Below, piece by piece: positions 1 through 64,000 of a stretch of DNA of 64,000 nucleotides (within the stretch, counting starts at the first letter, position 1; each line of letters opens with the position of its first letter). This stretch comes from Bacteroidota bacterium (lineage in GTDB: Bacteria > Bacteroidota > Ignavibacteria > UBA10030). A program made the translations under genes and the position numbers. The notes under the pieces were generated by a model. The model was not told the origin of the DNA, did not search any database, and was given only the letters and a program-made list of their open reading frames with translations. Where the stretch lies: positions 100,905 through 164,904 of the forward strand of contig DATMBF010000005.1 of the NCBI GenBank assembly GCA_035559595.1, in the 5' to 3' direction.

Positions 1-375
1 TGCCACCACATCAAGCACCTTTTCGAGGTGTTCGTGGTGCGCATGTTCAGCCTGGATTTGAGCGATGGAACGTTCCATGAAGAGCTTTGTGGGAAAGCGG
101 ACCATCTGCATGAGCTCAATGTTCGCATACATCGCTTCGCTGAAACGAAAGCCCGGCATCTCCATCCAGCGGAGGATCAACTCCGGATCATCCAGAGCCC
201 ACCGTTGCGTTACCTTGTGCTCAAACACCGCCATACGAGATACCTGAGCAGCGATCTCCGGATTATTCGAGATCGCCTCGATAATGAGAAACTGTAGGTC
301 TTCCGTCTCTTGCTCTTGTGAGTAGATTGTTGTGAATGCACCGAGAATGAGTGCAAGAAAAAGCACACGAATCAT
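1..375 (-). CDS. Outer-membrane efflux protein, TolC/OprM/CzcC family. N-terminal 125 aa only; the gene runs off the window start.
   Basis: The reverse-strand ORF is open from the ATG at 375 to position 1 with no stop. The N-terminus is MIRVLFLALILGAFTTIYSQEQETEDLQFLIIEAISNNPEIAAQV: a signal peptide followed by the 'L..EAI..AL.NNPEL' motif typical of TolC-like N-termini. It is absent from the ORF track because no stop codon lies in the window. Confidence 0.5.
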   Translation of the reverse strand, partial: MIRVLFLALILGAFTTIYSQEQETEDLQFLIIEAISNNPEIAAQVSRMAVFEHKVTQRWALDDPELILRWMEMPGFRFSEAMYANIELMQMVRFPTKLFMERSIAQIQAEHAHHEHLEKVLDVVA

Positions 376-458
376 ACGTGCTCCTTTGAAAGTAAAGTCT
401 GATCGAGGTAAACGATTACACTACTTCAGCGAAGGAAGCTGAGGACAGCAGAGGAATC

Positions 459-854
459 TTAGAGCAGGAGACTGGCGTGGAGAAGGAAGAGTGGTTCAGA
501 CGGTGGTAACGCGGTGACCTGAAGCGAGGTGGTTGAAGCGAAGAAACCGGATAAAAAACTGTAATCGGCGACAATATCAACGATGAGAGTGAGGATTCGC
601 TCGGAATCACCATGGCTGCGATCACTTTTGAGGTAGGGAGTGGTGTTCCGTTCCGCGATGATAATCTTGCCGCAGCAATCTGGTGTTTGCGACGAAACCG
701 CAATGCCGCTTGACGGGGGAGCAGACATCTCGCACGTCGGTTGCTCAGCACTCATCATCGGGCAGAGGTACGTTACAATGGGGAGCCCGACGCTAAAGAG
801 CGTGAGCGACGCGATGAGGGTTGTTGCCGTGAAGAGGTTCAGTTTTGATTGCAT
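459..854 (-). CDS. Hypothetical small protein with a hydrophobic N-terminus and clustered Cys (C..C, CC); possibly the first gene of the efflux operon.
   Basis: A 131-aa ORF on the same strand, immediately upstream of the TolC-like gene. Its hydrophobic N-terminal segment is followed by an S/P-rich low-complexity stretch. No family recognised. Confidence 0.25.
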   Translation of the reverse strand: MQSKLNLFTATTLIASLTLFSVGLPIVTYLCPMMSAEQPTCEMSAPPSSGIAVSSQTPDCCGKIIIAERNTTPYLKSDRSHGDSERILTLIVDIVADYSFLSGFFASTTSLQVTALPPSEPLFLLHASLLL

Positions 855-1107
855 ACGAAAGTTCTAACGTGAAACGGTGCCAGAATGTTTCACCTTCAAC
901 ATTCGGGCCATTCTAATCTTAGGAAAATTGGCATTGATTCGCAAGTCCGGCGGGATTCTTCCCATAAATGGGAAAATAAGGGCCAAGGCAATGCCCAAAA
1001 CTGCGAAAGGGTGTGGTAAGGAAATCTGAAAGAAAGGCTTTTTCGCCCATCTTCATCAGCACAGTTGCATGGTTGATGAATGTCATTCGCAAATTCCATT
1101 AGACCGC

Positions 1108-1866
1108 CTACAACGTCCGTCCCCAGGATTTCGGATAGGGGTCGCGCAGTTGCACGGGAGCTGTTGTCGTTTTTCGAAGGCGCAGATTGAGCATCTCGAC
1201 AAAGACAGAAAAGGCCATGGAGAAATAAATATACCCTTTTGGAATATGTTGGTCGAATCCCTCGGCAACGAGTGTAACGCCGATGAGAAGAAGAAAGGCG
1301 AGCGCGAGCATTTTCACCGTGGGACGTCGATGGACGAAATCGCTGATCGCGCGGGCTGAGAACATCATAAAAACGACGGCAAGAATAACAGCGGCAATCA
1401 TCACGCCAAGCCTGTCGGTCATGCCAATTGCTGTGATGACGGAATCGAGAGAAAACACAATATCGAGGAGAATGATTTGAAGGATAACACTCCCGAAGGA
1501 TGCAACGTTGACAGCCTTTCCTCCCGACTCTTCGCCTTCGAGTTTGTTATGAATTTCGTGTGTGCTCTTGGCGATAAGGAAAAGTCCCCCAATGATGAGG
1601 ATGATATCTCGTCCGGATATGTCGTTGCCGAAGAGCGTGAAGATCGGTTGGGTGAGGCGCATGATCAGCGTGAGAGAAAAGAGGAGAGCAACGCGCGTGA
1701 TCATCGCAAGAGCAAGGCCGATTGTTCTGGCTCGTTGCTGTTGATGCTCTGGAAGTCTACCGGAGAGGATTGAGATAAAAATAATGTTGTCGATTCCGAG
1801 AACGATTTCGAGCGCAGTAAGGGTGGCGAGAGCCACCCACATGCCGGGATCGGTTAACCATGTCAT
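1108..1866 (-). CDS. TerC family integral membrane protein (Alx/YkoY-like)
   Basis: A 252-aa multi-TM protein. The motifs 'LEIVLGIDNIIFISIL' and 'DIVFSLDSVITAIGM' are TerC hallmarks (two DN/DS-containing helices). Confidence 0.8.
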   Translation of the reverse strand: MTWLTDPGMWVALATLTALEIVLGIDNIIFISILSGRLPEHQQQRARTIGLALAMITRVALLFSLTLIMRLTQPIFTLFGNDISGRDIILIIGGLFLIAKSTHEIHNKLEGEESGGKAVNVASFGSVILQIILLDIVFSLDSVITAIGMTDRLGVMIAAVILAVVFMMFSARAISDFVHRRPTVKMLALAFLLLIGVTLVAEGFDQHIPKGYIYFSMAFSVFVEMLNLRLRKTTTAPVQLRDPYPKSWGRTL

Positions 1867-1915
1867 GATTGAGTCCGAATGAATAGAGTGAGGGAAGTTA
1901 TGGTTGGGGTCAGTG

Positions 1916-2719
1916 TTATTCCAGAATAGTTATCTCGTCGCCAATATTGATCCTCCCCATGTTTTCGTGAATCAGATTCTGTCCGAACATCACCTTGCCA
2001 CCGCGATTGCGAAATGTGGCAAGAGTCCTGAGCGGTTCCTCGCTCCTGTTTCCGGTTTCCTGGTCAACCGTCGTAATGCTGCATCGGTCACACAGTTTCG
2101 CCGATCGAAAGCGAACCGCCCCGATCTCGATCGTCTTCCACTCGTCCTCGGCATAGGGTTGAACGCCTTTGACCACAATATTGGGCCGAAAGCGGTTTAT
2201 TGACAGAGGATTGGAGAGACGATTATTGAGGTCGTTAAGAGATTCCTGTGAGATCAGAAGAAAAGGAAAGCCATCGGCAAAGCTGACGACTTCTCCAGAA
2301 TGCTGGAATTCGGGGGGAACAGGACGGCGAGATTCATCCGGCATGTAAACGAGACGACACCGGATCCCCAGGAATTCGTTGAGCAATCGGTCCGCCTCGC
2401 AACTCACCAACGTCGCAGGCACGGTGTTGTGCCAAATCGTGGCGGGAAAAAGGGATTGAGTTTTGGGAGAAAGAGGAACGGATATCGAAAAGGCATTATT
2501 GACTGAGAGGACCAACGATCCGCATTCTATCGCTGTGTGAATCAGTGCCATGCGGGGATGGATGCGTTGAGTGAGAAAAACGTTGTCCTCGTCAACGATC
2601 ATGAACCGGCGATCGTGTTGAAATCCGCGTTCGACGACGTTGCCAGCCAGAATGGAGATCCCCCTGCACGATTTGACGGGATAGATGTAGAGCTGTGCCA
2701 CGGTCATGAGATCGGTCAC
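1916..2719 (-). CDS. MOSC domain-containing protein (YcbX-like; MOSC beta-barrel plus MOSC domain)
   Basis: The 267-aa protein starts 'LYIYPVKSCRG' (MOSC N-terminal beta barrel) and has a conserved Cys near the C-terminus (CDRCSITTVD). Confidence 0.7.
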   Translation of the reverse strand: MTDLMTVAQLYIYPVKSCRGISILAGNVVERGFQHDRRFMIVDEDNVFLTQRIHPRMALIHTAIECGSLVLSVNNAFSISVPLSPKTQSLFPATIWHNTVPATLVSCEADRLLNEFLGIRCRLVYMPDESRRPVPPEFQHSGEVVSFADGFPFLLISQESLNDLNNRLSNPLSINRFRPNIVVKGVQPYAEDEWKTIEIGAVRFRSAKLCDRCSITTVDQETGNRSEEPLRTLATFRNRGGKVMFGQNLIHENMGRINIGDEITILE

Positions 2720-3195
2720 CAGCCCATTTTCTTCCGGAGTTCCGTGATTTGTCCCACGTGATTCTCACCGTGTTTGGAGTACGTGACGAGAAGACTCTGC
2801 AGGGTAATCGGTCCACTTTCGGGGTGAACTCCCCTGCGGTCCCAATCTGCTTCCGACCGTGACCTCAGGAGCGCCGTCATTCTTGCATGCAGGCCCTTGA
2901 GAATCAGGATTGAGCTCTGAATCGGGTGCGATTTCCCGTCCGGCAGATCTGCCCATTTCTCTTGATCGTAAGGTTTGATAGTGGGGTTCTCCTCGGTGAG
3001 GAGCAACTTCATTCTCGTCCAGGCATTCAAATGAGAATCGGCAAGGTGATGGACGACCTGTCGTACCGTCCAGCCGCCATCTCTGTAGGGTGTGTCGAGT
3101 TGACTGTCGGCAAGACCACGAACTGCCTCTTCGACTTGATCGGGAAGTCGTTCGATTTTTACTATCATAGCATCTCGTTCCGCTTTTGTCAGCAT
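2716..3195 (-). CDS. DinB_2/YfiT family metal-dependent hydrolase; bacillithiol S-transferase BstA-like
   Basis: Strong similarity to B. subtilis YfiT across the core: 'LDTPYRDGGWTVRQVVHHLADSHLN', 'PYDQEKWADL' and a C-terminal 'HVGQITELRKKMGW' (the H..H..H metal triad). Confidence 0.8.
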   Translation of the reverse strand: MLTKAERDAMIVKIERLPDQVEEAVRGLADSQLDTPYRDGGWTVRQVVHHLADSHLNAWTRMKLLLTEENPTIKPYDQEKWADLPDGKSHPIQSSILILKGLHARMTALLRSRSEADWDRRGVHPESGPITLQSLLVTYSKHGENHVGQITELRKKMGW

Positions 3196-3380
3196 CGTTC
3201 AATCCTTTCCGGAGAAGACCTCATCGTTCATTTTTTGAAGCGTCAGAACAATGGATGTCATGAAGTAGCTGCAACCTTCAGTTGCGATTTCTCACAAGTT
3301 CGCAGGCTGAAGCCTTCGGCACCGCGCGCTTCAGACGTTCATATTAAAAGGCCTCTTCGTGTATTCTTCCTATTCTCCCT

Positions 3381-4718
3381 TCACTTAACCCTTTTGCCAT
3401 GTTTTATCACCATATCCACGCGCTGCAACAGCGTAATATATCTCAACACATCTCCCTTCAACGCAATGATGTCGGCGTACTTTCCTTCACTCACGGTTCC
3501 GTAGTCTTTATCGACTTTCATCGCAACGGCAGGCCAGTACGTCGCAGCACGGATGGCTTCCATCGGCTCAACGCCAAGCTTGTTGACCCAGATATCGAGC
3601 TCATTCCAAGTGGATTGGCTATGGAATTTCATCGGAATGCCGCTGTCCGTTCCGATCAGGAGAACGACACCGGATTCTTTAAGCTGCTGAAATTTTCGCG
3701 TCAATGTTGGTCGTCGGCTCGGTGTAATCTGGAAGTAGGAAAGGCGGTCGGGATAGGCGATTGATGTCTTGATATCCTGAATGATCGAATCCGGCAGGCC
3801 GAGATGCCATGACGTCTCGTCAAGCTTCTCGGGGTTATCGCGAATGTACTCATAGTTGAAAAGTCCCTCGATCGTCGGCGTCCAGAAAAGGGGTCCAAGA
3901 TTCATCTTGGCGGTACGCTCACGAATCATCTCTATGATGTCCGGTGGATACTCCGGCGCTGTTGCCAATCCCGTATGTTCGAAGCAATCGATGCCGGCCG
4001 CTAAGCCGCGTCGAATTTCCTCGGGACGATGAGAGTGTGCAACTACCGGCAGTTTGTACTTATGCGCTTCATCGACGACGGCATTCACCTCATCCATTGT
4101 CATTTGGTCATGATCGATCAGTTTGATGCAATCGACCCCGGCTTGCGCGAGTCTTCGGACTTTTGCTCGCGCATCCGCGGCTCCGTTCACTCCCCAACGA
4201 AACAACTCTGTCCCGGGATATGGAGCTTTCTGGATGAAGGGGCCTGAAACGTAGAGCGTCGGACCTGGAATCCTTCCTTCTCGAATCGCATTCCGTACAT
4301 TGATACTCGCTTCGAGCGGGGCGCCTAAGTCCCTTGCGCTTGTCACCCCAGCCATCAACAGCTGTCGCGCAGAGGCGGGCATGATGATCGATTCGAAGAC
4401 AGCGGGATACTTCTTGTCCCAATGTGAATAATCGGCATGCCCGTTGATCATTAAATGCACGTGCATATCCCAGAGTCCGGGGAGGATGGTCATCCCTTCT
4501 GTTGAGATAACTTCCGCTCCATCTGGGATCCTCATCCCAACGCGTCCGACAGCCTTTATCCGCTCCCCTTCAATGATAATGACGCTGTTCTGAATCGGTT
4601 TCCCACCGAAACCATCAATGAGCGTTCCACCCACCAATGCTTTGAGGTTTTGAGAAAGGATGGGACAGAGAGGAAGTATGGCAAGAATGAGGACGGCGAG
4701 GATTCTGATCGCATTCAT
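3381..4718 (-). CDS. Secreted amidohydrolase family protein (metal-dependent hydrolase)
   Basis: The start was reassigned to MNAIRILAVLILAIL (signal peptide), which has an AAGGAGG RBS 5 nt upstream. It carries the 'DMHVHLMINGHADY' metal-binding motif and an 'HS...EE' region typical of the amidohydrolase fold. Confidence 0.8.
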   Translation of the reverse strand: MNAIRILAVLILAILPLCPILSQNLKALVGGTLIDGFGGKPIQNSVIIIEGERIKAVGRVGMRIPDGAEVISTEGMTILPGLWDMHVHLMINGHADYSHWDKKYPAVFESIIMPASARQLLMAGVTSARDLGAPLEASINVRNAIREGRIPGPTLYVSGPFIQKAPYPGTELFRWGVNGAADARAKVRRLAQAGVDCIKLIDHDQMTMDEVNAVVDEAHKYKLPVVAHSHRPEEIRRGLAAGIDCFEHTGLATAPEYPPDIIEMIRERTAKMNLGPLFWTPTIEGLFNYEYIRDNPEKLDETSWHLGLPDSIIQDIKTSIAYPDRLSYFQITPSRRPTLTRKFQQLKESGVVLLIGTDSGIPMKFHSQSTWNELDIWVNKLGVEPMEAIRAATYWPAVAMKVDKDYGTVSEGKYADIIALKGDVLRYITLLQRVDMVIKHGKRVK

Positions 4719-4759
4719 AATTTCCTCCTTGAGAAGCGAAATGTCAGGGGAAAAAAGTC

Positions 4760-5203
4760 TCAGTGTATCGAGAAGCTGGGCATAAGCGACGTGGCAACGA
4801 GAAAGAATCGGCCGATGACGCAATCGAACATATCGCCATTATCACGCTGCATCTGATAGGTTCCTTCCATCGTTCCCCATTCGGTTTGAAGCGGACAGAA
4901 GCTGTCATACTCGAACGATTCACCGGGCTCAAGGCGCGGAGTCTTACCCACGACACCAGGGCCTTTCACATCCTCCTGTTTTCCATCGGCATCAATGATG
5001 ATCCAATGGCGTGAGAGGAGGCGGGCCGGTTCCGTTCCCTCGTTGGTAATCGTGATGTGGTAGCCGAACACGTAACGATGACTTTGCGGATCGGAATGTT
5101 CGGCAAGATATCGTGCTTCCGCACGGACGCGAATTCCGTGTGTAACCGCTTCGGAGTGGAGTGGTTGTTTCATGGCATTCGTTGGAGTAAGCAGTGGGTT
5201 CAA
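4760..5203 (-). CDS. apaG: ApaG (DUF525) domain protein
   Basis: 'VRAEARYLAEHSDPQSHRYVFGYHITITNEGTEPARLLSRHWIIIDADGKQEDVKGPGVVGKTPRLEPGESFEYDS...PLQTEWGTMEGTYQM' matches the ApaG fold signature (GxGVVG, TPxG). Confidence 0.75.
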   Translation of the reverse strand: MNPLLTPTNAMKQPLHSEAVTHGIRVRAEARYLAEHSDPQSHRYVFGYHITITNEGTEPARLLSRHWIIIDADGKQEDVKGPGVVGKTPRLEPGESFEYDSFCPLQTEWGTMEGTYQMQRDNGDMFDCVIGRFFLVATSLMPSFSIH

Positions 5204-5246
5204 ATATACTGAGGGAATTCCTTAGTTGCACGACTGTCCGGAGAAC

Positions 5247-6629
5247 TCAAGAATGCCTGTCCGTTTTGATTTTCCGCCGCCAATAGAAGTATGCCGGGAT
5301 CCCCGAGACCATCATCATCGCACCGATGATCGAGTCGCGAGGGTTTTCGACGATTGCGTTCGCAATGAGATAAAAAGAGAACGCGATAAAGAGGCCAGGC
5401 GTGTAAGGATATCCCCACGTCTTGTAGGGGCGATGGACATTCGGCCAACGTTTGCGGAGAAGGAAAACACCGAAGCAGGACATTGCATAAAAGACCCAGG
5501 AAGCGAAAATGACGTAGGTGAAGAGTTGCTCATAGGTACCGGTAAGAACCAGAAAGCATGCCCAGCCCCCTTGAGCGAGAAGCGAAGGGATTGGGGTCTT
5601 GTATTTCGGGTGGACGGTGGCGAGCGATTCAAAGAAGACCCCCTCTTTTGCCATTGCATAGTAAATGCGTGCGCCCGTGAACACGTAGCCATTGTTGGCG
5701 CCAAACGTGGAGAGGATAACAGCGAGGGTGACGAAGGAGGCACCGGCAGGACCCATGATTACGGTCGCGGCGTCTGATGCGACAAGCGTGGATTGAGAAA
5801 GCTGTTCAATCGACAAGACGTAGACATATGCAACGTTGATGAGGAGATAGAGGACAATGATGATGATTGTTGAGAGGATAAGGGATCGATGCACATTGTG
5901 ATCCGGATTCTTCACTTCTCCGGCGACGAAGGTGATTTCAATCCAGCCGTCGTAAGCCCAGAGAACCGCAATCATTGAGATACCGAAGGGACCCAGCATT
6001 GATGTCAATGAATCCGCAGGGAGGAGGGGTTGGAAATTGGTTAGCGATCCACCGCTCAGCATGAAGCTGAAGAGAATCAAGAGGCCCAATGCCGCAATCT
6101 TGGAGAAGGTAAACCCATTCTGAATCCATGCCCCAAGCTTCACGCCAAAACAGTTGATAACAGTCAGAAGAAGAATCGAGGCGATAGCGATTGTTTTGAT
6201 GGCAGTATCATCGAGCGGAATGAAAAAGGCGAGATAGGTGGCAAAAGCAACGGCAATCGCCGAAATCGATCCGGAGATGATCACGACAAAAGCTGACCAG
6301 CCATAGAGGAAACCCCAGAGCGGACTGTAAATTTCGCGGAGGAAAACAAACTGTCCCCCTGCTCTCGGCATCAGCGCGCCAAGCTCCGCAATCGAAAGTG
6401 CTCCGAACAGACTGACCACACCGCCGAGCACCCAGACAAGGAGAATCATCGACGTTGAGGGGAGATGACCTGCAATGGAGGCCGGCACAATGAAGATCGC
6501 AGAGGCGATGATGCTGCCGACATTGATCATCGTGGAGTCGAGAAGGTTGAGCTCACGCCGAAGACCGTTCGACGTATCCGACACGGCCTGCAAACTCTTC
6601 GATTGTGGAGTCAACGACTCAGGAATCAC
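5247..6629 (-). CDS. APC family amino acid permease
   Basis: A 460-aa, roughly 12-TM protein with the N-terminal motif 'LNLLDSTMINVGSIIASAIFIVP' typical of amino acid/polyamine/organocation transporters. Confidence 0.8.
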   Translation of the reverse strand: MIPESLTPQSKSLQAVSDTSNGLRRELNLLDSTMINVGSIIASAIFIVPASIAGHLPSTSMILLVWVLGGVVSLFGALSIAELGALMPRAGGQFVFLREIYSPLWGFLYGWSAFVVIISGSISAIAVAFATYLAFFIPLDDTAIKTIAIASILLLTVINCFGVKLGAWIQNGFTFSKIAALGLLILFSFMLSGGSLTNFQPLLPADSLTSMLGPFGISMIAVLWAYDGWIEITFVAGEVKNPDHNVHRSLILSTIIIIVLYLLINVAYVYVLSIEQLSQSTLVASDAATVIMGPAGASFVTLAVILSTFGANNGYVFTGARIYYAMAKEGVFFESLATVHPKYKTPIPSLLAQGGWACFLVLTGTYEQLFTYVIFASWVFYAMSCFGVFLLRKRWPNVHRPYKTWGYPYTPGLFIAFSFYLIANAIVENPRDSIIGAMMMVSGIPAYFYWRRKIKTDRHS

Positions 6630-7813
6630 GATGCGTTACGTGCGCGTCGGTAGAATTGTTTGAGGAGGGATTGAAAATGATAGACGCCGAGTTCGGTTTC
6701 CGGCGAGAAACGGCCCTTATGGTAGGCAATGGATTCGAGCCCCTTCTGGACCCGTTCACAGATCTCGATGTCTTCAAGCTGAATCTTGTGGCTGTATTCA
6801 ATATCCTGCTCGATCATTCGTAAGGCTTTGGGTGAGCTGATGTCGTCGTAACAATAATCGAAGATGACCCGCGTGTGATTGTGATCCACCGGCAGAACAA
6901 GGTTCGTTTGTAGCCGACCGGGGAGGATATTCAACATGAAGTTCGGAAACACGAAGTAGTAGAATGCTCTCCCATGATCGGCAGAATAGAAATTCTCTCC
7001 TTCGGTAAAAGGGCTGTATTGGAGGGAATAGAAATTGCTCGTCTCCGTCACATAATGGTTATAGTCCAGAAGCTTGGCAAGTTCCGGATGAACGTACGGC
7101 AGGTGGTAGCCTTCAAGATAGTTGTCGATGTAAACCTTCCAGTTGCAGCGAATGTCGTATGTGACTCGTCTGAAGAACGTTTTGGTCTTCAGGTCGAAAG
7201 GCGTGATGCGAGCAGGTATGTCTTTCAGTATTGAGTTGAGCGATGTTGCCGTGCCCGACAAATCCACGAACACCAGACCTTCCCATTCCTCCAATCGAAT
7301 CGGCACCAATCCAAAATCCTTCTTGTCGAAAAGCTCGACACGATTGAATTTCGGGGTGCCACGGAGGCTCCCATCGAGAAGGTACGTCCATCCATGGTAG
7401 TGGCATTGGAGAACTTTTGAGTTGCAATCTTCGATGGCCAGTGGCCCACCTCTATGTCTGCAAACGTTGAAGAATGCCCGGAGCCTATGGTCGTCCCCAC
7501 GAACGACGAGGATCGGATTCCCTGCCGCCTCACCAACAATTTGGTCTCCCGGGTTCTGGAGCTTCGATACATGTCCGACACCTTGCCAAGTTTTGCCAAG
7601 CACGAATCGAAGATCAATCTCATGAAAGCGTGGATCTGTATACCATGTGGATGGAATGGTCTCCGCTTGTTCCAGTGGAGCAAGAGAAAGATCTTCTTCC
7701 GTAAAATCAGGAAGAGATGAACTATGGATTTGCATTTCTTTGGGAGATAGAATAAGCTGGTTGTCGTTGTTCTTCGCGCTGCCCAATGTAGTGACCCGAC
7801 GCAGAAAATGCAA
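6626..7813 (-). CDS. Rieske [2Fe-2S] non-heme iron oxygenase alpha subunit-like (ring-hydroxylating or choline-monooxygenase-like)
   Basis: Rieske motif 'CRHRGGPL...CHYHGWTY' and a downstream mononuclear iron site 'EGYHLPYVHPE'. It overlaps the permease gene by 4 nt. An alternative start is MQIHSSS at 7735. Confidence 0.75.
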   Translation of the reverse strand: MHFLRRVTTLGSAKNNDNQLILSPKEMQIHSSSLPDFTEEDLSLAPLEQAETIPSTWYTDPRFHEIDLRFVLGKTWQGVGHVSKLQNPGDQIVGEAAGNPILVVRGDDHRLRAFFNVCRHRGGPLAIEDCNSKVLQCHYHGWTYLLDGSLRGTPKFNRVELFDKKDFGLVPIRLEEWEGLVFVDLSGTATSLNSILKDIPARITPFDLKTKTFFRRVTYDIRCNWKVYIDNYLEGYHLPYVHPELAKLLDYNHYVTETSNFYSLQYSPFTEGENFYSADHGRAFYYFVFPNFMLNILPGRLQTNLVLPVDHNHTRVIFDYCYDDISSPKALRMIEQDIEYSHKIQLEDIEICERVQKGLESIAYHKGRFSPETELGVYHFQSLLKQFYRRARNAS

Positions 7814-7899
7814 TCGGTCTCGCTTGAATGAAACAACGGTTAGCCGTATAATTGGGGGGGCGGAAACTTCAACGCGTTTTGTTCGTTACAAGAGATCAC

Positions 7900-9420
7900 A
7901 TGCAATTCACGAAGACCATACTGCTTGCAGGTATTGTTGTCCTTGGCTATTCCCCCGCGCACTCTGAGAGTGATGACTGGGCGAAAGTCCATACGCTCAC
8001 GGTTCGCGGCATTGACGAGCTCTACAACCTCGAAATGGAGAAGGCGGATAAGACCTTCGATGAGGTCATTGCCATGGCGCCGAATGATCCACGCGGATAC
8101 TTTTTCAAGGGGATGATTTACTTCTGGACCTACAACCTCAACAAAGATCGGCAGGCGTACGACAAGTTCATGGAGCTCTCTGATCGCGTTATCGTCATCT
8201 GTGAACGTCTTGTAGATCAGAATCCGCACAATGCTTTGGCCAAATTCTACCTCGGCGGCACGTATGGTTATCGCGGACTTGCCTTTCAGCGGAACGGGTC
8301 GTTACTCAAAGCGGCGTGGGACGGCAGGAAGGGTTACTCATACCTGAAGGAGGCGGTCAGCCTCGATTCTACATTGTATGATGCACAGATGGGCTTTGGT
8401 CTCTTCAGCTACCTCGTGGCGAAAGTGCCCAGGTCTTTCCGTTGGATTCTGAATGTGCTTGGCTTCAGCGGCGATCTGGAGGGGGGATTAAATTCACTTC
8501 GATTAGCAGCTGAACGGGGACTCTACACAAAAAGTGAGGCCTCGTTCTTTCTCGCTCAGTTTCTCTTCGTAGAGGAACGATTCGACGAAGCGTACTCTTA
8601 CATGAATGGGCTCCTCAAGAAGCATCCCGAAAACACACTCTTCCTCGTTTTGCATGCGCAATGGGAGTTCCGGCAGGAGCGACTCGAGTCGGCAATGGAA
8701 TCGGCGCGGAAAGCAATTGCGATCAATGAGAGAAAGAAGGTGAAGTTGGGGGATGAGTTCGCCTACAACATTCTCGGCTCGGCCCATTTTGCGCTGAACG
8801 AATACGAGCAGGCAAAAAAGAATTTTGAATCCTACCTCGATCGCGTTGAAAACAAGAGCCAGGTCTTCAACAACACGTACTACCGCCTTGGTCTCTGCTA
8901 TGAAATGCTGGGGCAACGTGAGCGAGCGGTGTGGGCTTATCGGCAGATGCAAAACAGCGACAATCAATGGAATGCCCATTTTTATCGTCGTGGTCAACAG
9001 CGGCTCAAGAGACCGTTGGACGAAATTGACCGTCTGCTCATCCGGGCGGAGAATGCCTCATCGCTCAGGAGATACAAAGAGGCGAATGAGCTCTATGAAC
9101 GCGCCACAAGGTTTCAAAACATCGACTCTGAGCGGCTTGCCCTGGCACTCTACGGCCTGATTCAGGTTTCTTACGAACAGGAACGCTTCGATGATCTTCA
9201 ACGCTATGCGCAGCAACTGTTTGCCTTGAAGGTGCAAGAGGAGCTTTGGGTTGTGCCCCATACGCATTTCCGGTTGGGACAAGCGTATGCCAAGCGCGGA
9301 TTGGTCGCTGAGGCTCGAAGACAGTTTGAAGCTATCGACCGCTACGATAAGTACGATTATCAGATGCGACTGGAAAGCAGAGTGGAGTCAGAACTTGCAA
9401 AATTGGGCGGGGTGAATTAG
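7900..9420 (+). CDS. Secreted TPR repeat protein
   Basis: The start was chosen at MQFTKTILLAGIVVLGYSPAHS (signal peptide); the ORF track start is at 7852. Multiple TPR-like helical repeats follow (e.g. 'YYRLGLCYEMLGQRERAVWAYRQ'). Confidence 0.6.
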   Translation: MQFTKTILLAGIVVLGYSPAHSESDDWAKVHTLTVRGIDELYNLEMEKADKTFDEVIAMAPNDPRGYFFKGMIYFWTYNLNKDRQAYDKFMELSDRVIVICERLVDQNPHNALAKFYLGGTYGYRGLAFQRNGSLLKAAWDGRKGYSYLKEAVSLDSTLYDAQMGFGLFSYLVAKVPRSFRWILNVLGFSGDLEGGLNSLRLAAERGLYTKSEASFFLAQFLFVEERFDEAYSYMNGLLKKHPENTLFLVLHAQWEFRQERLESAMESARKAIAINERKKVKLGDEFAYNILGSAHFALNEYEQAKKNFESYLDRVENKSQVFNNTYYRLGLCYEMLGQRERAVWAYRQMQNSDNQWNAHFYRRGQQRLKRPLDEIDRLLIRAENASSLRRYKEANELYERATRFQNIDSERLALALYGLIQVSYEQERFDDLQRYAQQLFALKVQEELWVVPHTHFRLGQAYAKRGLVAEARRQFEAIDRYDKYDYQMRLESRVESELAKLGGVN

Positions 9421-9582
9421 TGCAGGAGCAAGGAGATTGCCTTCACAGCCATCCCTACTGTGTGCTGAAGGCAACTTCGGCAGACAGGCGATGAATCGGC
9501 TGGCTGCTTTGCTCGAAACCCTTTGGGTGTTGTCGAATAAGGCGTTAACTTTGATGGATGCCGGGGAATTGACAAAACACCA

Positions 9583-10326
9583 GTGAACTGTTCTGATACG
9601 GTGCAGCTTGCACAAATTATCATGGAGCGCTTCGAGCTCTTCGGCTTCTTGCACATCCTTTTTCTCGCCTCTGTTCCTTGTGCTGCCGGTTTTCTCGTAT
9701 TGCTCTCCAAACACTTCCCACATAGGCAGAAAGTTATTCGGTATCTTCTCGCCGCGTCTCTTGCATTCAACGAGCTCCTTTCTTTCGGCTACAAGATTCA
9801 TCAGGGATGGTTGAGTTTCCCGAATACGCTTCCCCTTCATCTCTGTGATCTCACCATCTGGTTGACAGCATTCAGTCTCGTCTCGTTCAATCGAAGAGCG
9901 TTTGAGCTAGTGTATTACTGGGGACTTGCCGGCACCACCATGGCGATTCTCACCCCCGATCCAAACGCTCTTTCGACATCCGTTGCTACGGTTCAGTTCT
10001 TCCTTTCCCATGGGGGTGTCGTCGCGGCTATTCTTTTTGTCGCCTGGTCCGGCCAACTTCTTCCACGGCCAAACTCTTTCTGGAAAGCTTTTCTGATTCT
10101 TAACGCTTACGCTGCAGTCGTGGGAGTCTTCAACTGGGTGTTCGACACGAATTACTTTTACCTCTGCCGTAAACCCGCGGAGGGGACGTTGCTCGACTAC
10201 CTCGGTCCGTGGCCCTGGTATCTTCTTGCAGGCGAAGTTCTGGCGCTTGGGTTGTTTGTTCTGTTGAGCTTGCCACTCAGGAAGAACAGTAATCTGCTCC
10301 CTCGTAATTCTCAACTTCCCAATTAA
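9583..10326 (+). CDS. Integral membrane protein resembling the TIGR02206 (YwaF-like) family
   Basis: A 247-aa polytopic protein. 'LHLCDLTIW' and 'QFFLSHGGVVAAILFVAW' resemble the conserved core of that family. An alternative start is MERFELF at 9622. Confidence 0.45.
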   Translation: MNCSDTVQLAQIIMERFELFGFLHILFLASVPCAAGFLVLLSKHFPHRQKVIRYLLAASLAFNELLSFGYKIHQGWLSFPNTLPLHLCDLTIWLTAFSLVSFNRRAFELVYYWGLAGTTMAILTPDPNALSTSVATVQFFLSHGGVVAAILFVAWSGQLLPRPNSFWKAFLILNAYAAVVGVFNWVFDTNYFYLCRKPAEGTLLDYLGPWPWYLLAGEVLALGLFVLLSLPLRKNSNLLPRNSQLPN

Positions 10327-10327
10327 T

Positions 10328-10762
10328 CTACACTTTAAACTCAGAACTTGAAACCGTTCGGTTGGAAATCACTGACGCGGTCCGCAACCCTCCGATGACA
10401 TGGCACAAGACTCCTCCCACACTCAGGAATGCAGCCACGAGCGTCAACGGTCTCGTCGGACTCGCCATAGGCGGTTCAACGAAGAAAGCGAGGATGAAGA
10501 GAATCGGGGCAAGGAAGAGAATACGAGAACCGAATGTTTGAAGTTTGTTCCTCCACTTCGTAGAGCTTTCGGTGAGATAGAGTCCAAGACAGAGATTGAG
10601 GAGCCCCGAGAAGAGAATGTACACATGGTTAGCCCGATACAGAAAGCGAATGCTTTCGTTACCGGCATGCAGATCCGGAAATCCCGATCGCATGTAGGCC
10701 CCCGTTGCGAGAAAGACAAGACATGTCAAGAATCCGACGATGAGATGGAGTTTCCTGTGCAT
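10328..10762 (-). CDS. Small 4-TM membrane protein, last gene of the cytochrome operon
   Basis: A 144-aa ORF with four hydrophobic helices. Its start overlaps the stop of the upstream octaheme cytochrome gene. Confidence 0.5.
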   Translation of the reverse strand: MHRKLHLIVGFLTCLVFLATGAYMRSGFPDLHAGNESIRFLYRANHVYILFSGLLNLCLGLYLTESSTKWRNKLQTFGSRILFLAPILFILAFFVEPPMASPTRPLTLVAAFLSVGGVLCHVIGGLRTASVISNRTVSSSEFKV

Positions 10763-10764
10763 AG

Positions 10765-13029
10765 CTACTCCTTTCTGAGAGCTTTCAGCAAGTCTCGGCG
10801 CATTTGGTTTGCCGATTCGTTCTGAGCGTCAAAGATGAGTCCTTCATTTACCGCGGCCAGCGCTTTTTCGTATTGCCGTGTCAGGATGTAAGCACGTGCG
10901 AGATAGAAATGGCCGAGTGCCATTCCGAAATCCAAGTCGACGGCTTTTTCGTACAACGGAATTGCCCTCTGCGGTTGATTAGCCTGAAGGTAGACATTTG
11001 CCAGATTGAAATAGGCGAGAGGCTCAAAAGGATTCTGCTCAATCGCCTGCTCGTATGTCACGATAGCGCGGCTCATGTTGCCTTGAGCCGCGTATGCAAT
11101 GCCGAGATTGACCAGTGCTAACGATTGAGCCGGATTGAGATCCAAACTCATTCGGTAATGTCTTATTGCCTCGCCGTAATCTCCAGCAGCCGCATACGCA
11201 TGTGCGAGGTTGAGATGGAGGTCGGCGTCATTGGGCGACACTTCAAGTGATTTCAGATAGAACTCTATTGCGCCGTGGGGATTCTCGCTCTCTCGCTCCC
11301 GATCGCCAAGAAATCCCAGCACCAAACTTATCCGACGGCGTAATGCATCTCTGTCTTGAGCATTGGCTTCCCCAAGGATTGAATTGATTCTTTCTTTGCG
11401 CTCCGCGAGCAGAAGGGCGCTCAGTGCAATTGCACGAACATCAATGTCCGAATGCCGGGCCAATTTCGAGAGCGAATCCAAAACAAAGGCAGACACTTCC
11501 TTGCGATCGGTACTAAGGTAGTTTTCAAGGAAGAAGGAAACTCCGGCAAACTGAGCCATCGGATGACGTGCAGAGGGGAGGAGAACCCTTCGTGCTGCAT
11601 CTTCGAGAGTTTTGCTCTGGTGAGCGGAAAGCAATCCGCGGACGATTTCTGGATGGGGCTTGATTTCACCGTACCATCTGCGCATAATGCCCTCGAGCGA
11701 ATCGGGCTTCATCGAGGAATGACATCGGCTGCAGGCGCTCTCTATCCCAAGCTGTTCGTCGAACACTGGCCGGGGAATCGATATTGTGTGGTCCGAGCGC
11801 GCAAAGCGAATAGATTTGCCCACCTCGGGATGCTGCAGGTAGGGCATATGGCATGCCACACATCGGCTTCCGTCGGACCCCTCCTTGTGAAATGTGTGTC
11901 GCTGGGGTGCTTCAGCCTTGCTGGAGTGGCAGCCTGTACATTGGCGATCGTCAAACCGGTCGGGCAACGGATTTCGATTGATGTCGCGATAGCCCTGACT
12001 GTGCGGGTCGTGACAACTCACACACGTCATGGATCCGTTCAAATAACAGTCGCTAAAAAAATGGCCCTCCTGATAAGCGAACGTTTTGGTCCGTCCGTCG
12101 GGGTGAAGGTGAGACTCACCCAGCAGTGGCAGTTTGAGGGAGTAATACCTCTCGAGCTTTGATCCGGGGAGATATCCTTGCTGAAGAACATCTTTTACCG
12201 CATGACATTGAAAGCAAACAAGAAGTGATTCATCTTTTGACAGTGTGGAGAGGGAACGCAATCCAATATCGTCTGTCATTCTACCGCTGCGGGCAAGCTG
12301 GACGTGTCGCTTTGCCGGGCCATGACACGACTCACAATCTATCGTGAGAGAGGTGACGTGAGTCTCGTATTTCTTTCGGTTCTGATCGAATCGAAGAGAG
12401 ATCTGACTTCCGTGACATTCCTGGCAATGAGAAAACCGACGGTCAGTGCCAAGCACCCGCGTTGGCGGCCAATCGCTGCATTCGGCAAGCCTGAGTTCGT
12501 CGTTGATGGGGACCCACCCTTTGTTCCCTTTTCCGATCGTATTGGCGAACCACATTCGTCCTTGTTTGCTGTAATCGAAGGGAAGAAACCGCAACGTCCC
12601 GTCAGGGAATTGTGTTACGAAACCCTGTGTACCGCCTCCAACCATATGACCGCGTCCGATAACTCCATCGACTCGAAAAACCCTCTCTCTGGCATTCGAT
12701 GGACGGACTGTAAAAACATATTCTCCGTTTTGAGCGACGGATGGAATGACAACTGCATCCTTGAAGCGGATCGGTGTTCCGTCAAATGGTGCTATAAGAG
12801 TTTCGGGGATTGGCAGTCCGCCGGCATTGCCGTGTGTTGAGTGAACCCAGGCATCGTATTGCTCTGCGTGACAATTCTTACAGGTTTCAGCTCCCGCAAA
12901 GTCCGAGAACGAGATCGACTTCGTGGCTGTGAATGACGTTTGAGAGGTACTATCAAAGCGGGATGATTCGAAGGCGAGAAAGAGTCCCAGCCAGCAGGGG
13001 AGCAAGGCGAGGAAGAGTTGCGGCCTCAT
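10765..13029 (-). CDS. Octaheme c-type cytochrome with C-terminal TPR repeat domain
   Basis: Eight CXXCH motifs (CKNCH, CQECH, CESCH, CFQCH, CVSCH, CTGCH, CVACH, CSRCH). The first is followed by 'AEQYDAWVHSTHG' (CXXCH-x6-W-x2-S-x-H, as in the NapC/NrfH/c554-type family). The C-terminal 250 aa or so are TPR repeats (e.g. 'YFNLANVYLQANQPQRAIPLYEKAVDLD'). The start was chosen at M15 (signal-like MRPQLFLALLPCWLGLFLAF), giving an ATGA overlap with the upstream gene. Confidence 0.8.
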   Translation of the reverse strand: MRPQLFLALLPCWLGLFLAFESSRFDSTSQTSFTATKSISFSDFAGAETCKNCHAEQYDAWVHSTHGNAGGLPIPETLIAPFDGTPIRFKDAVVIPSVAQNGEYVFTVRPSNARERVFRVDGVIGRGHMVGGGTQGFVTQFPDGTLRFLPFDYSKQGRMWFANTIGKGNKGWVPINDELRLAECSDWPPTRVLGTDRRFSHCQECHGSQISLRFDQNRKKYETHVTSLTIDCESCHGPAKRHVQLARSGRMTDDIGLRSLSTLSKDESLLVCFQCHAVKDVLQQGYLPGSKLERYYSLKLPLLGESHLHPDGRTKTFAYQEGHFFSDCYLNGSMTCVSCHDPHSQGYRDINRNPLPDRFDDRQCTGCHSSKAEAPQRHTFHKEGSDGSRCVACHMPYLQHPEVGKSIRFARSDHTISIPRPVFDEQLGIESACSRCHSSMKPDSLEGIMRRWYGEIKPHPEIVRGLLSAHQSKTLEDAARRVLLPSARHPMAQFAGVSFFLENYLSTDRKEVSAFVLDSLSKLARHSDIDVRAIALSALLLAERKERINSILGEANAQDRDALRRRISLVLGFLGDRERESENPHGAIEFYLKSLEVSPNDADLHLNLAHAYAAAGDYGEAIRHYRMSLDLNPAQSLALVNLGIAYAAQGNMSRAIVTYEQAIEQNPFEPLAYFNLANVYLQANQPQRAIPLYEKAVDLDFGMALGHFYLARAYILTRQYEKALAAVNEGLIFDAQNESANQMRRDLLKALRKE

Positions 13030-14699
13030 CGGTTTCCTTCTTGCGACCAGGCAGGACCCTCGCAGGTACACAGCGTGCGAATGAATCGAACGAGACTCCA
13101 GATCTGCTCGCGGGTAAGTGTCTTTCCAAAGGCGGGCATAAAATGACTTTTGCCAAGAACTCTACCGCCACCATAAATTCCATCAAAAAGCGTGTCGTCG
13201 CTTCGCACCGACATGACAGAAGGATCCGAGTGTTTTGCGGGTTGCACAGGGAGGTAGCGGGCGTTAAATCCGTCTCCGTTGCCTCGCAGACCATGACACG
13301 GTGAGCAATAATGCGTGTAAAGGCGCCCGGCTTCGGTTGTGTCAGGTCGGCCGGGATTTCCATGATCGATGATGTTGAGTTGTGGAAGATGTTGAGGTTT
13401 CTTGTCGCGCGTTGATAAAAACGTAGCGAGCAATTCGACATCCGACTTCGGCAATGGGAGGGCAGGCATGGCACTCTCATGAACCGTGCCCTGAGGATCC
13501 TTGATTATTCGGTAAACAAAGGTCGGTTGAAGTCTCGGCTTGAGCGAAGAAAGGTCCGGGCCAACCATTCCTCCCTTACCATCGAAGCGGTGGCAGCCGA
13601 AGCAGGGAAGTTGCGTGCGTAAGATGTTCTCTGCTTTGCGTTGAGAGAATGGCGAAAGACGAGTGGGGGTAAACGTCGCGTCGACATCGCTCTTGAGCGA
13701 AGCGAGGTGTGATGTGAGCGTTTCCAGTTCATCGGTTGTGAGGTCATAAGAGGGCATTCTGCTGCCGGTTCCCGGATGAAAACCGAAAGGCCGGATCGTG
13801 TGCGGTTGTGCGAGGTATGACCGAAGCCATGTCTGATGGACACGAGAGCCTTCTGTGCTTAAATCCGGCGCGTTGTGCCGTTGATTCACTCCACGCATTG
13901 CATGACACCCGCCGCAATTCTGAAACTCGAAAATCCTTGCTCCGTCTTCAGCGGTAACGGTCGGGTTCGCACTCCGAACTCTCTGGTATGCGACCTCCAT
14001 TGTTTCACGTTCCTTTGCCCCAAAGCTCATCAGATAGCTAACCATAACCTGAATCTTGCTTCCTGCATCCTGAATCACCTCTTTCAACTCGTTCTTTTCC
14101 TGATCCTTGCTATAAACTTGCGCCGGCATTGGTGATCCGGGATCAAATGCCTGAGGCAACGCGAGGTATTGGACAAGCCAGTTTGCTTTCGCTCTCAAAC
14201 CAACGCTGACCAAATCCAGAGCAATTGGTCCGCCCTGACCTTCGAGCTTGTGACAGAATGTGCATTTCAACTCATCGACGATCATCTTGCGGGCCTCGGC
14301 AGTACGAGGAGACTTGCGGTCCCACGACTGAACAATCGTGGGGAACGCCGGCAGGGGTTGGTCGGTTTTCAACCGTTCCTTCAAATACAACACTAACGCC
14401 AGCCTCTCCCGCTCGGTTAACCGGAAGTTGGGCATTTGTGTCTTACCGATGTGCAAGCGCACTCGTTTGGGATTCCCAAGATAGTCAAAGAGATACGCTT
14501 CTGGATAACGCAGCCCGGCGTAGCTCAACGATGGAGCTTTGGTTTCAATCTCAGCAGCAGGTTCAACCCCCGGATGACAGGCGCCACAGGCAAGCTCAGT
14601 CACAAGTTGGCGTGCAGATTGGGATTGGGCAGAAGGTGTCAATACGAACACAGCAATGAAGGCAATGGCGAAGTGAACAGACTTCACGAGGGGGACCAC
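13026..14699 (-). CDS. Pentaheme protein made of five class-I cytochrome c domains
   Basis: Five CXXCH motifs (CGACH, CTFCH, CGGCH, CFGCH, CSPCH). Each is followed by a 'GG/GP' turn and a distal Met-Pro (MPNF, MPAQ, MPSY, MPAL, MPAF), the usual Met sixth-ligand arrangement. There is an N-terminal signal peptide. Confidence 0.8.
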   Translation of the reverse strand: MVPLVKSVHFAIAFIAVFVLTPSAQSQSARQLVTELACGACHPGVEPAAEIETKAPSLSYAGLRYPEAYLFDYLGNPKRVRLHIGKTQMPNFRLTERERLALVLYLKERLKTDQPLPAFPTIVQSWDRKSPRTAEARKMIVDELKCTFCHKLEGQGGPIALDLVSVGLRAKANWLVQYLALPQAFDPGSPMPAQVYSKDQEKNELKEVIQDAGSKIQVMVSYLMSFGAKERETMEVAYQRVRSANPTVTAEDGARIFEFQNCGGCHAMRGVNQRHNAPDLSTEGSRVHQTWLRSYLAQPHTIRPFGFHPGTGSRMPSYDLTTDELETLTSHLASLKSDVDATFTPTRLSPFSQRKAENILRTQLPCFGCHRFDGKGGMVGPDLSSLKPRLQPTFVYRIIKDPQGTVHESAMPALPLPKSDVELLATFLSTRDKKPQHLPQLNIIDHGNPGRPDTTEAGRLYTHYCSPCHGLRGNGDGFNARYLPVQPAKHSDPSVMSVRSDDTLFDGIYGGGRVLGKSHFMPAFGKTLTREQIWSLVRFIRTLCTCEGPAWSQEGNR

Positions 14700-15256
14700 T
14701 AGAAGGTGAATGTCAGATCGGTATTTCCAAGACTGGAGAGGAAGTCTTGCATCAGTCCCCCATTCCTAATAATGACAATACTGTAGTCGTTGAACCGGCC
14801 GTTGATCCCGTAGGTCCATCGTGTGAAGATGATTTCACCAGTTGACGTGAACTTCTTTGGATACCTGACTGGCTCGAGGCGGAAGTCTGGCTGAAGGTTC
14901 GGGTTTGAATCTACCCAAGCAAGGAGGCCTCGATTTCCAGATCGATCGGCGGGTAAATCCATTCGGAATGTTCTTGTAGCTGTCGTGCCCGAGATCGTTT
15001 TGGTTGAAAGAAAAGCGTAGGGGGGAGAAACGTCGAATGAGTCTACTACTTCAAGTGTATTAAAGACAGCAAAATCCGAGACAAAAGCGAGGATCACATC
15101 CTTTGTGGCAAGTGAGTCCGGAAGTTGAATTGACCCCGAGACAGTTGTGATCTCGGGCTCTTCTGGTTGTTCGTCTTGTTGTAAACAACCGCCGGAGCGA
15201 AGTGCGAGAACGAAAAGAATCAGAAGAAAGATCCTTACATGCCACATAACGACCAC
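14699..15256 (-). CDS. Lipoprotein, first gene of the cytochrome operon
   Basis: Signal peptide with lipobox LALRSGGC. The 185-aa protein is beta-rich and ends in TFTF. No family recognised. Confidence 0.5.
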   Translation of the reverse strand: MVVMWHVRIFLLILFVLALRSGGCLQQDEQPEEPEITTVSGSIQLPDSLATKDVILAFVSDFAVFNTLEVVDSFDVSPPYAFLSTKTISGTTATRTFRMDLPADRSGNRGLLAWVDSNPNLQPDFRLEPVRYPKKFTSTGEIIFTRWTYGINGRFNDYSIVIIRNGGLMQDFLSSLGNTDLTFTF

Positions 15257-15289
15257 TCAGAATGTTTGTCGCCGGTGGTAGAACCAGGA

Positions 15290-16507
15290 CTATTTACAAG
15301 TTTCAGAAATGATCTGACCGTTGATGAGTACGCCGCACACATGGCTTGTATATTCGAACGGGTCTCCGTCAAACAGAACGACATCGGCATCTTTGCCGGC
15401 TTCCAGCGACCCAATACGCTTATCGACCCCAAGAATCTTGGCCGCGTCGATGGTGATCGAGGCGAGTGCGTCCTCGTGCGAAAGTCCGTTTGCTGCAGCA
15501 ATTGCAGCTTCATACAGAATTACCCGGACACGTGGAACGTAGCCTTCAAATCCACTCTGGAGTGCGAAGGGGATTCCTGCAGATTTTAGCTTGGCCGCCG
15601 TTTCGAATGATGCGTTTCTGGTATCCCCTGCCGTTCGCACCATTGTCGGGTGCAGAATCACGGGAACACTGGCGTTTTTGATTTCGTCGAGGATGAGGTA
15701 GCTTTCCGCTGCCCCATCGAGGATGGGTCTGAAGTTAAACTCCTTTGCAAGTCGCAGCACAGCCAGAATGTCGGTGGCACGGTGAGCAGTAAACAAAGCT
15801 TTTACCTCACCGGCGAGAACTTTCGCAAGCATTTCTGATTTCAAATCTCTCGCGGGGCGCTTTTCAGGATCCTTATTCTGCATCTTTTTCGCATAATCTT
15901 GGGCTTTCAGGAACTCGTTTCGGATCATTGCCACGCTTTTGGCCCGTGTTCCGGGTGAGCGGAAGTTGTTGCTGACCGATTCGCCAAGTGTGAACGCAAT
16001 CATTCCAGTGGGATCGACCAGGGCCTCTGAAACCGTATTCCCAACAGTTTTCACGACAATAGTCGAGCCACTCGCAAGTGCACCTGGACCGTGCCCTGTG
16101 TTAACCGTTGTGACGCCTAGATTGCGGACCCAATTCACAAGCTGTTCGCGCGGATTATAGGCGTCGATAGCACGAAGCTCCGGCTGCATTGGATCGGATT
16201 TCTCCAATTGCATCTGGTCGTGGGGCACGTTGTAAATTCCGGCCAGGCCGACTGTTGTATGGGCATCGACGAGACCCGGTGTTACCACTTTTGCTGTTAG
16301 AACTCTGTATTCCGACGGAATCGTAACTTGGGCAGCAGCCCCAACGTGTTCGATCTTGTTTCCGGAAATCAACACAACGCCATTCTGAAGAGGTGCTCCC
16401 GCCATCGTGTAAACAATTTCTCCTCGAATCGCTATTTGAGAATGCAGAATTTCGGAAGAAGGGAGGAGTAGGAGACTGACCATGAATACCATTTGACGGA
16501 TTCTCAT
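15290..16507 (-). CDS. Secreted amidohydrolase family protein
   Basis: A 405-aa protein with a signal peptide and the 'PGLVDAHTTVGLAG' metal-binding region. It is a paralog of the downstream gene and shares an ATGA overlap with it. Confidence 0.75.
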   Translation of the reverse strand: MRIRQMVFMVSLLLLPSSEILHSQIAIRGEIVYTMAGAPLQNGVVLISGNKIEHVGAAAQVTIPSEYRVLTAKVVTPGLVDAHTTVGLAGIYNVPHDQMQLEKSDPMQPELRAIDAYNPREQLVNWVRNLGVTTVNTGHGPGALASGSTIVVKTVGNTVSEALVDPTGMIAFTLGESVSNNFRSPGTRAKSVAMIRNEFLKAQDYAKKMQNKDPEKRPARDLKSEMLAKVLAGEVKALFTAHRATDILAVLRLAKEFNFRPILDGAAESYLILDEIKNASVPVILHPTMVRTAGDTRNASFETAAKLKSAGIPFALQSGFEGYVPRVRVILYEAAIAAANGLSHEDALASITIDAAKILGVDKRIGSLEAGKDADVVLFDGDPFEYTSHVCGVLINGQIISETCK

Positions 16508-17805
16508 TGGTCACCTCCTTCGCAAGCATCGCCAAGAAAGCCATCACGAAACACTTCATAGCCACCGGTCGAATACTTTCTGTCGTCTGGATTCAACCGG
16601 TCGTAGACCTTCTTTCCTTCAACCCATGTTTGCTCAACATGCGTGTATGTGCTGAGAGGATCGCCGGAGAGAATGATGAAGTCGGCATCCTTGCCCGGTT
16701 TCAGCGATCCGATTCGTTTGTCGAGATCCATCATTTTTGCACCGGCGAGTGTAAGCGCTTCGAGGGCTTTCTCTCGCGACATTCCCGCTCTCACACCAAA
16801 TGCGGCAGCTCGAAGAAAAAGCCGTGAATCCGTAACTCCATCGTCAGTATGGTATCCCACGAGTGCTCCGGCCTTCTCGAGTGCGGCGCCGTTTTCGTAA
16901 CTGATATCCACCGCTTCGAGTTTTCCCCCCGGAGAATCCAGAACGATAATGGAAGAAGGAACTCCGGCAGCAGCAATCTCTTTTGCCACCTTCCATGCCT
17001 CACTGACGTGGTGCAACACCACGCGGAACCCAAACTCCTGCTTTAACCGAAGGACTGTGAGAATATCCTCCTGCTTGTGCGTATGATGATGCACAATGCG
17101 TTTTCCATCGAGGACCTGAACAAGTGCCTCCATGTCAAGCTCACGCTTCGGCATCTTTTCCGGATTTCCTTTGGCGGCCTGGACTCTCGCTCGATACTCT
17201 TGTGCTTTCACAAAAAGCTGTCGAATCATCGCGGCAGATTTTGCTCGTGTTCCCGGAAACGGTTTTTCGCGAATAGAGTTCGTGCCGTTTGCCATTTTCA
17301 TCCCGCCGCAGATGTCGTTGAGAGGATCGGTACAAAACAACATGTCGTTGATCGTGTTCGCACCTGCGCGGAGCTTGAGATAAACCGTCTGACCACTCAT
17401 CAAGTGTCCCGACCCGGGCATGACATTCACGCTGGTAATTCCACCGGCCAGAGCTTTCTTAAAATAGTCGTGTCGTGGATCGACAGCATCGAGAATCCTC
17501 ACATCGGGATGGGTTGCTGCGGATTGATCGCCACCGGATCCTCCACCGATGTGGGAGTGGGTGTCGACAAGTCCGGGCATAATGACTTTGCCTGTCACGT
17601 CCCGTACTTCGGCGTCTGACGGAATACTCACACCGCCGGATTTTCCAACAGCAGTGATGATCCCGCCTTTGAGGATAAGGATTCCGTTTTCAATCGCTGG
17701 TCCTTCGATGGGATAAACCGTAGCTCCGCGAAATGCTATTGGTTTGTCTTGAGCGAAGCACAGGATGGAGATGAAAAGCAAAGGAGCAAGGAATCTCAAG
17801 CTCAT
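16504..17805 (-). CDS. Secreted amidohydrolase family protein
   Basis: The start was reassigned to MSLRFLAPLLFISILCFAQD (signal peptide), which has an AAGGAG RBS. It carries 'PGLVDTHSHIGGGSGGD' and is a paralog of 15290-16507. Confidence 0.75.
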   Translation of the reverse strand: MSLRFLAPLLFISILCFAQDKPIAFRGATVYPIEGPAIENGILILKGGIITAVGKSGGVSIPSDAEVRDVTGKVIMPGLVDTHSHIGGGSGGDQSAATHPDVRILDAVDPRHDYFKKALAGGITSVNVMPGSGHLMSGQTVYLKLRAGANTINDMLFCTDPLNDICGGMKMANGTNSIREKPFPGTRAKSAAMIRQLFVKAQEYRARVQAAKGNPEKMPKRELDMEALVQVLDGKRIVHHHTHKQEDILTVLRLKQEFGFRVVLHHVSEAWKVAKEIAAAGVPSSIIVLDSPGGKLEAVDISYENGAALEKAGALVGYHTDDGVTDSRLFLRAAAFGVRAGMSREKALEALTLAGAKMMDLDKRIGSLKPGKDADFIILSGDPLSTYTHVEQTWVEGKKVYDRLNPDDRKYSTGGYEVFRDGFLGDACEGGDQ

Positions 17806-18007
17806 GAAGAGTCTCCTTCTTTTGGTGGGCATTTCAGGGCAAGTTTGCGTCGAAGAAAGTAACGACAATCAACTGATGAGTCAAGAGGGAAATCGCAAAC
17901 GCATTGAGCCAATGAGAGTCGGAAGAATTAAGTCTGTGATCACTTTGTTCGCACGCCTTCCGGGCATCTGACGGTTTGATTTCACCACAGAGAGACAACG
18001 AGCAGGG

Positions 18008-19165
18008 TCAGGTCCTGCCAGCATGAATGACATCTTTTCCAAACTTCTTTCGTAGTTCATCCACTGCGACAAGAGCTTGCGATCGCTTGGATTCCGCAGG
18101 GAAAAGTGAAGGTTCGGTGAAGTTTTGATCCACGAAATGGGAAAGCCGTACCCCCACCAGCCGAAGCGGCAGCTTTCGGGTGTAGCCTTCGGCAAGCAAT
18201 TCTCGAACTGTCCGAAAGATTCGTGGATCGTCGTTGGTGGGGGAAATGGTCCTTGCTCTGCTGATCGTCTTGAAGTCGGAGTATCTCAACTTCACCGTAA
18301 CAGTTCGGGCTTTCCATTGCTTTGCTCGGATGCTTGAACAGAGATGTTCTACCATTGCGAAGAGCCGCTCCTCCAGATCCGCTCGGTCTCTTGTGTCACT
18401 CGCAAATGTTTCCTCATGGCTGATGCTTTTCCGAATGTGGTCTGCATGTACGGTCTGACTTCCCCCACCTTGGACCACTCGATGAAGCCAGATTCCTCGT
18501 GAACCAAGAAGGTTTTCGAGGCGCTCCAATGAAACGGCTTGCAGATCAGCCACTGTTTGGAATCCCTTCTTCTTGAGATAGGCCTCCGTCTTTTTGCCTA
18601 CGCCGGGAATAACTTCAATCGGCAGCGGAGCGAGGAAGGAGCGCTCTTGTCCGGCAGGAATTATGCAGAGTCCGTTGGGTTTGACTGTTCCTGCAGCGAT
18701 CTTGGCTATGGTCTTGTTCGCCGCCAGCGAAAACGTGCAGGGAAGTTGAAACTCATCCCACACGAGCTTTTTGAGTTTTGCCATCAATCCCGGCAAATCA
18801 TGGTTATACATTGACTCGCAGCCGGTCAAATCCATGTACATCTCGTCGATTGACGCACGTTCAACAATGGGTGCAAAGTCGAGCATTCGTTTGTAGAGTC
18901 TCTGCGAGTAATCTGAATATGCGTTGTAATCTCCACGAACTACGATAAGCGAGGGGCAGAGTCGCAGTGCCTGTCCCGTCGGCATCGCAGAGCGAACACC
19001 GAAGGCACGAGCTTCGTAGGAGGCCGAGGCTACAACGCCGCGTCCGGAGGGAGTGCCGCCGACAACAACAGGTTTTCCGATGAGGTCGGGATTCTTGATG
19101 CGCTCAACAGAGACAAAGAAGCAATCGAGATCGAGATGGGCAATATGCGTCTGGGGGTGGGACAT
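18008..19165 (-). CDS. dinB: DNA polymerase IV (Y-family translesion polymerase)
   Basis: N-terminal 'IAHLDLDCFFVSVE' followed by 'VVVGG' is the catalytic Asp-containing motif. It also has the DinB-type little-finger region. Confidence 0.85.
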   Translation of the reverse strand: MSHPQTHIAHLDLDCFFVSVERIKNPDLIGKPVVVGGTPSGRGVVASASYEARAFGVRSAMPTGQALRLCPSLIVVRGDYNAYSDYSQRLYKRMLDFAPIVERASIDEMYMDLTGCESMYNHDLPGLMAKLKKLVWDEFQLPCTFSLAANKTIAKIAAGTVKPNGLCIIPAGQERSFLAPLPIEVIPGVGKKTEAYLKKKGFQTVADLQAVSLERLENLLGSRGIWLHRVVQGGGSQTVHADHIRKSISHEETFASDTRDRADLEERLFAMVEHLCSSIRAKQWKARTVTVKLRYSDFKTISRARTISPTNDDPRIFRTVRELLAEGYTRKLPLRLVGVRLSHFVDQNFTEPSLFPAESKRSQALVAVDELRKKFGKDVIHAGRT

Positions 19166-19399
19166 CGAAGGGTTGGGCTAACGTACGAGATTGTTGGGTT
19201 GCCCGCAAGAGTTGGCTGACTCCTCATGCGAAGGCCCCCCGGCCGAAGGAATCACAAGCGGCGGAAGGCCTTTGAGAAACCGCATTTCTATCCAGAGGAC
19301 TTCTCAAAAACAGCTAATCCGAAAAGGTCCCCCCCTGACGGCGATCGCCGAGGATCCCATCTGAGACACGATGTTAGTTTTTGAGAACACTCCGAAGTT

Positions 19400-20089
19400 T
19401 CATTGAATCGAAATCAACTCAACCTCGAAGATCAATGTTGAATTCGGGGGAATCACCTGTCCAGCACCCCGTTCGCCAAAGCCCAGTTCAGCAGGAATGA
19501 ATATCTGCCATTTTGAGCCAACCGGCATCAATTGCAAGGCCTCTGACCAGCCCGGGATAACACTGTTGACTTCAAAAGTCGCCGGCGAACCTTTCTTGTA
19601 CGAGTTATCAAACTCGATCCCGTCAATGAACGTCCCCTTGTAATGGACCGTGACGGTTTGCGTTGCCGTTGGCTTCTTTCCCTTTCCTGCAACGATAATC
19701 TTGTATTGCAATCCGCTCGGTAATGTGACAATTCCTTGTTTCTTCTTGTTCTCCGCAAGAAAAGCATCTCCGTCTTTCTTGTTCTTCTCACCCATGGTAC
19801 GAATGGACTCGTCTCGTTTTGCCGCGAGTTCCTGTTGCAGCGAAACGAGCAAAGCATGCGCGGTCTCATCGGAGATCATCTGTGTTGAATCCTCCAAAAA
19901 ATCTCTGAACGCCTGCCCGAGAACCGCTGCGTCGACGTCAAAACCCTGTTGCTTCAGGGTCTTGGCAATGTCGAGACCGAGACTGTAGCTAAGGCTATCT
20001 TTCCGTGTTTTAAGTTCGGTCTTGTTTTGAGTTTGGGTTTGACAGGCAAAGAGGAGAGTGCAGAATACTGCACCAACAATGGCTTTCAT
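19400..20089 (-). CDS. FKBP-type peptidyl-prolyl cis-trans isomerase lipoprotein (FkpA/FklB-like)
   Basis: C-terminal FKBP domain 'VTVHYKGTFIDGIEFDNSYKKGSPATFEVNSVIPGWSEALQLMPVGSKW...PPNSTLIFEVELISI'. The start was chosen at MKAIVGAVFCTLLFAC (lipobox), 6 nt from an AAAGGG RBS. The ORF track start at 20170 would run across a terminator hairpin. Confidence 0.8.
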   Translation of the reverse strand: MKAIVGAVFCTLLFACQTQTQNKTELKTRKDSLSYSLGLDIAKTLKQQGFDVDAAVLGQAFRDFLEDSTQMISDETAHALLVSLQQELAAKRDESIRTMGEKNKKDGDAFLAENKKKQGIVTLPSGLQYKIIVAGKGKKPTATQTVTVHYKGTFIDGIEFDNSYKKGSPATFEVNSVIPGWSEALQLMPVGSKWQIFIPAELGFGERGAGQVIPPNSTLIFEVELISIQ

Positions 20090-20103
20090 GTGCATCCCTT
20101 TTT

Positions 20104-20140
20104 GAAAATGAAAAACCGAGCCGGGCCCTTCCCGACTCGG
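20104..20140 (-). terminator. Rho-independent terminator downstream of the DUF2238 gene and upstream of the FKBP gene
   Basis: On the minus strand, CCGAGTCGGG-AAGGG-CCCGGCTCGG (10-bp stem, one mismatch) is followed by TTTTT. Confidence 0.5.
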
Positions 20141-20187
20141 TTGATTCAAAGTACTTCTATTTCTGCTCAAATCAAAGGACGGACAAC

Positions 20188-20883
20188 CTATGCAGCCGGT
20201 CCGAAGGGAGTCGAATACTCCGGAACATGCGGTTTCTTCCGAAGCGTTCGAACCACTCCCGTTGCTACCATGCAGAGGATGGCTCCCAATGCTGCGAGGG
20301 CCATATCTTTCTGAGCGTCCCAGATATCTCCTTGGGTCCCCAGATATGCATCTCCTGCTTCCGGACTGACGATGACCGCAACGATCATCTCAATGACTTC
20401 ATAACCGCCGCTGAACGCAAGGGTCACATCAAAAGGAAGATAATAAGCGAAGAATCCTTTCGTGCGGGCTACTCGAAGGAAGATCTCACGAATCGGATAA
20501 GCCATCAGAAGGCCAAAGCTGAAGTGGACGACTCGATCGAAATGATTCCGATCAAAGCCGAACCAATCCTGCATCCAGAATCCGATCGGTGTTTCGGCGT
20601 AGGTGTAGTGTGCTCCGATAGCGTGGAGGGTCATGAAGATTGTGATCAGGGTGTACGAAAGATCGGAGAGAGGGAATTGACGGTACGTGAGGATGAGTGC
20701 AGGGAGGAAGAGAATCACCAAGATATTCTCCAGCATCCAATCGATTGGATAGACGGGATTGATTGCAGTGACAATCCAGACCAACACATAGAGGACGAGC
20801 AGAACTTGCTGCAGTCGGTTCTGACGAAAGTTTGCCGTGATGCGCATGGTGGAAGTCGTAAACATCTGATGATCCTCGTGCAA
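20188..20883 (-). CDS. DUF2238 (YjdF-like) inner membrane protein
   Basis: A 231-aa polytopic membrane protein. 'HFSFGLLMAYPIREI' and 'YYLPFDVTLAFSGGYEVIEMIVAVIVSPEAGDAYLGTQGDIWDAQKDM' resemble the YjdF family. Confidence 0.5.
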   Translation of the reverse strand: MHEDHQMFTTSTMRITANFRQNRLQQVLLVLYVLVWIVTAINPVYPIDWMLENILVILFLPALILTYRQFPLSDLSYTLITIFMTLHAIGAHYTYAETPIGFWMQDWFGFDRNHFDRVVHFSFGLLMAYPIREIFLRVARTKGFFAYYLPFDVTLAFSGGYEVIEMIVAVIVSPEAGDAYLGTQGDIWDAQKDMALAALGAILCMVATGVVRTLRKKPHVPEYSTPFGPAA

Positions 20884-20966
20884 AAAATTGTTTGTTTTGT
20901 TATTTTGAAAGAGCCAATCTAATGATCGGCGTGGAGTGAATCAACTTAATCTGAGGAGGAGCATGT

Positions 20967-21527
20967 ATGGCCGTCGAATCGATAGAGATCCCATTAAAAA
21001 CCAAGATGCCGTCGTTCGAGCTACCTGACCCGGATGGAACAATGTATCGTGGAAAAGATCTGTACGGTCCAAAAGGATTGCTGGTCATCTTCTCGTGCAA
21101 CCATTGTCCGTACGCGCGAGCCGTTTGGCCTCGGACAATCAAGCTTGCGTCCTACGCCAAAGGGCTTGGCATCAACACCGTGGCGATCAACCCGAACATT
21201 CATCCGGACTATCCGGAGGACAGGCCGGAAGTAATGAAACAGAAGATTAAGGAATGGGGGATTCCGTTTCCGTATCTCGTAGATGAGTCACAGCAGATTG
21301 CTGCCGCTTTCAAAGCCCAGTGCACGCCAGATATCTACCTGTTCAATAGCAATCAAGAGCTTGTCTATCACGGCAGGGTGGATGATAACTGGCAGGATGA
21401 GGCGAAGGTTACCCGCGAGGAGCTGAAGGATGCAATCACGAGTCTCGCACAGGGGAAACCGATACCGGAACAGCAATATCCCTCTCTTGGCTGTTCAATT
21501 AAATGGAGAGAGAATCCGTATACCTAA
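20967..21527 (+). CDS. Thioredoxin-fold protein (redoxin/AhpC-TSA-like) with CXXC
   Basis: 'LLVIFSCNHCPYA' is a CXXC active site set in a thioredoxin-fold context, and it sits in a 'VAINPN' TlpA/redoxin-like layout. Confidence 0.6.
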   Translation: MAVESIEIPLKTKMPSFELPDPDGTMYRGKDLYGPKGLLVIFSCNHCPYARAVWPRTIKLASYAKGLGINTVAINPNIHPDYPEDRPEVMKQKIKEWGIPFPYLVDESQQIAAAFKAQCTPDIYLFNSNQELVYHGRVDDNWQDEAKVTREELKDAITSLAQGKPIPEQQYPSLGCSIKWRENPYT

Positions 21528-21570
21528 GGAAAAGGGAAGGTGAGATGTGATAGGCGAACGATGATGGGGT

Positions 21571-23247
21571 TTAACGAAGCCTCTCGAGTGCCCTCAGTTT
21601 TTCTTCAGCTCGCCGCTTATATTCGAGCGTGGCTGTGTGTTGCGGATCGATCAGAAGGACTTTGTTCCACTCATCGAGTGCCGCTTTATACTCTTCTTTG
21701 ATGTAGAGCTGAACTCCAGCTCTGAAGATTTTGTCGATCTCAGTTTTTAGTGCTTCTCGCGCACGCTCGAGGTACGTCCTGGCATCACGATGTTTCTCGT
21801 CCCGCTGTAACACTTCGACCATTGTGTTTACAGCAACCCAATAATTCGATTCATCGAAGGCGGCTTTTCCACGCTCAAAGATTTCTTGCACTCTCTTCCC
21901 CCGCACGCTTTCGAGACCCTTTCGCGCGTCGGCATTGCGAGGCTCCATGGCGAGCACTCGCTCGAACTCTCTTTGTGCTTCGTCCAGCTGGTTGCGGCTC
22001 AACAGCGTGCGTGCGCGATTCAAGATCGTCTGGACGTTCTCCTTCATCATTCCCTCTAATTCGGTAAGCTTTACCATGATGCTATCATTCAGAGGGTCGA
22101 GTTCAAGCACCTGCTCATACGAACGCCGCGCACGCTCGAAATCTCGCCGCGCTCGAAGACTGTCACCAACCGAGAGCAGCCTTCGCACATTCGATTCGAG
22201 AATTGGTCTAACTGCCTCCAGCCGCTTTTCAACCTCGGAGTGATTCGGTTGCATTTTCAGAATTGTCTGATATCGTTTGATTGCCTCAACATAGTTCTTT
22301 CGTTCTTCAAGTTTCGATGCTTCGTCAAACAGGGCAGAAACGTTACTATCGAGCTCCGCTTGCGTTTGTTCAATCATTGCATGCGCATTGTGAAAATATT
22401 CATCGTACTCGAGAGCCAGAATGAATTGGTCACGGGCGTCCGACAGCCGTTTTTCTTCATATGCTTCCATCGCTGCTTCAAAATGCTTTGAACGTAAGTC
22501 TTTTGCAGCTTCGCTGAATCTGAAACTTACCGAGAAGACAATGCCGGCTTTGCCGGCCGCGAGCTCAAGTTTCGCAAAGTTGGATTGAAGACTGACCCCA
22601 CCGCGGATTTCCTTAAATGCACGAGATCCAACTTGGAGGCCCAACCAATCTGCAGCCAAGAGTTCGGAACCGACAACGAGTTCACCCCGCTCTGCTTTTT
22701 GCCATCCCGCCTGAACTCTCCAAGTGTCACGCAGGAGCCAAAACCCGACACCTGCTTGCAAACCCATCGGCGAACCGAAAGGCTGCTTCGGCAGATCGTT
22801 GACACTCACGCCGAAATGAAAGCCGGAATTCGCAGAAACGGAGTCCGGAAAATGGAGTGCAGATCCGACCGAGAAAGAAAACGTTTCCTTCGCATTTCGA
22901 AAAAGGTTCAGCACCGCTCCGATCGTGTGTACGTCGCCGATAAGTCCGCCATAGCCGACGGTGTATTGTGTTGCTTGACCGAGTTGCGCAATTCCGGCCC
23001 CAAACGTACCTACAAAGGGGAAAAAATGCGCAGCACTCATAGAAGAGAAATTTGAAAAGCGATTTGTACTGAGGAGAAACTCCGATTGATGGAGGCGAGC
23101 CATCTCAGCCGGATTAGAAAACAAGGCTGACGGACGGGGGAGCCACATACTTGAACTTCCGCCAAGTGCATAATCGTTACCCCCTGTTGTTTGTGCAGCG
23201 AGAGGAGAAATAATGAAAACAAGAAGAAGGTGGGGGAGGTATTTCAT
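21571..23247 (-). CDS. Secreted protein with an N-terminal beta-rich (possibly PorP/SprF-like barrel) domain and C-terminal TPR repeats
   Basis: A signal peptide and 250 aa or so of alternating-hydrophobic beta-like sequence containing an 'FSNPAEMARL' (NPA) motif. The rest is TPR-like repeats (e.g. 'YEQVLELDPLNDSIMVKL'). The gene overlaps the upstream cyclase gene by 4 nt. Confidence 0.55.
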   Translation of the reverse strand: MKYLPHLLLVFIISPLAAQTTGGNDYALGGSSSMWLPRPSALFSNPAEMARLHQSEFLLSTNRFSNFSSMSAAHFFPFVGTFGAGIAQLGQATQYTVGYGGLIGDVHTIGAVLNLFRNAKETFSFSVGSALHFPDSVSANSGFHFGVSVNDLPKQPFGSPMGLQAGVGFWLLRDTWRVQAGWQKAERGELVVGSELLAADWLGLQVGSRAFKEIRGGVSLQSNFAKLELAAGKAGIVFSVSFRFSEAAKDLRSKHFEAAMEAYEEKRLSDARDQFILALEYDEYFHNAHAMIEQTQAELDSNVSALFDEASKLEERKNYVEAIKRYQTILKMQPNHSEVEKRLEAVRPILESNVRRLLSVGDSLRARRDFERARRSYEQVLELDPLNDSIMVKLTELEGMMKENVQTILNRARTLLSRNQLDEAQREFERVLAMEPRNADARKGLESVRGKRVQEIFERGKAAFDESNYWVAVNTMVEVLQRDEKHRDARTYLERAREALKTEIDKIFRAGVQLYIKEEYKAALDEWNKVLLIDPQHTATLEYKRRAEEKLRALERLR

Positions 23248-24869
23248 TCTACTGGTGCGTAATCAATGCGGTGGACGGGGACTCGCTCCTGTTTTCCTTT
23301 GATAGCGACCTTCCCTTCCGATCGTGTCTTGTAATTGCCGTTGAGTCTCGCAACGACGGTATCGCCAACGAGAATCTGGTCAGCCTCTGCGATGGCGCAC
23401 AATCGAGCAGCGAGATTGACCGTATCACCGATGGCGGTGTAGTCCATTCTGTCTTGTGACCCGATGCTTCCCATCACGGCTACTCCTGTCGCAATACCGA
23501 TGCCAACCTTGAGTGTTATGTCGCCGCTGGCCCCCCGTTCCTTGTTGAGTTTTGCCACCGCACATTGGATGTCCACTGCCGCCTTAACGGCCTGCTGCAC
23601 CATCTTCTCGCCTGTGAAGATGCTCATAATCCCGTCGCCCAAGAATTTATCAACTACTCCGCCGTTCTGATGAATGATGGTTGTTTGCAGGTCGAGGTAG
23701 TGGTTCAACACGACGACAACCTCTTCAGGCCACTTACTTTCGGAAACAGAAGTGAAGTTTCGGATGTCTGTGAACATGGCGGTAATGACTCGCCGGCTTC
23801 CGCCCAATGTCACCTCTTTTCCCTGGGCGATCATTTGAGCTGTCGCTCTGGAAACAAACTTCTGCATCTCCGTCTTTTCCCGAATCTGCAAGACCATCAT
23901 GTTGAATTCATGGGCGAGGCTGCCTAACTCGTCTTTGACACGAGTGGCTACCGAGACTTTGAGGTCTCCCATCCCCACACGTCTTGCAGCATCGGCAAGA
24001 ACGATAATGATATGGACGGCCTTCTTCGAGAAGATCGCCACGAGAGCAATTACAATTATAGAGACAATCGAGGCCGTGAGAATGATAGTGTTTTTGAGCT
24101 CTTCGATTGGAGCAAGCAGGATGGCTTTCGAAAAGCCAACGGAAGCGGCCCCAATAAGGATCTGCTTGGTTTCATTTCCCTCTCTCTTTGACACAGTAAC
24201 CGCCTTGATAAATCTGAACGACTCGGGAGACTCGATCGCCCGTGCAGAATCAGTCCTTGCAAGGAGGTCCCACTCCGCCAACGAAATCAGCTTGTTCATG
24301 CTGTCAGGTACCACATGTGCAACAATCGTTCCCGTCCGATCGACGACGAACAAATGATCGAGCCCCGGAATGTTCTGCTTGGTGATATTCTTCACGTAGT
24401 CCTGCAAGACGATGTAAGAGCCCAGGAGAAGATTATCCTCGGCGACAGCGGCAAGACTCTGCACGATGTTCGTGCCCAACACTTGTGTTTGTACGCGAAG
24501 CTCCCGCTCCTGGATCTGCAGCGCAATGGTGCTAATGATGATCGTAACCACAATTACTGAACCGCCGACGATGAGGCTCAGCTTAATCCGAATCTTTAAT
24601 CGGAGGAAGGTCTCAACAGCATAACCCCACGCGGCCTGGAGGTTCTCTTTGATCGTGCGAGCAATGCGCCGAATAGCAGGTCTGGCTTTCGTTGTCTGTT
24701 GTTGAACGGAGTCCTGAAGAAGGAGCGTGAGTCGCGTGATTTCTTTCCCGAAACGTTTGGCGAGTGGTATGGTGTGATGAAACGCCTCTTCAACGTACTG
24801 TCGCGCGGCCGCGATCAGTTTCGACGCTGATGCGAGGATCCGTTTCGGGTCAAAGGAAGGAGTGGACAT
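23244..24869 (-). CDS. Membrane-anchored class III adenylate/guanylate cyclase with HAMP domain
   Basis: TM segments, a HAMP-like linker, then CYCc motifs 'VTAMFTDIRNFTSVSE', 'VDKFLGDGIMSIF' and 'GIATGVAVMGSIGS...DYTAIGDTVNLAARL'. Confidence 0.8.
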   Translation of the reverse strand: MSTPSFDPKRILASASKLIAAARQYVEEAFHHTIPLAKRFGKEITRLTLLLQDSVQQQTTKARPAIRRIARTIKENLQAAWGYAVETFLRLKIRIKLSLIVGGSVIVVTIIISTIALQIQERELRVQTQVLGTNIVQSLAAVAEDNLLLGSYIVLQDYVKNITKQNIPGLDHLFVVDRTGTIVAHVVPDSMNKLISLAEWDLLARTDSARAIESPESFRFIKAVTVSKREGNETKQILIGAASVGFSKAILLAPIEELKNTIILTASIVSIIVIALVAIFSKKAVHIIIVLADAARRVGMGDLKVSVATRVKDELGSLAHEFNMMVLQIREKTEMQKFVSRATAQMIAQGKEVTLGGSRRVITAMFTDIRNFTSVSESKWPEEVVVVLNHYLDLQTTIIHQNGGVVDKFLGDGIMSIFTGEKMVQQAVKAAVDIQCAVAKLNKERGASGDITLKVGIGIATGVAVMGSIGSQDRMDYTAIGDTVNLAARLCAIAEADQILVGDTVVARLNGNYKTRSEGKVAIKGKQERVPVHRIDYAPVE

Positions 24870-24955
24870 CGGTCTCCCTGCAATCCATCAAAGAAGCTTT
24901 TGAAGGCCACACACTCTACGAGATAAAAGTGAAAAAAGCAATGCAAGCCGAAAGC

Positions 24956-25480
24956 CTAGATTCCCTGCATGCGCTTCAAGAGTTGGATTTGTCCTGCATG
25001 GTAAATGTCGTGTGCGGCAATCCCATAGATCAGTCTTGCAACCGTATGTTTGCTGCCGGGTGACTTTCGGTAAAGATCGCGCGGCTTTAACGCTGTGATT
25101 GCACGTCGAAGGCTGCGATGCATGTTGTCCACTAAGTGCAGATGTTCAGCCCACAGCCGTTCGGCGGATTTATCGATGGTCCGCGGACTGTAGCTGACAG
25201 GGAACCAGTTGCTTCCTTTCACTGGAAACGAGCCACGGTTCTCGTTCGTCAGTCTTCTTCTCACCGCATACTTCCAATAGGCTGTGTGAATCGCTATCTC
25301 CCAGATGCTGTGACGTTTTGGCGATGGTCTCCAGCTCGCTTGCCGAGCGGTTAATCCTCTGAGGGAGCCCTTCAGGTTTGGTCCGTGCCAGGCCTGTTTC
25401 TCATACGCCTCCTCAATCAATCGCAGAAGCAGGTGAAGCTCGTTCCGATTCTTCATCACAGAATCGCTCATCCTTTCCAT
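24956..25480 (-). CDS. DinB/YfiT-like superfamily protein (DUF664/DinB_2-type four-helix bundle)
   Basis: 'WHGPNL...IWEIAIHTAYWKY' and a C-terminal 'AAHDIYHAGQIQLL' give the His triad of DinB-like metalloenzymes. It overlaps the 3' end of bshB1 by 13 bp and is likely co-transcribed with it. Confidence 0.55.
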   Translation of the reverse strand: MERMSDSVMKNRNELHLLLRLIEEAYEKQAWHGPNLKGSLRGLTARQASWRPSPKRHSIWEIAIHTAYWKYAVRRRLTNENRGSFPVKGSNWFPVSYSPRTIDKSAERLWAEHLHLVDNMHRSLRRAITALKPRDLYRKSPGSKHTVARLIYGIAAHDIYHAGQIQLLKRMQGI

Positions 25481-26196
25481 TGGACGAGGTGGAAGAGATC
25501 ACTCACGCCAAGTGGGAAGAGTGAGTAGAACGGTTCGCCATACTGAACTCCAATCCTCCGTCCGTAGTACCGTGCCCGGTTCTCTACTGAGTCAAGAAAA
25601 TCGGGACGGCTCAAAACGGTTTCGGGATCTTTGCTCTCTGGATCGTGAAATTGAGAGCGATGTGCCCGTATGGCATTCATCTTTACATCCATCACATCGC
25701 TAATGTCCACAATGAATGTTGGAGTCACTTGATGCCATTGCATATATTCATAGTACCGGTCGGGACGGTAGGCGTGTTGAGTCTGACCGTTGAGTGTTGT
25801 TCGAATCTTTTGAAGTCCGGCGTAGAACCACGACTCTTTGCACAGGAGATGTGCTCGTCCGTGGTCTGGATGCCGGTCGACTGAATAAGGGATCAGCATC
25901 ACCTTCGGCTGAAGCTCCCGGATGAGCTGGATCAATTTCAAACGATTGTCTTGATTGACCTCAATGTTGCCATCAGGGATCTTCAAATTCCTTCGAGTGA
26001 CGGCTCCGAGAATCTTTGCCGCTTCCTCTGCCTCTTTCTGTCGCATCTCCTTTGTCCCACGTGTTCCAAGTTCTCCCTCAGTGATATCGATGAGTGCAAT
26101 CGAACGACCGAGCTTCTTGAGTTTTGCGAGAGTTCCGCCACAGGAGAGTTCGATATCATCCGGATGTGCACCAAGTGCGAGAATATCAACGGACAT
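25468..26196 (-). CDS. bshB1: PIG-L/LmbE family N-acetylglucosaminyl-malate deacetylase (bacillithiol biosynthesis BshB1-like)
   Basis: 'ILALGAHPDDIELSCGGTLAKL' is the PIG-L motif, and 'HPDH' lies downstream. The start was chosen at MSVDILAL, which has a GGAG RBS. Confidence 0.7.
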   Translation of the reverse strand: MSVDILALGAHPDDIELSCGGTLAKLKKLGRSIALIDITEGELGTRGTKEMRQKEAEEAAKILGAVTRRNLKIPDGNIEVNQDNRLKLIQLIRELQPKVMLIPYSVDRHPDHGRAHLLCKESWFYAGLQKIRTTLNGQTQHAYRPDRYYEYMQWHQVTPTFIVDISDVMDVKMNAIRAHRSQFHDPESKDPETVLSRPDFLDSVENRARYYGRRIGVQYGEPFYSLFPLGVSDLFHLVQWKG

Positions 26197-26459
26197 AGTT
26201 GGGACTCCAGGTTGATCGGCTGGCAATATAGCGAGCACAAACCTGAAAGACAAGAAACTGATCATGGTAATCCCGCAAATCTTGAATGACGTGATGGACC
26301 GCGTTTCGATGTTGTTTGGAGATCGACTCCCTAAGGGCTAAATATCGTGAAGTTCTGTGTCGGAAGTAACGGAACAGAAGGAATTCTGCTTGAATATCGT
26401 CCACCAACTGGCTACCTTGAGGAACACGTCAACGCAAATAGTCAAAGAAAGTTTCGACG

Positions 26460-27656
26460 ATGGACCAACGAGGGAGGAAGATTCTCAGCGTCAGTGAGTT
26501 GACCCAGCTCATCAAGTATTCACTGGAGAATGCTTTTCCGCATGTGTGGTTGCAAGGGGAGATCTCCAACGCCAAGCTTCACACATCGGGCCATTTCTAT
26601 TTTACCCTGAAAGACGAGAAGTCTCAAATATCTGCCGTCATGTGGCGATCCAACCTCACCACCCTTCCTTTTGTGCCGGAGGATGGAATGAAAGTGTTGG
26701 CACTTGGGTCGATCACGGTGTATCCTCCCCGTGGAAACTATCAGATAGATGTCGTTGAGCTTCAGCCCGTTGGCATCGGTGAACTTCAACTCGCTTTTGA
26801 TCGCCTCAAAAGGAAACTCGCTGCTGAAGGATTGTTCGACGCGGCCCACAAGAAGCCTCTGCCGGAGTTCCCGGAGCGGATTGGCATCATTACATCGCTC
26901 ACCGGCGCGGCATTGCAAGATATTCGTACCGTTCTTCAAAAGCGATTTCCGGCTGTTGAGGTCGTTGTGTCCCCGGTTCGAGTGCAAGGTTTCGGCGCGG
27001 CTGAGGAGATCGCCCAAGCCATTGAGGAGATGAATCGATTTGGAGAGGTCGATGTGCTGATTGTTGGACGCGGCGGCGGGTCGCTCGAAGATCTCTGGGC
27101 ATTCAACGAAGAACGCGTCGCGCGGGCAATCTATGCCTCGAGGATTCCCGTGGTGAGCGCAGTAGGGCATGAAATTGATTTCAGCATCTCCGACTTTGTG
27201 GCGGATTTGAGGGCCCCAACCCCCTCGGCAGCAGCAGCGATGGTCGTGCGAGACCGCAGAGAACTCCTTGAAGTTCTCTCGAACATTTCCTATACTATGC
27301 GGCAAGCCATTGCAGATCGGATTCAACACCTGCGCGATCGGATTCGCCACGCCGTGGGGAGCTATTCCTTCAATCGACCCAGAGACCTTGCAAGAGAATA
27401 CGCTCAGCGACTCGATGAGCTGGGGCGCGGCTTAGTGAGCGCAATGAATCACCGCTATGCAATGAAGAAACACGAGAGCGCCGCACTCCATCATAGACTT
27501 GAAGGATTGAGCCCGCTCCGCGTACTGCATCGGGGTTATGCCATCGTGAGGAAGAACGGAGCAGTCGTGGCACGGGCAAGCGATCTCAAACAAGGGGATC
27601 AAACCAAATTGCAGTTTTACGATGGAACCGTAGGGGCACGCATAGACGAAGAATGA
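26460..27656 (+). CDS. xseA: Exodeoxyribonuclease VII large subunit
   Basis: N-terminal OB-fold 'LSVSELTQLIKYSLENAFPHVWLQGEISNAKLHTSGHFYFTLKDE' and the catalytic region 'VGHEIDFSISDFVADLRAPTPSAAAA'. Confidence 0.85.
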   Translation: MDQRGRKILSVSELTQLIKYSLENAFPHVWLQGEISNAKLHTSGHFYFTLKDEKSQISAVMWRSNLTTLPFVPEDGMKVLALGSITVYPPRGNYQIDVVELQPVGIGELQLAFDRLKRKLAAEGLFDAAHKKPLPEFPERIGIITSLTGAALQDIRTVLQKRFPAVEVVVSPVRVQGFGAAEEIAQAIEEMNRFGEVDVLIVGRGGGSLEDLWAFNEERVARAIYASRIPVVSAVGHEIDFSISDFVADLRAPTPSAAAAMVVRDRRELLEVLSNISYTMRQAIADRIQHLRDRIRHAVGSYSFNRPRDLAREYAQRLDELGRGLVSAMNHRYAMKKHESAALHHRLEGLSPLRVLHRGYAIVRKNGAVVARASDLKQGDQTKLQFYDGTVGARIDEE

Positions 27657-27892
27657 GTGCAAAGAAGAATCCGAAGCAAACCTTCGAAGAGTCCTTGAAG
27701 CGGCTCGAGAAGATTGTCGAAATTCTTGAACAGGGTGAGATTTCGCTCGATGAGGCGATTGAGCTTTATGAGGAGGGAATCGAGCTTTCGAAGTTCTGCG
27801 GCGAAAAACTGAAAACGGTCGAGTTAAAACTGAAGAAACTTTCCAAGAACCTCAACGGCGAGTTTGAGATTACCGACTTAGAAACGGAATAA
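27653..27892 (+). CDS. xseB: Exodeoxyribonuclease VII small subunit
   Basis: A 79-aa protein, 'FEESLKRLEKIVEILEQGEISLDEAIELYEEG', overlapping the xseA stop. Confidence 0.8.
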   Translation: MSAKKNPKQTFEESLKRLEKIVEILEQGEISLDEAIELYEEGIELSKFCGEKLKTVELKLKKLSKNLNGEFEITDLETE

Positions 27893-27896
27893 CAAC

Positions 27897-29834
27897 ATGA
27901 GCGAACTTGAATTCAAGTTCTTTGATAAGATTAACGATCCTGCAGATTTGCGAAAGCTTGATGTGAAGGATCTCAGGACCGTCTGCACAGAACTCCGCGA
28001 GTTTCTTGTCGATTCCGTTTCGAAAACCGGCGGACATCTTGGCGCCGGGCTCGGTTCTGTTGAGCTTGCTGTTGCGCTTCATTATGCGTTTAACACACCA
28101 CACGATAAGCTCGTCTGGGACACCGGCCATCAGGCCTATCCGCACAAACTCCTTACCGGAAGAAAAGATCGATTCCACACATTGCGGCAACTTCACGGGA
28201 TCAGTGGATTCCTGAGAAGAGTGGAGAGCGAGTACGACGTGTTTGGCGCGGGTCATGCCAGCACGGCAATCTCTGCAGCCCTGGGCATGGCGGCAGCAAG
28301 AGACTTCCTCAAGGAGAACTACAAGGTCGTTGCAATCGTCGGTGATGGCTCGCTCACCGGCGGCATGGCGTATGAGGGATTGAACAACGCGGGCCTTCTG
28401 AAGAAAGATCTGATTGTTGTCTTGAATGACAATCAGATGATCTCCCTTTCTTCCCTTCAACCGACACTCTGGTCGCTGCACAGCTATTTTGCGGAGGTCC
28501 TCACACATCCAACGTACAATAAGTTCAAGGCAAATGTCTGGGATTTGACGGGAAAGCTCGATTCGTTCGGGGATAGGCTCCGTATAGCAGCCCAGAAAGT
28601 TGAAAAGGGTGTAAAGTCGATTATCACACCCGGGATGCTCTTCGAGGCTCTCGGTTTTCGATACTTTGGTCCGTTTAACGGACATAACGTGGTGAAACTT
28701 GTGGAGATCTTTCAGCACGTGAAAGATCTGCATGGGCCCATTCTTGTTCATGCGATTACGGAAAAAGGGAAGGGGTACGCTCCCGCGGAGAAGGAGGCGA
28801 CACGACTCCATGGTGTAACTCCGTTCGACAAAATCACGGGAGTAGCCCCGAAGAGCAGCGGCCCACCGTCATACACCGATATTTTCGGGAAGGCGCTGGT
28901 CGAGGTTTGCAAGAACAATCCGCGCGTTATCGGTATAACAGCCGCCATGCCGGATGGAACGGGTTTGAAGGCACTGCAAAAAGAACTTCCCGAAAGATTT
29001 TTTGATGTTGGCATTGCCGAGCAACATGCCGTGACGTTTGCAGCCGGTATGGCAACACAGGGATACATTCCTGTGGCTGCAATCTATTCAACATTTTTGC
29101 AGCGAGCGTACGACCAGATTATCCATGATGTTGCGCTACAGAATCTCCATGTGGTCTTTGTGATGGATCGTGGTGGGCTTGTCGGAGCAGACGGCCCAAC
29201 GCACCATGGCGTGTTCGACCTGAGCTATCTGCGGTGCATTCCCGGAATGGTTGTCATGGCCCCCAAGGATGAGCAGGAGTTGAGGGACATGCTCTACACG
29301 GCCATCGAGTACAGGAAGGGGCCTATTGCACTACGCTACCCGCGCGCCAATGCACAGGGTATTGCTGTGAGGGACGGTTTCCAAAAGATTGAGATCGGTA
29401 AAGCGGAACGAGTGCGGCAGGGGAAGGATGTTGCGATTCTCGCCATTGGAAACATGGTTCCAAACTCATTGAAAGCTGCAGAAATTCTTGCGAAAGAAGG
29501 GATCGAGGCTGAAGTCGTAAACATGCGTTTCGTGAAACCGCTTGATGAAGAGATGATCGAGTCGATTGTGGGGCGTTTCGAGAATGTCGTTACGGTGGAA
29601 GACAACGTCATTCAGGGTGGCTTCGGATCGGCAGTTCTTGAAGCCGTCCACAAACTGGGTGCAGCCAACACGCTGGTGAAACTCCATGGAATTCCTGATT
29701 CCTTCATTGACCATGGCACGCCGGCCGAGCTTCACCAAATGCTCAAGATGGACGCACAGGGGATTGCTGAAGTCGTGAAGGATTTCTTGATCTCTCGGAC
29801 CGGCAAGACCGCCATGGCACTCATCGAAACGTAA
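27897..29834 (+). CDS. dxs: 1-deoxy-D-xylulose-5-phosphate synthase
   Basis: 'GGHLGAGLG...DTGHQAYPHK' is the TPP-binding region, with 'GDGSLTGGMAYEGLN' and a transketolase-like C-terminus. The protein is 645 aa. Confidence 0.9.
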   Translation: MSELEFKFFDKINDPADLRKLDVKDLRTVCTELREFLVDSVSKTGGHLGAGLGSVELAVALHYAFNTPHDKLVWDTGHQAYPHKLLTGRKDRFHTLRQLHGISGFLRRVESEYDVFGAGHASTAISAALGMAAARDFLKENYKVVAIVGDGSLTGGMAYEGLNNAGLLKKDLIVVLNDNQMISLSSLQPTLWSLHSYFAEVLTHPTYNKFKANVWDLTGKLDSFGDRLRIAAQKVEKGVKSIITPGMLFEALGFRYFGPFNGHNVVKLVEIFQHVKDLHGPILVHAITEKGKGYAPAEKEATRLHGVTPFDKITGVAPKSSGPPSYTDIFGKALVEVCKNNPRVIGITAAMPDGTGLKALQKELPERFFDVGIAEQHAVTFAAGMATQGYIPVAAIYSTFLQRAYDQIIHDVALQNLHVVFVMDRGGLVGADGPTHHGVFDLSYLRCIPGMVVMAPKDEQELRDMLYTAIEYRKGPIALRYPRANAQGIAVRDGFQKIEIGKAERVRQGKDVAILAIGNMVPNSLKAAEILAKEGIEAEVVNMRFVKPLDEEMIESIVGRFENVVTVEDNVIQGGFGSAVLEAVHKLGAANTLVKLHGIPDSFIDHGTPAELHQMLKMDAQGIAEVVKDFLISRTGKTAMALIET

Positions 29835-29849
29835 AGATCATCCTCGCGA

Positions 29850-30857
29850 ATGGAAAAAGTCCGCATTGGCGTCATAGGCCTCGGCAATATCGCACAAACC
29901 ATCCACATTCCTATCCTTGCCAAACTTCCCGACGCAGAAGTAGTAGCTGTCTGTGATCTTGATATCGGCAAAGCGCGCACCGTAGCGCAAAAGTTCGGTA
30001 TTCCCCGAAGCTATTCAAACTACGAAAAGATGCTCGAGGCCGAGGATGATATTGTCGGAATCGACGTCTGTGCTTCGACATTTGCTCATAAAGAGATTGC
30101 TGTTGCCGCCCTCCAGGCAAAGAAGCACGTTCTCGTCGAAAAGCCGCTTGCGAGAACACAGAAAGAGGCAATAGAAATCGTTTCGGTCGCTAAAAAGCAT
30201 CAGCGACAGGTGATGGTGGGGATGAATAGCCGCTTCAGACCCGATGCGATGATTCTCCGAAGTTTCATTGAGGGGAAAGAATTGGGAAAGATTTACTACG
30301 CAAAGGCAGGATGGTTCAAACGATTGAGTGTCGAGACCCCATGGTTTACCCGAAAGGCGCAGTCGGGGGGAGGCGTTGTGCTCGACCTCGGCATCGTGAT
30401 GTTCGACCTGGCCTTTTGGATGATGGGATATCCTGCTGTGAAAGAGGTTATCGCTTCGACGTATTCCCACAATACGAAGGAAGTGGAAGATTCAGCCATC
30501 GTCTTTATCAGAATGAAGAACGGTTCGACAATGACTCTGGAGGCAAGCTGGTCGTTTGAGTCGACGCACGATTTCTTTTACTGCGATGTGTTCGGAACGG
30601 ATGGAAGCGGCTCGTTGAACCCGTTCCGCATCCTCAAGAAGATGCACGGCAATCTCGTCAACGTTACACCCGTTTCTCACGAAACACCCCAGTCGCTCTA
30701 CCGAAAATCGTACGAGAATGAATTGAAGCACTGGATTGGCTCGCTGCGCGGATTGCATACGTTCGTCTCGACGGGCGAGGATGCTGTTCATCGCATGAAA
30801 GTCGTCGATGCCATCTACAAATCCGCAAAAAGCGGAAAGAGTGCAAGCTTAGCATAG
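29850..30857 (+). CDS. Gfo/Idh/MocA family NAD(P)-dependent oxidoreductase
   Basis: 'VRIGVIGLGNIAQTIHIPIL' is the Rossmann GxGxxA motif, followed by 'EKPLA'. Confidence 0.8.
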   Translation: MEKVRIGVIGLGNIAQTIHIPILAKLPDAEVVAVCDLDIGKARTVAQKFGIPRSYSNYEKMLEAEDDIVGIDVCASTFAHKEIAVAALQAKKHVLVEKPLARTQKEAIEIVSVAKKHQRQVMVGMNSRFRPDAMILRSFIEGKELGKIYYAKAGWFKRLSVETPWFTRKAQSGGGVVLDLGIVMFDLAFWMMGYPAVKEVIASTYSHNTKEVEDSAIVFIRMKNGSTMTLEASWSFESTHDFFYCDVFGTDGSGSLNPFRILKKMHGNLVNVTPVSHETPQSLYRKSYENELKHWIGSLRGLHTFVSTGEDAVHRMKVVDAIYKSAKSGKSASLA

Positions 30858-30889
30858 CCACGGCGTTTTTCCTTCCTCATGGTGGTTTC

Positions 30890-31693
30890 ATGTCCCTCAT
30901 CGCGTTGTTGACCGACTTTGGATTGAGCGATCATTATGTTGGAACGATGAAGGGTGTCATTGTTTCGGCAAATCCCGGCGCGCGAATTATCGACCTCTCG
31001 CACGATGTCCGCCCGCAACAAGTCCATGAGGCCGGCTATCTCCTCTGGGCAGCTTACACATATTTCCCCAAAGGCACGATTTTCGTTTGTGTTGTTGACC
31101 CGGGTGTCGGCTCAACGAGGAGGATCCTCGCCGTGGAGACCGAACATTATCGATTCCTAACTCCCGACAACGGATTGCTTGACTATGTCCTGGCGGAAGA
31201 GCGAATCATTGCCGCCCGCGAAGTTGTCGTTACAGCCAATGGTGTGAAGGGGCTCCCAAGGGTTCGCATCGAACGAATCTCGTCAACATTCCATGGGCGT
31301 GATATCTTCGCGCCAGTTGCCGCAGCACTCTCTCGTGGAGATCAATGGACAGGCGAAGCCCCACTCCTCTCGTTAAAGACGCCGGATTCAGTTTTTGTCG
31401 ATTCACATCGAGGGAAGGTCCAACCCCGCATACTCCATATCGATAGATTCGGGAATCTCATAACCAACATTCGATCTTCGAATTTCTACGAGGCAAAAAC
31501 CCTCGCACCCGCACTCCGCGTGGGGAAAAAGAGAGTTCGTCGTTGGATCTCCAATTATTCAGAGGGCTCTCTCCGGGAACCGTCGCTAATCCTCGGAAGC
31601 AGCAGTCTCATTGAGGTTGTGTTAAGGGAAGGAAGCGCCGCCCGCCACCTCAGAGCGTCGTTAGCCACAAAGCTTGCCATTGTTCGTTCATGA
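30890..31693 (+). CDS. SAM hydroxide adenosyltransferase family protein (DUF62; fluorinase/chlorinase-like fold)
   Basis: 'IALLTDFGLSDHYVGTMKGVI' and 'FVCVVDPGVGS' match the DUF62 N-terminal domain. The gene overlaps ribD by 4 nt. Confidence 0.7.
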   Translation: MSLIALLTDFGLSDHYVGTMKGVIVSANPGARIIDLSHDVRPQQVHEAGYLLWAAYTYFPKGTIFVCVVDPGVGSTRRILAVETEHYRFLTPDNGLLDYVLAEERIIAAREVVVTANGVKGLPRVRIERISSTFHGRDIFAPVAAALSRGDQWTGEAPLLSLKTPDSVFVDSHRGKVQPRILHIDRFGNLITNIRSSNFYEAKTLAPALRVGKKRVRRWISNYSEGSLREPSLILGSSSLIEVVLREGSAARHLRASLATKLAIVRS

Positions 31694-32787
31694 ATTCCTC
31701 CTATCTCCATCCTGAATTCATTCGACGCTGTTTTGAGCTTGCGAAAAAAGGAGAGCTTCATGTTACCCCGAACCCGCAGGTTGGTTGTGTTATTGTCAAA
31801 GACGGCAGAATCATTGCAGAGGGGTATCACAAACAATTCGGCAAAGCACACGCAGAGATAGAGGCGTTGAGGATTGCCGGTGAGAGGGGGCGAGGGGCAA
31901 CAATGTATGTCAATCTCGAGCCTTGCTCGCATTTCGGCAAAACGCCCCCCTGCGCAGATGCGATTATCAAGGCCGGGATTTCAAAAGTTGTGGCTTCAAT
32001 CGCCGATCCCAATCCGCAAATCTCGGGGAGGGGTTTTCAGAGACTCCGGAAGGCCGGGATCGCTGTCGAAACGGGAATTCTTGCTGAAGAGGCAACGAGA
32101 CTCAATGAGCGATTTGTGTATTACATGAAGAAACGAAAGCCATTCGTCGGTATCAAAGTCGCTCAGACTCTCGACGGATTAATTGCCGATGTCCGAAGGA
32201 GATCACAGTGGATTACTTCGCCTGGAGCAAGACAGGAGGCTCATCGCTTACGCGCAATATATGAATCGGTGCTTATCGGGGCGGGGACGGCCATCAAGGA
32301 TAATCCCGAGCTCACCGTCAGGTTGGTAAAAGGGCGTAATCCTACCCGGATAGTTGTTGATGGACGCTTGCGTTGTCCGCCGAATCTAAAACTTTTCGAT
32401 ACTCGTCACGCTAAGACAATCGTTCTGACATCGCGATCGGCATTTCATCGAAAGAAGGCGTTGGTTCAGCAATTGGAAAGAAAAGGCGTAAGCGTGATCA
32501 CAGCCGGCGCAAGTCCGCAGTTGTCGGTCACCGCCATTCAAACGAAACTCTCAACACTTGGCATTTCATCCGTTTTAATTGAAGGGGGTGGAGAAACGGT
32601 GAGTCGGTTTCTTGAAAAACCAGTTGCCAACAAGATTCACGTTTTTGTTGCTCCAAAAATTCTCGGCGGTGGGTTGACATCATTTTCTTTGCGGAATCCT
32701 CGTATCTTAACAAAAGCGCTGACGTTGAACGGAGTCGAAGTGCGGTGTGTGGGCGACGACGTTCTTGTCGAGGGCTACTTCCGCTAA
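31690..32787 (+). CDS. ribD: Bifunctional riboflavin biosynthesis deaminase/reductase
   Basis: The deaminase zinc motif is 'HAEIEAL...PCSHFGKTPPC' and the reductase part is 'LIGAGTAIKDNPELTVR'. Confidence 0.85.
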   Translation: MNSSYLHPEFIRRCFELAKKGELHVTPNPQVGCVIVKDGRIIAEGYHKQFGKAHAEIEALRIAGERGRGATMYVNLEPCSHFGKTPPCADAIIKAGISKVVASIADPNPQISGRGFQRLRKAGIAVETGILAEEATRLNERFVYYMKKRKPFVGIKVAQTLDGLIADVRRRSQWITSPGARQEAHRLRAIYESVLIGAGTAIKDNPELTVRLVKGRNPTRIVVDGRLRCPPNLKLFDTRHAKTIVLTSRSAFHRKKALVQQLERKGVSVITAGASPQLSVTAIQTKLSTLGISSVLIEGGGETVSRFLEKPVANKIHVFVAPKILGGGLTSFSLRNPRILTKALTLNGVEVRCVGDDVLVEGYFR

Positions 32788-32811
32788 CGATAACGGAGTG
32801 TAGGAAGAACA

Positions 32812-33402
32812 ATGTTCACCGGCATCGTCGAAGAGATTGGCAGAGTTTCGAAGCTCAAACGCAACGGCACAAGCATCGCGTTGACCGTGCGGGCTCGAAC
32901 TGTATTGCGGGGATTGCGGAAGGGGGATAGTATTTCCGTCAACGGTGTGTGCCTTACCGTTACGGAAAAGGGAGCGGGTCGTTTTGCCGTTCAAGCAGTT
33001 GAGGAAACACTGCGGAAGACGAACTTAGGAACCTTGCGTGAAGGAAGCGCTGTTAATCTGGAGCGCTCGATTCTTCCGAATTCACGCATGGGAGGTCATT
33101 TCGTGCTTGGACATGTGGATACGACCGGCAGAATCGAATCAATCAAGAATCTCAAAAGTAGCCGACTGATGTGGATCAGCGTTTCGAAGAGATTCGCGAA
33201 GCTTCTCATCCCGGTCGGTTCTGTAGCTATTGATGGTGTGAGTCTCACCGTTGCCCGACTCGAGACGACCCGGTTTGCTGTGTCGCTGATTCCATATACC
33301 CTGAAGGTGACAACACTCGGAAGATCCCGCATTGGTGATCGCGTGAATATCGAATTCGACGTGCTCGGCAAGTATGTTCAACGAATGATCGGAAGGAAGT
33401 AA
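32812..33402 (+). CDS. ribE: Riboflavin synthase alpha subunit
   Basis: 'MFTGIVEEIG', 'NGVCLTV' and the duplicated lumazine-binding repeat 'IDGVSLTV'. Confidence 0.85.
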   Translation: MFTGIVEEIGRVSKLKRNGTSIALTVRARTVLRGLRKGDSISVNGVCLTVTEKGAGRFAVQAVEETLRKTNLGTLREGSAVNLERSILPNSRMGGHFVLGHVDTTGRIESIKNLKSSRLMWISVSKRFAKLLIPVGSVAIDGVSLTVARLETTRFAVSLIPYTLKVTTLGRSRIGDRVNIEFDVLGKYVQRMIGRK

Positions 33403-34161
33403 GTGGGCAGAAGAATCATCTATAAGATTGAGGATAATTCGCAAAACTCGTTCACGGAAGACCAGTGGCAAGAAGTACAGCGCCTTCAACATTGGTACAA
33501 CAGCGAGTTCACCTGGACGGCAGGAAAAATCGCCTTTAAGAGATATGTTCTCTTTCCGAATGTCGAAGAGTTCTCCAATCTTGATCTCTCCATTTGGGAG
33601 ATCATCGCACAGCGCTACGAGTCGCTCGCAGCACAGGGGCTCTCGGAACGTGACGTTATTACGCAACTCGAAAAGGACAGGCTTGTCTTCGTGAAATGGG
33701 GCGGGTATTTCGATGATTGTTTGGGGAGCGGGTTTACGCGGGTTGCCGACAACGAGTGGAATGCTTTTCTGGTGTGCGACTTTTTGCTCAAAGCATCAAC
33801 GCTCCTCACGGATGCAACCATCCAAGTGATCGATGAGGGGAGATTTATTAAGATGGGATCAATCGGCCTTCGAAACGGCAAAGTTCTCTTGAGTCGAAGG
33901 AAGCAACAAAAAGAAAGAGGGGAAAGCCCGCGAGGACATGTCTTTTCTATTGTCGATCCGGAGAAATACGACAAGCACCCGAAGTTCAAGAATACGATTC
34001 CTGATTTCAATTCTCTGGCGAAGAAGGAGCGGCTGGCGTGGATTCAGAATTGGAATTGGCTCGGCTACGGCGACAGCTATGACGCCGATGGCGACGACGA
34101 AAAAGGATTCGACTTGAATAAAAAGATTCGAAATATCGAATACCTGGATGACCAACAATGA
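33403..34161 (+). CDS. Hypothetical Trp-rich protein encoded directly after ribE (GTG start)
   Basis: A 252-aa ORF beginning at a GTG immediately after the ribE stop. It has no recognisable family, and a terminator follows at 34276-34301. Confidence 0.4.
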   Translation: MGRRIIYKIEDNSQNSFTEDQWQEVQRLQHWYNSEFTWTAGKIAFKRYVLFPNVEEFSNLDLSIWEIIAQRYESLAAQGLSERDVITQLEKDRLVFVKWGGYFDDCLGSGFTRVADNEWNAFLVCDFLLKASTLLTDATIQVIDEGRFIKMGSIGLRNGKVLLSRRKQQKERGESPRGHVFSIVDPEKYDKHPKFKNTIPDFNSLAKKERLAWIQNWNWLGYGDSYDADGDDEKGFDLNKKIRNIEYLDDQQ

Positions 34162-34275
34162 CATGTTTTGGTAGTGATTAACTGTTGGGATCTTCCATCT
34201 GTGGGTATGGACTCTTTCCGGCCATCTTCAAAACTCCTTGCATTTCAAGCGCATGATGAATATATTTGATGAGCC

Positions 34276-34301
34276 AACCCCATGAAGAGTGGGGTTTTTT
34301 A
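34276..34301 (+). terminator. Rho-independent terminator after the rib operon
   Basis: AACCCCA-TGAAGAG-TGGGGTT hairpin followed by TTTTTT. Confidence 0.5.
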
Positions 34302-34318
34302 TCTTAAGGAGTGTCGTC

Positions 34319-34669
34319 ATGTACAAAGTTCTCATGGTTGTTGAGATTTTCATTAGCATTTTCCTGATCATTGTTGTTCTCATGCAGGCGAGCAAGGGGG
34401 GCGGGTTAGCGGGTTCTTTTGGCGGATCGAATATCGGAACGGTGTTCGGAGTGCGCCGTGCATCCGACTTCCTCAGCAAATCCACCACAGTTCTGGCAAC
34501 GATTTTTGTTCTTCTGGCGATGGTGATTAATTTCATGCTTCCTACACGCGAAGGAGAGACCCGGAAGAGCGTTATTGAGATCGATCAGCCTCGAGCGACC
34601 GTGCCCACCACACCGCAACCGTCTGTACCTCCTCAGCAACAGACCCCTCCGGCCCAACAGAATCCATAG
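34319..34669 (+). CDS. secG: Preprotein translocase subunit SecG (with Pro/Gln-rich C-terminal tail)
   Basis: 'MYKVLMVVEIFISIFLIIVVLMQASKGGGLAGSFGG' is the canonical SecG N-terminus, with an AAGGAG RBS 8 nt upstream. The last 40 aa or so are P/Q/T-rich. Confidence 0.7.
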   Translation: MYKVLMVVEIFISIFLIIVVLMQASKGGGLAGSFGGSNIGTVFGVRRASDFLSKSTTVLATIFVLLAMVINFMLPTREGETRKSVIEIDQPRATVPTTPQPSVPPQQQTPPAQQNP

Positions 34670-34687
34670 GTTGTCTTCTGGTGTGTT

Positions 34688-34760
<73 letters not shown>

Positions 34761-34795
34761 CTGCGTGAATTCGGATTGGGGAGGAGACTTTATTT

Positions 34796-34881
34796 GCCGA
34801 AGTGGCGGAATTGGTAGACGCGCTGGACTCAAAATCCAGTCCGGCTTACCCCGGGTGAGAGTTCGAGTCTCTCCTTCGGCA
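34796..34881 (+). tRNA. tRNA-Leu (anticodon CAA), long variable arm
   Basis: Acceptor GCCGAAG/CTTCGGC, anticodon stem CTGGA/TCCAG with loop CTCAAAA (CAA), a 14-nt variable arm, T-arm GAGAG-TTCGAGT-CTCTC. Total 86 nt. Confidence 0.85.
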
Positions 34882-34882
34882 C

Positions 34883-35080
34883 ATGTGTACGGTGTATCTA
34901 CTCCGGTCGTGGGAGGATTTCAGGTTGTATGGGAGATTTACGCGGAACCTGCCGAAGAGACTCAAGGAACACAGAGTTGGTGGTGTTGCGTCGACGAAGT
35001 TTCGCGTTCGAAGAAATACATCGGCGGTGAAGTCGGCCATTGGAACGACAACAGAAGTATTTACCAGCCGGTTGAAATAG
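34883..35080 (+). CDS. GIY-YIG nuclease family-like small protein, probably C-terminally degenerate
   Basis: The 65-aa ORF starts 2 nt after tRNA-Leu. 'TVYLLRS...LYGRFTRNLPKRLKEHRVGGVASTKFRVRR' resembles the small GIY-YIG consensus (YVYILKS...YIGYTNNLERRLKEHN.G.GAKYTRGRRP), but the ORF ends early. Confidence 0.35.
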   Translation: MCTVYLLRSWEDFRLYGRFTRNLPKRLKEHRVGGVASTKFRVRRNTSAVKSAIGTTTEVFTSRLK

Positions 35081-35221
35081 ACAAAACGCTCCCTGCGATC
35101 CTCCTTGCCTTCCCGTCAATACTTCCCTACATTTAAACCATCGAAAGCATTCTTCATTCTTCGGAGTTCATGATGGCGTAAGGATACTGTGTTGTAGAAA
35201 CCCCATCTCATCGTATCCTTC

Positions 35222-38200
35222 ATGAACGTTCTTCTTCGTTTTCTTTCTCTTCTGCTTGCAGTCAGTCCGCTTCTCGTTCAACGGTCTTTTTCACAAACAG
35301 GCTTCAAGGGTAAGGATCTTGATCACCCTATCTTCTTGGCACGGGTGAGTCCGAACGATTCGCTTGTCCAGCTTCCCCATCATTTCCTCATCTCTTCGAG
35401 TGTTACCGTCCATCTTGATACGCTAAACCTTGTCGATGGGCAAGACTATTCGCTAAATGCCCGATATGGACAGCTGAGATTACTCGCTGCTTTTAAATCT
35501 CGAATCCAACCTGATTCAACGGTTCAACTGTTGATCCGCTATCGAGCTCTTCCTCTGAACTTCAAGCCGGAATACCGACGCAACGAACTTATGATGCGAG
35601 GCATAGAGGGGGACACGACCTCTCGACGGATTGTGTCGAGCGCGGCAGCCTCTTCGTTCGGCGATTTGTTTGGGCCAAATCTTCAGAAAAGTGGATCGAT
35701 CTTTCGCGGGTTTACGTTTGGGTCGAATCGAGATCTCTCCCTGAGCTCTGGCTTTCGAATGCAATTGAGCGGAAAGCTTTCCGAGGATGTCGAGCTTGTT
35801 GCAGCGTTGACAGATGAGAATTCCCCCATTCAGCCCGAGGGATCGACACAAACTCTTCAGGAGGTCGACAAGGTGTTCGTTGAGCTTCAGCACCCTACCT
35901 ACGGTGCAACGCTTGGTGACTTTATGATCGAGCAAAGCAAGACGGAAGGGGGCGAGTTCGGGAGGTTCGCCAGAAAAGTTCAGGGAGCAAGGGGTGTGGC
36001 TCGCGCATCGTCCCTGGGAAGTGTTCTTGGCGTTGCCTCATTCTCCATTGCCGCAGCGACGAATCGTGGGAAATTTCACAATAATCAGTTTCAGGGAATT
36101 GAGGGTGCGCAGGGTCCATATCGGTTGAGCGGTCGAAACGGCGAGCGTCGCATCATTGTGATTGCAGGCAGCGAGCGCGTGTATCTTAACGGGGAGCTTA
36201 TGACGCGGGGAGAAACGAACGATTACGTCATCGACTATGCCGCTGCCGAAGTTACCTTCAGCAGCAAACGACTCATCACCAACGCTTCACGAATTAGTAT
36301 CGATTTTGAATATTCGGACCGTAACTATACCCGGAACCTCTTTGCTTCGACAACAAGCGTGCAGTCTGAAGACAAATCATTTTCCCTCAATGCTTCAGTT
36401 CTTCAGGAAGCGGATGACCCCGATTCTCCGATTGACGTCGCCCTTGACGAAACCAGCAAGTTCATCCTTCAGCGGAGCGGGGATGATCGGCTGAAGTCAA
36501 GCATCAGCGGTATCCGTTTTGTTGGGAATGACTCAGCCAGCGGCCTCCCCCTTGGTCAATACCTTCTGCAAGACACCGTCATCGCCGGCAGGTCATATTC
36601 CATCTTGGTGTATGCACCGGGGGATCCAGAGGCGCTCTATTCGGCTAATTTCTCGATTGTCGATCGCATGCCGGCCGATTCGGCCGGATACGAGCGCGTT
36701 GGCGTTGGGCACTTTCGCTTTGCGGGAATCGGCAAGGGGAATTACCTCCCGCTTCAATTCATTCCTCTTCCGCAGCGTCACCGGTTTTTGAACCTGAACG
36801 GTGGTGGAGTCGTGATGAAGGGACTTTCGATCAACGCGGAATATGCCGTTAGCGAGTTTGACGCGAATCGCCTCTCGATGCTCGATGCGCAGGATCAAAG
36901 AGGGACGGCCTCGAAAGTGACCGCTCAATACGAGGAAAAAGACGTCAGAATCGGCAGTGCAAATCTCGGTTCGCTTCGTTTTTCGTTCGGGCGTAGATAT
37001 GTCGATCGGCGCTTCGTTGCGCCGGACCGATTCAATGAAGTGGAATTCGGTCGCAAATGGGATGTTGACTTGAGAACAAAAACACACGAGGAGCTGCGGG
37101 AGGCGAGTGTTGCGTACTCACCATTTGCCGCCCTCAGTGTTGATGCAACGTATGGATCGTTCGAGCGACAAGGTGCGGAGCGGTCCACTCGCCTCGAGGC
37201 AGGTGTGAAGGTTGACCGGAGCGATGTGCCCCGGCTTTCGTATCGAGCAGAAAATATTCGTTCAGAGAATCATCTTCAACACACATCTTCTTCCTGGCTG
37301 CGCCAACGGGCTGCGGTGGATTATTCTTACGGTATGTTTGCTCCCGGATTGCGGGCAGAGGCGGAAAATCGGCTGGTCACTTCACGATTTTCGGATTCGG
37401 CGCTGGCCGGCAGTTTCAAGATTCTTGAGATAGCGCCCCGAATGGCAATAACGCAATGGGGACCCATGAATGCTTCCGTGGAATTTCAGATTCGCTCTGA
37501 GGACAGTGCCTCAGGCGGCCGCGTTCAAAGAGCCCTCGAATCGTTTTCTCAGCTTTACTCCTGGCAGCTCCGTGAGTGGAATTCTCTTTCCAGTCATCTT
37601 AATCTCAGTATCCGCACCGTTCGGTTCTCTGATGCATTCATAGCACGTGGCAATACCAATTCTGAAGTCATCCTTGTGAGGTCACTCTCGCGCTACATCC
37701 CCCTTCAGCGTGCTGTGGAGGCTGAAATCTTCTATGAGTTTTCCAGCCAGCGTTCGGCGCACCTTGAGCGTGTGTTCGTGCGTGTGCCGAGAGGAAGCGG
37801 AAACTATCGCTATCTTGGCGATCGTAATAATAACGGGATTGCAGATGAGGAGGAGTTTGAGTTGACCAGATTTGATGGGGACTACATTGTCGTTATGGTC
37901 CCAAGTGATCAATTATTCCCGATTGTAGAGCTCAAAGCAAGTTCGCGGTTGCGACTTTATGGAGAGCGTCTCGTGGGGGGGAACGGTCTCCTTGCGTCGA
38001 TTGCGCGGAGCCTTTCAACGGAAACGTATCTCCGCGTAGACGAAAGAAGCAATGAATCCGACACAAAACAAATCTATTTGCTCAACCTCAGCAGATTCCA
38101 GAATCCGGCAACAACCATCTCCGGTTCAAATCTGATCCAGCAAGATTTGCATGTTTTCGAGAACAAACCGGATCTCTCCTTTCGGTTCCGGTTCCAGCAA

Positions 38201-38779
38201 CGGAAAGGACTCGTTCAGCTTCTTTCTGTGACGGAACAAAACTCCATGCGTGAGCGGTCAGTTCGCATTCGGAGTCAGCTTGTCCGCGAGATTGGGAATA
38301 CCACGGAATTCGTGAATAAAACTGACCGCGTGGTGGCATCAGGGACAAGTCTACGCGAACGTGACATCTTTTCAAACGCATTGAGCTCGGACTTTTCGTA
38401 TCGACCGTTTGCACAATGGGAGATCGGCTTTCGTTTTGATGTGTCGGAGATTGAGGATCGATGGCCAGGTGTTGAGGCGAAGGCCGCAATTAATGAGCAG
38501 AGTGTCAGGGTAGTCTATGCAGTGTTCGGCCTTGGACAATTCAGGATAGAAGGGGAGAGGGAGGAGGTGATAGTGTTACAGGGATCGTCATCGACGAATC
38601 GACCGTTTGTCTTTGAGTTCACCGGCGGGAGAGTGATCGGGAAGACTTTGCTTTGGCAGGTTGCTTTTGATTATAGAATTGGTCAAAATGTACAGGTCAC
38701 CCTGCAATACAACGGTCGAACGGAAGGCGGGAGATCACCTCTTCACTTTGCTCGGGCCGAAGCAAGAGCATTTTTCTAA
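35222..38779 (+). CDS. Large (1185 aa) predicted outer-membrane beta-barrel protein, uncharacterised
   Basis: Signal peptide MNVLLRFLSLLLAVSPLLVQRSFSQ, beta-strand-like alternating patterns over its length, and a C-terminal aromatic residue (...RAEARAFF) typical of OMP beta-barrel signature. No family assigned. Confidence 0.55.
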   Translation: MNVLLRFLSLLLAVSPLLVQRSFSQTGFKGKDLDHPIFLARVSPNDSLVQLPHHFLISSSVTVHLDTLNLVDGQDYSLNARYGQLRLLAAFKSRIQPDSTVQLLIRYRALPLNFKPEYRRNELMMRGIEGDTTSRRIVSSAAASSFGDLFGPNLQKSGSIFRGFTFGSNRDLSLSSGFRMQLSGKLSEDVELVAALTDENSPIQPEGSTQTLQEVDKVFVELQHPTYGATLGDFMIEQSKTEGGEFGRFARKVQGARGVARASSLGSVLGVASFSIAAATNRGKFHNNQFQGIEGAQGPYRLSGRNGERRIIVIAGSERVYLNGELMTRGETNDYVIDYAAAEVTFSSKRLITNASRISIDFEYSDRNYTRNLFASTTSVQSEDKSFSLNASVLQEADDPDSPIDVALDETSKFILQRSGDDRLKSSISGIRFVGNDSASGLPLGQYLLQDTVIAGRSYSILVYAPGDPEALYSANFSIVDRMPADSAGYERVGVGHFRFAGIGKGNYLPLQFIPLPQRHRFLNLNGGGVVMKGLSINAEYAVSEFDANRLSMLDAQDQRGTASKVTAQYEEKDVRIGSANLGSLRFSFGRRYVDRRFVAPDRFNEVEFGRKWDVDLRTKTHEELREASVAYSPFAALSVDATYGSFERQGAERSTRLEAGVKVDRSDVPRLSYRAENIRSENHLQHTSSSWLRQRAAVDYSYGMFAPGLRAEAENRLVTSRFSDSALAGSFKILEIAPRMAITQWGPMNASVEFQIRSEDSASGGRVQRALESFSQLYSWQLREWNSLSSHLNLSIRTVRFSDAFIARGNTNSEVILVRSLSRYIPLQRAVEAEIFYEFSSQRSAHLERVFVRVPRGSGNYRYLGDRNNNGIADEEEFELTRFDGDYIVVMVPSDQLFPIVELKASSRLRLYGERLVGGNGLLASIARSLSTETYLRVDERSNESDTKQIYLLNLSRFQNPATTISGSNLIQQDLHVFENKPDLSFRFRFQQRKGLVQLLSVTEQNSMRERSVRIRSQLVREIGNTTEFVNKTDRVVASGTSLRERDIFSNALSSDFSYRPFAQWEIGFRFDVSEIEDRWPGVEAKAAINEQSVRVVYAVFGLGQFRIEGEREEVIVLQGSSSTNRPFVFEFTGGRVIGKTLLWQVAFDYRIGQNVQVTLQYNGRTEGGRSPLHFARAEARAFF

Positions 38780-38802
38780 ATCATTCGTACGGAGGAACGC
38801 TG

Positions 38803-39210
38803 ATGCAAAGAAGGAATCTTCTCATGCTGATGATGGTTTTTGTGATTGGCGGAATTGGATGTGATCAGCTTGTTAATGAATACACCATAGACGAGGCAGT
38901 GTATGCGCGGGTTACCACGTTTGAGGCAGTATCTGACTCCTCTGCACAATCTTCGATAGGGTTAAGGATTTCAGGATCGCTTGGCAACACGACCGCCTAT
39001 TCGCTCGAAGCCATTCAATGGGAACGAGTGGACACGCTCTTTCGCGTTGCTGTCGTCGCACGGCATCGCGAGAACAGCAATGGGCAATATACACCAAAGG
39101 ATATTCGGCTGGATACCGTGATGATCTTCCAATCACCGAAGCTTGGATGGCACTACTTTCTCCTTCATCCACTCAACGGAGGGACTCGCGACTCGACGTT
39201 TGTGCGTTAG
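38803..39210 (+). CDS. Small lipoprotein downstream of the giant OMP
   Basis: N-terminus MQRRNLLMLMMVFVIGGIGCDQ (lipobox GC). The 135-aa protein starts 21 nt after the OMP stop. Confidence 0.45.
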   Translation: MQRRNLLMLMMVFVIGGIGCDQLVNEYTIDEAVYARVTTFEAVSDSSAQSSIGLRISGSLGNTTAYSLEAIQWERVDTLFRVAVVARHRENSNGQYTPKDIRLDTVMIFQSPKLGWHYFLLHPLNGGTRDSTFVR

Positions 39211-39366
39211 TCGAAATCACTTTTCCTTCTTTCTGTCAAGAATTTTTTTTCAGACGGCCTTCCCTTCAACAGAGAGAGACCTTGCCTCAAGCTTAAAAAA
39301 ACGCTACCATAAGCCCGCAGTGAGGCTGTTTAAGACCTCTCGCGTTACCCTTCGTTCCACGTTTTC

Positions 39367-41595
39367 ATGAAACTTCTTCAAGACCTCAATCCCGTCCAGC
39401 AGGAGGCGGTCAAGGCTGCAAACGGTCCCGTCATGATTGTCGCGGGAGCCGGAAGCGGCAAGACGCGCGTTCTCACCTACCGCATTGCCTACCTCGTGGC
39501 GTGCGGCGTTCCACCATATCAAATTCTTGCTCTCACGTTCACAAACAAAGCTGCAGATGAGATGAAGAGCCGCATCATCAAGCTCGTCGGCGATCAGGCC
39601 AGCCAGCTCTGGATGGGAACGTTCCATTCAATGTTTGCACGGGTGTTGCGCAAAGAAGCTGAAAAGATCGGCTACACCAGGACATTCTCTATTTATGATT
39701 CGGATGATTCGCTCGCTCTGGTCCGGCGGTGTATGGAGGAGCTGGGAATCTCCGCCCAACTCATCCAGCCAACCGTAATTCGATCCAGAATCAGTGCCGC
39801 AAAAAACCAGCTCATCGACCCGAAGACTTATGAGTCCATGGTGCGCGATATGGTTGACGAGAAAACAGGACAAGTGTACTACAAGTACGATGAGCGACTT
39901 CGAAAATCGAACGCCATGGATTTTGACGATCTGCTGATCAGACCGATCGAGCTGTTCGAAAAGCATCCGAATGTGCTCGAGAAATACCAAGAGCGCTTCA
40001 AATTTGTTCTTGTGGACGAGTTTCAGGATACGAACCGGGCCCAATATCAAATGACAAAACTCCTGGGGGCTCGCTATAAGAATATCTGCGTTGTGGGGGA
40101 TGATGCACAGAGCATTTACTCATTCCGTGGGGCGGATATCCGGAATATCCTCGACTTCGCAAAGGATTATCCCGAATGTCAGACGTTTCGGTTGGAGCAG
40201 AACTACCGCTCGACAAAAAGTATCCTCAAAGCTGCAGGGCAGTTAATAAAAAACAACGTTGAGCAAATCCCAAAGAATCTTTGGACTCAAAACTCGGAAG
40301 GAGATCCGATCGTCTTGTTTGAATGTGCAGATGACCGGGAGGAGGGTCTCCGGATCACGCAGTTTATTCAGGAAGAGATTCACAGAAACAAGCGGAATCT
40401 TCGGGACTTTGCGGCTCTCTACCGGACCAACTCTCAATCGCGTTCGCTTGAAGATGCGTTCAGGCGTGCGGCCATCCCTTATGTGATTGTCGGTGGCATC
40501 CGGTTCTATGAACGAAAGGAAATCAAAGACGTTCTCGCATATTTGCGTCTGCTGGTGAACCCTCAGGACGAGGAAAGCCTTCTACGGGTAATTAACTATC
40601 CGGTGAGAGGAATAGGGGAGACCACCATACAACGATTGCGCGAATTCGCGGTGGTCAAGAATCTCTCCCTCACTCAAGCATTGGCAAAGATCGACGAGAT
40701 CCCTGAAATTGGCGAACGAATGCGAACCGGCGTGAAATCCTTTTCTAATCTGATTACCAAGTACAGTGCCCTTCGGCAGAAGATGTCCCTCAGCGAGCTG
40801 ACTCGCGCCCTTGTCGATGAGCTGGGGATTCTCAAGGAGTTCAAAGAAGAGGGAACCATCGAGGCGATGAATCGGTGGGAAAACGTTCAGGAACTGCTCT
40901 CGGCGATTACAGAGTTCTCCGACGAACGTCCTGAGGCGGGGTTGGAGGATTTTCTCCAGGAGGTCTCCCTTGTTTCGGATATCGACACGTGGGAGGGGAG
41001 TCGAAATGCCGTAACACTCATGACACTTCATGCCTCAAAAGGCTTGGAGTTCCCTGTTGTGTTCGTTGCCGGATTGGAGGAGGGACTGCTGCCGTTTTAT
41101 TCAAATACGATCGACAGACAGGATTTGGAAGAAGAGAGACGGCTCTTTTATGTTGGAATGACAAGGGCGCAAGTGCGGCTCGTGCTGAGCTATGCCCGCG
41201 TTCGCTATCGGTTTGGTGATTTGACCTATACAACGGCATCGCGCTTTTTGTCCGAGATTGGGCCTGAGTCCCTCGAAGGACATGCTGCCGCGCGTGAGAT
41301 GCCTGTTGCGAGCAGAACTTTTGGGCACCGAAATGGGAGAGGTCGCACCTCTAACCGGAATCGTTCTCTGGCCGATACCGAAAGTTATTTTGAAGATGCC
41401 ACGCCCAACTACGAATCCGAGGCTCAAGAGACCCTGGAGGTCAAAAAGGGCCAACTGGTACTCCACGAGACATTTGGGCGTGGCAAGGTGATTGAAGTGA
41501 GGGGAAAAGGGGATTTGCGAAAAGCAACCGTCCAGTTCGATGACTATGGCCTGAAGAACCTCATTCTCAAGTTTGCCAATCTCAAGAAGGTCTGA
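39367..41595 (+). CDS. uvrD: ATP-dependent DNA helicase UvrD/PcrA
   Basis: Walker A 'AGAGSGKT', 'VLVDEFQDTN', 'TLHASKGLEFPVVF' and the 'LFYVGMTRA' helicase motifs. The protein is 742 aa. Confidence 0.85.
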   Translation: MKLLQDLNPVQQEAVKAANGPVMIVAGAGSGKTRVLTYRIAYLVACGVPPYQILALTFTNKAADEMKSRIIKLVGDQASQLWMGTFHSMFARVLRKEAEKIGYTRTFSIYDSDDSLALVRRCMEELGISAQLIQPTVIRSRISAAKNQLIDPKTYESMVRDMVDEKTGQVYYKYDERLRKSNAMDFDDLLIRPIELFEKHPNVLEKYQERFKFVLVDEFQDTNRAQYQMTKLLGARYKNICVVGDDAQSIYSFRGADIRNILDFAKDYPECQTFRLEQNYRSTKSILKAAGQLIKNNVEQIPKNLWTQNSEGDPIVLFECADDREEGLRITQFIQEEIHRNKRNLRDFAALYRTNSQSRSLEDAFRRAAIPYVIVGGIRFYERKEIKDVLAYLRLLVNPQDEESLLRVINYPVRGIGETTIQRLREFAVVKNLSLTQALAKIDEIPEIGERMRTGVKSFSNLITKYSALRQKMSLSELTRALVDELGILKEFKEEGTIEAMNRWENVQELLSAITEFSDERPEAGLEDFLQEVSLVSDIDTWEGSRNAVTLMTLHASKGLEFPVVFVAGLEEGLLPFYSNTIDRQDLEEERRLFYVGMTRAQVRLVLSYARVRYRFGDLTYTTASRFLSEIGPESLEGHAAAREMPVASRTFGHRNGRGRTSNRNRSLADTESYFEDATPNYESEAQETLEVKKGQLVLHETFGRGKVIEVRGKGDLRKATVQFDDYGLKNLILKFANLKKV

Positions 41596-42030
41596 CTAAG
41601 GCTGCTTGCTTGAACTGACGAGAACGATGTTTCCCCAGTAGTCTGGATGAATGTAGTGGGTGATCAGACTGTTGAATTCAGGAACTCGGGAGGAAGGGAG
41701 GATAATGTAGAGAACTGCTTGAGAGCGATTGGATGAGTGAAATTGGTCGAGGAAGACGTTGTATTGTGTGAGCGCGTGCTCTGTTTCTAAGTCTGCCACC
41801 CCGGTTTTTGCCTCCCCTATAACGTATCGCTTGCGAACAGGGTCAAAAGCATAGATGTCCGGTGCTTTATCCTCCTGATCCCCGTAGCCATCATTGTGCA
41901 ACGGTTCGGGTTGCGGTAGACCCTCCAATCCCTCAACGGCCAGGATCTTGAAATTCTCTTGCTTGAAAATTTCAAGAAGCTCGATAACCAACGCATGATG
42001 TTTTTCCAGATCCTCCTGAGGACGCGCCAT
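41596..42030 (-). CDS. Hypothetical 144-aa protein translationally coupled to bshA
   Basis: Its start lies 3 nt after the bshA stop. 'DIYAFDP...YVIGEAKT' resembles a D...(E/D)xK nuclease-like core, but family assignment is uncertain. Its stop abuts the uvrD stop on the opposite strand. Confidence 0.4.
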   Translation of the reverse strand: MARPQEDLEKHHALVIELLEIFKQENFKILAVEGLEGLPQPEPLHNDGYGDQEDKAPDIYAFDPVRKRYVIGEAKTGVADLETEHALTQYNVFLDQFHSSNRSQAVLYIILPSSRVPEFNSLITHYIHPDYWGNIVLVSSSKQP

Positions 42031-42033
42031 TGC

Positions 42034-43170
42034 TTATTTCACAGCTACTTCCGATCCGTAGAGAATTCTCTCGTAGTGCCGCTCATACATCTTCACGATT
42101 TTCGAAGACTCGAATTGCATTGCCCGTGACCGGGCGGCTTTGGCAAACATCTGTTGCTTTGATGGGTTCGCAAGGAGATCGATTGCGTACCGTGCCATCC
42201 GATCGATGTCCCCGATCTCGGCAATATAACCGCACTCGCCATGAACAACGAGCTCGGGCAAACCGCCGACGCTTGAAGAGACAACCGGCACTTCGCATGC
42301 CATCGCTTCTAACGCAGAGAGGCCAAAACTCTCGGATTGGCTTGGCAGCAGGAAGAGATCGGCTGCCGAGAGGAGATCCACAATTTCCGTTTGCTTTCCG
42401 AGGAACTTCACAAGATGCTGAATACCGAGCTCGCGGCAGAGATGTTCACAGGCCGATCGGTCGGGACCATCACCGATCAGGAGCAGTTTCGACTTGATCT
42501 GTTTTTGGACAATGTCAAAAATTCTGATCACATCCTGCACACGTTTGACGGGACGGAAGTTTGACGTGTGGACGAGGATCTTCTCACTATTTGGCGCACA
42601 AATCTTTCGGACTTCCTCGGAAGGAATTCTACGGTATTTTGTCGTATCGATGAAGTTCGGAATCACTTCGATCTCTTTTTCGATCCCGTAGTTTGTTAAG
42701 GTTTTCTCCTTCAGGAATCGTGAAACGGCGGTAACGCCATCACTCTGTTCTATACTGAATTTCATCACCGGGAGAAAACTCGGCTCCAGTCCGACCAGGG
42801 TGATGTCTGTCCCATGAAGAGTCGTAATAACTTTCGCATTCGTCGGCGAGAGCATCTGCTTTGCGAGGTAAGCGCTTGTTGCGTGAGGGATGGCATAATG
42901 GCAATGAAAGAGATCGATCTTTTCGTAACGTGCAACTTCAACCATCTTGCTGGCAAGGGCGAGCGTGTAAAGAGGGAACTCAAAGAGCGGATAGCTTGTC
43001 ATTTCGACTTCATGGTAGGTAATATTCCCCTTGAAGCCAGTGAGCCGGATAGGCATGGCGTAGGTAATGAAATGGATGGAATGGCCGCGCTCTGCGAGAG
43101 CTTTACCTAGCTCGGTGGCCACCACGCCGCTCCCTCCGTACGTGGGATAACATGTAATCCCGATGTTCAT
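42034..43170 (-). CDS. bshA: N-acetyl-alpha-D-glucosaminyl L-malate synthase (bacillithiol biosynthesis glycosyltransferase, GT4)
   Basis: The N-terminus 'MNIGITCYPTYGGSGVVATELGKALAERGHSIHFIT' and 'HCHYAIPHATSAYLAKQML...TTLHGTDITLVG' closely parallel B. subtilis BshA ([39 protein letters not shown]...). Confidence 0.85.
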   Translation of the reverse strand: MNIGITCYPTYGGSGVVATELGKALAERGHSIHFITYAMPIRLTGFKGNITYHEVEMTSYPLFEFPLYTLALASKMVEVARYEKIDLFHCHYAIPHATSAYLAKQMLSPTNAKVITTLHGTDITLVGLEPSFLPVMKFSIEQSDGVTAVSRFLKEKTLTNYGIEKEIEVIPNFIDTTKYRRIPSEEVRKICAPNSEKILVHTSNFRPVKRVQDVIRIFDIVQKQIKSKLLLIGDGPDRSACEHLCRELGIQHLVKFLGKQTEIVDLLSAADLFLLPSQSESFGLSALEAMACEVPVVSSSVGGLPELVVHGECGYIAEIGDIDRMARYAIDLLANPSKQQMFAKAARSRAMQFESSKIVKMYERHYERILYGSEVAVK

Positions 43171-43467
43171 TGTGCAGAATTCCTCACGAGTATGTTAAAG
43201 AGAATTGGGTGGAGATACAAGCAAACGGCCGAAACTCTAACGCTAAAAAGAACTTACACTGAAAAGAAGTGTGCGCTATCTCGTTTGACGATATGATAAC
43301 ATGGATTGAACGACGTTCAGTTCAGAAAAGAAGTGGGAATTATTCCTATTTTTCCCGCTTGATTTAAGGAGTAAGAAAAGTTATATTGAGAGTGTCTGAA
43401 ATGATCATCAAGCGCCTAATTGCTTGATTTTTTAATACGCATATATTGGACTGAAGAAGTCGGATTT

Positions 43468-43872
43468 ATGTTGCAGCTTTCGAAACGTGTCGAATACGGT
43501 CTGATAGCACTTCGCCATATGGCGATGCATCCAATGGGAAAGGTCTTCACGGCCAAGGAACTGGCTCGGGAGTATGATATTCCCTATGAGCTCCTTGCCA
43601 AGGTGCTTCAGAAGTTATCACGTGCGCGTGTGGTCAATTCTCTGCACGGCGTGAAAGGCGGATACGCGCTCGCCCGAAATCCGTCAGACCTTACCATATC
43701 GCAGATCATTCGAATCATCGATGAAGAGAAACCGATGGTTGCGGAATGTTATGTTGACGGTCCGGATAGCTGTTATCTATTCGGCAATTGTACGATACGG
43801 CGCCCTCTTGGAAAGTTGCAGCGCAGCTTGAATGTGGTTTTTGATAGAATGACAGTTCAGGAAATCATTTGA
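43468..43872 (+). CDS. Rrf2 family transcriptional regulator (IscR/SufR-like, Fe-S sensing)
   Basis: 'MLQLSKRVEYGLIALRHMA' is the Rrf2 wHTH N-terminus. Three clustered Cys (CYVDGPDSCYLFGNC) form an IscR-type cluster ligand set. It sits directly upstream of the suf operon. The ORF track start at 43420 is a TTG start. Confidence 0.75.
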   Translation: MLQLSKRVEYGLIALRHMAMHPMGKVFTAKELAREYDIPYELLAKVLQKLSRARVVNSLHGVKGGYALARNPSDLTISQIIRIIDEEKPMVAECYVDGPDSCYLFGNCTIRRPLGKLQRSLNVVFDRMTVQEII

Positions 43873-43890
43873 CCATTTGATGGAATCTCT

Positions 43891-44268
43891 ATGAGCGACC
43901 TCTTGAAACTTTTTACCGACAAGCGAAAGGAATTTCTCAACTTCCTTAAGTCGCGATATCACCTCTATCACCTCTCTAATGTATTCTTCCGTGACATGCA
44001 TTATGGCGTCATGGCCTTTCTGGCGATGAACGGCACGAAAGTGAAATACACTCAGGCAGAGGAACTGACAAAAAAGGTGATCGAATCTCTTGAGCAGGCG
44101 AACATTTTAGTGAAGGCCGATCGGCTGGCATGGGTGTTAACCTATCCTGACTTTAAGAAGCCACCCGTGAAACCTGCTGCTCCGGCAAAACCCTCAACGC
44201 CGGCGAAGCCGGCAGCTGCTCCGGCGAAACCACAGCCTACATCGGAAGCAACGCCTGCTTCTGCATAG
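43891..44268 (+). CDS. Hypothetical protein between the regulator and sufB, with a Pro/Ala/Lys-rich (PAKP-repeat) C-terminal tail
   Basis: A 125-aa ORF in the same orientation, tightly packed between the Rrf2 gene and sufB. The tail reads 'KKPPVKPAAPAKPSTPAKPAAAPAKPQPT'. No family recognised. Confidence 0.45.
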   Translation: MSDLLKLFTDKRKEFLNFLKSRYHLYHLSNVFFRDMHYGVMAFLAMNGTKVKYTQAEELTKKVIESLEQANILVKADRLAWVLTYPDFKKPPVKPAAPAKPSTPAKPAAAPAKPQPTSEATPASA

Positions 44269-44298
44269 CGACATGAAGTCTTTACACAGGGTAAGATC

Positions 44299-45756
44299 AT
44301 GAGCACTGAGACCAACACTGTTGAACAATTAGCAATTCAAGAGTACAAGTACGGATTCGAAACCGCGGTCGAGTATGATGTCGTTCCGAAGGGGCTGAAT
44401 GAAGACATCATCAAGCTCATATGGGAGAAGAAGGGCGAACCCGACTGGATGCTCGAGTGGCGGCTGAAGGCCTTCCGTCATTGGGAGAAACTCTACAAGG
44501 ACGGAAAGGAACCCAAGTGGGCCAACATCAAATATGGCCCGATCGACTACCAGAGTATTCGCTACTACTCAGCACCGAAGAAGAGACCGAAACTCAATAG
44601 TCTCGATGAGGTAGACCCCGAGATCCGCAAGACGTTCGAGAAGCTTGGGATTCCGCTCGAGGAGCAAAAGCTCCTTGCCGGAGTTGCCGTCGACGCTGTC
44701 TTTGACAGTGTCTCCGTTGCAACTACGTTCAAGGCAAAACTGGAGGAGCTTGGTATCATTTTCTGTTCGATGACCGAAGCAATTCGCAATCATCCCGATC
44801 TCGTCAAGAAGTACCTTGGCTCGGTTGTTCCGTACTCCGACAACTTCTTCGCAGCCTTGAATTCCGCAGTCTTTAGTGACGGCTCGTTTGCATACATCCC
44901 CAAAGGTGTGCACTGCCCGATGGAGCTCTCAACGTACTTTCGCATCAACGCACGAGAGACAGGCCAGTTCGAGCGAACGCTCATTGTCGCCGACGAAGGC
45001 GCTTCCGTGAGCTACCTTGAAGGATGCACCGCTCCAATGCGTGATGAGAATCAGCTCCATGCAGCGGTTGTTGAGCTCGTTGCCCTCGATAATGCCACCA
45101 TTAAGTATTCAACGATCCAGAACTGGTATCCGGGGGACAAAGAGGGTCGTGGGGGGATCTATAACTTCGTGACCAAGCGAGGAAAAGCGCTCGGCAGGAA
45201 TTCGAAGATCACCTGGACACAGGTGGAGACCGGCGCCGCCATTACGTGGAAATACCCAAGCTGTTTGCTGATCGGCGAGAATTCCGTCGGCGAGTTTTAT
45301 TCCGTTGCGGTAACAAACAACTACCAGCAGGCAGATACAGGGACAAAGATGATTCACATCGGGAAGAACACACGGAGCACTATCGTTTCAAAAGGGATTT
45401 CTGCTGGATTCGGTCAAAACTCGTATCGCGGCCTTGTTCGTATTCAGAAAAGTGCGACTGGAGCGAGGAATTTCTCTCAGTGTGATTCATTGCTGATCGG
45501 AGATAAATGCGGTGCTCACACCTTCCCCTACATGGAGGTGCAGAACACCACTTCGAGCATTGAGCACGAGGCAACGACATCAAAGATCGGCGAGGATCAG
45601 ATTTTCTACTGCAAACAGCGCGGACTCTCAACAGAAGATGCAGTGAACATGATTGTCAACGGCTTCTGCAAAGAGGTCTTTCGCGAACTGCCGATGGAGT
45701 TTGCTGTCGAAGCGCAAAAACTTCTCAGTATTAGTCTGGAAGGCAGTGTCGGGTAA
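44299..45756 (+). CDS. sufB: Fe-S cluster assembly protein SufB
   Basis: A 485-aa protein. '[33 protein letters not shown]' is the SufB core, and the C-terminal 'IVNGF' region is present. Confidence 0.9.
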
Positions 45757-45789
45757 ACACTCAGGAACACATTCAACAAAGGAAAAGCA

Positions 45790-46548
45790 ATGCTGGAAAT
45801 CATAAATCTGCACGCTGGAATAGACGGAAAAGAAATTCTTAAGGGAATCGACCTTAAGGTGGGGAAAGGTGAAGTTCACGCCATTATGGGTCCGAACGGA
45901 TCGGGCAAAAGCACGCTCGCTCAAGTTCTTGCGGGACGAGACTCGTACGAGGTTACCGAAGGGAGCGTCATTTATGAGGGAAAAGATCTCCTCGAGCTCG
46001 ACCCGGAAGAGAGAGCTCGGGCGGGTGTGTTTATGGCGTTCCAGTATCCGGTCGAAATCCCGGGCGTGAGCAATACGTATTTCCTCAAGTCTGCACTGAA
46101 CGCAATCAGAAAACATCGTGGCCAGGAGGAGCTTGATGCGGTTGAGTTCCTTTCTCTGGTGAAACAACGAGCCAAGATGGTTGATATGGATGAAGAGCTT
46201 TTGAGCCGGCCGGTGAACCACGGCTTTTCTGGCGGCGAGAAGAAGCGAAACGAGATTTTTCAAATGGCGGTTCTGGAGCCTAAGCTCGCGATTTTGGACG
46301 AAACGGATTCCGGACTGGATATTGATGCCCTTCGGACCGTCGCTGCAGGCGTGAACAAGCTTCGGTCAAAAGACAACGCCGTGATCGTTGTGACACACTA
46401 TCAGCGGTTGCTGAACTACATCATCCCCGATTACGTCCACGTACTGCTTGATGGCCGTATCGTCAGGTCTGGCGGCAAGGAGCTTGCCCTCGAGCTTGAA
46501 CAAAAGGGGTACGATTGGCTTCGGGAGACGGCTGAAGTAACGGCGTAA
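45790..46548 (+). CDS. sufC: Fe-S cluster assembly ATPase SufC
   Basis: Walker A 'GPNGSGKST', the ABC signature 'FSGGEKKR' and Walker B 'LAILDETDSGLD'. Confidence 0.9.
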   Translation: MLEIINLHAGIDGKEILKGIDLKVGKGEVHAIMGPNGSGKSTLAQVLAGRDSYEVTEGSVIYEGKDLLELDPEERARAGVFMAFQYPVEIPGVSNTYFLKSALNAIRKHRGQEELDAVEFLSLVKQRAKMVDMDEELLSRPVNHGFSGGEKKRNEIFQMAVLEPKLAILDETDSGLDIDALRTVAAGVNKLRSKDNAVIVVTHYQRLLNYIIPDYVHVLLDGRIVRSGGKELALELEQKGYDWLRETAEVTA

Positions 46549-46562
46549 GGAGTGGACTGAGA

Positions 46563-47900
46563 ATGTCAACGACAGAAAAGCAAAACTTGTGGTACGTCTC
46601 TAACTTCGAGGCGCTGGAACGAAGTCTTAATGGTGAAGCGGCATCGTACGTGCATGCACTGCGGAAGGCTGCGTTCGACAAGCTTTCACAAACGGGGTTT
46701 CCGACAACGAAAGACGAAGAGTGGAAGTACACAGATGTATCCTCACTTGCGAAGACGGCATTTAAGCCGATTCTCTCTCCCAAAAAACCTTCCCTTGCGA
46801 TTGAACCGTATCTGTTGGGGCATCCTGAATGGAATCGCCTGGTGTTCGTCAATGGTCACTTCTTGATGGAGCTTTCGGATCTCCGCTCGCTTCCGAAGTC
46901 CGTGATCATGGGAAGTCTCGCTGAGGCGATGAAGTCGCACCCAAAGCTGATTGAGGAATATCTCACGGCGTGTTCTCGCTATGAACAAAACGCTTTTACC
47001 GCTTTGAATACGGCTTTTATTCAAGATGGTGCATTTGTCTATGTTCCAAAAGGAACCATCATCGAGCAGCCGCTTCATCTTCTCTTCATTTCTAGTCTGG
47101 AGGAGGGGGAATTCGTCTCTCATCCTCGCAACGTCATCATCGTTGGTGAAAGCAGTCAGGTTGCCATTCTGGAAAGTTACGTGAGCCCCCGAGAGCATCT
47201 CTCGTACTTCACGAATGCCGTAACCGAAATTTCTGTCGGTGAAAATGCGGTGGTGGAGTATGACAAGTTCCAGAATGAGAGCATGGCGGCCTACCACATT
47301 GCCTCGACATACGTGCGACAGCAGAGGAACAGCAATTACGCATCGAATCTCGTGACGTTCGGTGCCAAACTTTCGCGCAATAATGTCTTCGCTGTCCTTG
47401 ATGGTGAAGGAATCGAGTGCACGCTCAATGGCCTCTATCTTGGCACCGCAAACCAGCATATCGACAACCATACCACTATCGATCACGCGAAGCCGCATTG
47501 CAACAGCTTCGAGGTGTACAAGGGAATCCTTGACGGCAAGTCGAAGGGAGTTTTCAACGGAAAAATTATTGTCCGGAAGGATGCGCAAAAGACCGATGCG
47601 AAGCAGACAAACAAGAATCTTGTTCTTTCTGACGAAGCATCGATCGACACGAAGCCGCAATTAGAGATCTTTGCAAACGATGTGAAATGTACTCATGGAG
47701 CCACGATCGGGCAACTTGACCGTGAAGCCATTTTTTATTTGCAGTCCAGGGGCTTGAGCAAGGAAGACGCGCGCGATATGTTAATCCATGCTTTCGCGAA
47801 GGACTTGATCGATCGGATTAAAAGCGAAGGGGTTCGGACCAATCTGGAGCAGCTTATTTATGAGAGGCTCCGGGCCGGGAGAGTCAACACGAGGACGTAA
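46563..47900 (+). CDS. sufD: Fe-S cluster assembly protein SufD
   Basis: A 445-aa SufB/SufD-fold protein with the 'RNVIIVGESSQVAILESY' beta-helix region, positioned between sufC and sufS. Confidence 0.85.
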   Translation: MSTTEKQNLWYVSNFEALERSLNGEAASYVHALRKAAFDKLSQTGFPTTKDEEWKYTDVSSLAKTAFKPILSPKKPSLAIEPYLLGHPEWNRLVFVNGHFLMELSDLRSLPKSVIMGSLAEAMKSHPKLIEEYLTACSRYEQNAFTALNTAFIQDGAFVYVPKGTIIEQPLHLLFISSLEEGEFVSHPRNVIIVGESSQVAILESYVSPREHLSYFTNAVTEISVGENAVVEYDKFQNESMAAYHIASTYVRQQRNSNYASNLVTFGAKLSRNNVFAVLDGEGIECTLNGLYLGTANQHIDNHTTIDHAKPHCNSFEVYKGILDGKSKGVFNGKIIVRKDAQKTDAKQTNKNLVLSDEASIDTKPQLEIFANDVKCTHGATIGQLDREAIFYLQSRGLSKEDARDMLIHAFAKDLIDRIKSEGVRTNLEQLIYERLRAGRVNTRT

Positions 47901-49157
47901 ATGCATCTTGTCCACCCGATAGATACGCGCAAGGAAGAGGTGTTCAATGTGGAGAAGTTCAGGGAAGACTTCCCGATTCTCCAAAGGAAAGTGCACGGCA
48001 AGCCACTCGTCTACCTGGACAATGCGGCAACGACCCAAAAGCCGTATGTCGTGATCTACGCAGTCCAGAATTACTACTTAGAAACGAATTCCAACGTTCA
48101 CCGTGGCGTTCATTACTTGAGTGAGCTTGCAACGTACGAGTACGAAAAGGCGCGAGGAAAGATCAAACTGTTCCTCAACGCCGCAAGCGAGAAGGAGGTT
48201 ATCTTCACGCGGGGGACAACTGAAGGCATCAATCTTGTTGCCTCAAGTTACGGGCGACGGCATGTGAAGAAAGGGGATGAAGTTCTGATTTCCGCCATGG
48301 AACACCACTCGAATATTGTTCCGTGGCAACTTCTTTGCGAAGAGGTGGGTGCCCAGCTCACGGTCGTGCCGATCAATGACCGCGGTGAGCTTATCATTGA
48401 AGAGTATGAACGGCTCTTGAGTCCGAAGACGAAGATCGTCGCGATCACTCATGTGTCAAACTCGCTCGGTACGGTAAACGCGATCAAAGACATCATTCAA
48501 ATGGCACACCAACATGGAGTGCCAGTTCTCGTCGATGGGGCGCAGGCGGTTCAGCACATGAAAGTCGATGTTCGTGATTTGGATTGTGATTTTTATGTTT
48601 TTTCCGGACACAAAGCGTATGGGCCGACGGGAATCGGTGTGCTCTACGGAAAGCTACCGCTCCTCGAGGCAATGCCGCCGTATCAGGGCGGGGGTGACAT
48701 GATCAAGTCTGTGACGTTCGAGAAGACGACGTTCAACGATCTTCCCTACAAATTTGAAGCCGGTACGCCGAATATTGCCGGCGCGATCGGTCTCGGTATG
48801 GCGGTCGAATACCTCAAGTACGTGGGCGTGGAAAACATCGCAGCGTATGAGCACAAGTTGCTGGAGTATGCAACATCGGCCTTGTCGGAAATCAAGAACC
48901 TTCGGTTGATCGGGACTGCGCAGAACAAGACATCGGTTCTCTCGTTTGTCATGGATGGTGTCCACCCCCACGATATCGGAACAATTGTCGACCGTGAAGG
49001 TGTTGCAATACGGACAGGGCATCACTGCGCACAGCCGGTGATGGAGCGATTCGGAGTTCCGGCGACAGCCCGCGCCTCACTTGCTCTGTACAACACACGA
49101 GAGGAGATCGATGCACTTGTGCGCGCTCTGGAGAAAGTGAACGAGGTCTTTGCATAA
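47901..49157 (+). CDS. sufS: Cysteine desulfurase SufS (class V aminotransferase)
   Basis: 'YLDNAATTQKP', the PLP-lysine region 'FSGHKAYGPTGIGVLYG' and the active-site Cys loop 'RTGHHCAQP'. Confidence 0.9.
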   Translation: MHLVHPIDTRKEEVFNVEKFREDFPILQRKVHGKPLVYLDNAATTQKPYVVIYAVQNYYLETNSNVHRGVHYLSELATYEYEKARGKIKLFLNAASEKEVIFTRGTTEGINLVASSYGRRHVKKGDEVLISAMEHHSNIVPWQLLCEEVGAQLTVVPINDRGELIIEEYERLLSPKTKIVAITHVSNSLGTVNAIKDIIQMAHQHGVPVLVDGAQAVQHMKVDVRDLDCDFYVFSGHKAYGPTGIGVLYGKLPLLEAMPPYQGGGDMIKSVTFEKTTFNDLPYKFEAGTPNIAGAIGLGMAVEYLKYVGVENIAAYEHKLLEYATSALSEIKNLRLIGTAQNKTSVLSFVMDGVHPHDIGTIVDREGVAIRTGHHCAQPVMERFGVPATARASLALYNTREEIDALVRALEKVNEVFA

Positions 49158-49609
49158 TGTCGGAGCTCAAAGCGCTGTATCAGGATTTGATTCTGGATCA
49201 TAACAAGAGCCCGCGAAACTTCAGAGTTATCAACGACGCAGACCTGAAGGCCGAAGGCTTCAATCCGCTTTGCGGCGACCGCTACACGGTGTATGTGAAG
49301 ATGGGAAACGGGACGATTCAGGATGTTGCCTTCCACGGCTCAGGATGCGCAATCTCCAAAGCTTCTGCTTCAGTGATGACAACAGCGGTGAAGGGGAAGA
49401 CGAAGGAGGAAGCAGAACAACTGTTCGAGCGATTTCACAAGCTGGTGAAAGGTGAGTTGAACTCTGATGAGGAAATTCCTACCTTAGGAAAGCTTGCGGT
49501 GTTTGCCGGAGTTTCCGAATTCCCGGCGCGCGTCAAGTGTGCAAGTCTGGCATGGCACACGCTTCACGCAGCGCTGCATCAAGAACAAGAACCCGTTTCT
49601 ACTGAGTAG
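49157..49609 (+). CDS. sufU: SufU-type (IscU-like) sulfur acceptor / Fe-S scaffold-like protein
   Basis: 'NPLCGDRYTVYV...AFHGSGCAISKASASVMT' shows the three-Cys pattern with the SufU-type insertion. Confidence 0.8.
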   Translation: MSELKALYQDLILDHNKSPRNFRVINDADLKAEGFNPLCGDRYTVYVKMGNGTIQDVAFHGSGCAISKASASVMTTAVKGKTKEEAEQLFERFHKLVKGELNSDEEIPTLGKLAVFAGVSEFPARVKCASLAWHTLHAALHQEQEPVSTE

Positions 49610-49615
49610 GTAAAT

Positions 49616-49999
49616 GTGAAAGGAGAGAGTATGAACGAAATCACAATTCAAGAACGACCAGCCGTTTCCGAGGATATTGTTATTACTCCCCGGGCGGCCG
49701 AAGAGGTCAGAAAGATCAAGGCGGACAACAAGATTCCGGAGGCCTACGGGTTGCGGCTTGGAGTAAAAGGTGGAGGATGCTCGGGAATGTCATACGTTCT
49801 CGCCTTTGATGAAAAGCCGCGGGAAAGCGATAAGGTGCTCGAAATTGAAGGTTTGACGGTATACGTGGATCCGAAGAGCCTGTTCTATCTCTCAGGCACA
49901 ACGCTCGATTTCAACGACGGATTGAACGGTCGCGGCTTTGTGTTCAACAATCCCAATGCATCCCGCACGTGCGGTTGCGGACATTCGTTCGGAGTTTAG
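49616..49999 (+). CDS. sufA: HesB/IscA/SufA family Fe-S cluster insertion protein
   Basis: 'LRLGVKGGGCSGMSY' and a C-terminal 'CGCGHSFGV' are canonical A-type carrier motifs. An alternative start is MNEITIQ at 49631. Confidence 0.8.
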   Translation: MKGESMNEITIQERPAVSEDIVITPRAAEEVRKIKADNKIPEAYGLRLGVKGGGCSGMSYVLAFDEKPRESDKVLEIEGLTVYVDPKSLFYLSGTTLDFNDGLNGRGFVFNNPNASRTCGCGHSFGV

Positions 50000-50017
50000 G
50001 GAAGAGAGGAGTTTCCG

Positions 50018-50419
50018 ATGTCCGAGGAAGTGAAAAACAACAACGTTCACACCAAAGAAGTCAATTCACCAGGTGGTGCGACTGCGACAGGTGAAGCGGA
50101 TCAGCTACCGCTTGAGCAGAGAGTCTGGGCGGCGCTAAGGGAGTGTTATGATCCGGAGATCCCCGTGAATCTCGTCGATCTCGGATTGATCTACGAAATG
50201 AAAGTTGACGATTCTCTCCCCGGTGAGGCCGGAGTTTTCGTCAAAATGACGCTCACTGCTCCGGGTTGCGGTATGGGACCCATGATTGCCAACGACGTCA
50301 AGCGGCGTCTCCAGCTCGTTCAAGGGGTCAAGAATGTGTTCGTAGAGTTAACGTTCGATCCGCCCTGGAATCCAAGCATGATGACTGAAGCGGCCAAGCT
50401 CCAGTTGAACATGTTCTAG
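50018..50419 (+). CDS. sufT: DUF59 (MIP18/SufT-like) Fe-S cluster assembly accessory protein
   Basis: 'VWAALRECYDPEIPVNLVDLGLIYEMKV' and 'VKMTLTAPGCGMG' match the DUF59 domain found in SufT/PaaD. Confidence 0.7.
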   Translation: MSEEVKNNNVHTKEVNSPGGATATGEADQLPLEQRVWAALRECYDPEIPVNLVDLGLIYEMKVDDSLPGEAGVFVKMTLTAPGCGMGPMIANDVKRRLQLVQGVKNVFVELTFDPPWNPSMMTEAAKLQLNMF

Positions 50420-50466
50420 TTTTTCCCGCGTGCTCCTGCTTTTTCCTCGCGAGTTCGCTTTCAAAA

Positions 50467-50502
50467 CAGTCCGACGATTGAATGGTCGGACTTTTGTTTT
50501 TG
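50467..50502 (+). terminator. Rho-independent terminator ending the suf operon
   Basis: AGTCCGAC-GATTGAATG-GTCGGACT hairpin followed by TTTGTTTTTG. Confidence 0.6.
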
Positions 50503-50596
50503 CCTCTTGAGAATCCCGTCAAAAATTGTTATCCTTGTGCCGGTTCGTTGTTATTTCCGGGTCGTATCCACACTAACCTACTGAAGGAGGAACCCC

Positions 50597-51361
50597 ATGC
50601 AGACGACCGAATACCTTAGTGTACTTTTTCGCTGGATTCACATCGTTGCAGGAATCATTTGGATCGGATTGCTCTATTGGTTCAACTTTGTGAACATCCC
50701 CTTCGCAGGACTAATGGATGGCGATACCAAAAAGAAGGTTGTTCCCGAACTGATGCCGAGATCGCTCTTTTGGTTTCGTTGGGGAGCGATGTGGACGTGG
50801 GTCACCGGTGTCCTCTTGCTGTTGCTGGTGTTCTACCATGGCGGATTGATGTTCGAAGAAGGAAAGGGTGGATGGGGAATGCCGACATTTGTCATTCTTG
50901 CCCTGGTCTTTCTTATGTTCTTTATTTATGACCAGCTTGCGAAGTCCATTGGCAAGGATATCCGCGTCATGGGAGCGGTCGGTTTTGTCCTGTTGGTTGC
51001 TTTCACGTACGCAATGATGAGTTGGGCCGAGTTCAGCTACCGCGCGTATGTGATCCACATCGGTGCCACGTTCGGCACGCTGATGATGATGAATGTCTGG
51101 ATGCGGATCTGGCCCTCGCAGAAGAAGATCATTGCTGCCATCAAAGAGGGTCAGGCCCCGGACGCGGGCATCGTTGCGCTTGCCGGACAGCGATCGCGTC
51201 ATAACACGTACATGTCGGTGCCGCTTGTCTGGACGATGATCAATCAGCACACCGTTGTCCCCGCTGCAAATTCGCCAATGTATCTGTTTGCGGTAACGCT
51301 TCTTGCGTGGCTTGTCGTTTCGTGGCTTTATGACAAGTCTGCAAAGGTGAAGGGAATGTAA
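50597..51361 (+). CDS. Polytopic membrane protein resembling the N-terminal membrane domain of urate hydroxylase PuuD (Urate_ox_N-like), without a cytochrome c domain
   Basis: 'FRWIHIVAGIIWIGLLYWFNFVNIP' resembles the RW(L/I)HxxAGxxWIGxSFYF helix of that family. The protein is 254 aa and has about 6 TM segments. This is a low-certainty call. Confidence 0.4.
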   Translation: MQTTEYLSVLFRWIHIVAGIIWIGLLYWFNFVNIPFAGLMDGDTKKKVVPELMPRSLFWFRWGAMWTWVTGVLLLLLVFYHGGLMFEEGKGGWGMPTFVILALVFLMFFIYDQLAKSIGKDIRVMGAVGFVLLVAFTYAMMSWAEFSYRAYVIHIGATFGTLMMMNVWMRIWPSQKKIIAAIKEGQAPDAGIVALAGQRSRHNTYMSVPLVWTMINQHTVVPAANSPMYLFAVTLLAWLVVSWLYDKSAKVKGM

Positions 51362-51382
51362 TCGTTCTTCGGTTGAGACGAG

Positions 51383-51415
51383 AAGGTCGGGCTTATCACC
51401 CGACCTTTTTTGTTT
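51383..51415 (+). terminator. Rho-independent terminator
   Basis: AAGGTCGGG-CTTATCA-CCCGACCTT hairpin followed by TTTTTGTTT. Confidence 0.6.
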
Positions 51416-51482
51416 GCGCGAAGAACGACATTTGTGTATACTCTCCCTTCGTAATCTTTCATCAACTCGACATATCGCAGAA

Positions 51483-52910
51483 ATGAAACGATTCCTTCCG
51501 GTCGTTGTTCTGTCTGTTGTTGGTTCCCTCCTCCTTTTCGCTCAATCGCGTGAAGAGAAGAAATTCGCATCCCGTGTCTCGCAGAAGAATCTTACACAGA
51601 CCGTCCGCGATCTCGTCGGCTTGGGCAACAGAATGGGAGGGACAGCCTCTGGAGACCGTGCGGCGCGATACCTTCAACAGCGTTTCAAATCGTTTGGACT
51701 GGCTGTCCAACAACTCAAAGAGTCTCCAAAATTGACCTACACCCACACATCGTGGTCTCTGCAGGTTACTCGCCCACGCAGACTGCGTGGTTTGATTCGC
51801 AACGAGTGGTTGGCCGGTTTTTCACCCAGCACCAAGCCGACAACGGGAAGGCTAATTTTCTACGATCCAGAAATCCCAAAGGATTCTCTTTCCAAAAAAG
51901 TCGTCTTAACGGACAGGAACGTGGGGCCGGAGTTCTACAAAGAACTTGTTGAGGCCGGCGTTATCTGCATTCTCACATATGCTCCGAACATCGAGACGGC
52001 TTATTCTCGTTGGGCAATGATTTCGAGTCTTCCTGCATCGAAATCGCATCCGATTCCTGTTTATAATATTTCCCGCTCGAACGGAGAGGTTTTACGGAAC
52101 GAGATCGCCAAAGAGGTTACCGTCGACATCCGGTTTGCAGCAAAAACAATAATCCGGGAGGGCAGTCCGAAAACGGTTGTGGCAACCCTCCGCGGGAAAA
52201 GCGATGAGTACTACATTGTTTGTGCGCATGGTGACTCCGATTCCGGTGGACCAGGAGCTGATGACAACGCTTCAGGGGAAGCCGGCGTGTTGGAGATTGC
52301 GCGCATTCTCTCCTCAATGGTCGGAAGCGGCGAGCTCCCGCGGCCTCAAAAAACGATTAAGTTCGTTATTTGGGGATCGGAGTACTCCTCTGCCGAAGAG
52401 TTTGTGAAACGGGAGAAGGACAGCCTGGAGAAGATCTTGGGAGTGATGAACTATGACGAGATAGGCACGGGTGCAGAAAGAAACTGCATCTATTTTGAAT
52501 CGAATGATGTCCCTCATAATGAGAAACTTCTCAGAACACTTGAAGCCGTCGGTGAGGAGTATGTGGGAAAGAAAGGATTCTGGCAGGAAGCGACTACCAA
52601 CCCCTCACAAGGGGGGACAGACTCCTACGTTTTTCTGCCGGACTACCTGGAAAGGCTCGATCTCCCTTCTGTGGAAATCCCTTCCTCCACAATTTACACT
52701 GCAGCTTGGAATGCTCCTCGAACCCTTCCGCAGACGAAAGGATGGAGCGCCCGTTCATGGAAAGGACATCCTGATTCCGTTATTGTGGATTATTCCGCCT
52801 ACTACCATTCCTCTCTCGACCTTCCTCAATACACGACCGAGCGGGAACCCTTCAACATGGTCTGGGCGGTAAAGGCCGTAGGGATTGCTCTGCTCCGTTT
52901 GGCGTGGTAA
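51483..52910 (+). CDS. Secreted M28 family zinc aminopeptidase with PA domain
   Basis: Signal peptide MKRFLPVVVLSVVGSLLLFAQS. 'VCAHGDSDSGGPGADDNASG' is the M28 His/Asp zinc site, and 'EYSSAEEF' lies downstream. Confidence 0.8.
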   Translation: MKRFLPVVVLSVVGSLLLFAQSREEKKFASRVSQKNLTQTVRDLVGLGNRMGGTASGDRAARYLQQRFKSFGLAVQQLKESPKLTYTHTSWSLQVTRPRRLRGLIRNEWLAGFSPSTKPTTGRLIFYDPEIPKDSLSKKVVLTDRNVGPEFYKELVEAGVICILTYAPNIETAYSRWAMISSLPASKSHPIPVYNISRSNGEVLRNEIAKEVTVDIRFAAKTIIREGSPKTVVATLRGKSDEYYIVCAHGDSDSGGPGADDNASGEAGVLEIARILSSMVGSGELPRPQKTIKFVIWGSEYSSAEEFVKREKDSLEKILGVMNYDEIGTGAERNCIYFESNDVPHNEKLLRTLEAVGEEYVGKKGFWQEATTNPSQGGTDSYVFLPDYLERLDLPSVEIPSSTIYTAAWNAPRTLPQTKGWSARSWKGHPDSVIVDYSAYYHSSLDLPQYTTEREPFNMVWAVKAVGIALLRLAW

Positions 52911-52961
52911 GAGAGTGCACCTTGACCTTCCCTGAACTTCTCCCTAACTTTCGATGAGATC

Positions 52962-53120
52962 ATGGAGAAACAAGACGAAGCGCCTTTGTCAAACCCTCCG
53001 GTTGAAAGCGAACATCACTACTGGCAGTACTGCGTCAATTGCGGTACCTTGTTGGAAGGATGGCGCTGTAAACTCATCTGCCCTAAATGCGGGTTCTATC
53101 ATTCCTGTAGTGAGCCCTAG
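52962..53120 (+). CDS. 52-aa zinc-ribbon mini-protein (CxxC...CxxC), not in the ORF track because it is under 60 aa
   Basis: Translates as MEKQDEAPLSNPPVESEHHYWQYCVNCGTLLEGWRCKLICPKCGFYHSCSEP, with two CxxC pairs (CVNC and CPKC). It lies in the gap between the M28 peptidase and folP on the same strand. Confidence 0.35.
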   Translation: MEKQDEAPLSNPPVESEHHYWQYCVNCGTLLEGWRCKLICPKCGFYHSCSEP

Positions 53121-53185
53121 TTTTTTCTGGCCTGGCGAATCGGTAGCTCTCCCTCACGACGAAGTGTTCAACTCGTGCTGTCCCT

Positions 53186-54046
53186 ATGTCAATTTCCTCC
53201 ATTAACGCCGCCACACAAAAGTATCGGATTGGATCGCGCGAGTATGATTTCGCAGCGCGATCTTTCATCATGGGCGTGCTCAATGTGACTCCCGATTCCT
53301 TTTCCGATGGGGGACGATACTTCGATGTCGGCAAAGCTGTTGATCGTGCTTTGGAAATGATCGATGAGGGCGCAGATTTCATAGACATTGGGGGTGAATC
53401 GTCGAGGCCTGGGTCGGACCCCATTCCTGCCGATGAGGAGATCAAACGAACGATCCCGGTCATCGAGCGGTTGGTGGGAAAAGGAAGGGTACCGATTTCG
53501 ATCGACACCTCTAAGGCAGCGGTGGCACGTGTGGCGCTTGAAGCCGGCGCGACGATCGTTAACGACATCAGTGCGATGACATTTGATGAGGAGATGGCAG
53601 ATGTCGTGAGCTCACACAAGGCGACGGTCGTCCTCATGCATATGAAGGGAACACCCAAGACAATGCAGGTAAACCCATCCTACACCGATGTTGTGGCAGA
53701 GGTAGTTGAGTTCCTGAGAAAACGGATTGAGTTTGCGAGAGCGCGCGGAATTGATCAGGTTATTGTGGATCCAGGGATTGGCTTTGGCAAGACGCTCGAG
53801 CATAACCTTCGGCTGATAAAAGAGCTGGATGCATTGAGGAGTCTTGATGTCCCGATTCTCGTCGGCACATCCCGCAAATCGTTTATCGGGACAATTCTGG
53901 GCTTGCCTGTGGAAGAGCGCCTTGAGGGTACTGCTGCTGCTGTTGCGGCCTCTATTCTGAACGGTGCCCATATCGTTCGTGTTCATGATGTGAAGGCAAT
54001 GAAGCGTGTCGCCGCCGTTGCGGATGCCATTTGCAGGGTAAGCTAA
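53186..54046 (+). CDS. folP: Dihydropteroate synthase
   Basis: 'IMGVLNVTPDSFSDGG', 'DIGGESSRPG' and 'SIDT' are pterin-binding TIM-barrel motifs. Confidence 0.85.
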   Translation: MSISSINAATQKYRIGSREYDFAARSFIMGVLNVTPDSFSDGGRYFDVGKAVDRALEMIDEGADFIDIGGESSRPGSDPIPADEEIKRTIPVIERLVGKGRVPISIDTSKAAVARVALEAGATIVNDISAMTFDEEMADVVSSHKATVVLMHMKGTPKTMQVNPSYTDVVAEVVEFLRKRIEFARARGIDQVIVDPGIGFGKTLEHNLRLIKELDALRSLDVPILVGTSRKSFIGTILGLPVEERLEGTAAAVAASILNGAHIVRVHDVKAMKRVAAVADAICRVS

Positions 54047-54714
54047 TGGATTCGATTCTTGCCATTGTGCCGGCGTTCAATGCTGAGTCAACGCTCGGTG
54101 AGCTCCTCACAAGACTCCGGCAGTACCCCGAACTGCAGGAGGTCGTAGTGATCAACGACGGCTCAACCGATGCAACCGGAGAGATCGCGAAGCAATCTGG
54201 TGCACTTCTCTTGGAGCACACGCGGAACAAAGGAAAAGGTGCAGCTTTACAGACCGGTTTTGACTATGCACTGACGAGGTCTGGTTGGGATGCTGTTGTG
54301 ACCATTGATGCGGATCTTCAGCATATGCCGGAGGAACTGCCGAAATTTTTCAGGACTCGCCGTGAAACTGGGGCGGATATTGTGATTGGATACCGAGGCA
54401 GGCTCGGAACCCGGATGCCTTTGCCGCGTATGGCATCAAATACACTTACCTCGATGCTCGTCTCGGCCCGAACAGGGTTGAAGATCAAAGACAGTCAGTG
54501 TGGTTATCGACTCATCGGCAGCGAGGTTCTGGAGGTTGTCCGGCTTGAGTCTGAAGGCTACGAAGCGGAAACGGAGTTTCTGCTTAAGGCAGCACGAAAT
54601 GGCTTTCGCGTGGAGTTTATTCCCATCATGACAATCTACAACAACGAACGAAGTTTCATGACGCATTGGGAAACAACGAAGCGCTTTATTCAAGTGCTTA
54701 TGAAAGAGTACTGA
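54046..54714 (+). CDS. Family 2 glycosyltransferase (DPM1-like)
   Basis: 'ILAIVPAFNAE' and 'VVVINDGSTDAT' form the GT2 DxD context, and the (Q/R)xxRW equivalent 'SQCGYRL' follows. The start is taken at MDSILAIV, overlapping the folP stop (TAATG). Confidence 0.75.
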   Translation: MDSILAIVPAFNAESTLGELLTRLRQYPELQEVVVINDGSTDATGEIAKQSGALLLEHTRNKGKGAALQTGFDYALTRSGWDAVVTIDADLQHMPEELPKFFRTRRETGADIVIGYRGRLGTRMPLPRMASNTLTSMLVSARTGLKIKDSQCGYRLIGSEVLEVVRLESEGYEAETEFLLKAARNGFRVEFIPIMTIYNNERSFMTHWETTKRFIQVLMKEY

Positions 54715-55362
54715 ATGGGAAGATTAGAAGACGACAGAAAAGAAATGCTTGCGTTGCTGAGAGAGAGGGGAATCAACGAACCGATGGTGCTTGATGCCAT
54801 GGCAAAGGTGGAACGACACCTTTTTGTGCCGGCCGCCTTTGTGTCCCGTGCCTACGACGACACTGCACTTCCGATTGCGAAGAGTCAGACGATTTCTCAA
54901 CCGTACACCGTTGCATTCATGACGCAGGAGCTCGCTCCAAAGAAAGAGGCCAAGGTGTTGGAGATCGGAACTGGTTCCGGCTATCAGGCGGCGGTCTTGG
55001 CGACGATGGGATGCAAAGTGTTCACGATTGAGCGTCATCTGGAGCTATTGCTCGAGGCGCGGAAGCGGTTCGAAAAGCTGGGACTGAGAATCGCCTCGAA
55101 GCTCGGTGACGGGACGGTCGGTTGGAGCGAGTTCGCGCCGTACGATGGGATTATCGTTACCGCAGCGGCCCCCAGCGTCCCTGAGCCTTTGGTGAAACAA
55201 CTAGCGGATGGGGGGAGACTCGTCATTCCCGTGGGCGATCTCGATATGCAGAAGCTTCGCGTGGTGACAAGAAAGGGGGAAGAACTGGAGACGAGGGAGG
55301 TTCACGGCTTCAAGTTTGTTCCGTTGATAGGAAAAGAGGGGTGGGGGGATAAGTCGGATTGA
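54715..55362 (+). CDS. pcm: Protein-L-isoaspartate O-methyltransferase
   Basis: 'VLEIGTGSGYQAAVLA' is the SAM-binding motif I, and 'VPRHLFVP', 'TISQPY' and 'IVTAAAP' are conserved Pcm motifs. Confidence 0.85.
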   Translation: MGRLEDDRKEMLALLRERGINEPMVLDAMAKVERHLFVPAAFVSRAYDDTALPIAKSQTISQPYTVAFMTQELAPKKEAKVLEIGTGSGYQAAVLATMGCKVFTIERHLELLLEARKRFEKLGLRIASKLGDGTVGWSEFAPYDGIIVTAAAPSVPEPLVKQLADGGRLVIPVGDLDMQKLRVVTRKGEELETREVHGFKFVPLIGKEGWGDKSD

Positions 55363-55450
55363 GGAAATGTCGAAATCGTGAAATGAAGCGTTCGTCCTTT
55401 CTTCAGTATCGCTGGGCACTCTCCACTCCGCATTTTGCCGTTCACGCTCG

Positions 55451-56380
55451 ATGCCTCCTCCACTGGTTCCCGTTATAGTTGGTCCGACCGCTTCGGGTAA
55501 AACACCAGTCTCGATCCTTCTTGCCGAGCGGTTAAATGGAGAGATCGTTTCAGCCGATTCGCGGCAGATCTACAAGCGGCTCACGATAGGCACGGCAAAG
55601 CCTACAATAGAGGAGCTGTCTCGCGTAAAACATCATTTTGTTGATCTTTTGGAGCCTGACCGGGATTACAGTGCCGGGGAATACGGCAAGGATGCTAGAA
55701 GCGTCATAGGGGAGGTTCTTGAGCGGGGGAGAATTCCGATTCTCGTCGGTGGCTCGGGGTTGTACATCAAAGCTGTTGTTGACGGCCTGTTTGAAGGTCC
55801 GGGGAAAGATCCTGAGATGCGGGAAATTCTGGAAAGCAGAATGCAGAGAGAAGGAGCGGCAAGCCTTCTCGCGGAGCTGAGAAAGGTTGATCCGATTGCT
55901 GCCGCAAAAATGGATTCGACGAAGAAACGAAGGATTCTGCGCGCACTTGAAGTCTATTACATTACCGGTAAGCCGTTGTCTGAGTTCCATGCCGAACAGT
56001 CTCAGGATTCCCGATATCGTTTCGTTCTATTTGGTTTGCTCTGGTCGCGTAATGCGTTGTATGATCGGATCAACAGCCGTGTTGAGGGGATGATCGAGAG
56101 AGGGTTAAGAGAAGAAGTTGAAGGATTGAGGCGCGACGGTTTTTCGTCGCGGCTCAACGCTCTCAATACCGTCGGCTACAAGGAGACCTTTGAATTCCTT
56201 GACGGCATGCGAGGCTGGGTTGAGACTGTGGAGTTGATCAAGCGAAACACACGTCGATTTGCAAAACGGCAGATGACGTGGTTCAGGGCTGACAAAAGGA
56301 TTCGATGGATCGATATGACGGACACGACCTTGAATGAAGTAGCTGAGTTCATGGAAAAGGAGTGGAGACTGAGTTTTTGA
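55451..56380 (+). CDS. miaA: tRNA dimethylallyltransferase
   Basis: P-loop 'VIVGPTASGKT', 'SADSRQIYK', 'GGSGLY' and a C-terminal 'RRFAKRQMTWFR'. Confidence 0.85.
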   Translation: MPPPLVPVIVGPTASGKTPVSILLAERLNGEIVSADSRQIYKRLTIGTAKPTIEELSRVKHHFVDLLEPDRDYSAGEYGKDARSVIGEVLERGRIPILVGGSGLYIKAVVDGLFEGPGKDPEMREILESRMQREGAASLLAELRKVDPIAAAKMDSTKKRRILRALEVYYITGKPLSEFHAEQSQDSRYRFVLFGLLWSRNALYDRINSRVEGMIERGLREEVEGLRRDGFSSRLNALNTVGYKETFEFLDGMRGWVETVELIKRNTRRFAKRQMTWFRADKRIRWIDMTDTTLNEVAEFMEKEWRLSF

Positions 56381-56413
56381 TTTGACCAAAATCTTCTTTA
56401 TCTTTTTGACGAA

Positions 56414-56488
56414 CGGGGCGTGGCGCAGCCTGGCTAGCGCGCTTGGTTCGGGACCAAGAGGTCGCGAGTTCGAATCTCGCCGCCCCGA
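56414..56488 (+). tRNA. tRNA-Pro (anticodon CGG)
   Basis: Acceptor CGGGGCG/CGCCCCG, D-arm GCGC/GCGC, anticodon stem CTTGG/CCAAG with loop TTCGGGA (CGG), T-arm GCGAG-TTCGAAT-CTCGC, discriminator A. Confidence 0.85.
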
Positions 56489-56496
56489 CAAGATAA

Positions 56497-56547
56497 GGTC
56501 CGCTATCTTCATGAAATGATGAAGAGAGGCGGACGTAGTTTTTTAGG
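56497..56547 (+). terminator. Rho-independent terminator after miaA and tRNA-Pro
   Basis: GGTCCGC ... GCGGAC outer stem with an inner TCTTCAT/ATGAAGA stem, followed by GTAGTTTTTT. Confidence 0.45.
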
Positions 56548-56558
56548 GGGGAGCAAAC

Positions 56559-56590
56559 AAAAAAATGCCCCACTTCTCTGAAGTGAAAGG
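56559..56590 (-). terminator. Candidate terminator for the convergent CHASE2-cyclase gene
   Basis: On the minus strand, a CACTTC-AGA-GAAGTG hairpin with flanking G/C pairs is followed by TTTTTTT. Confidence 0.35.
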
Positions 56591-56633
56591 GGGGGAGAAA
56601 CGGACTTTCATTTTTGGAGTAGCTGCTTATGAC

Positions 56634-58832
56634 CTACTTCTGTTGCAACACAAACACGCCGCTCCAATTTGCGTCTGGGGGATTAAGCTTGTACAATTGC
56701 ATGCGGTCGATATAGAGCTGGCAGACAGGATCCTCGGGCTTATACTGCATGGCGTGCTCCATATAGGCAATCCCTTCATCCCACTGCCTCTTGTGATAGC
56801 ATGTAATTCCTTCCCGGTAGCTATCCAGAAAATACTTCATGTTATCAGAAAGTGGTCGATCGGCGGCGGCGATCAGTTCATAAATCCGAACCGGCTCGGT
56901 TTTTCCGACCACAATGACTTTGTCGATCTCGCGGGCAACCACCTTTTTCGCAACCTTGAGATAGGTCATTTCACTGATGAGGATATATGTGCCGTACTGC
57001 TTGTTGACGCCTTCAAGCCGGCTCGCAAGATTCACGCTATCGCCCATCGCCGTGTAGTTGAATTTCTGATCGGATCCCATATTCCCCACAACGCAGAGTC
57101 CGGTGTTTATTCCTACCCTTTGCTTAATTGTTACATCCCCGAATTTCCTCCATCGAGGCGCGAGCGAATCAAGCTTCGCTTGCATTTCCAATGCCGCAAG
57201 GCACGCATGAAACGGCGCATCTGGATCCGGCAATGGTGCCCCCCAGAAGGCCATAATGGCATCTCCAATAAACTTATCCACCGATCCCCGATTCCTCATA
57301 ATGATATTGGTCATTTCCGTCAAATAAACATTCAAAAGTTTTACGAGGTTTTCGGGACCAAGCGTTTCGGAGATCGTTGTGAACCCCTTGACGTCTGAAA
57401 AAAGCAGTGTCACTTCGCGCATCTCGCCGCCAAGCTTCATCTTCGTCGGATCATTGATTAACTCCCGCACAACGGCGCGATCAACGTACTTCTCAAACAT
57501 ATTTGTGATCATCCGCTTCTGCTTACCTTCGGTCGCGGCCCTGTAGGCAACGGTTCCCAAGAAGCATGTGAACATCGCAAACACGGGTTCGATAACGTTA
57601 TACCAGGTATTCCCCTGAGCAAATGCAAAGTAAGCAAACGTAAAGTAGACAACGGTAAGAATCACCAGCGCTATCGTTCCAGTTTTCATTGGCCGGTGGT
57701 TGGCCACGAAGGAGATGCCAATGGTAATCAACAGGAGAATAACGAACTGCACCGCACCGGTAGCCGGATAGATGAAGTTGTTCGTCACAATCATGTCATA
57801 GACGTTTGCGTGCGCAACGTACCCTGGGGCGCGTTCGGAAAACGGCATGGGATAATAGTCGCCGACGGCTCGTGCCGTGGGCCCGATGATGCACACCTTG
57901 TTCTTGAACTGCTCAAAGAACTGCATGTCTTGATCCCGAAAGGCCTGGAGAACATCATAAAACGAGACCGAGGGAAGATTCTCGTAGGGTCCGATGTAAT
58001 TGATCAGGACATCGCCCTGGTGATCTGTGTCGAACGTAATCGGACCGGCCTTGACGGTCGTTCCGTCCTCCGTCGTTGTGAAGGAAATTTGATTTGGTCT
58101 AATCTTGAGGGTGTGGAGGGCGAGGGCAAGACCGAGGGTGGGGTAAAGCCGTCCAGCGTACTCCACAAAGGCGGGAACAGAGCGAATACTCCCATCTGGC
58201 GAGGGATGGAGAGTGGCATCACCGACGCCAGTTGAGACATCTGCCAATTCCTTGAACGGAAAGTCATTGATCAAGGGAGCTCGAAAGAAGGAATGCGTCG
58301 GAGGTGCAGGAATTCCAAATCTTCCAATGACGTGGTGTGCGGTGCTGTCGACATCTCGTGCGGAGATTGCTTCTCGTGACGTTTGGGCTGGAATAAACGG
58401 ACCGATAATTTGGAACGTCCCCTGCGTTGCTCGAAGCATCTCCACCATTTTTTGTGCTTCTTCAATCTCTTTCTCCGTCGGCTCAGCCGAGAAGATATCG
58501 AGCGCCACGGCTTTAGCTCCTCCGATATCAGGACGGCTCAGCAACGTCATTACCGCTCCAATCTGGTCGCGTGGAATCGGGTAGTTCATCTGCTGGATGG
58601 TGTATTCGTCGATCCGAATCATGACAACATCGCCGGCATGGGGACGCTCTCCGCGCACACGCATGAGCGCATCATACCCCTTCTGCTCGATGTTTCTGAA
58701 GATGTCGGTCCCGAGCGTATCGAGAAGGAGCGTGGTGTTAAAGAGAATATAGGTGAGAATGACCGTGCCAAGGGCAAAACCCAAGGCGACTCCGGATTTC
58801 TTAAGGTCAAGGTTCAGTTTGATGGTAGCCAT
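56634..58832 (-). CDS. CHASE2 sensor domain-containing class III adenylate/guanylate cyclase
   Basis: The N-terminal periplasmic CHASE2-like region lies between TM helices. Cyclase motifs are 'VTLLFSDVKGFTTISE', 'VDKFIGDAIMAFWGAP' and 'GINTGLCVVGNMGSDQKFNYTAMGDSVNLASRLE', and the C-terminal extension is typical of CHASE2-cyclase proteins. The start was chosen at MATIKLNLDLKK (58832); the ORF track start at 59144 adds 104 aa with no obvious features. Confidence 0.75.
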   Translation of the reverse strand: MATIKLNLDLKKSGVALGFALGTVILTYILFNTTLLLDTLGTDIFRNIEQKGYDALMRVRGERPHAGDVVMIRIDEYTIQQMNYPIPRDQIGAVMTLLSRPDIGGAKAVALDIFSAEPTEKEIEEAQKMVEMLRATQGTFQIIGPFIPAQTSREAISARDVDSTAHHVIGRFGIPAPPTHSFFRAPLINDFPFKELADVSTGVGDATLHPSPDGSIRSVPAFVEYAGRLYPTLGLALALHTLKIRPNQISFTTTEDGTTVKAGPITFDTDHQGDVLINYIGPYENLPSVSFYDVLQAFRDQDMQFFEQFKNKVCIIGPTARAVGDYYPMPFSERAPGYVAHANVYDMIVTNNFIYPATGAVQFVILLLITIGISFVANHRPMKTGTIALVILTVVYFTFAYFAFAQGNTWYNVIEPVFAMFTCFLGTVAYRAATEGKQKRMITNMFEKYVDRAVVRELINDPTKMKLGGEMREVTLLFSDVKGFTTISETLGPENLVKLLNVYLTEMTNIIMRNRGSVDKFIGDAIMAFWGAPLPDPDAPFHACLAALEMQAKLDSLAPRWRKFGDVTIKQRVGINTGLCVVGNMGSDQKFNYTAMGDSVNLASRLEGVNKQYGTYILISEMTYLKVAKKVVAREIDKVIVVGKTEPVRIYELIAAADRPLSDNMKYFLDSYREGITCYHKRQWDEGIAYMEHAMQYKPEDPVCQLYIDRMQLYKLNPPDANWSGVFVLQQK

Positions 58833-59349
58833 GGCGACCCAATTCGTGGTGTGAAAATGCTCGAAAAAACCGCCGTAATGTAAGAATGGACTCAGCCAAA
58901 AGCAACAGAAGGAGATGGCGAAGCAATTTGAGAAGAATCTGCGCTTGTCAAATCCCTCCCTGCTAAATGCCATGAACGACAGGCTCTTCCAGCATTCATC
59001 ATGTATTACTGTATCCGTCGATCCGGTCATTCGATTGGCTTCCTTGACATGCATACCCTCTTTTGATATATTGGCTCTACGTTTGGCAGGTCGGTTGTTA
59101 AACCATCCACTATAGTTTGCGACAGTTTGCGCAAGAAAGCGCACCGCTTCCTTCGTCTGGTACCCATTTCCACCACAATGGTTTGGCGTTCCTTCGATTC
59201 AGTCTTCGGTTGTTGCGTTTGCTCTCCGGTGATCATCCTCACATATTCTTCCGCTGAAAAACGGGTATTTTGTGTAGTTGACGATCAGCGGGGCGGGAGA
59301 ACCGTTTGCAGTGCACAGTTAACTACTCTCAACATTTCCGGTCAACACT

Positions 59350-59955
59350 ATGCACACTAAAGCCCCATCAAACCTCCCCTTGTTGGTCGCCATTGCAGCT
59401 TGTTTGAACTTTGCATTATCCACGGACGCTTCGGCGCAACGGAGAGGAGATACTCTCTCCGTTGGGGACGAGGCCCCAAAATTCTTGCTCCGCGAGGCGA
59501 TGACGAACGAGCCGACGTATCTGAGCGATTACTGCGGAAAAGTTCTTCGTCAACCGTGGAAAAAGCGAGAGCGGAATGCCGTCGTGATCAGCTTCTGGGC
59601 TTCGTGGTGTGAACCCTGTAAGATCGAAATCCCACTCCTCATGCGGATGGCTGAGGAGTTTAAAGACAAACCGGTGAAAATTTTCCTCGTCAACACGAGG
59701 GAGACAAAAGACATGACGGAAGATTCCATTCGGGCTGTGATGAAGCGGCGGGGTTACACGCTTCCGTGTCTCCTTGACGTGACGGGGACAGTTGCCGATC
59801 GGTACACGGTTCGTGGTCTCCCGATGATTGTTGTCGTCGATAAGTTCGGGGTGGTACGGAAGATCAACCGCGGCTATCATGAGAACTTCCATACCGAAAT
59901 TGCGGAATTGCTCCGGGAGCTCATTCAGGAAGATGAGGCGGCGGTGAGCAAATGA
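59350..59955 (+). CDS. Secreted TlpA/ResA-like thiol-disulfide oxidoreductase
   Basis: A signal peptide, with 'VVISFWASWCEPCKIEIP' as the thioredoxin-fold WCxxC active site. Confidence 0.75.
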   Translation: MHTKAPSNLPLLVAIAACLNFALSTDASAQRRGDTLSVGDEAPKFLLREAMTNEPTYLSDYCGKVLRQPWKKRERNAVVISFWASWCEPCKIEIPLLMRMAEEFKDKPVKIFLVNTRETKDMTEDSIRAVMKRRGYTLPCLLDVTGTVADRYTVRGLPMIVVVDKFGVVRKINRGYHENFHTEIAELLRELIQEDEAAVSK

Positions 59956-60479
59956 TCTTCGTTCCCACTAATCCCCAAGGACTTTCCATGAACCGCATAC
60001 TCCTTCTTGCAACTATCCTTACTCTCTTCATTGTCTCATGCACCCCCTCAAAGAAAGCCGCTTCTGGACCTAAGTTCACAGTGGCTGTTCTGGATTTCGA
60101 GGCGCGGGCTGGTGTGAAACCGGAAGAGGCGCTGACCATGCGGGATGCCTTCTCCACGTTGCTGCAGCAAACAGGACGGTTTACGGTTGTCGACCGGAGT
60201 CAGACCGAGAAAGTTCTCACCGAGCAACAGTTCCAGGCAATGCAATCGGGAGACGTCTCCGCGATGGGGAAGATGCTCGCCGTGAGAAAATTCGTTGCCG
60301 GTTCAGTGGGTAAGCTGGGTGAAGACTATATTTTCAATATCAAGATGACCGACGTTGAGACGGCGGGAATCGATTTTGCGATTTCGAAACGCTTCAACGG
60401 GGATATCGAAGATGTCGTTGAAGATCTCTTCCCGGAAATGGTGCAAGAGATTCTTAAAGCTGTCGATCAGAAGAAATAA
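59952..60479 (+). CDS. Lipoprotein with LpoB/CsgG/TolB-N-like fold (paralog 1)
   Basis: Lipobox FIVSC. 'FTVAVLDFEARAGV...EALTMRDAFSTLLQQTGRFTVVDRSQ...L.EQ' and 'LAVRKFVAGSVGKLGEDYIFNIKMTDVETAGI' parallel the conserved core of E. coli LpoB and the CsgG N-terminal domain. An alternative start is MNRILLL at 59988. Confidence 0.5.
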   Translation: MIFVPTNPQGLSMNRILLLATILTLFIVSCTPSKKAASGPKFTVAVLDFEARAGVKPEEALTMRDAFSTLLQQTGRFTVVDRSQTEKVLTEQQFQAMQSGDVSAMGKMLAVRKFVAGSVGKLGEDYIFNIKMTDVETAGIDFAISKRFNGDIEDVVEDLFPEMVQEILKAVDQKK

Positions 60480-60535
60480 GTAGAGTCAGAGCTTACGGGG
60501 AAGCTCTACACCACTCCAAAACCCAGGGAGGCTTT

Positions 60536-61243
60536 ATGGTATTCCGCTTTGCTTCGATGCGCTTCATGCGCATAGTTGTTCCACCGCTCCTTGTTGTTTT
60601 TCTTACGACGCCCCTTTGGACACAGACTCGCCAGGCACAACAGCGGCCGCAAAAGCTCAATGTCGCCGTGCTCGATTTCGATGCTCGAGCTGGCATATCC
60701 GCTGCAGAAGCGGCTACACTCTCTGACGCCTTTTCCGCCCAATTGGTGGAGACGGGCGAGTTCACGGTCGTGGATCGTAATCGTATCAAAGCTGTGCTGC
60801 AGGAACAGGGTTTCCAGCAAACAGAGGCATGCTCTCAGGTCGAGTGCGTCGTAGAAGCCGGTCGTATCTTGAACGTGCAGAGGATGTTTGCCGGAACGAT
60901 CGGCAAGATCGGTCGGACGTTTAACGTTACGGTGCAGGTCATAGACGTTGAGACGGCTCAGATCAGCATCAGCAAGAGCCGTCAGCATAGCGGTGCCATT
61001 GAGGAACTGCTTTCGGATGTCATTCCCGACATTGCGGCGGAGATGTCCAGCGAGCTAACTGGCAAGCGGGTGAGGACGAGCGTCGCGACAACGAGTACCG
61101 GTACGAGCTGGCTCTGGTATGCGCTTGGGACAGCTGTGATCGCAGGAGGCGGGGTTGCAGCCTATGTGCTGCTGGCGAAAAAAGAGGATAAGGTTGAGCC
61201 ATCGGAGCCGCTTCCGTCGCCACCGCCTTTTCCGGGAAACTGA
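60536..61243 (+). CDS. LpoB/CsgG-like fold protein (paralog 2) with a Cys pair, C-terminal TM helix and Pro-rich tail
   Basis: Signal peptide. 'LNVAVLDFDARAGISAAEAATLSDAFSAQLVETGEFTVVDRNR' and 'RMFAGTIGKIGRTFNVTVQVIDVETAQI' have the same architecture as paralog 1. It also has CSQVEC and a C-terminal hydrophobic helix (WLWYALGTAVIAGGGVAAYVLLA) followed by PSEPLPSPPPFP. Confidence 0.5.
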   Translation: MVFRFASMRFMRIVVPPLLVVFLTTPLWTQTRQAQQRPQKLNVAVLDFDARAGISAAEAATLSDAFSAQLVETGEFTVVDRNRIKAVLQEQGFQQTEACSQVECVVEAGRILNVQRMFAGTIGKIGRTFNVTVQVIDVETAQISISKSRQHSGAIEELLSDVIPDIAAEMSSELTGKRVRTSVATTSTGTSWLWYALGTAVIAGGGVAAYVLLAKKEDKVEPSEPLPSPPPFPGN

Positions 61244-61291
61244 GTATCACTGCAAGTTAAACGAGTTGTTCCTAATCGGAGGCTTCTGCTT

Positions 61292-64000
61292 ATGGGACTT
61301 TTCTTACGACTTCTACCACTGTTGATGATTCCGGCCCTCCTCCCCAGCCAGGATATCCTCAATTATCGATTCGTTACGAAAAGCGTTACCTACACACAGG
61401 TTAATGGATCGGCAGGTTCCACCGTTCCCGCGCTTTCCGGTGGGGACCTTGATGATGGATTCTACAATACAATCCCAATCGGTTTTACTTTCAAATACCT
61501 CGGGGCAAATTACACAACGATTTCGGCAGCTACAAATGGTTGGATAACATTTGGGCAACTCATTAGTGATGCATGGTTGAATAACAATCTAGAAACAGGA
61601 GGCATACGGCCGGTTGTCGCGCCGCTTTGGGACGATCTGGGACTTGGAATCGTAGGCGCTGCGTTTTCTTACAAGACTGAAGGGGTGGCTCCCAATCGCG
61701 TCTTCACAGCCGAATGGCTAAATGTTGCCTGGAATTTTTCTTCGTCCACGGCTGCAATATCATTTCAGCTAAAATTGTACGAAACTTCCAATGCCATTGA
61801 ATTCATCTACCGCCAGGAAGCCGGCGCCATTACTTCTGGCTCCGCCTCTATTGGGATCACTGCAACAGGTACAGGTTCTGGCGGCACGTATCTTTCTCTC
61901 TCGAATACAAGTACTTCTCCTTCTGTAAGTTCAACGATATCCACGAACACGATAGCGACTAAACCCGCTACAGGTCAAGTCTACCGCTTTGAACCTTCCG
62001 AGCCACAAATCACTTCGGTTTCTTCTTTCTCCGGTTCTGCTGGAGCAAGCATTACGATCAATGGCAGCGGATTTGCAACGGCGACAGTGAGTAATGCCGT
62101 CTATTTCGGAGGCGTGAAGGCTACCGTTACAAACGCAAGCCTCTCGTCATTGACAGTTACTGTACCCGCAGGAGCCGACTACGGTCCAATACGTGTTACT
62201 AACCTGATCACTGGTCTCACAGGGTCCACTGCTCAATTCTTCATGCCAACGTATTCCGGCGGCGGCAACATTACAACTGGTGCTTTTGCAGCAAAGGCCG
62301 ATTCTATCACAGGCGGCTCACCAGAAGGAGTTGCCGTGGGCGATATCGACGGCGATGGAAAACCAGACGTTGTTGTGGCCAACTTTGGCAGCAACACAGT
62401 TTCTGTTTTCCGTAATACGACGGCTTCTGGGTCGTTGACATTTGCATCGAAGGTAGACCTGACAGTTGGCAGTGGTCCGTATGACGTTGCGTTGGGAGAC
62501 ATCGATGGCGACGGGAAACTCGATATTGTGACCGGGAACTACTCGGCAGGCACAATTTCTGTGCTGAGGAACCAGAGCCCTGTGGGCGGCATTTCATTTG
62601 CGCCGAAAGTTGACTCCTTAGCGGGGAGTGAACCGTACAGTGTAGCGATCGCTGACTTTAACAGAGACGGTAAGCTCGATATTGTCGCTGCAAACTACAG
62701 CACCCTCACTGTCTCCGTATTACGCAATCAGAGTTCTCCAGGATCGATTTCTTTGCAGTCGAGGGTGCCATTCGCAAGTGGGAATGGTCTCTATCCAGTG
62801 GCTGTAGGGGATATTGATGGAGATGGGGCGGCGGATATCGTTGTCACCAACCAAAGCGACAACAATGTTTCGGTGCTGAGAAATACGAGTACTCCCAGCA
62901 CGATTTCCTTTGCCGCAAGGGTAAACTTTGTGACTGGGACGACGCCTGGTGGAATTGGAATAGGTGACCTGGACGCAGACGGAAAACTGGATCTCGTTAT
63001 TGCTAATCGGAATAGCAATACCATTTCATTGCTCAGGAATACAAGCAGCATCGGTGCTCCGAGCTTCGCGCCAAAGGCTGACTCAACGACTGGTTCATAC
63101 CCGGCCAGTGTCGCACTTGGTGACATCAATGGGGACGGCAAGTTAGACGTAGTTGTCACCAACGCTTCCTCATACACGCTTTCAGTCTTCCGAAACACCA
63201 GCAGTGGTTCCATTTCGCTCTCAAGCAGAGTGGATTTTGCGACGGGCATTTATCCGTGGGGTGTTATTGTAGCAGATCTCACCGAGGATGGGAAACCGGA
63301 TATTGGAGTTGCCAGCTCAGGTTCAAATCAACTCTCACTCTATCGTAATACGATCTTTGTTCCGTCGACGCTCACCTTTCAGGTTGATGCCCGGCCGGCG
63401 ATGGCGTGGGGAAGATTCAATCCCATCCGAGGGGATTCTCTCATTGTGCGTGGAGACAAATCTCCGTTAACGTTTTCGACAAACAGCTATGTTCTGACAG
63501 ATTCACTACCCGCTGATTCGCTCTATACGGTTACTGTTACCTTCGATACATTAGGGTCCTTGAACTTCAAATACGCTATTCGTCACGACGGATTTGATAT
63601 CTGGGAATTTGACAGTGCGGGGGCTGGAGGTAACCGACTCGCGACCCTGAGCTCGGGGAGTTTCAATCTCGCGCCTGTTTCATTCTCTGGCCTTCCTGGA
63701 TACCAGAGAAATGTTGGTGAATACCCTCGCAGTACCAATACCGTGGCATTGATTCGGTTGAATGAAAATCTCTCGAATGAGCAATATCATGTTGCCAACA
63801 GCGGACAGATCATGTTTGATTATAGTGGGAGAGGCAATCACGGGTATTTGCGAGGAACAACGCTTCAGCCAGGGAGATTCGGCAACTCCCGAGGATTCGC
63901 CGGCCCGTCGGATTACGTTGAGGTGTTACACCATCCATCGCTGAACGTGGGGACAGGTGATTTTACCGTAGAATCGTGGGTCAAGTTTACAAATACGAAT
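61292..64000 (+). CDS. Giant secreted surface protein (partial; runs off the window end): N-terminal unknown domain, IPT/TIG domain, 8 or more FG-GAP/VCBS beta-propeller repeats, start of a LamG/ConA-like domain
   Basis: Signal peptide MGLFLRLLPLLMIPALLPSQ preceded by a GGAGG RBS. The IPT-like segment is 'PQITSVSSFSGSAGASITINGSGF...VYFGGVKATV'. Repeats follow of the form 'VAVGDIDGDGKPDVVVANFGSNTVSVFRNT'. The in-window end 'GDFTVESWVKF' is typical of LamG domain starts. It is open to position 64000 (903 codons), so it is absent from the ORF track. Confidence 0.7.
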   Translation, partial: MGLFLRLLPLLMIPALLPSQDILNYRFVTKSVTYTQVNGSAGSTVPALSGGDLDDGFYNTIPIGFTFKYLGANYTTISAATNGWITFGQLISDAWLNNNLETGGIRPVVAPLWDDLGLGIVGAAFSYKTEGVAPNRVFTAEWLNVAWNFSSSTAAISFQLKLYETSNAIEFIYRQEAGAITSGSASIGITATGTGSGGTYLSLSNTSTSPSVSSTISTNTIATKPATGQVYRFEPSEPQITSVSSFSGSAGASITINGSGFATATVSNAVYFGGVKATVTNASLSSLTVTVPAGADYGPIRVTNLITGLTGSTAQFFMPTYSGGGNITTGAFAAKADSITGGSPEGVAVGDIDGDGKPDVVVANFGSNTVSVFRNTTASGSLTFASKVDLTVGSGPYDVALGDIDGDGKLDIVTGNYSAGTISVLRNQSPVGGISFAPKVDSLAGSEPYSVAIADFNRDGKLDIVAANYSTLTVSVLRNQSSPGSISLQSRVPFASGNGLYPVAVGDIDGDGAADIVVTNQSDNNVSVLRNTSTPSTISFAARVNFVTGTTPGGIGIGDLDADGKLDLVIANRNSNTISLLRNTSSIGAPSFAPKADSTTGSYPASVALGDINGDGKLDVVVTNASSYTLSVFRNTSSGSISLSSRVDFATGIYPWGVIVADLTEDGKPDIGVASSGSNQLSLYRNTIFVPSTLTFQVDARPAMAWGRFNPIRGDSLIVRGDKSPLTFSTNSYVLTDSLPADSLYTVTVTFDTLGSLNFKYAIRHDGFDIWEFDSAGAGGNRLATLSSGSFNLAPVSFSGLPGYQRNVGEYPRSTNTVALIRLNENLSNEQYHVANSGQIMFDYSGRGNHGYLRGTTLQPGRFGNSRGFAGPSDYVEVLHHPSLNVGTGDFTVESWVKFTNTN

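What the first reader, a model, noticed from the sequence alone, without database searches (positions are those of the whole stretch)
10328..15256. Compact four-gene c-type cytochrome module with 13 hemes in total
Four minus-strand genes are linked by 1-4 nt overlaps, which suggests a single transcription unit. They are a lipoprotein (14699-15256), a pentaheme protein of five class-I cytochrome c domains (13026-14699), an octaheme cytochrome fused to about 250 aa of TPR repeats (10765-13029), and a 4-TM membrane protein (10328-10762). No catalytic subunit (molybdopterin, Cu or heme-copper) lies in the unit. It therefore resembles a periplasmic or outer electron-transfer conduit rather than a known terminal reductase or oxidase complex. 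Two secreted amidohydrolases lie immediately upstream on the same strand, possibly co-transcribed.
Basis: partly seen in the sequence, partly recalled or inferred. Interest (0 to 1): 0.7.

Follow-up and report, generated by a model that had tools for sequence, protein, structure and literature searches.

The report
Octaheme enzyme-like cytochrome with pentaheme partner
The 13-heme gene cluster is real, but its conserved core is only two genes: an uncharacterised, widespread octaheme cytochrome related to known multiheme enzymes (MccA, OcwA) and fused to TPR repeats, plus a high-potential pentaheme partner. It is therefore more likely an enzyme with its electron shuttle than a passive electron conduit.

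Summary
Four tightly packed minus-strand genes encode a lipoprotein, a 5-heme class-I cytochrome, an 8-heme cytochrome fused to TPR repeats, and a small membrane protein. There are 13 CXXCH motifs and no Mo, Cu or heme-copper subunit.

The interpretation needs revision in two ways.

1. Only the pentaheme–octaheme pair is conserved. A class-I multi-domain cytochrome c lies directly upstream of the octaheme gene in 79 of 104 orthologous loci from many phyla. In two MAGs the two genes are fused into one 13-heme protein. The lipoprotein, the membrane protein and the amidohydrolases occur only in the closest relatives.

My best reading is a membrane-anchored periplasmic multiheme oxidoreductase of unknown substrate, wired to the high-potential respiratory chain. 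I found no description of this family in the literature I could search.

The parts
10765..13029 (-). Octaheme c-type cytochrome fused to C-terminal helical/TPR repeats (754 aa; alternative GTG start at 13071). Presumed catalytic subunit with an N-terminal hydrophobic anchor or signal.
11650..12912 (-). Heme domain of the octaheme protein (residues ~40-460), with an MccA/OcwA-like heme core.
   Evidence: The eight motifs map in order onto MccA motifs in the aligned stretches.
12340..12762 (-). β-sheet domain between heme 1 and heme 3 (residues ~90-230). It carries invariant motifs (GHMVGGGTQGF, DGTxRFLPF, DWPPxRxLG) and flanks the heme-2 motif.
   Evidence: Secondary structure of the confident model. 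Invariant columns. The OcwA paper states that only OcwA and MccA share such a domain.
12412..12426 (-). Heme-2 binding motif C202-Q-E-C205-H206. Candidate active-site heme by homology with heme 2 of MccA, OcwA and c554.
   Evidence: It aligns with OcwA 'CAGCH' and MccA 'CEVCH'. Heme 2 is the active site in both proteins (PMC6703420). The assignment here is an inference.
10780..11280 (-). TPR repeats (residues ~584-750) at the C-terminus of the octaheme protein.
13026..14699 (-). Pentaheme cytochrome made of five class-I cytochrome c domains, each with CXXCH plus an invariant Met (His/Met ligation). It has a Sec-type leader and a conserved C-terminal CxC motif. Presumed redox partner of the octaheme protein.
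   Evidence: Adjacent upstream of the octaheme gene in 79 of 104 loci. Fused to it in L041 and L045.
14699..15256 (-). Small lipoprotein (182-185 aa), a lineage-specific accessory gene. Its stop overlaps the pentaheme start.
   Evidence: Invariant lipobox Cys. Only 14 clusters among 1.8 billion representatives. Found next to the pair only in L083 and L084.
10328..10762 (-). Small 3-4-TM membrane protein, 2 nt downstream of the octaheme gene. Probably co-transcribed here but not part of the conserved module.
   Evidence: Hydropathy. Homologues elsewhere are not next to cytochromes. Present after the octaheme gene only in the window and L083.
15290..17868 (-). Two amidohydrolase-family genes with leaders, upstream on the same strand. 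This neighbourhood is conserved only in the closest relatives.
   Evidence: Pfam Amidohydro_1 and Amidohydro_3. Also upstream in L083 and L084, where L084 has a GT87 gene inserted between them and the lipoprotein. Absent from the other loci.

Best explanation
The functional unit is a two-protein periplasmic redox enzyme system.

The octaheme-TPR protein, probably held on the cytoplasmic membrane by its N-terminal hydrophobic segment, is a catalytic multiheme cytochrome of the c554/MccA/OcwA branch of the NrfA/HAO superfamily. A small substrate is probably turned over at heme 2 (C202QECH). This heme sits against the family's extra β-sheet domain, in a pocket lined by family-specific invariant residues (H128, H323, C328, Y329, Y347, K279, several Arg).

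The remaining hemes relay electrons to or from the co-encoded pentaheme protein. Its five His/Met class-I hemes would connect the enzyme to the high-potential end of the respiratory chain (the cytochrome c pool, ACIII or cytochrome oxidase). The TPR solenoid probably docks a partner or mediates oligomerisation.

The substrate is unknown. A high-potential partner makes MccA-type sulfite reduction energetically unlikely. It favours either reduction of a high-potential acceptor (NO, hydroxylamine, nitrite, tetrathionate, peroxide) or oxidation of a donor such as thiosulfate or hydroxylamine, with electrons passed on to oxygen.

**Shown:** gene structure, heme motifs, fold and profile homology, conservation and fusion of the pair, His/Met pattern.
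**Inferred:** catalysis at heme 2, membrane anchoring, direction of electron flow, connection to the respiratory chain.

The lipoprotein, the 4-TM protein and the amidohydrolases are lineage-specific neighbours. They may be co-transcribed here, but they are not needed to explain the system.
For: **Fold and family**
- Profile search gives OcwA 5.5e-15, MccA 4.5e-9, and weak NrfA and c554 hits. Single-sequence hits agree.
- The eight motifs align in order with MccA heme motifs in the aligned stretches.
- A β-rich domain lies between hemes 1 and 3. The literature says only OcwA and MccA share such a domain and that heme 2 is the active site in both (PMC6703420; family framework in PMC9250108).

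**Signs of an active site**
- Only six non-motif His are conserved across orthologues and 25%-identity paralogues, for eight hemes.
- The orthologue group adds its own invariant H128, C328, Y329, Y347, K279 and five Arg. H323 and C184 are Cys/His in 88% of sequences.
- About 65 columns are invariant across 120 sequences at ~50% identity. This degree of constraint is unusual for a pure wire.

**Partner**
- Five CXXCH motifs, each with an invariant Met.
- Directly upstream in 29 of 45 genome loci and 50 of 59 metagenome loci, as 5-, 4- or 2-domain versions.
- Genuine fusions into one 13-heme ORF, joined by a Pro/Ala-rich linker and lacking the TM segment, in L041 and L045.

**Context**
- No other redox enzyme is a conserved neighbour.
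- 101 of 120 homologues have an N-terminal hydrophobic segment. It is preceded by a tail of 10 or more residues in 63 of them, which suggests an anchor rather than a cleaved signal.
Against: - No heme coordinates were available, so the open distal site at heme 2 is inferred from homology and from counting conserved His. A Met, Lys or C328 could be the sixth ligand, leaving all hemes six-coordinate.
- MccA's signature features are absent or unmappable: there is no CX15CH or CX17CH motif, and I could not place its Cu-binding Cys pair on this sequence.
- OcwA, the nearest structure, works physiologically as an electron-transfer terminal reductase, and its enzymatic rates with nitrite are low. Fold membership therefore does not prove enzymatic function.
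- The heme-domain-only model was poor (pLDDT 60), and its Foldseek hit to MccA was not significant (E 0.047).
- One quarter of orthologous loci lack the adjacent class-I cytochrome.
- There is no expression or biochemical data for any member.
Confidence: 0.6

Rival explanations
1. Electron-transfer conduit. The 13 hemes only carry electrons across the periplasm or to the cell surface, to or from an extracellular or distant acceptor or donor such as Fe(III), Fe(II), humics or another complex. There is no catalysis at a heme. The lipoprotein and the 4-TM protein serve as outer and inner anchors.
For: - OcwA, the closest solved structure, is a cell-surface terminal reductase for extracellular electron transfer.
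- No separate catalytic subunit is present.
- In this lineage the gene order is lipoprotein, two cytochromes, membrane protein, tightly packed.
- TonB-dependent outer-membrane barrels lie just downstream in about 11 Gemmatimonadota/Longimicrobiales loci.
Against: - The lipoprotein and membrane protein are absent from about 160 other loci that keep the cytochrome pair.
- Homologues of the 4-TM protein elsewhere have unrelated neighbours.
- No MtrB- or Pcc-type porin is conserved next to the pair.
- The octaheme protein has an N-terminal inner-membrane-anchor-like segment.
- The partner's five His/Met hemes are expected, from general knowledge, to be too high in potential for Fe(III)-oxide reduction.
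- There is strong family-specific conservation of polar residues around the heme motifs and in the β domain.
- Host lineages are, from general knowledge, mostly aerobic heterotrophs.
Confidence: 0.2
2. MccA-like heme-copper enzyme acting on sulfur oxyanions. The two conserved free cysteines (C184 and C328) bind Cu(I) above heme 2 as in MccA, or C328 ligates a heme as in TsdA. The system would interconvert sulfite, thiosulfate or tetrathionate, with the His/Met pentaheme playing the role of TsdB. This is a substrate-specific version of the best explanation.
For: - MccA is the second-best profile hit, and its eight heme motifs match one to one in the aligned stretches.
- C328 is invariant and C184 is Cys in 105 of 120 sequences.
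- Many Arg, Lys and Tyr residues are invariant, as expected for oxyanion binding.
- A rhodanese gene lies near the pair in two Ignavibacteriales loci.
- The pentaheme has a conserved C-terminal CxC motif.
Against: - No CX15CH or CX17CH motif is present.
- No mccBCD-like genes are nearby.
- C184 is Leu in 12 sequences.
- In the alignment, C328 falls opposite non-Cys residues of MccA and OcwA.
- Sulfite reduction is thermodynamically implausible with a His/Met donor chain (established redox chemistry).
- The two rhodanese loci are syntenic relatives, so they count as one observation.
Confidence: 0.15
3. Chance or lineage-specific juxtaposition of unrelated genes, with no functional system.
For: The flanking genes (lipoprotein, 4-TM protein, amidohydrolases) do behave this way.
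Against: - The pentaheme-octaheme pair is adjacent in 79 of 104 loci across many phyla.
- It is fused into one protein in two MAGs.
- The start and stop codons overlap by 4 nt in the window.
Confidence: 0.03

Closest known systems
OcwA (Thermincola potens, PDB 6I5B), a nonaheme cell-surface cytochrome
   Different: - OcwA has nine hemes, two of them open-site with His-His motifs. This protein has eight, and MccA-like spacing.
- OcwA is an S-layer/cell-wall protein of a Gram-positive anaerobe. This protein is in diderm, mostly aerobic lineages, with an N-terminal membrane-anchor-like segment.
- OcwA has no TPR fusion and no class-I cytochrome partner.
MccA / SirA octaheme sulfite reductase (Wolinella succinogenes, PDB 4RKM)
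   Same: Eight hemes whose motifs align in order in the stretches HMMER could align. It has the extra β-sheet domain shared only with OcwA, and heme 2 as the active site (PMC6703420). Two conserved non-heme cysteines exist in both families.
   Different: - Heme 8 here uses a normal CXXCH, not CX15CH or CX17CH.
- MccA's catalytic residues could not be mapped.
- There is no MccB, MccC or MccD context.
- The partner is a high-potential His/Met cytochrome, not a quinol dehydrogenase.
- This protein has a TPR extension.
Cytochrome c554 (Nitrosomonas) and NrfA / ONR nitrite reductases
   Same: Same superfamily. There are weak profile hits to c554 (N-terminal module) and to NrfA (C-terminal module). 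Some database entries for homologues are auto-named 'nitrite reductase c552'.
   Different: There is no CXXCK active-site motif and no NrfH or NrfB partner. Similarity is confined to the heme motifs and their flanks.
TsdA-TsdB thiosulfate dehydrogenase; HAO-c554 (functional analogies only)
   Same: A catalytic c-type cytochrome co-encoded with a dedicated electron-carrier cytochrome. For TsdB the carrier hemes are His/Met class-I, as here.
   Different: TsdA is not homologous to the octaheme protein. HAO's partner c554 is not class I. This is a resemblance from general knowledge and was not tested.
Paralogous TPR-octaheme family (~25% identity) in Verrucomicrobiota, Planctomycetota, Acidobacteriota, Proteobacteria
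   Same: Same architecture: eight CXXCH motifs in register, the six conserved distal-type His, and C-terminal TPR repeats.
   Different: It lacks the orthologue-specific residues (H128, H323, C328, Y329, Y347, K279). No class-I cytochrome lies upstream. In four loci, including L074 and L079, the neighbouring gene belongs to one gene cluster whose L079 member is an FG-GAP/UnbV_ASPIC protein.

Membership tests
NrfA/HAO/MccA/OcwA multiheme cytochrome superfamily (c554/MccA/OcwA branch) | Shared heme-core fold detectable by structure comparison | tested here: met
NrfA/HAO/MccA/OcwA multiheme cytochrome superfamily (c554/MccA/OcwA branch) | Significant sequence/profile similarity across several heme motifs | tested here: met
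   Profile versus PDB: OcwA 5.5e-15 (3 stretches), MccA 4.5e-9 (3 stretches), NrfA and c554 ~3e-3.
NrfA/HAO/MccA/OcwA multiheme cytochrome superfamily (c554/MccA/OcwA branch) | At least one five-coordinate (open-site) catalytic heme | tested here: inconclusive
   Only 6 superfamily-conserved non-motif His for 8 hemes, and heme 2 aligns with the open-site heme of OcwA and MccA. No heme coordinates or spectroscopy were available.
NrfA/HAO/MccA/OcwA multiheme cytochrome superfamily (c554/MccA/OcwA branch) | Extra β-sheet domain shared by MccA and OcwA | tested here: met
   β-strands over residues ~90-230 in the confident model. The shared domain is described in PMC6703420. Domain-level superposition was not inspected.
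MccA (octaheme sulfite reductase) | Eighth heme bound by a CX15CH (or CX17CH) motif | tested here: not met
   All eight motifs are CXXCH, and heme 8 is C433SRCH. The feature is described in PMC9250108.
MccA (octaheme sulfite reductase) | Cu(I) held by two conserved Cys at the heme-2 site, plus catalytic Tyr/Lys/Arg | tested here: inconclusive
   Two conserved free Cys exist (C328 in 120 of 120, C184 in 105 of 120). They could not be aligned to MccA C399 and C495. The aligned stretch puts C328 opposite a non-Cys residue.
MccA (octaheme sulfite reductase) | mccABCD-type gene context (quinol-oxidising MccC/MccD) | tested here: not met
   No such neighbours in the window or the related loci.
OcwA/OmhA (Gram-positive surface cytochromes) | Nine or eleven hemes with two open-site hemes | tested here: not met
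   Eight CXXCH motifs here and in 108 of 121 full-length relatives.
NrfA / ONR nitrite reductase | CXXCK active-site heme motif and an NrfH or NrfB electron donor | tested here: not met
   No CXXCK. No NapC/NirT-type or NrfB gene nearby.
Alternative complex III (ActA pentaheme / ActE monoheme) | Cytochromes co-encoded with ActB (Mo-bisPGD-like/FeS) and ActC/ActF (NrfD-like) subunits | tested here: not met
   No such genes in the window or the related loci. The pentaheme is five class-I domains. Only generic class-I similarity to ActE (E 5.7e-4).
Porin-cytochrome extracellular electron conduit (MtrCAB / Pcc) | Conserved adjacent outer-membrane β-barrel porin and a periplasmic deca- or octaheme of the MtrA type | tested here: not met
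   No conserved porin among the clustered neighbours. DmsE/MtrA-type models hit far below cut-off (50.7 versus 192 bits).
Class-I cytochrome c (for the pentaheme) | CXXCH near the domain N-terminus with a Met sixth ligand downstream | tested here: met
   Five domains hit Cytochrom_C or Cytochrome_CBB3. Met 89, 191, 315, 411 and 521 are invariant in 59 homologues. Ligation itself was not observed.

The most novel reading that the evidence does not exclude
The octaheme-TPR protein and its class-I multiheme partner form a previously unrecognised and very widespread periplasmic oxidoreductase. It occurs in Gemmatimonadota, Longimicrobiales, Bacteroidota/Ignavibacteria, KSB1, marine Marinimicrobia, Binatia, Verrucomicrobiota and Myxococcota. 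It would couple a nitrogen- or sulfur-cycle reaction (for example NO, hydroxylamine or nitrite reduction, or thiosulfate/tetrathionate interconversion) directly to the aerobic cytochrome c pool. That would be a missing enzyme currently hidden under the annotation 'tetratricopeptide repeat protein'.
Probability: 0.4. Interest if true: 0.75.

Novelty: new variant of a known kind. Interest (0 to 1): 0.55.

Why it matters
Multiheme cytochromes of this superfamily carry out key steps of the nitrogen, sulfur and iron cycles, and each characterised branch (NrfA, HAO, HDH, MccA, OTR, OcwA) has its own reaction.

This branch has more than 1800 sequence clusters at 90% identity. It occurs in abundant soil and ocean lineages that are mostly regarded as aerobic heterotrophs. 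It is annotated only as 'TPR protein', or occasionally mis-named nitrite reductase.

If it is an enzyme wired to high-potential cytochromes, metagenome-based budgets of N- or S-oxide turnover would be missing a player. It would also be the first example in this superfamily of a TPR-fused catalytic subunit with a class-I multiheme partner. If it proves to be only an electron carrier, the finding is of modest interest.

Tried and rejected
1. Foldseek of the full model against the PDB was swamped by TPR hits.
2. A heme-domain-only model from a 19-sequence truncated alignment was poor (pLDDT 60). Its Foldseek search gave no significant hit; MccA was top at E 0.047. I did not use it as evidence.
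3. The afdb50 library was unavailable.
4. I looked for the lipoprotein and the 4-TM protein in 160 related loci by tblastn and jackhmmer and found none beyond L083 and L084. A metagenome scan with the lipoprotein alignment also found nothing. More distant lipoprotein relatives sit on contigs too short to show context, and no cytochrome lies downstream in L090.
5. I considered the SoxX 'equivalog' hit of the pentaheme (81.9 bits, above the 61-bit cut-off). I rejected it as a sum over five repeated class-I domains, because the best stretch covers only ~50 residues.
6. I considered ACIII, NrfHA and Mtr/Pcc. All were rejected on context and motifs (see the membership tests).
7. I tried to map MccA's catalytic Cys, Lys and Tyr residues by sub-region searches. 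The alignment did not reach the relevant MccA segment.
8. The σ70 promoter and terminator scan was at chance level and uninformative for this phylum.
9. Eight literature searches for a TPR-fused octaheme cytochrome or for this family in the relevant phyla found nothing. The library is incomplete, so this is absence of evidence only.


Full report

Yes. The ORF list shows four consecutive minus-strand ORFs at 14699-15256, 13026-14699, 10765-13029 (or 13071) and 10328-10762.

- Motif counting gives five CXXCH in the 557-aa protein and eight in the 754-aa protein, with no CXXCK or longer-spaced motifs.
- Pfam assigns Cytochrom_C and Cytochrome_CBB3 (with a weak FixO hit) to the first, and a block of TPR families at residues ~580-750 to the second. 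The two small proteins have no family.
- The lipoprotein stop overlaps the pentaheme start by 1 nt, and the pentaheme stop overlaps the octaheme ATG by 4 nt. The membrane-protein gene starts 2 nt after the octaheme stop, so that junction is a gap, not an overlap.
- Two amidohydrolase genes with leader-like N-termini lie upstream on the same strand.
- NCBIfam gives no equivalog-level assignment for any of the four proteins. The SoxX score of the pentaheme is an artefact of five repeated class-I domains.
- The proteins scanned in the rest of the 64-kb window are housekeeping genes (SUF, DXS, UvrD, ExoVII, MiaA, cyclases). None is a respiratory complex.
- The exact proteins exist in a public MAG annotated as 'Bacteroidota bacterium'.

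**2. What is conserved?**

The octaheme-TPR protein has more than 1800 homologue clusters. Full-length relatives at about 50% identity occur in Gemmatimonadota, Longimicrobiales, KSB1, Ignavibacteriales and other Bacteroidota, and most are annotated only as 'tetratricopeptide repeat protein'.

I examined two independent samples of genomic context: 80 loci from species-representative genomes and 80 from metagenomes.

- **The pair is conserved.** Among orthologous loci with at least 1.5 kb of upstream sequence, a homologue of the class-I cytochrome lies directly upstream on the same strand in 29 of 45 and 50 of 59 loci. It occurs as five-, four- or two-domain versions.
- **The pair can be fused.** In two MAGs (L041, a Binatia MAG, and L045) the two genes form one 13-heme ORF. 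The pentaheme's conserved C-terminal LCxCxGPxWS motif runs through a Pro/Ala-rich linker straight into the heme-1 region of the octaheme domain, without the hydrophobic N-terminal segment. Such fusions are strong evidence of a direct functional partnership.
- **The flanking genes are not conserved.** The lipoprotein, the membrane protein and the amidohydrolases were not detected in any of these 160 loci.
  - The lipoprotein recurs only in the two closest relatives (L083 at 73% and L084 at 59% octaheme identity).
  - The membrane protein recurs only in L083.
  - The lipoprotein family is tiny: 14 clusters among 1.8 billion representatives. Its lipobox Cys is invariant.
  - Homologues of the membrane protein in Ignavibacteriales, Pirellulaceae and other bacteria sit next to unrelated genes. 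In one Ignavibacteriales MAG that also carries the cytochrome pair on another contig, the homologue sits next to a Rieske oxygenase. A Rieske oxygenase also lies 2.5 kb away in this window, so the membrane protein may belong historically to that neighbourhood.
- **No conserved redox enzyme or porin.** Neighbours of the pair in other phyla are SusC/SusD-type receptors, amidases, ABC permeases, housekeeping genes, and a rhodanese in two syntenic Ignavibacteriales loci.

**3. What is the octaheme protein?**

An AlphaFold model built on 120 homologues is confident (pLDDT 88, pTM 0.88). It shows, in order:

- a disordered or hydrophobic N-terminus;
- a heme-1 helix;
- a β-rich domain (~90-230);
- a heme-rich region (~232-460);
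- about 290 residues of helical repeats ending in canonical TPRs.

A heme-domain profile hits OcwA (5.5e-15) and MccA (4.5e-9), then NrfA and c554 weakly. In the HMMER alignments:

- heme 1 carries the shared 'C..CH..QY..W..S.H' signature;
- heme 2 (CQECH) aligns with OcwA CAGCH and MccA CEVCH;
- heme 3 (CESCHGP) aligns with CEQCHGPG and CEECHGAG;
- hemes 5-7 align with the MccA motifs in order.

The protein therefore has an MccA-like eight-heme layout.

The literature places c554, MccA, OcwA and OmhA in one clade of the NrfA/HAO superfamily. That clade is defined by an open-site heme in the N-terminal module (PMC9250108). It also states that MccA and OcwA alone share an additional β-sheet domain and use heme 2 as the active site (PMC6703420). 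The protein here has both the domain and the aligned heme.

**4. Enzyme or wire?**

Three observations lean towards an enzyme.

1. **Too few conserved histidines.** Across 37 orthologues and 20 paralogues (~25% identity), only six non-motif histidines are conserved (H66, H242, H343, H378, H381, H414) for eight hemes. At least one heme probably lacks a His sixth ligand, as in the relatives.
2. **A family-specific residue set.** The orthologous group has residues that the paralogues replace: H128/M129 in the β domain, H323, C328, Y329, M334, Y347, K279 and K371. It also has invariant R147, R191, R313, R411 and R420, and C184 in 88% of sequences. This is what one expects of a substrate pocket, particularly for an anion.
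3. **Overall constraint.** About 65 columns are invariant in 120 sequences from many phyla.

None of this is proof. I had no access to model coordinates, so I could not measure which residues face which heme. C328, M334 or K279 could be a sixth ligand.

**5. The partner and the direction of electron flow.**

Each of the five class-I domains has its CXXCH and an invariant Met in an 'MP' context (M89, M191, M315, M411, M521), which indicates His/Met ligation. From established cytochrome chemistry, such hemes are usually high-potential.

This argues against MccA-type sulfite reduction and against Fe(III)-oxide reduction. It fits two alternatives:

- reduction of a high-potential acceptor (NO, hydroxylamine, nitrite, tetrathionate, peroxide) with electrons from the cytochrome c pool;
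- oxidation of a donor, with electrons delivered to a terminal oxidase. TsdA-TsdB is the functional analogy.

The pentaheme also has a 98%-conserved C-terminal CxC motif of unknown role.

Most octaheme homologues have an N-terminal hydrophobic segment that is often preceded by a tail of 20-56 residues. This suggests a signal anchor and a periplasm-facing, inner-membrane-tethered enzyme. The fusions lack this segment and would instead use the pentaheme's leader.

**6. Comparison with known systems.**

The protein passes the tests for the superfamily and its MccA/OcwA branch (fold, profile, β domain). It fails defining features of each characterised member:

- MccA: no CX15CH or CX17CH, no mcc context;
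- OcwA: eight hemes, not nine;
- NrfA: no CXXCK, no NrfH;
- ACIII: no ActB or ActC;
- Mtr/Pcc: no porin, no MtrA-type protein.

It is therefore best described as an uncharacterised family, a new architectural variant (TPR fusion plus class-I multiheme partner) of a known kind of multiheme oxidoreductase. Eight searches of the held literature found no description of it. That library is incomplete.

**7. Verdict.**

The 'four-gene module' shrinks to a conserved two-gene system with lineage-specific passengers. The 'conduit because no catalytic subunit' reasoning is probably wrong, because the octaheme protein is the likely catalyst.

- Confidence in the enzyme-plus-shuttle reading: about 0.6.
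- Pure conduit: about 0.2.
- Interest is moderate (0.55). The family is widespread, ecologically well placed and unstudied, but its chemistry is still unknown.

Noticed in passing
L041:7970-11740 and L045:1058-5230: Natural fusions of the pentaheme and octaheme proteins into single 13-heme ORFs, joined by a Pro/Ala-rich linker. In these Binatia-type proteins the match to the window protein ends near residue 556-600, so the TPR part is shortened.
   Followed up: yes
window 13026-14699 (residues 544-546 of the pentaheme): A C-terminal Cys-x-Cys motif (LCTCEGPAWS) is conserved in 98% of 59 full-length homologues. It is unexplained; it could be a disulfide, a metal site or a thiol redox site.
   Followed up: partly
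L059-L080 (e.g. L079:12427-14097, L074): A paralogous TPR-octaheme family (~25% identity) occurs in Verrucomicrobiota, Planctomycetota, Acidobacteriota and Proteobacteria, including the isolate Thermomonas mangrovi. It lacks the class-I partner. In four loci, including L074 and L079, the neighbouring gene belongs to one gene cluster; the L079 member has FG-GAP and UnbV_ASPIC domains.
   Followed up: partly
window 10328-10762 and 6626-7813; L087:1233-2737: In an Ignavibacteriales MAG the homologue of the 4-TM protein is directly followed by a Rieske/Ring_hydroxyl_A oxygenase and preceded by a Haem_bd protein. The window has the same oxygenase type 2.5 kb away on the same strand, separated by two plus-strand genes. 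The 4-TM protein may therefore belong to that older neighbourhood.
   Followed up: partly
window 35222-38779 (+): A 1185-aa ORF with no Pfam family at E <= 1e-5.
   Followed up: no
L004, L010, L013, L019, L026, L029, L031-L033, L042, L058: In many Gemmatimonadota/Longimicrobiales loci a TonB-dependent receptor lies immediately downstream of the octaheme gene on the same strand. In most it is SusC-like with a SusD-like partner, sometimes preceded by a small PKD-like lipoprotein. These loci tend to be the ones lacking the adjacent class-I cytochrome.
   Followed up: partly
L085:489-1178, L086:1-59 and L085:5973-6491, L086:8328-8855: In two syntenic Ignavibacteriales loci the cytochrome pair is flanked by a rhodanese gene upstream and a Metal_resist/LTXXQ (Spy/CpxP-like) gene downstream, both on the opposite strand.
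   Followed up: no
window 3381-4823, 15290-16507, 16504-17868: Three amidohydrolase-family genes lie within 15 kb. The pair upstream of the cytochromes gives weak, far sub-threshold hits to several amidohydrolase equivalogs, including the Caulobacter Xaa-Pro dipeptidase model.
   Followed up: no
window 13030-13071: An alternative GTG start for the octaheme gene would add 14 residues, including an RRK n-region, and overlap the pentaheme gene by 46 nt. The public annotation uses the ATG at 13029.
   Followed up: partly
window 23244-24869 and 56634-59144: Two sensor adenylate/guanylate cyclases (HAMP/sCache-cyclase and CHASE2-cyclase) are in the window. A HAMP-cyclase also lies near the 4-TM homologue in L087.
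   Followed up: no
P0146, P0184, P0186, P0187: Some pentaheme homologue clusters are very large (180-270 member sequences, one from Tara Oceans). Orthologous loci also occur in Marinimicrobia/Fidelibacterota MAGs (L028, L039, L050), which suggests the system is abundant in the ocean.
   Followed up: no

Follow-up and report, generated by a model that had tools for sequence, protein, structure and literature searches.

Octaheme cytochromes that carry a covalent tail of tetratricopeptide repeats (TPRs) make up a bacterial family, large and widespread but unstudied, whose relatives include the heme enzymes MccA and OcwA. The member from which our analysis starts lies on the reverse strand of the window, by which we mean the whole 64,000-nucleotide stretch of DNA that was analysed, and places a helical TPR tail behind eight heme sites in one polypeptide (Table 1). 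It is encoded by a single open reading frame (ORF) with no internal stop, ending in the stop codon at 10765-10767. Translation from its ATG start yields 754 residues and translation from an alternative GTG start at 13071 yields 768; the NCBI protein HWP81195.1, which is 100% identical, agrees with the ATG.

The eight CXXCH motifs on which the original prediction was built are present (at residues 50, 202, 232, 272, 336, 364, 390 and 433), and no CXXCK or CXnCH variants were found in the 754-residue protein. Chance would account for very few of them, as 20,000 shuffles of the same protein gave a mean of 0.018 motifs and never more than one. Combined with the hydrophobic signal or anchor at the N terminus, the motifs supply both features that define a c-type multiheme cytochrome, and heme loading is predicted on this basis. 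AF2 folds the full chain into a single compact and confident model (pTM 0.84), in which residues 310-440, the C-terminal half of the heme domain, are modelled with moderate confidence only (pLDDT 46-77); the heme domain folded alone gave a poorer model (pLDDT 66).

Table 1. Features of the octaheme-TPR gene and of its operon neighbours, in window coordinates.
Feature	Position	Strand	Basis
Whole gene: octaheme c-type cytochrome, HEAT-like linker and TPR tail	10765..13029	-	Uninterrupted ORF
N-terminal hydrophobic segment, aa 1-23, MRPQLFLALLPCWLGLFLAFESS	12961..13029	-	AF2 helix aa 4-23
Heme 1 motif and c554-type signature, aa 50-66	12832..12882	-	CKNCH-x6-W-x2-S-x-H
β-sheet domain between heme 1 and heme 2, aa ~85-175	12505..12777	-	AF2 strands aa 92-174
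Heme 2 motif CQECH, aa 202-206	12412..12426	-	Aligns with heme 2 of MccA and OcwA
Hemes 3-8: CESCH 232, CFQCH 272, CVSCH 336, CTGCH 364, CVACH 390, CSRCH 433	11719..12336	-	
α-Helical HEAT-like linker, aa 442-583	11281..11706	-	AF2 helices aa 442-580
Five tetratricopeptide repeats, aa 584-753	10771..11280	-	Pfam TPR_1, TPR_2, TPR_16 and others above cutoffs
Partner: 557-aa periplasmic cytochrome c with five class-I domains	13026..14699	-	Pfam PF00034, PF13442
Lipoprotein-like protein, 185 aa, no Pfam match	14699..15256	-	Lineage-specific operon member
4-TM protein, 144 aa, starting 3 nt downstream of the octaheme gene	10328..10762	-	Lineage-specific

The architecture had been thought uncommon, a view that the database searches overturn. 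A scan of GTDB species-representative genomes uncovered more than 314 loci, with Gemmatimonadota/Longimicrobiales, Ignavibacteria, KSB1 and Latescibacterota as the main hosts, and a whole-protein search returned 1,805 matches at E ≤ 1e-5 among 8,000 candidates scored, a number that may include TPR-only matches. The best 120 whole-protein matches cover 92-100% of the protein, except for one N-terminally shortened match at 83%, and the heme domain alone retrieves 269 clusters at 50% identity with E < 1e-30. All eight motifs recur with similar spacing in 119 of the 120 homologues. The fusion itself is real, as originally claimed: the window ORF is continuous, and 81 of the 83 homologous ORFs that are complete, drawn from independent assemblies, encode the octaheme and TPR parts in a single frame, a set that extends to homologues only about 30% identical. 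Members carry either no name, the generic label of a TPR protein, or a wrong name (NrfA c552 or Ycf3), and no description of a covalent octaheme-TPR protein turned up in the literature library that was searched.

Ahead of heme 1, a hydrophobic 15-mer is found in 103/120 homologues, in many of them preceded by a long tail rich in lysine and arginine, and a lipobox-like motif occurs in only 5/120. From these sequence features we infer that the N terminus is an uncleaved signal anchor, which would tether the protein to the inner membrane and leave the remainder in the periplasm.

OcwA and MccA are the nearest relatives of the heme domain, which falls within the c554/MccA/OcwA branch of the NrfA superfamily. 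Its first motif reads CKNCH-AEQYDA-W-VH-S-T-H, the exact CXXCH-x6-W-x2-S-x-H signature that the original prediction had reported; the region matches Pfam PF13435 (Cytochrome_C554) at 24.8 bits against a cutoff of 20.8, aligns with the N termini of OcwA, MccA and c554, and contains three residues, W61, S64 and H66, that are invariant in both of our homologue sets (n=48 and n=76). Of the NapC/NrfH/c554-type proteins with which the signature had been linked earlier, c554 is supported by PF13435, whereas NapC/NrfH is not, as there is no match to PF03264 at E ≤ 0.01. Sequence searches of the PDB, among them a profile search restricted to the heme-domain alignment because the all-column version was swamped by TPR proteins, returned OcwA (6I5B, E=1e-10 and 2e-12) and MccA (4RKM, 1.8e-6) as the nearest solved structures, and Foldseek with the heme-domain-only model gave clean matches to the same two proteins. 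The nearest relatives in sequence and fold are thus c554/MccA/OcwA/OmhA members rather than NrfA/ONR or HAO. Between hemes 1 and 2, the β-strands are modelled at pLDDT 76-97 and bear a conserved loop, G125-x-G-H128-M-x-G-G-G-T-Q135; a β-sheet domain of this kind is otherwise described for MccA and OcwA only (PMC6703420).

Members of the c554/MccA/OcwA clade carry a catalytic five-coordinate heme 2, and the heme 2 region, (N)CQECHGS, is the best-conserved motif of the octaheme-TPR family. In a set of 76 homologues, the most distant about 30% identical, the universal histidines outside the motifs number exactly six (H66, H242, H343, H378, H381 and H414); the last five of these, together with M395, which is kept in 75/76, are the conserved distal ligands of the heme 3-8 stretch. 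By this count of conserved distal histidines heme 2 has no universal sixth ligand, and it is predicted to be five-coordinate and possibly catalytic. The pattern agrees with the ligation of OcwA, in which six hemes are bis-His, one is His/Met and heme 2 is open (PMC6703420), and with a rule by which the catalytic heme of clade 3 is located in the N-terminal module (bioRxiv 10.1101/2022.02.24.481543). In the close subfamily, either H128 (47/48) or H323 (45/48) could ligate heme 2; in the wider set, H323 is replaced by F or L in 21/76 sequences and H128 is absent or replaced in 55/76. Many invariant polar residues that are not ligands cluster around the segment that aligns with the distal His-His of OcwA, here D311-G-R313-x-(R/K)-T-F-A-Y319-Q320, and the strongly conserved non-ligand polar positions include R313, Y319, Q320, Q135, R191 and D311. 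As for cysteines outside the heme motifs, C328 is invariant and C184 is variable (40/48 and 30/76 sequences).

The C-terminal third had been read as TPRs throughout. The repeats are indeed C-terminal, but they make up only the last ~23% of the protein, and residues 442-583 are instead a HEAT-like linker. This linker begins at the point where OcwA and NrfA carry a C-terminal three-helix bundle, and the alignment with residues 376-451 of OcwA extends into its first helix. It has two conserved motifs, D528-x-D530-V-R and R564-x-R566-W, is matched by Pfam HEAT_2 in remote homologues, and is retained in family members devoid of TPRs. Further on, Pfam TPR models match residues ~580-745 in three stretches each (TPR_1, E=4e-28, 96 bits; TPR_2, E=9e-28, 94 bits), and AF2 places ten helices, or five TPR hairpins, at pLDDT 93-98. 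Structures of designed consensus TPRs (CTPR) match at E~1e-10 in Foldseek, and the full-length model compared with the PDB has TPR proteins only among the 50 matches listed. The number of repeats varies across the family from none to more than ten, and TPR-less forms without a fused partner, of about 606-620 residues, exist.

The only conserved neighbour of the octaheme gene is an adjacent gene for a class-I cytochrome c. In the window this partner has its CXXCH motifs at residues 38, 146, 262, 366 and 465, and the ATG of the octaheme gene overlaps the stop codon of the upstream partner gene by 4 nt (ATGA), an overlap that suggests translational coupling; the genes of the operon are separated throughout by start/stop overlaps or 3-nt gaps. 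Orthologues with two, four or five His/Met hemes are adjacent in 54 of the 74 loci with sufficient flanking sequence, in several phyla, 53 of them immediately upstream and one downstream (locus L073), and the remaining 20 loci have no adjacent cytochrome c. In 17 protein clusters, whose lineage includes Candidatus Binatia, the partner and the octaheme domain are joined in a single in-frame fusion. Complete fusions of this type carry 13 hemes in 1,142-1,242 residues, lie within contigs of 0.3-1 Mb, and have a Pro/Ala linker in place of the membrane anchor and no TPRs. One apparent fusion, at L059, was rejected: the upstream gene had been read through in frame, and the octaheme gene shows its own start and membrane helix, so this locus is counted among the 53 with an upstream partner and the genuine fusions are the P0136-type proteins. 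The idea that TPRs become dispensable once the partner is fused holds only partly, given the unfused TPR-less forms, and the argument is weak and may rest on a single evolutionary event.

The pentaheme protein, the lipoprotein and the 4-TM protein named as neighbours in the original prediction are all present as described. The outer-membrane or secretion partner that it envisaged fared less well, as the 88 other loci hold no outer-membrane or porin-like gene, and what is conserved instead is the class-I cytochrome c. Homologues of the lipoprotein in the corresponding place (42-74% identity), which carry an L-x-G-C lipobox, are confined to L089 and L090, the closest relatives, and a homologue of the 4-TM protein (65% identical) to L090; both proteins are absent from the 88 other loci, and the 4-TM protein has a weak, sub-threshold match to NCBIfam NF041604. 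Clustering of 624 neighbouring ORFs brought out no further conserved neighbour, and synteny at the level of single lineages was limited to SusC/SusD-like proteins, a BNR/sortilin-like protein, a USP-like protein and MacB-like permeases. The amidohydrolases, TMEM164-like protein, TPR_39-like protein and Rieske oxygenase of the window are not conserved with the octaheme family, and no clue to a substrate was found in the gene neighbourhoods. A scan for promoters and terminators found sites no more numerous than in shuffled sequence. The remainder of the window is given over to housekeeping functions (SUF, DXP synthase, RibD, UvrD and DinB) and contains no respiratory complexes.

We propose, with about an even chance of being right, that the protein is a redox module tethered to the membrane in the periplasm, probably enzymatic and with heme 2 open, which bears a HEAT/TPR docking scaffold and is wired to the pool of high-potential cytochrome c. 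The octaheme protein and its co-translated class-I cytochrome c, with His/Met hemes of high potential, would form a two-component redox module; electrons would move between the octaheme bis-His chain and the class-I chain, which in turn would deliver them to, or receive them from, the system of general periplasmic cytochromes c and terminal oxidases. The direction of this flow is uncertain, since electrons leaving His/Met class-I hemes for bis-His hemes would have to run uphill. The heme 2 pocket would be lined by H128, M129 and Q135 of the β-loop and by the D311-Q320 segment, and the protein would most likely act as an oxidoreductase on a small nitrogen or sulfur compound, probably an anion. 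The three-helix bundle usually found at the C terminus would have grown into a HEAT-like stalk capped by five TPRs, and this solenoid may act as a built-in scaffold for docking or oligomerisation, most plausibly for the partner cytochrome.

A bolder version of the same idea, which we consider rather unlikely, is that the family constitutes an unrecognised class of periplasmic enzymes, MccA/OcwA-like, which would act on a nitrogen or sulfur compound at heme 2, with the reaction coupled directly to the aerobic, high-potential cytochrome c chain through the dedicated class-I cytochrome, which would dock on the TPRs. The core of such an enzyme would be the octaheme domain and the HEAT stalk, with the TPRs optional; candidate substrates may be hydroxylamine, nitrite, NO, sulfite or thiosulfate, and the hosts may comprise Gemmatimonadota, Longimicrobiales, Ignavibacteria, KSB1, Latescibacterota, Binatia and Acidobacteriota. 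Any enzymatic reading has to reckon with c554, which has a five-coordinate heme and yet is physiologically an electron carrier.

The protein could be purely an electron carrier, with eight six-coordinate hemes forming a membrane-tethered wire or capacitor and TPRs that recruit some other protein, such as the lipoprotein, an outer-membrane component or a periplasmic dehydrogenase. We regard this view, in essence that of the original prediction, as possible, if on balance doubtful. The close subfamily does keep eight well-conserved non-motif histidines (the six universal ones, H128 and H323), enough for eight bis-His hemes, but H128 and H323 are not kept across the wider family, whereas all eight hemes are, and a simple wire would not usually conserve polar residues other than ligands so strongly. 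TPRs are general-purpose modules for binding proteins, the closest structural matches, OcwA and the 6QVM protein, are cell-surface terminal reductases, and the window operon does encode a lipoprotein; however, the lipoprotein, the 4-TM protein and outer-membrane or porin-like genes are missing from the 88 other loci, and the N terminus resembles an inner-membrane anchor. The host phyla, moreover, are mostly aerobic heterotrophs and not known as metal reducers. In favour of a wire, separate TPR and NHL proteins are common in cytochrome clusters for extracellular electron transfer, where they have been proposed to aid the assembly of complexes (PMC10376724).

Classification as the ammonia-forming nitrite reductase NrfA (cytochrome c552) is highly improbable, despite the names that MBI4429033.1 and other members have received ('ammonia-forming cytochrome c nitrite reductase subunit c552'). 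Both proteins belong to the same multiheme superfamily, and Pfam PF02335 does score above its cutoff (27.4 against 24.1 bits), but the match is local, spanning 46 of 438 profile positions (241-286) around the CxxCHMP heme. Where NrfA has five hemes, with a CXXCK motif, the window protein has eight and a β-domain, and no CXXCK. No NrfA model appears among the best 25 of 39 NCBIfam matches, NrfA is weak in PDB searches (E=9e-6 to 0.2) and ranks behind OcwA, and neither NrfH nor NrfBCD was found among the neighbours. The structurally characterised relatives all reduce nitrite or NO in vitro (bioRxiv 10.1101/2022.02.24.481543), which fits a nitrite reductase; membership of NrfA is nevertheless effectively refuted.

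We give equally little credence to the TPR part being a cytochrome c maturation chaperone of the NrfG/CcmI kind, fused to its client and aiding heme attachment in the octaheme domain or in the neighbouring cytochrome. NrfG and CcmI are TPR proteins that bind apocytochromes (PMC3601427, PMC12285233), and Pfam TPR_CcmH_CycH does match, but at 20 bits against a cutoff of 42, as is typical of cross-matching between TPR models. Eight canonical CXXCH motifs need no dedicated lyase, TPR-less members retain the same eight hemes, and the whole chain folds into one compact and confident model. Finally, the joining of two genes by a sequencing or assembly error, to which one homologue (L083), with its in-frame stop precisely at the junction of the heme and TPR parts, might point, has next to no probability and is refuted by the continuous window ORF, the identical NCBI protein and the single-frame homologues.

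The family is uncharacterised, and the redox-module mechanism proposed here is plausible. Soils and sediments are rich in Gemmatimonadota and their relatives, whose periplasmic redox chemistry is poorly known. A conserved octaheme protein of MccA/OcwA type is found in hundreds of species, wired to class-I cytochromes instead of a quinol dehydrogenase; if catalytic, it could be an overlooked step in the nitrogen or sulfur cycle of oxic or microoxic habitats. Wrong labelling as NrfA inflates metagenomic counts of nrfA, and with them of DNRA, and a TPR tail of variable length and a naturally occurring fusion with 13 hemes together offer a ready system in which to study how multiheme proteins dock their partners.

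Among known systems, OcwA, the nonaheme cell-surface terminal reductase of Thermincola potens, provides the closest comparison. Both proteins have the same c554-type heme 1 signature followed by a β-sheet domain, both contain CxxCHGPxxxH, CxxCHxxH and CxxCHMP motifs, and they align over the helix that follows the last heme. With eight hemes to the nine of OcwA, the window protein lacks OcwA heme 5, as MccA does. OcwA has two open hemes, each capped by a His-His pair, and H281/H282 aligns with (R/K)315-T316. In place of the short three-helix bundle that closes OcwA, the window protein continues for about 310 residues as a HEAT/TPR solenoid; OcwA resides on a Gram-positive cell surface, whereas the window protein is apparently anchored in the inner membrane of a diderm host and, unlike OcwA, has a class-I cytochrome c as its partner.

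MccA (SirA), the octaheme copper-dependent sulfite reductase of Wolinella succinogenes, likewise has eight hemes and a β-sheet domain between hemes 1 and 2. HMMER pairs hemes 1, 2, 3, 5, 6 and 7 of the two proteins one to one, and hemes 4 and 8 correspond by order only; the alignment is too fragmentary to place the catalytic residues of MccA (Y123, K208, Y285, Y301, R366 and K393) or its copper ligands (C399/C495). Heme 8 is bound by CX15CH or CX17CH in MccA and by a canonical CSRCH in the window protein, as in 119/120 homologues. MccA has neither a TPR tail nor a membrane anchor, both of which the window protein has (the anchor by prediction), and mccBCD-type genes (for a PPIase, an FeS protein and an NrfD-like quinol dehydrogenase) were found neither in the window nor in 92 related loci.

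Compared with c554 of Nitrosomonas europaea (1FT5/1BVB), a soluble tetraheme electron carrier of 211 residues, the window protein has in addition the β-domain, four more hemes, a membrane anchor and the HEAT/TPR tail; the NapC/NirT/NrfH proteins defined by PF03264 are membrane-anchored as well, but carry four hemes rather than eight. TPR modules are known to accompany multiheme cytochromes, and a role in protein-protein contacts has been proposed for them (PMC10376724, PMC3601427). In those systems, from the stand-alone TPR/NHL proteins of multiheme clusters to NrfG and CcmI, they are separate polypeptides, whereas in the window protein the TPRs are covalently joined to the cytochrome.

The octaheme cytochrome and its TPR array are read from one uninterrupted frame, as originally predicted. 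The product from the ATG (see table below) matches NCBI HWP81195.1, annotated as 'tetratricopeptide repeat protein [Bacteroidota bacterium]', at 100% identity; this match, together with the 4-nt overlap (ATGA) of the ATG with the stop of the gene upstream and an AAGGA seven bases before it, favours this start over an in-frame GTG at 13071, which would add 14 residues. The eight CXXCH motifs hold up against chance (mean 0.018, maximum one, in 20,000 shuffles of the protein), and a motif scan of the 754 residues found no CXXCK or CXnCH variant. Heme 1 reads CKNCH-AEQYDA-W-VH-S-T-H, an exact instance of the predicted CXXCH-x6-W-x2-S-x-H signature, and the Pfam PF13435 (Cytochrome c554) match exceeds its cutoff. 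The C-terminus matches Pfam TPR models with E-values as low as 4e-28, and the full-length AlphaFold2 model (mean pLDDT 83, pTM 0.84) shows a terminal array of genuine TPRs, separated from the heme domain by a stretch of HEAT-like helices that are not TPRs.

Features of the octaheme-TPR protein, its operon and other genes of the window
Feature	Position	Strand	Remarks
Octaheme-TPR gene	10765-13029 (ATG at 13029, stop 10765-10767)	minus	unbroken ORF, 754 aa; third of four packed genes
CXXCH motifs (n=8)	aa 50, 202, 232, 272, 336, 364, 390, 433		motif scan
Beta-sheet domain	aa ~85-175		between hemes 1 and 2; AlphaFold2 full-length model, pLDDT 76-97
HEAT-like, non-TPR helices	aa 442-583		~140 aa, between heme domain and TPRs
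Five TPR hairpins (ten helices)	aa 584-753		AlphaFold2, pLDDT 93-98
Lipoprotein-like gene	14699-15256	minus	first of four
Class-I cytochrome c partner	13026-14699	minus	second of four; 557 aa, five class-I domains
4-TM protein gene	10328-10762	minus	fourth of four; 144 aa
Rieske ring-hydroxylating oxygenase	6626-7813		just beyond operon
Iml2/TPR_39-like TPR protein	7852-9420	plus	522 aa, separate, just beyond operon; counterpart in L090 at 7917-9425
TMEM164-family membrane protein	9583-10326		just beyond operon
TPR protein	21571-23247		558 aa; start overlaps cyclase stop
Sensor adenylate/guanylate cyclase	23244-24869	minus	sCache + HAMP
ORF	35222-38779	plus	1,185 aa
Sensor adenylate/guanylate cyclase	56634-59144	minus	CHASE2

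The heme domain is not of the NapC/NrfH type: PF03264 has no match in the protein, and the closest proteins are OcwA and MccA instead. OcwA of Thermincola potens (6I5B) is the best PDB sequence match (E=1e-10, or 2e-12 with a heme-domain profile), aligning in three blocks that span both proteins, followed by MccA (4RKM, E=1.8e-6), with NrfA and c554 marginal. A beta-sheet domain between hemes 1 and 2 is common to MccA and OcwA only (PMC6703420), and a domain of this kind is present in the AlphaFold2 model. On the basis of these matches and this shared domain, the protein belongs to clade 3 of Soares et al., which comprises c554, MccA, OcwA and OmhA and has a catalytic five-coordinate heme in the N-terminal module (bioRxiv 10.1101/2022.02.24.481543).

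The gene lies in a closely packed group of four, with two amidohydrolase genes directly upstream, and the sole neighbour conserved across related loci is the class-I cytochrome, each domain of which has a CXXCH followed downstream by an MP motif, consistent with His/Met-ligated hemes. An orthologue is found immediately upstream in 53 of the 74 loci with enough upstream sequence, and immediately downstream in one more (L073). The partner exists in two-, four- and five-heme versions, the diheme form (~240 aa) being 47-53% identical to the last two domains of the window partner. Outside the window, the lipoprotein, the two amidohydrolases and the 4-TM protein occur in the two closest relatives only (L089 and L090) and are absent from the 88 other loci; the lipoprotein homologues there are 42-74% identical and carry an L-x-G-C lipobox. 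When 624 neighbouring ORFs were clustered, no further neighbour proved common to the family, and no NrfH/CymA/NrfD-type quinol dehydrogenase, porin or secretion component was among them. The partner favoured by the evidence is the class-I cytochrome, not the outer-membrane or secretion component once suggested. The 4-TM protein has a weak, sub-threshold match to NCBIfam NF041604; two of its histidines, each within a predicted membrane segment (RANH46VYILF and C-H120-x-x-G), are conserved in its only homologue found (L090, 65% identity), and the protein could bind heme b or interact with quinol.

Other genes were observed in these surroundings. In L090, and not elsewhere, synteny extends to the TPR_39-like protein and the Rieske oxygenase. 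In KSB1 and some Gemmatimonadota, a BNR/sortilin-Vps10-like protein of ~1,070 aa is encoded no more than a few kb from the octaheme gene (L004:10979-14188, L005:8474-11692, L007:9405-12611 and 12 loci in the neighbour clustering), and in KSB1 (L004, L007) a 606-aa protein with no Pfam match and 73% mutual identity precedes the pentaheme cytochrome. Elsewhere in the window there are two sensor cyclases, the one with sCache and HAMP domains followed by a TPR protein, and a 1,185-aa ORF with no Pfam match at E<=1e-5.

The link between octaheme protein and partner is at times covalent. Seventeen protein clusters of 1,142-1,242 aa (P0287, P0285, P0136 and 14 related clusters; among the loci, L091:9001-12585 and L092:9001-12729) are Rosetta-stone fusions with five class-I domains in frame with the octaheme domain, giving 13 hemes in a single polypeptide, and come from a lineage that includes Candidatus Binatia; one of them is named 'c-type cytochrome [Candidatus Binatia bacterium]'. 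The fusion genes are complete and internal to contigs of 0.3-1 Mb. The partner is therefore usually separate and sometimes fused. The fusions replace the membrane anchor with a Pro/Ala linker and keep the HEAT-like stalk, and TPRs are absent from them; TPR-less unfused forms of ~606-620 aa also occur, and tail lengths beyond heme 8 group into classes of ~171-215, 226-254, 287-393 (the majority, including the 321 residues of the window protein) and >450 residues. Because of these TPR-less forms and variable tails, the family core is the octaheme domain with its HEAT stalk, and the TPR array is a plastic appendage. Directly upstream of the L092 fusion gene lies a GMC-family oxidoreductase.

The N-terminus points to the inner membrane. 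The first 23 residues are hydrophobic with no obvious cleavage motif, and in 103 of 120 homologues a strongly hydrophobic 15-mer precedes heme 1, often after a K/R-rich tail of up to ~50 residues and before a Pro-rich linker (consensus PPP); only 5 of the 120 have a lipobox-like motif. Together these features are those expected of a signal anchor with N-in/C-out topology, which would make this a periplasmic protein tethered to the inner membrane, and they make an outer-membrane or secreted location less likely.

Exactly six non-motif histidines (H66, H242, H343, H378, H381 and H414) are essentially invariant across 76 members, down to ~30% identity, and M395 (in CVACHM) is kept in 75 of the 76; by analogy with the c554 structure, H66 would be the distal ligand of heme 4 and H242 that of heme 1. 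As only six histidines and one methionine are available for eight hemes, heme 2 (CQECH, residue 202) is probably left without a universal sixth ligand, as clade 3 predicts. OcwA has six bis-His hemes, a His/Met-ligated last heme and two open ones, hemes 2 and 5 (PMC6703420). Conservation in the family peaks at the heme 2 motif and the residues around it, (N)CQECHGS being one of two automatically picked most-conserved patterns. Invariant polar residues that are not ligands cluster in a beta-domain loop, G125-x-G-H128-M-x-GGGTQ135, and in D311-G-R313-x-(R/K)315-T-F-A-Y319-Q320, a segment that aligns with the distal His-His stretch of OcwA. As in MccA and NrfA, the basic residues of this candidate site would be favourable to an anionic substrate. 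Within the close subfamily, however, H128 (47 of 48) and H323 (45 of 48) are kept and could serve as heme 2 ligands.

We consider it highly probable that this is a periplasmic multiheme redox protein partnered with a class-I cytochrome. A fuller reading, to which we give even chances, is that a membrane-tethered MccA/OcwA-type octaheme protein exchanges electrons with its dedicated high-potential partner, which would link it to the general cytochrome c and oxidase system, with heme 2 as the probable substrate site. The HEAT/TPR solenoid, extending from the position of the NrfA-type oligomerization bundle, would offer a docking or oligomerization surface, most plausibly for the class-I partner. 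Bis-His hemes usually have lower potentials than His/Met hemes, so the thermodynamically easy direction would be substrate oxidation feeding an aerobic chain, the alternative being reduction of a strong oxidant. That the protein is an enzyme we propose only tentatively; c554 illustrates that an open heme alone does not prove one. The main rival is that the protein serves purely as an electron wire, with TPRs that recruit some other protein; we judge it less likely.

NrfA identity is unlikely despite database names, since the PF02335 match is confined to 46 of the 438 profile positions, those near the CxxCHMP heme. Members are called 'tetratricopeptide repeat protein', 'predicted CXXCH cytochrome family protein' or 'HEAT repeat domain-containing protein', and some are misnamed 'ammonia-forming cytochrome c nitrite reductase subunit c552' or 'Photosystem I assembly protein Ycf3' (MBI4429033.1 (P0010), P0050, P0301, P0306, P0313 and P0345; GBD31213.1 (P0096)), leaving the family without a proper name. 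With CXXCK absent and the NrfA match only local, such misnamed members could inflate nrfA/DNRA counts in metagenome surveys, and the family is widespread, uncharacterized and hosted by environmentally dominant phyla. It is likewise unlikely that the TPR part is a maturation chaperone.

An assembly artefact is an unlikely source of the fusion, with the C-terminal region in the heme-domain frame in 81 of 83 complete homologous ORFs. Of the two exceptions, L087 has no detectable C-terminal homology, and L083 (6857-9133; Longimicrobiales chromosome OZ241371.1), the sole split, encodes a 509-aa heme domain and a 248-aa TPR part in the same frame with one in-frame stop at the junction, which may reflect a sequencing error, mark a pseudogene or be a real split. 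Of 8,000 candidates scored in a whole-protein search, 1,805 reached E<=1e-5, any TPR-only matches included. The best 120 have 710-830 aa, 92-100% coverage, 48-73% identity and eight similarly spaced CXXCH motifs, except for one N-terminally truncated 629-aa protein (83% coverage). The heme domain alone (aa 1-470), searched against 1.84 billion representatives, gave 4,650 matches at E<=1e-3, of which 269 reached E<=1e-30, and most eight-heme matches have a C-terminal extension long enough for TPRs; the order heme domain, HEAT_2, TPRs is kept at only 31-35% identity. GTDB species-representative genomes hold more than 314 loci, the best 80 mainly from Gemmatimonadota and Longimicrobiales, with Ignavibacteriaceae, Methylomirabilia, Cyclobacteriaceae, Cytophagia, Marinimicrobia and Deferribacteres also represented; KSB1, Latescibacterota, Acidobacteriota and Binatia members come from protein searches. 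The fusion, in frame and widespread, is therefore genuine and common, and what was taken for an unusual architecture is uncommon only in the literature, where full-text searching turned up no account of an octaheme cytochrome covalently joined to TPRs. The closest idea in print is that multiheme gene clusters encode TPR or NHL proteins as separate polypeptides (PMC10376724). Several Longimicrobiales and Gemmatimonadota carry two paralogues per genome (L056 and L080 in OX638356.1; L049 and L081 in CBDBTX01; L045 and L057 in JADFPO01; L013 and L014 in DASSNR01), and in the L049/L081 pair the class-I cytochrome adjoins one copy and is absent beside the other.

Among known systems, MccA is described as the equivalent of OcwA minus OcwA heme 5; where aligned, HMMER pairs its heme motifs 1, 2, 3, 5, 6 and 7 one to one with those of the octaheme-TPR protein. 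Orthology was rejected, as heme 8 is a canonical CSRCH here and CX15CH in MccA, the copper-binding cysteine pair is not recognizable and the mccBCD context is absent. The heme domain is a new branch of a known clade, and the protein is set apart by its covalent HEAT/TPR tail, its predicted signal anchor and its connection to a class-I cytochrome in place of a quinol dehydrogenase.

Follow-up and report, generated by a model that had tools for sequence, protein, structure and literature searches.

A bshB1 gene followed by a DinB-fold gene in an Ignavibacteria genome: a lineage-specific juxtaposition and a possible thiol transferase from a large conserved protein family

The window, i.e., the whole stretch of DNA analysed here with a length of 64 kb, harbors on its minus strand a bshB1 gene followed by a gene for a small protein of the DinB_2 family, referred to here as DinB2. 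The ORF map displays this pair as two consecutive minus-strand ORFs (25468-26265 and 24956-25480). The features of the locus and the two further bacillithiol genes of the window are as follows:

2716-3195, minus strand: gene for a YfiT/BstA-type bacillithiol transferase (NF009807; Pfam DinB_2, MDMPI_N, MST, and DinB all match)
21571-23247, minus strand: gene for a TPR-repeat protein (Pfam TPR families), overlapping the cyclase gene by 4 nt
23244-24869, minus strand: gene for a Cache/HAMP adenylate-guanylate cyclase (Pfam Guanylate_cyc and HAMP), 86 nt past DinB2
24956-25456, minus strand: DinB_2-family gene (DinB2), probably encoding 166 aa from an ATG at 25456; the longest ORF extends to 25480 (174 aa)
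25457-25467, minus strand: spacer of 11 nt from the bshB1 stop codon to the probable DinB2 start, based on the sequence and its alignment with the related loci L081 and L082
25468-26196, minus strand: bshB1, encoding the GlcNAc-malate deacetylase of bacillithiol synthesis (242 aa; TIGR04001 and Pfam PIG-L)
26225-26253, minus strand: a single sigma-70-like match 5' of bshB1, agreeing with the promoter consensus in 9 of 12 positions (weak evidence)
26460-27656, plus strand: xseA-like ORF, named by eye, divergent from bshB1
42034-43170, minus strand: bshA (TIGR03999)

The product of 25468-26196 matched the TIGR04001 model for BshB1 with 288.9 bits (curated cutoff 182.5), while the rival models for BshB2 (51.4 bits), Mca (36.5 bits), and MshB (36 bits) scored far lower, which establishes the gene, named as bshB1-like in an earlier note on this DNA, as a true BshB1 equivalog. 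The relationship to Mca is a distant one (TIGR03446, E = 3.8e-9), and Pfam PIG-L was matched with E = 3.9e-26. The translation also carries the zinc-site motifs of the LmbE-like superfamily (AHPDD and H-x-D-H/HPDH) in the form of GAHPDDIE and RHPDHGRAH. A longer ORF for bshB1 (25468-26265) was rejected, since the TIGR04001 match sets in at residue 3 of the shorter product (242 aa), the length also encoded in L081. The promoter match 5' of the gene is not significant on its own because one site was found and 1.2 are expected by chance; likewise, counts from a promoter and terminator scan of positions 24700-26500 were not above those of shuffled sequence.

Curated models also bore out the two distant genes. 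The ORF at 2716-3195 matched NF009807 ("YfiT family bacillithiol transferase") with 196.9 bits (cutoff 160), and the ORF at 42034-43170 matched the BshA model TIGR03999 with 559 bits (cutoff 273.7), its product showing 100% identity with an NCBI protein that already bears the name BshA ("MAG TPA Bacteroidota bacterium"). Thus, all four gene positions given in the earlier note are correct, and the names are backed by such models. Within the 64-kb window, the ORFs submitted to the NCBIfam scan included no match to a bshC model; the other long ORFs were classed by eye as non-BshC, resembling amidohydrolases, cytochromes, transporters, UvrD, Suf proteins, and Dxs. Altogether, the organism encodes BshA, BshB1, and YfiT, and the model matches comprised bacillithiol genes and no mycothiol genes. 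Rfam and tRNA scans of the window revealed three tRNAs only, none of them near the bshB1-DinB2 locus.

At the junction of bshB1 and DinB2 (...CAATGGAAAGGATGAGCGATTCTGTGATGAAG...), three in-frame ATG codons come into question as the start of DinB2, namely those at 25480 (13-bp overlap with bshB1), 25471 (ATGA, 4-bp overlap), and 25456 (11-nt gap). For P0001, which is 99% identical to DinB2, the start called by the gene caller corresponds to 25471. In L081, a metagenomic relative whose DinB2 is about 75% identical, a 1-nt deletion places positions 25480 and 25471 out of frame, and a GTG is found exactly at the position of 25456, 10 nt past the bshB1 stop codon. Nearly all DinB2 homologues in the alignment start 3-6 residues ahead of a conserved E-x-x-LLL motif. 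Because of the frame and GTG in L081 and these homologue starts, 25456 was taken as the start, so that bshB1 and DinB2 are probably separated by an 11-nt spacer instead of overlapping. The overlap of 13 bp described in the earlier note thus holds for the longest ORF but not for the likely gene start; it is likely a longest-ORF artefact, and its reading as a sign of translational coupling was rejected.

No terminator-like site on the same strand was found between the two genes in the scan and, since the gap is also too short for a separate promoter, bshB1 and DinB2 are very likely co-transcribed, in agreement with the earlier note. The tight spacing is kept in L081. The transcript may be longer than these two genes, as the cyclase gene follows only 86 nt downstream on the same strand and is in turn overlapped by the TPR gene. 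The cyclase product scored just under the cutoff for the Pfam domain sCache_3_2 (27.7 bits, cutoff 28.4). Its gene also follows DinB2 in L081 and L082, and the TPR gene is conserved in L081 with 72% identity. On the other side of bshB1, the divergent xseA-bshB1 order is common to L081, L083, L085, L087, and L129, and xseA is, judging from this gene order, the older, conserved neighbour of bshB1.

The linkage of bshB1 and DinB2 was followed from both sides. With one genome per GTDB species, at least 590 DinB2 loci were found, the best 80 of which encode proteins 51-63% identical to the window protein. In none of these best 80 of at least 590 species loci was bshB1 present within a flank of up to 6 kb; YfiT was found in one of them and weak GT4-type matches to BshA (28-32% identity) in three. 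Their neighbours were heterogeneous, comprising TonB-like (14), EamA (11), FAD oxidoreductase (9), MOSC (6), and other genes, and no conserved partner gene of DinB2 was detected among them, thiol genes included. From the side of bshB1, searched by tblastn and by HMM/phmmer with filters off, no DinB2- or YfiT-like ORF was detected within up to 5 kb of the gene in any of 80 metagenomic relatives (30-60% identity), 59 of which had a readable complete ORF downstream of bshB1. The classical arrangement with bshA immediately behind bshB1, exemplified by the Bacillus cluster mgsA-bshB1-bshA, was present in 31 of the 80. The closest relatives L083, L085, L087, and L129 (52-60% identity) kept the divergent xseA but not DinB2; the gene downstream of bshB1 in L083 is a homologue of window ORF 459-854, and apparently the same homologue follows in L084, as indicated by its N-terminal resemblance.

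The pair was found only in L082 (99-100% identical and thus the same species) and in L081 (73-81% identical; BshB1 81%, DinB2 about 75%). Since the downstream cyclase is also kept in both, and in L081 with its longer contig the TPR gene too, the pair there reflects general local synteny. Being limited to these two loci and absent from all 80 other loci compared on either side, the juxtaposition of bshB1 and DinB2 is best read as a rearrangement that occurred recently in a single shallow lineage. Roughly estimated, some DinB-fold paralogue would lie next to one of the three bsh genes by chance in about 1% of genomes, which makes such a pairing unsurprising across thousands of lineages. With the pairing confined to the closest relatives, the adjacency is weak evidence for DinB2 being a bacillithiol enzyme.

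Compared to the bshB1-bshA operon, the locus contains the same bshB1 equivalog, whereas bshA is located 16 kb away beside the suf operon and the slot behind bshB1 is occupied by DinB2, the cyclase gene, and the TPR gene. The earlier note had called the density of thiol-system loci notable. The 64 kb do contain three bona fide genes of the bacillithiol system, but their density is mild and came to attention post hoc. Since adjacency of bshB1 and bshA is the commonest arrangement in the relatives, the two genes look like a broken-up, dispersed pair and not like a cluster, and the YfiT gene at a distance of about 22 kb from bshB1 is the only extra coincidence.

DinB2 belongs to a large, strongly conserved, and uncharacterised subfamily, normally encoded by a stand-alone gene in varied genomic contexts. 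Homologues comprised at least 7,969 clusters at 90% identity (E ≤ 1e-3) with a typical length of about 160 aa; this number is a lower bound, as 7,969 of the 8,000 candidates scored were matches. Based on record titles, the best 80 of the at least 590 species loci were distributed over Bacteroidota (27), Acidobacteriota (26), Ignavibacteriota (14), Planctomycetota (5, one on a 4.4-Mb contig), Methylomirabilota (3), Gemmatimonadota (1), a Clostridia-labelled MAG (1), and unclassified bacteria (3), with GC contents of DinB2 loci ranging from 39 to 73%. Carriers from Planctomycetota or Methylomirabilota include CAVXHV010000004 and DATIFO010000101. The protein is therefore not new in this lineage, as had been proposed, but part of a very large family across phyla, Planctomycetota and Methylomirabilota among them.

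The family alignment revealed forty invariant columns, including H65, H121, H157, and H161, and the invariant motifs WHGPNL, AYWKY..RRR, KRGSFPxKGSNW, and HDxYHAGQIQLLKR. The triad H65/H157/H161 with the spacing His-x(91)-His-x3-His was invariant in 20 homologues and matches H67/H160/H164 of BstA in position. It corresponds to the metal site typical of the DinB/YfiT ("S-transferase-like") superfamily and is thus a putative metal-binding site. No member of this WHGPNL/AYWKY subfamily has been characterised or crystallised, and identity exceeds 50% across genomes of such different GC content.

In Pfam, DinB2 matched DinB_2 with 55.4-55.7 bits (gathering threshold 24.8), placing it in the clan, and stayed below the cutoffs of MST (PF04978, DUF664; 19.4 bits, cutoff 27) and DinB (PF05163; 19.4 bits, cutoff 23). 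A scan against NCBIfam, including the YfiT equivalog NF009807, resulted in no match at E ≤ 1e-3. When the family HMM was run over the ORFs of the window, the YfiT ORF was the only other match (E = 0.006). An hhalign comparison of the family with the single YfiT of the window, used solely to show the alignment of the HxxxH motif, had a low probability of 3.7% and aligned the C-terminal HDIYHAGQI of DinB2 with HGENHVGQI of YfiT (HxxxHxGQI).

Structure prediction by AlphaFold2 with the family alignment gave a confident helical bundle (pLDDT 88.8, pTM 0.84), in agreement with the four-helix-bundle DinB fold. The top matches of the model in the PDB by Foldseek were the M. tuberculosis mycothiol S-transferase and B. 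subtilis YfiT (TM about 0.55), and sequence identity to any solved DinB-fold protein was 10-21%. Thiols or selenols are handled by several characterised His-triad enzymes that the structural comparison matched (MST, MDMPI, EgtB, OvoA, and SenA), and the non-thiol DinB-fold proteins ClbS and DfsB fell in the same range of structural scores as the thiol-using matches. Searching the PDB by sequence, both with DinB2 itself and with a profile of its family, revealed nothing significant, the best hits (E = 0.78 and 0.083) being unrelated proteins. The DinB fold of the modelled protein is certain, and no single characterised neighbour stands out in the structural comparison.

With respect to known systems, DinB2 resembles YfiT/BstA and BstB-H (PDB 1rxq, 5wk0, 2qe9, 3dka) in being a single-domain four-helix bundle of about 160 aa, in its His...HxxxH triad (65/157/161 compared to 67/160/164 in B. 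subtilis Bst), and in a host with genes for bacillithiol biosynthesis. It differs from the Bst proteins in its low identity to the solved structures (10-21%), the failed match to the YfiT equivalog, a far stronger conservation across phyla, and the extra invariant motifs WHGPNL, AYWKY..RRR, and KRGSFPxKGSNW. The M. tuberculosis MST (PDB 8f5v) and D. radiodurans DR_1065 (2ou6) are set apart by the Pfam MST score of DinB2 below the cutoff and, in contrast to hosts of mycothiol S-transferases, this organism carries bacillithiol genes and not mycothiol genes. CHU_0679 of Cytophaga hutchinsonii (PDB 2qnl), a DinB-like protein of Bacteroidota with 14% identity to DinB2, offers no functional transfer because it is uncharacterised as well.

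Our best guess for DinB2 is a thiol-dependent S-transferase using, in this organism, bacillithiol or N-methyl-bacillithiol, to which we assign a probability of roughly 45%. This guess derives from superfamily precedent and not from the linkage, since the adjacency to bshB1 adds little to the prior. With monochlorobimane as the substrate, all eight DinB-fold proteins of B. subtilis (BstA-H) transferred bacillithiol in a metal-dependent, EDTA-sensitive reaction and showed no activity when cysteine or CoA was offered; H67/H160/H164 are the only residues conserved among all of them (PMC5815605). As for the thiol, Hiras et al. (2018) predicted that all Chlorobi and Ignavibacteriae possess a complete pathway for N-methyl-bacillithiol or bacillithiol, as do many Bacteroidetes, Acidobacteria, and Gemmatimonadetes, and predicted no low-molecular-weight thiol pathway for Planctomycetes (PMC6282198); a newer survey of bacillithiol in Planctomycetota or Methylomirabilota was not found in the literature beyond that study. 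By analogy, the thiolate of bacillithiol or N-methyl-bacillithiol would be activated on a metal bound by the three histidines, and the thiol would be transferred in a divalent-metal-dependent reaction to an electrophilic substrate. Speculatively, the invariant basic loop (KRGSFPxKGSNW, RRR) might contact the malate carboxylates of the thiol. At the locus, a local rearrangement would have put the DinB2-cyclase-TPR block downstream of bshB1 in this lineage, and DinB2 would now be transcribed from the bshB1 promoter. The earlier note had seen in the bshB1-linked protein a strong candidate for a bacillithiol-dependent transferase; this rating relied on a linkage that recurred in 0 of 80 loci from either side, and with the failed YfiT model it could not be upheld.

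It is also quite conceivable that the adjacency is meaningless and that DinB2, be it a metalloenzyme with DinB fold or a non-catalytic protein, has a conserved role independent of bacillithiol, e.g., in a hydrolase- or isomerase-type reaction or with another thiol, and was placed behind bshB1 by lineage-specific rearrangement. Such a role would agree with the pair being conserved in 0 of 80 loci on the DinB2 side (best 80 of at least 590) and 0 of 80 on the bshB1 side, with the movement of the DinB2-cyclase-TPR block as a whole, and with the family occurring in Planctomycetota and Methylomirabilota (8 of the best 80), no thiol being predicted for Planctomycetes (PMC6282198). The unusually high conservation across phyla, and the lack of above-threshold cross-matches between the family HMM and the YfiT and MST models, point in the same direction. 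The unconserved linkage, these members, the failed models, the unusual conservation, and the scores of ClbS and DfsB all speak against a bacillithiol role. In particular, the identity of 52-63% across phyla hints at one specific conserved substrate, not necessarily linked to a thiol, because this conservation is unlike that of the "extremely divergent" detoxifying Bst enzymes. However, the DinB2 family has, as an invariant feature, the very His triad by which thiol-transferase members are defined, almost all of the DinB-fold enzymes with a His triad that have been characterised work with a thiol co-substrate (Bst, MST, MDMPI, LmbV, EgtB/OvoA), and 68 of the best 80 species loci (85%; of at least 590) belong to phyla with predicted bacillithiol.

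A closer functional tie between the two genes, in which DinB2 would conjugate bacillithiol to an electrophile and the PIG-L protein would also act as a Bca-like amidase of bacillithiol conjugates and cleave the product to a cysteine S-conjugate, would parallel MST and Mca of the mycothiol system. The tight, very likely co-transcribed spacing kept in L081 and the distant relationship of the PIG-L protein to the Mca amidase are consistent with it, and BshB-type deacetylases of Bacillus are reported to have both deacetylase and conjugate-amidase activity. Such a two-step detoxification seems unlikely nonetheless, as the model scores clearly mark the PIG-L protein as an equivalog of BshB1 and not as a BshB2/Bca type (288.9 compared to 51.4 bits), and the restriction of the pair to one shallow lineage is unlike a selected functional module. 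Hardly any weight is left for DinB2 being a chance ORF downstream of bshB1: apart from the uncertainty of its start codon, nothing favoured this reading, which was refuted by the at least 7,969 homologous clusters at E ≤ 1e-3, the identity of 52-75% across phyla, the forty invariant columns, and the confident AlphaFold2 fold.

Returning to the preferred role as a thiol transferase, the WHGPNL/AYWKY subfamily might even represent a dedicated housekeeping enzyme dependent on bacillithiol or N-methyl-bacillithiol with one conserved endogenous substrate, in which case the members from Planctomycetota and Methylomirabilota would point to a so far overlooked bacillithiol-like thiol in these phyla; we regard this extension as improbable. 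If the subfamily does consist of bacillithiol or N-methyl-bacillithiol transferases, a function would be assigned to a very large and widespread orphan family, and bacillithiol-dependent enzymology would reach beyond Firmicutes into Bacteroidota, Ignavibacteriota, and Acidobacteriota. A genuine bshB1 directly upstream of a gene for a small, predicted metal-binding DinB-fold protein is as such an ordinary finding: the presence of bacillithiol genes in this group had been reported in 2018 and thiol transferases with a DinB fold between 2011 and 2018, and the window contributes a gene juxtaposition specific to one shallow lineage along with a modest lead for biochemistry. Useful results are the negative finding on linkage conservation, the corrected start codon of DinB2, and the family alignment with its invariant residues. 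In public databases, the genes are already annotated as BshA and "DinB family protein", and for several proteins of the window, the closest relatives carry the label Ignavibacteria, Ignavibacteriales, or Bacteroidota.

The region around bshA includes the following features:

41596-42030, minus strand: orf144, encoding 144 aa, with its start 3 nt past the stop of bshA (42034-43170, minus strand)
43420-50419, plus strand: a gene for an Rrf2-family regulator, then the suf operon for Fe-S cluster assembly, divergent from bshA

Searches of orf144 in Pfam and NCBIfam resulted in no match, while reading by eye revealed a PD-(D/E)xK-like motif (PDIYAFD...IGEAKT). In four relatives carrying the bshA region (L163-L166), whose BshA is 82-90% identical to that of the window, homologs of orf144 with 66-80% identity were located directly downstream of bshA, and the divergent layout of bshA and Rrf2-suf was kept as well. 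Among the sampled relatives, orf144 is kept more deeply as a neighbor of a bsh gene than DinB2, the DinB-fold gene directly 3' of bshB1, although synteny extends over the entire suf-bshA-orf144-uvrD region. The suf operon comprises sufB, sufC, sufD, and sufS together with NifU-like, Fe-S_biosyn, and FeS_assembly_P genes; in Firmicutes, a connection of bacillithiol with Fe-S cluster biogenesis has been reported.

Two further parts of the window bear on the neighborhood of bshB1 and DinB2:

459-854, minus strand: a small Cys-rich, membrane-anchored ORF with no match in Pfam
1916-3195, minus strand: a gene for a YfiT-type bacillithiol transferase and, downstream of it, a MOSC_N/MOSC-domain gene (1916-2719)

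In two metagenomic loci with relatives of bshB1, the slot immediately 3' of this gene is occupied by an ORF resembling the Cys-rich one, namely a homolog with 31% identity in L083 (5939-6400) and an ORF with a similar N-terminus in L084 (4096-4506). In the window, 24.6 kb separate ORF 459-854 from bshB1, and this ORF probably marks the rearrangement that put DinB2 beside bshB1. Besides bshB1-DinB2, the YfiT and MOSC genes, overlapping by 4 nt, form a further tight pair with a DinB-fold gene. MOSC orthologs were also detected 2-3.5 kb downstream of the DinB2 ortholog in six of 80 species loci (L004, L006, L022, L054, L059, and L063).

Other genes of the window were as follows:

10765-14699, minus strand: two large ORFs for multi-haem c-type cytochromes (768 aa and 557 aa)
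20967-21527 and 59350-59955, both plus strand: two genes for thioredoxin-fold, ResA/TlpA-like thiol-disulfide oxidoreductases
30890-31693, plus strand: a gene of the SAM hydrolase/fluorinase family (DUF62-type)

The latter scored 173.9 bits against the (R)-S-adenosyl-L-methionine hydrolase model, short of its cutoff of 350. Since both ResA/TlpA-like genes scored under the family cutoffs, their assignment is only generic; they enlarge the redox-related gene set of the window. The second cytochrome ORF revealed a SoxX-like haem domain (TIGR04485, 81.9 bits, cutoff 61), although this domain makes up just a portion of a far longer protein. Both cytochrome ORFs are flanked by amidohydrolase genes.
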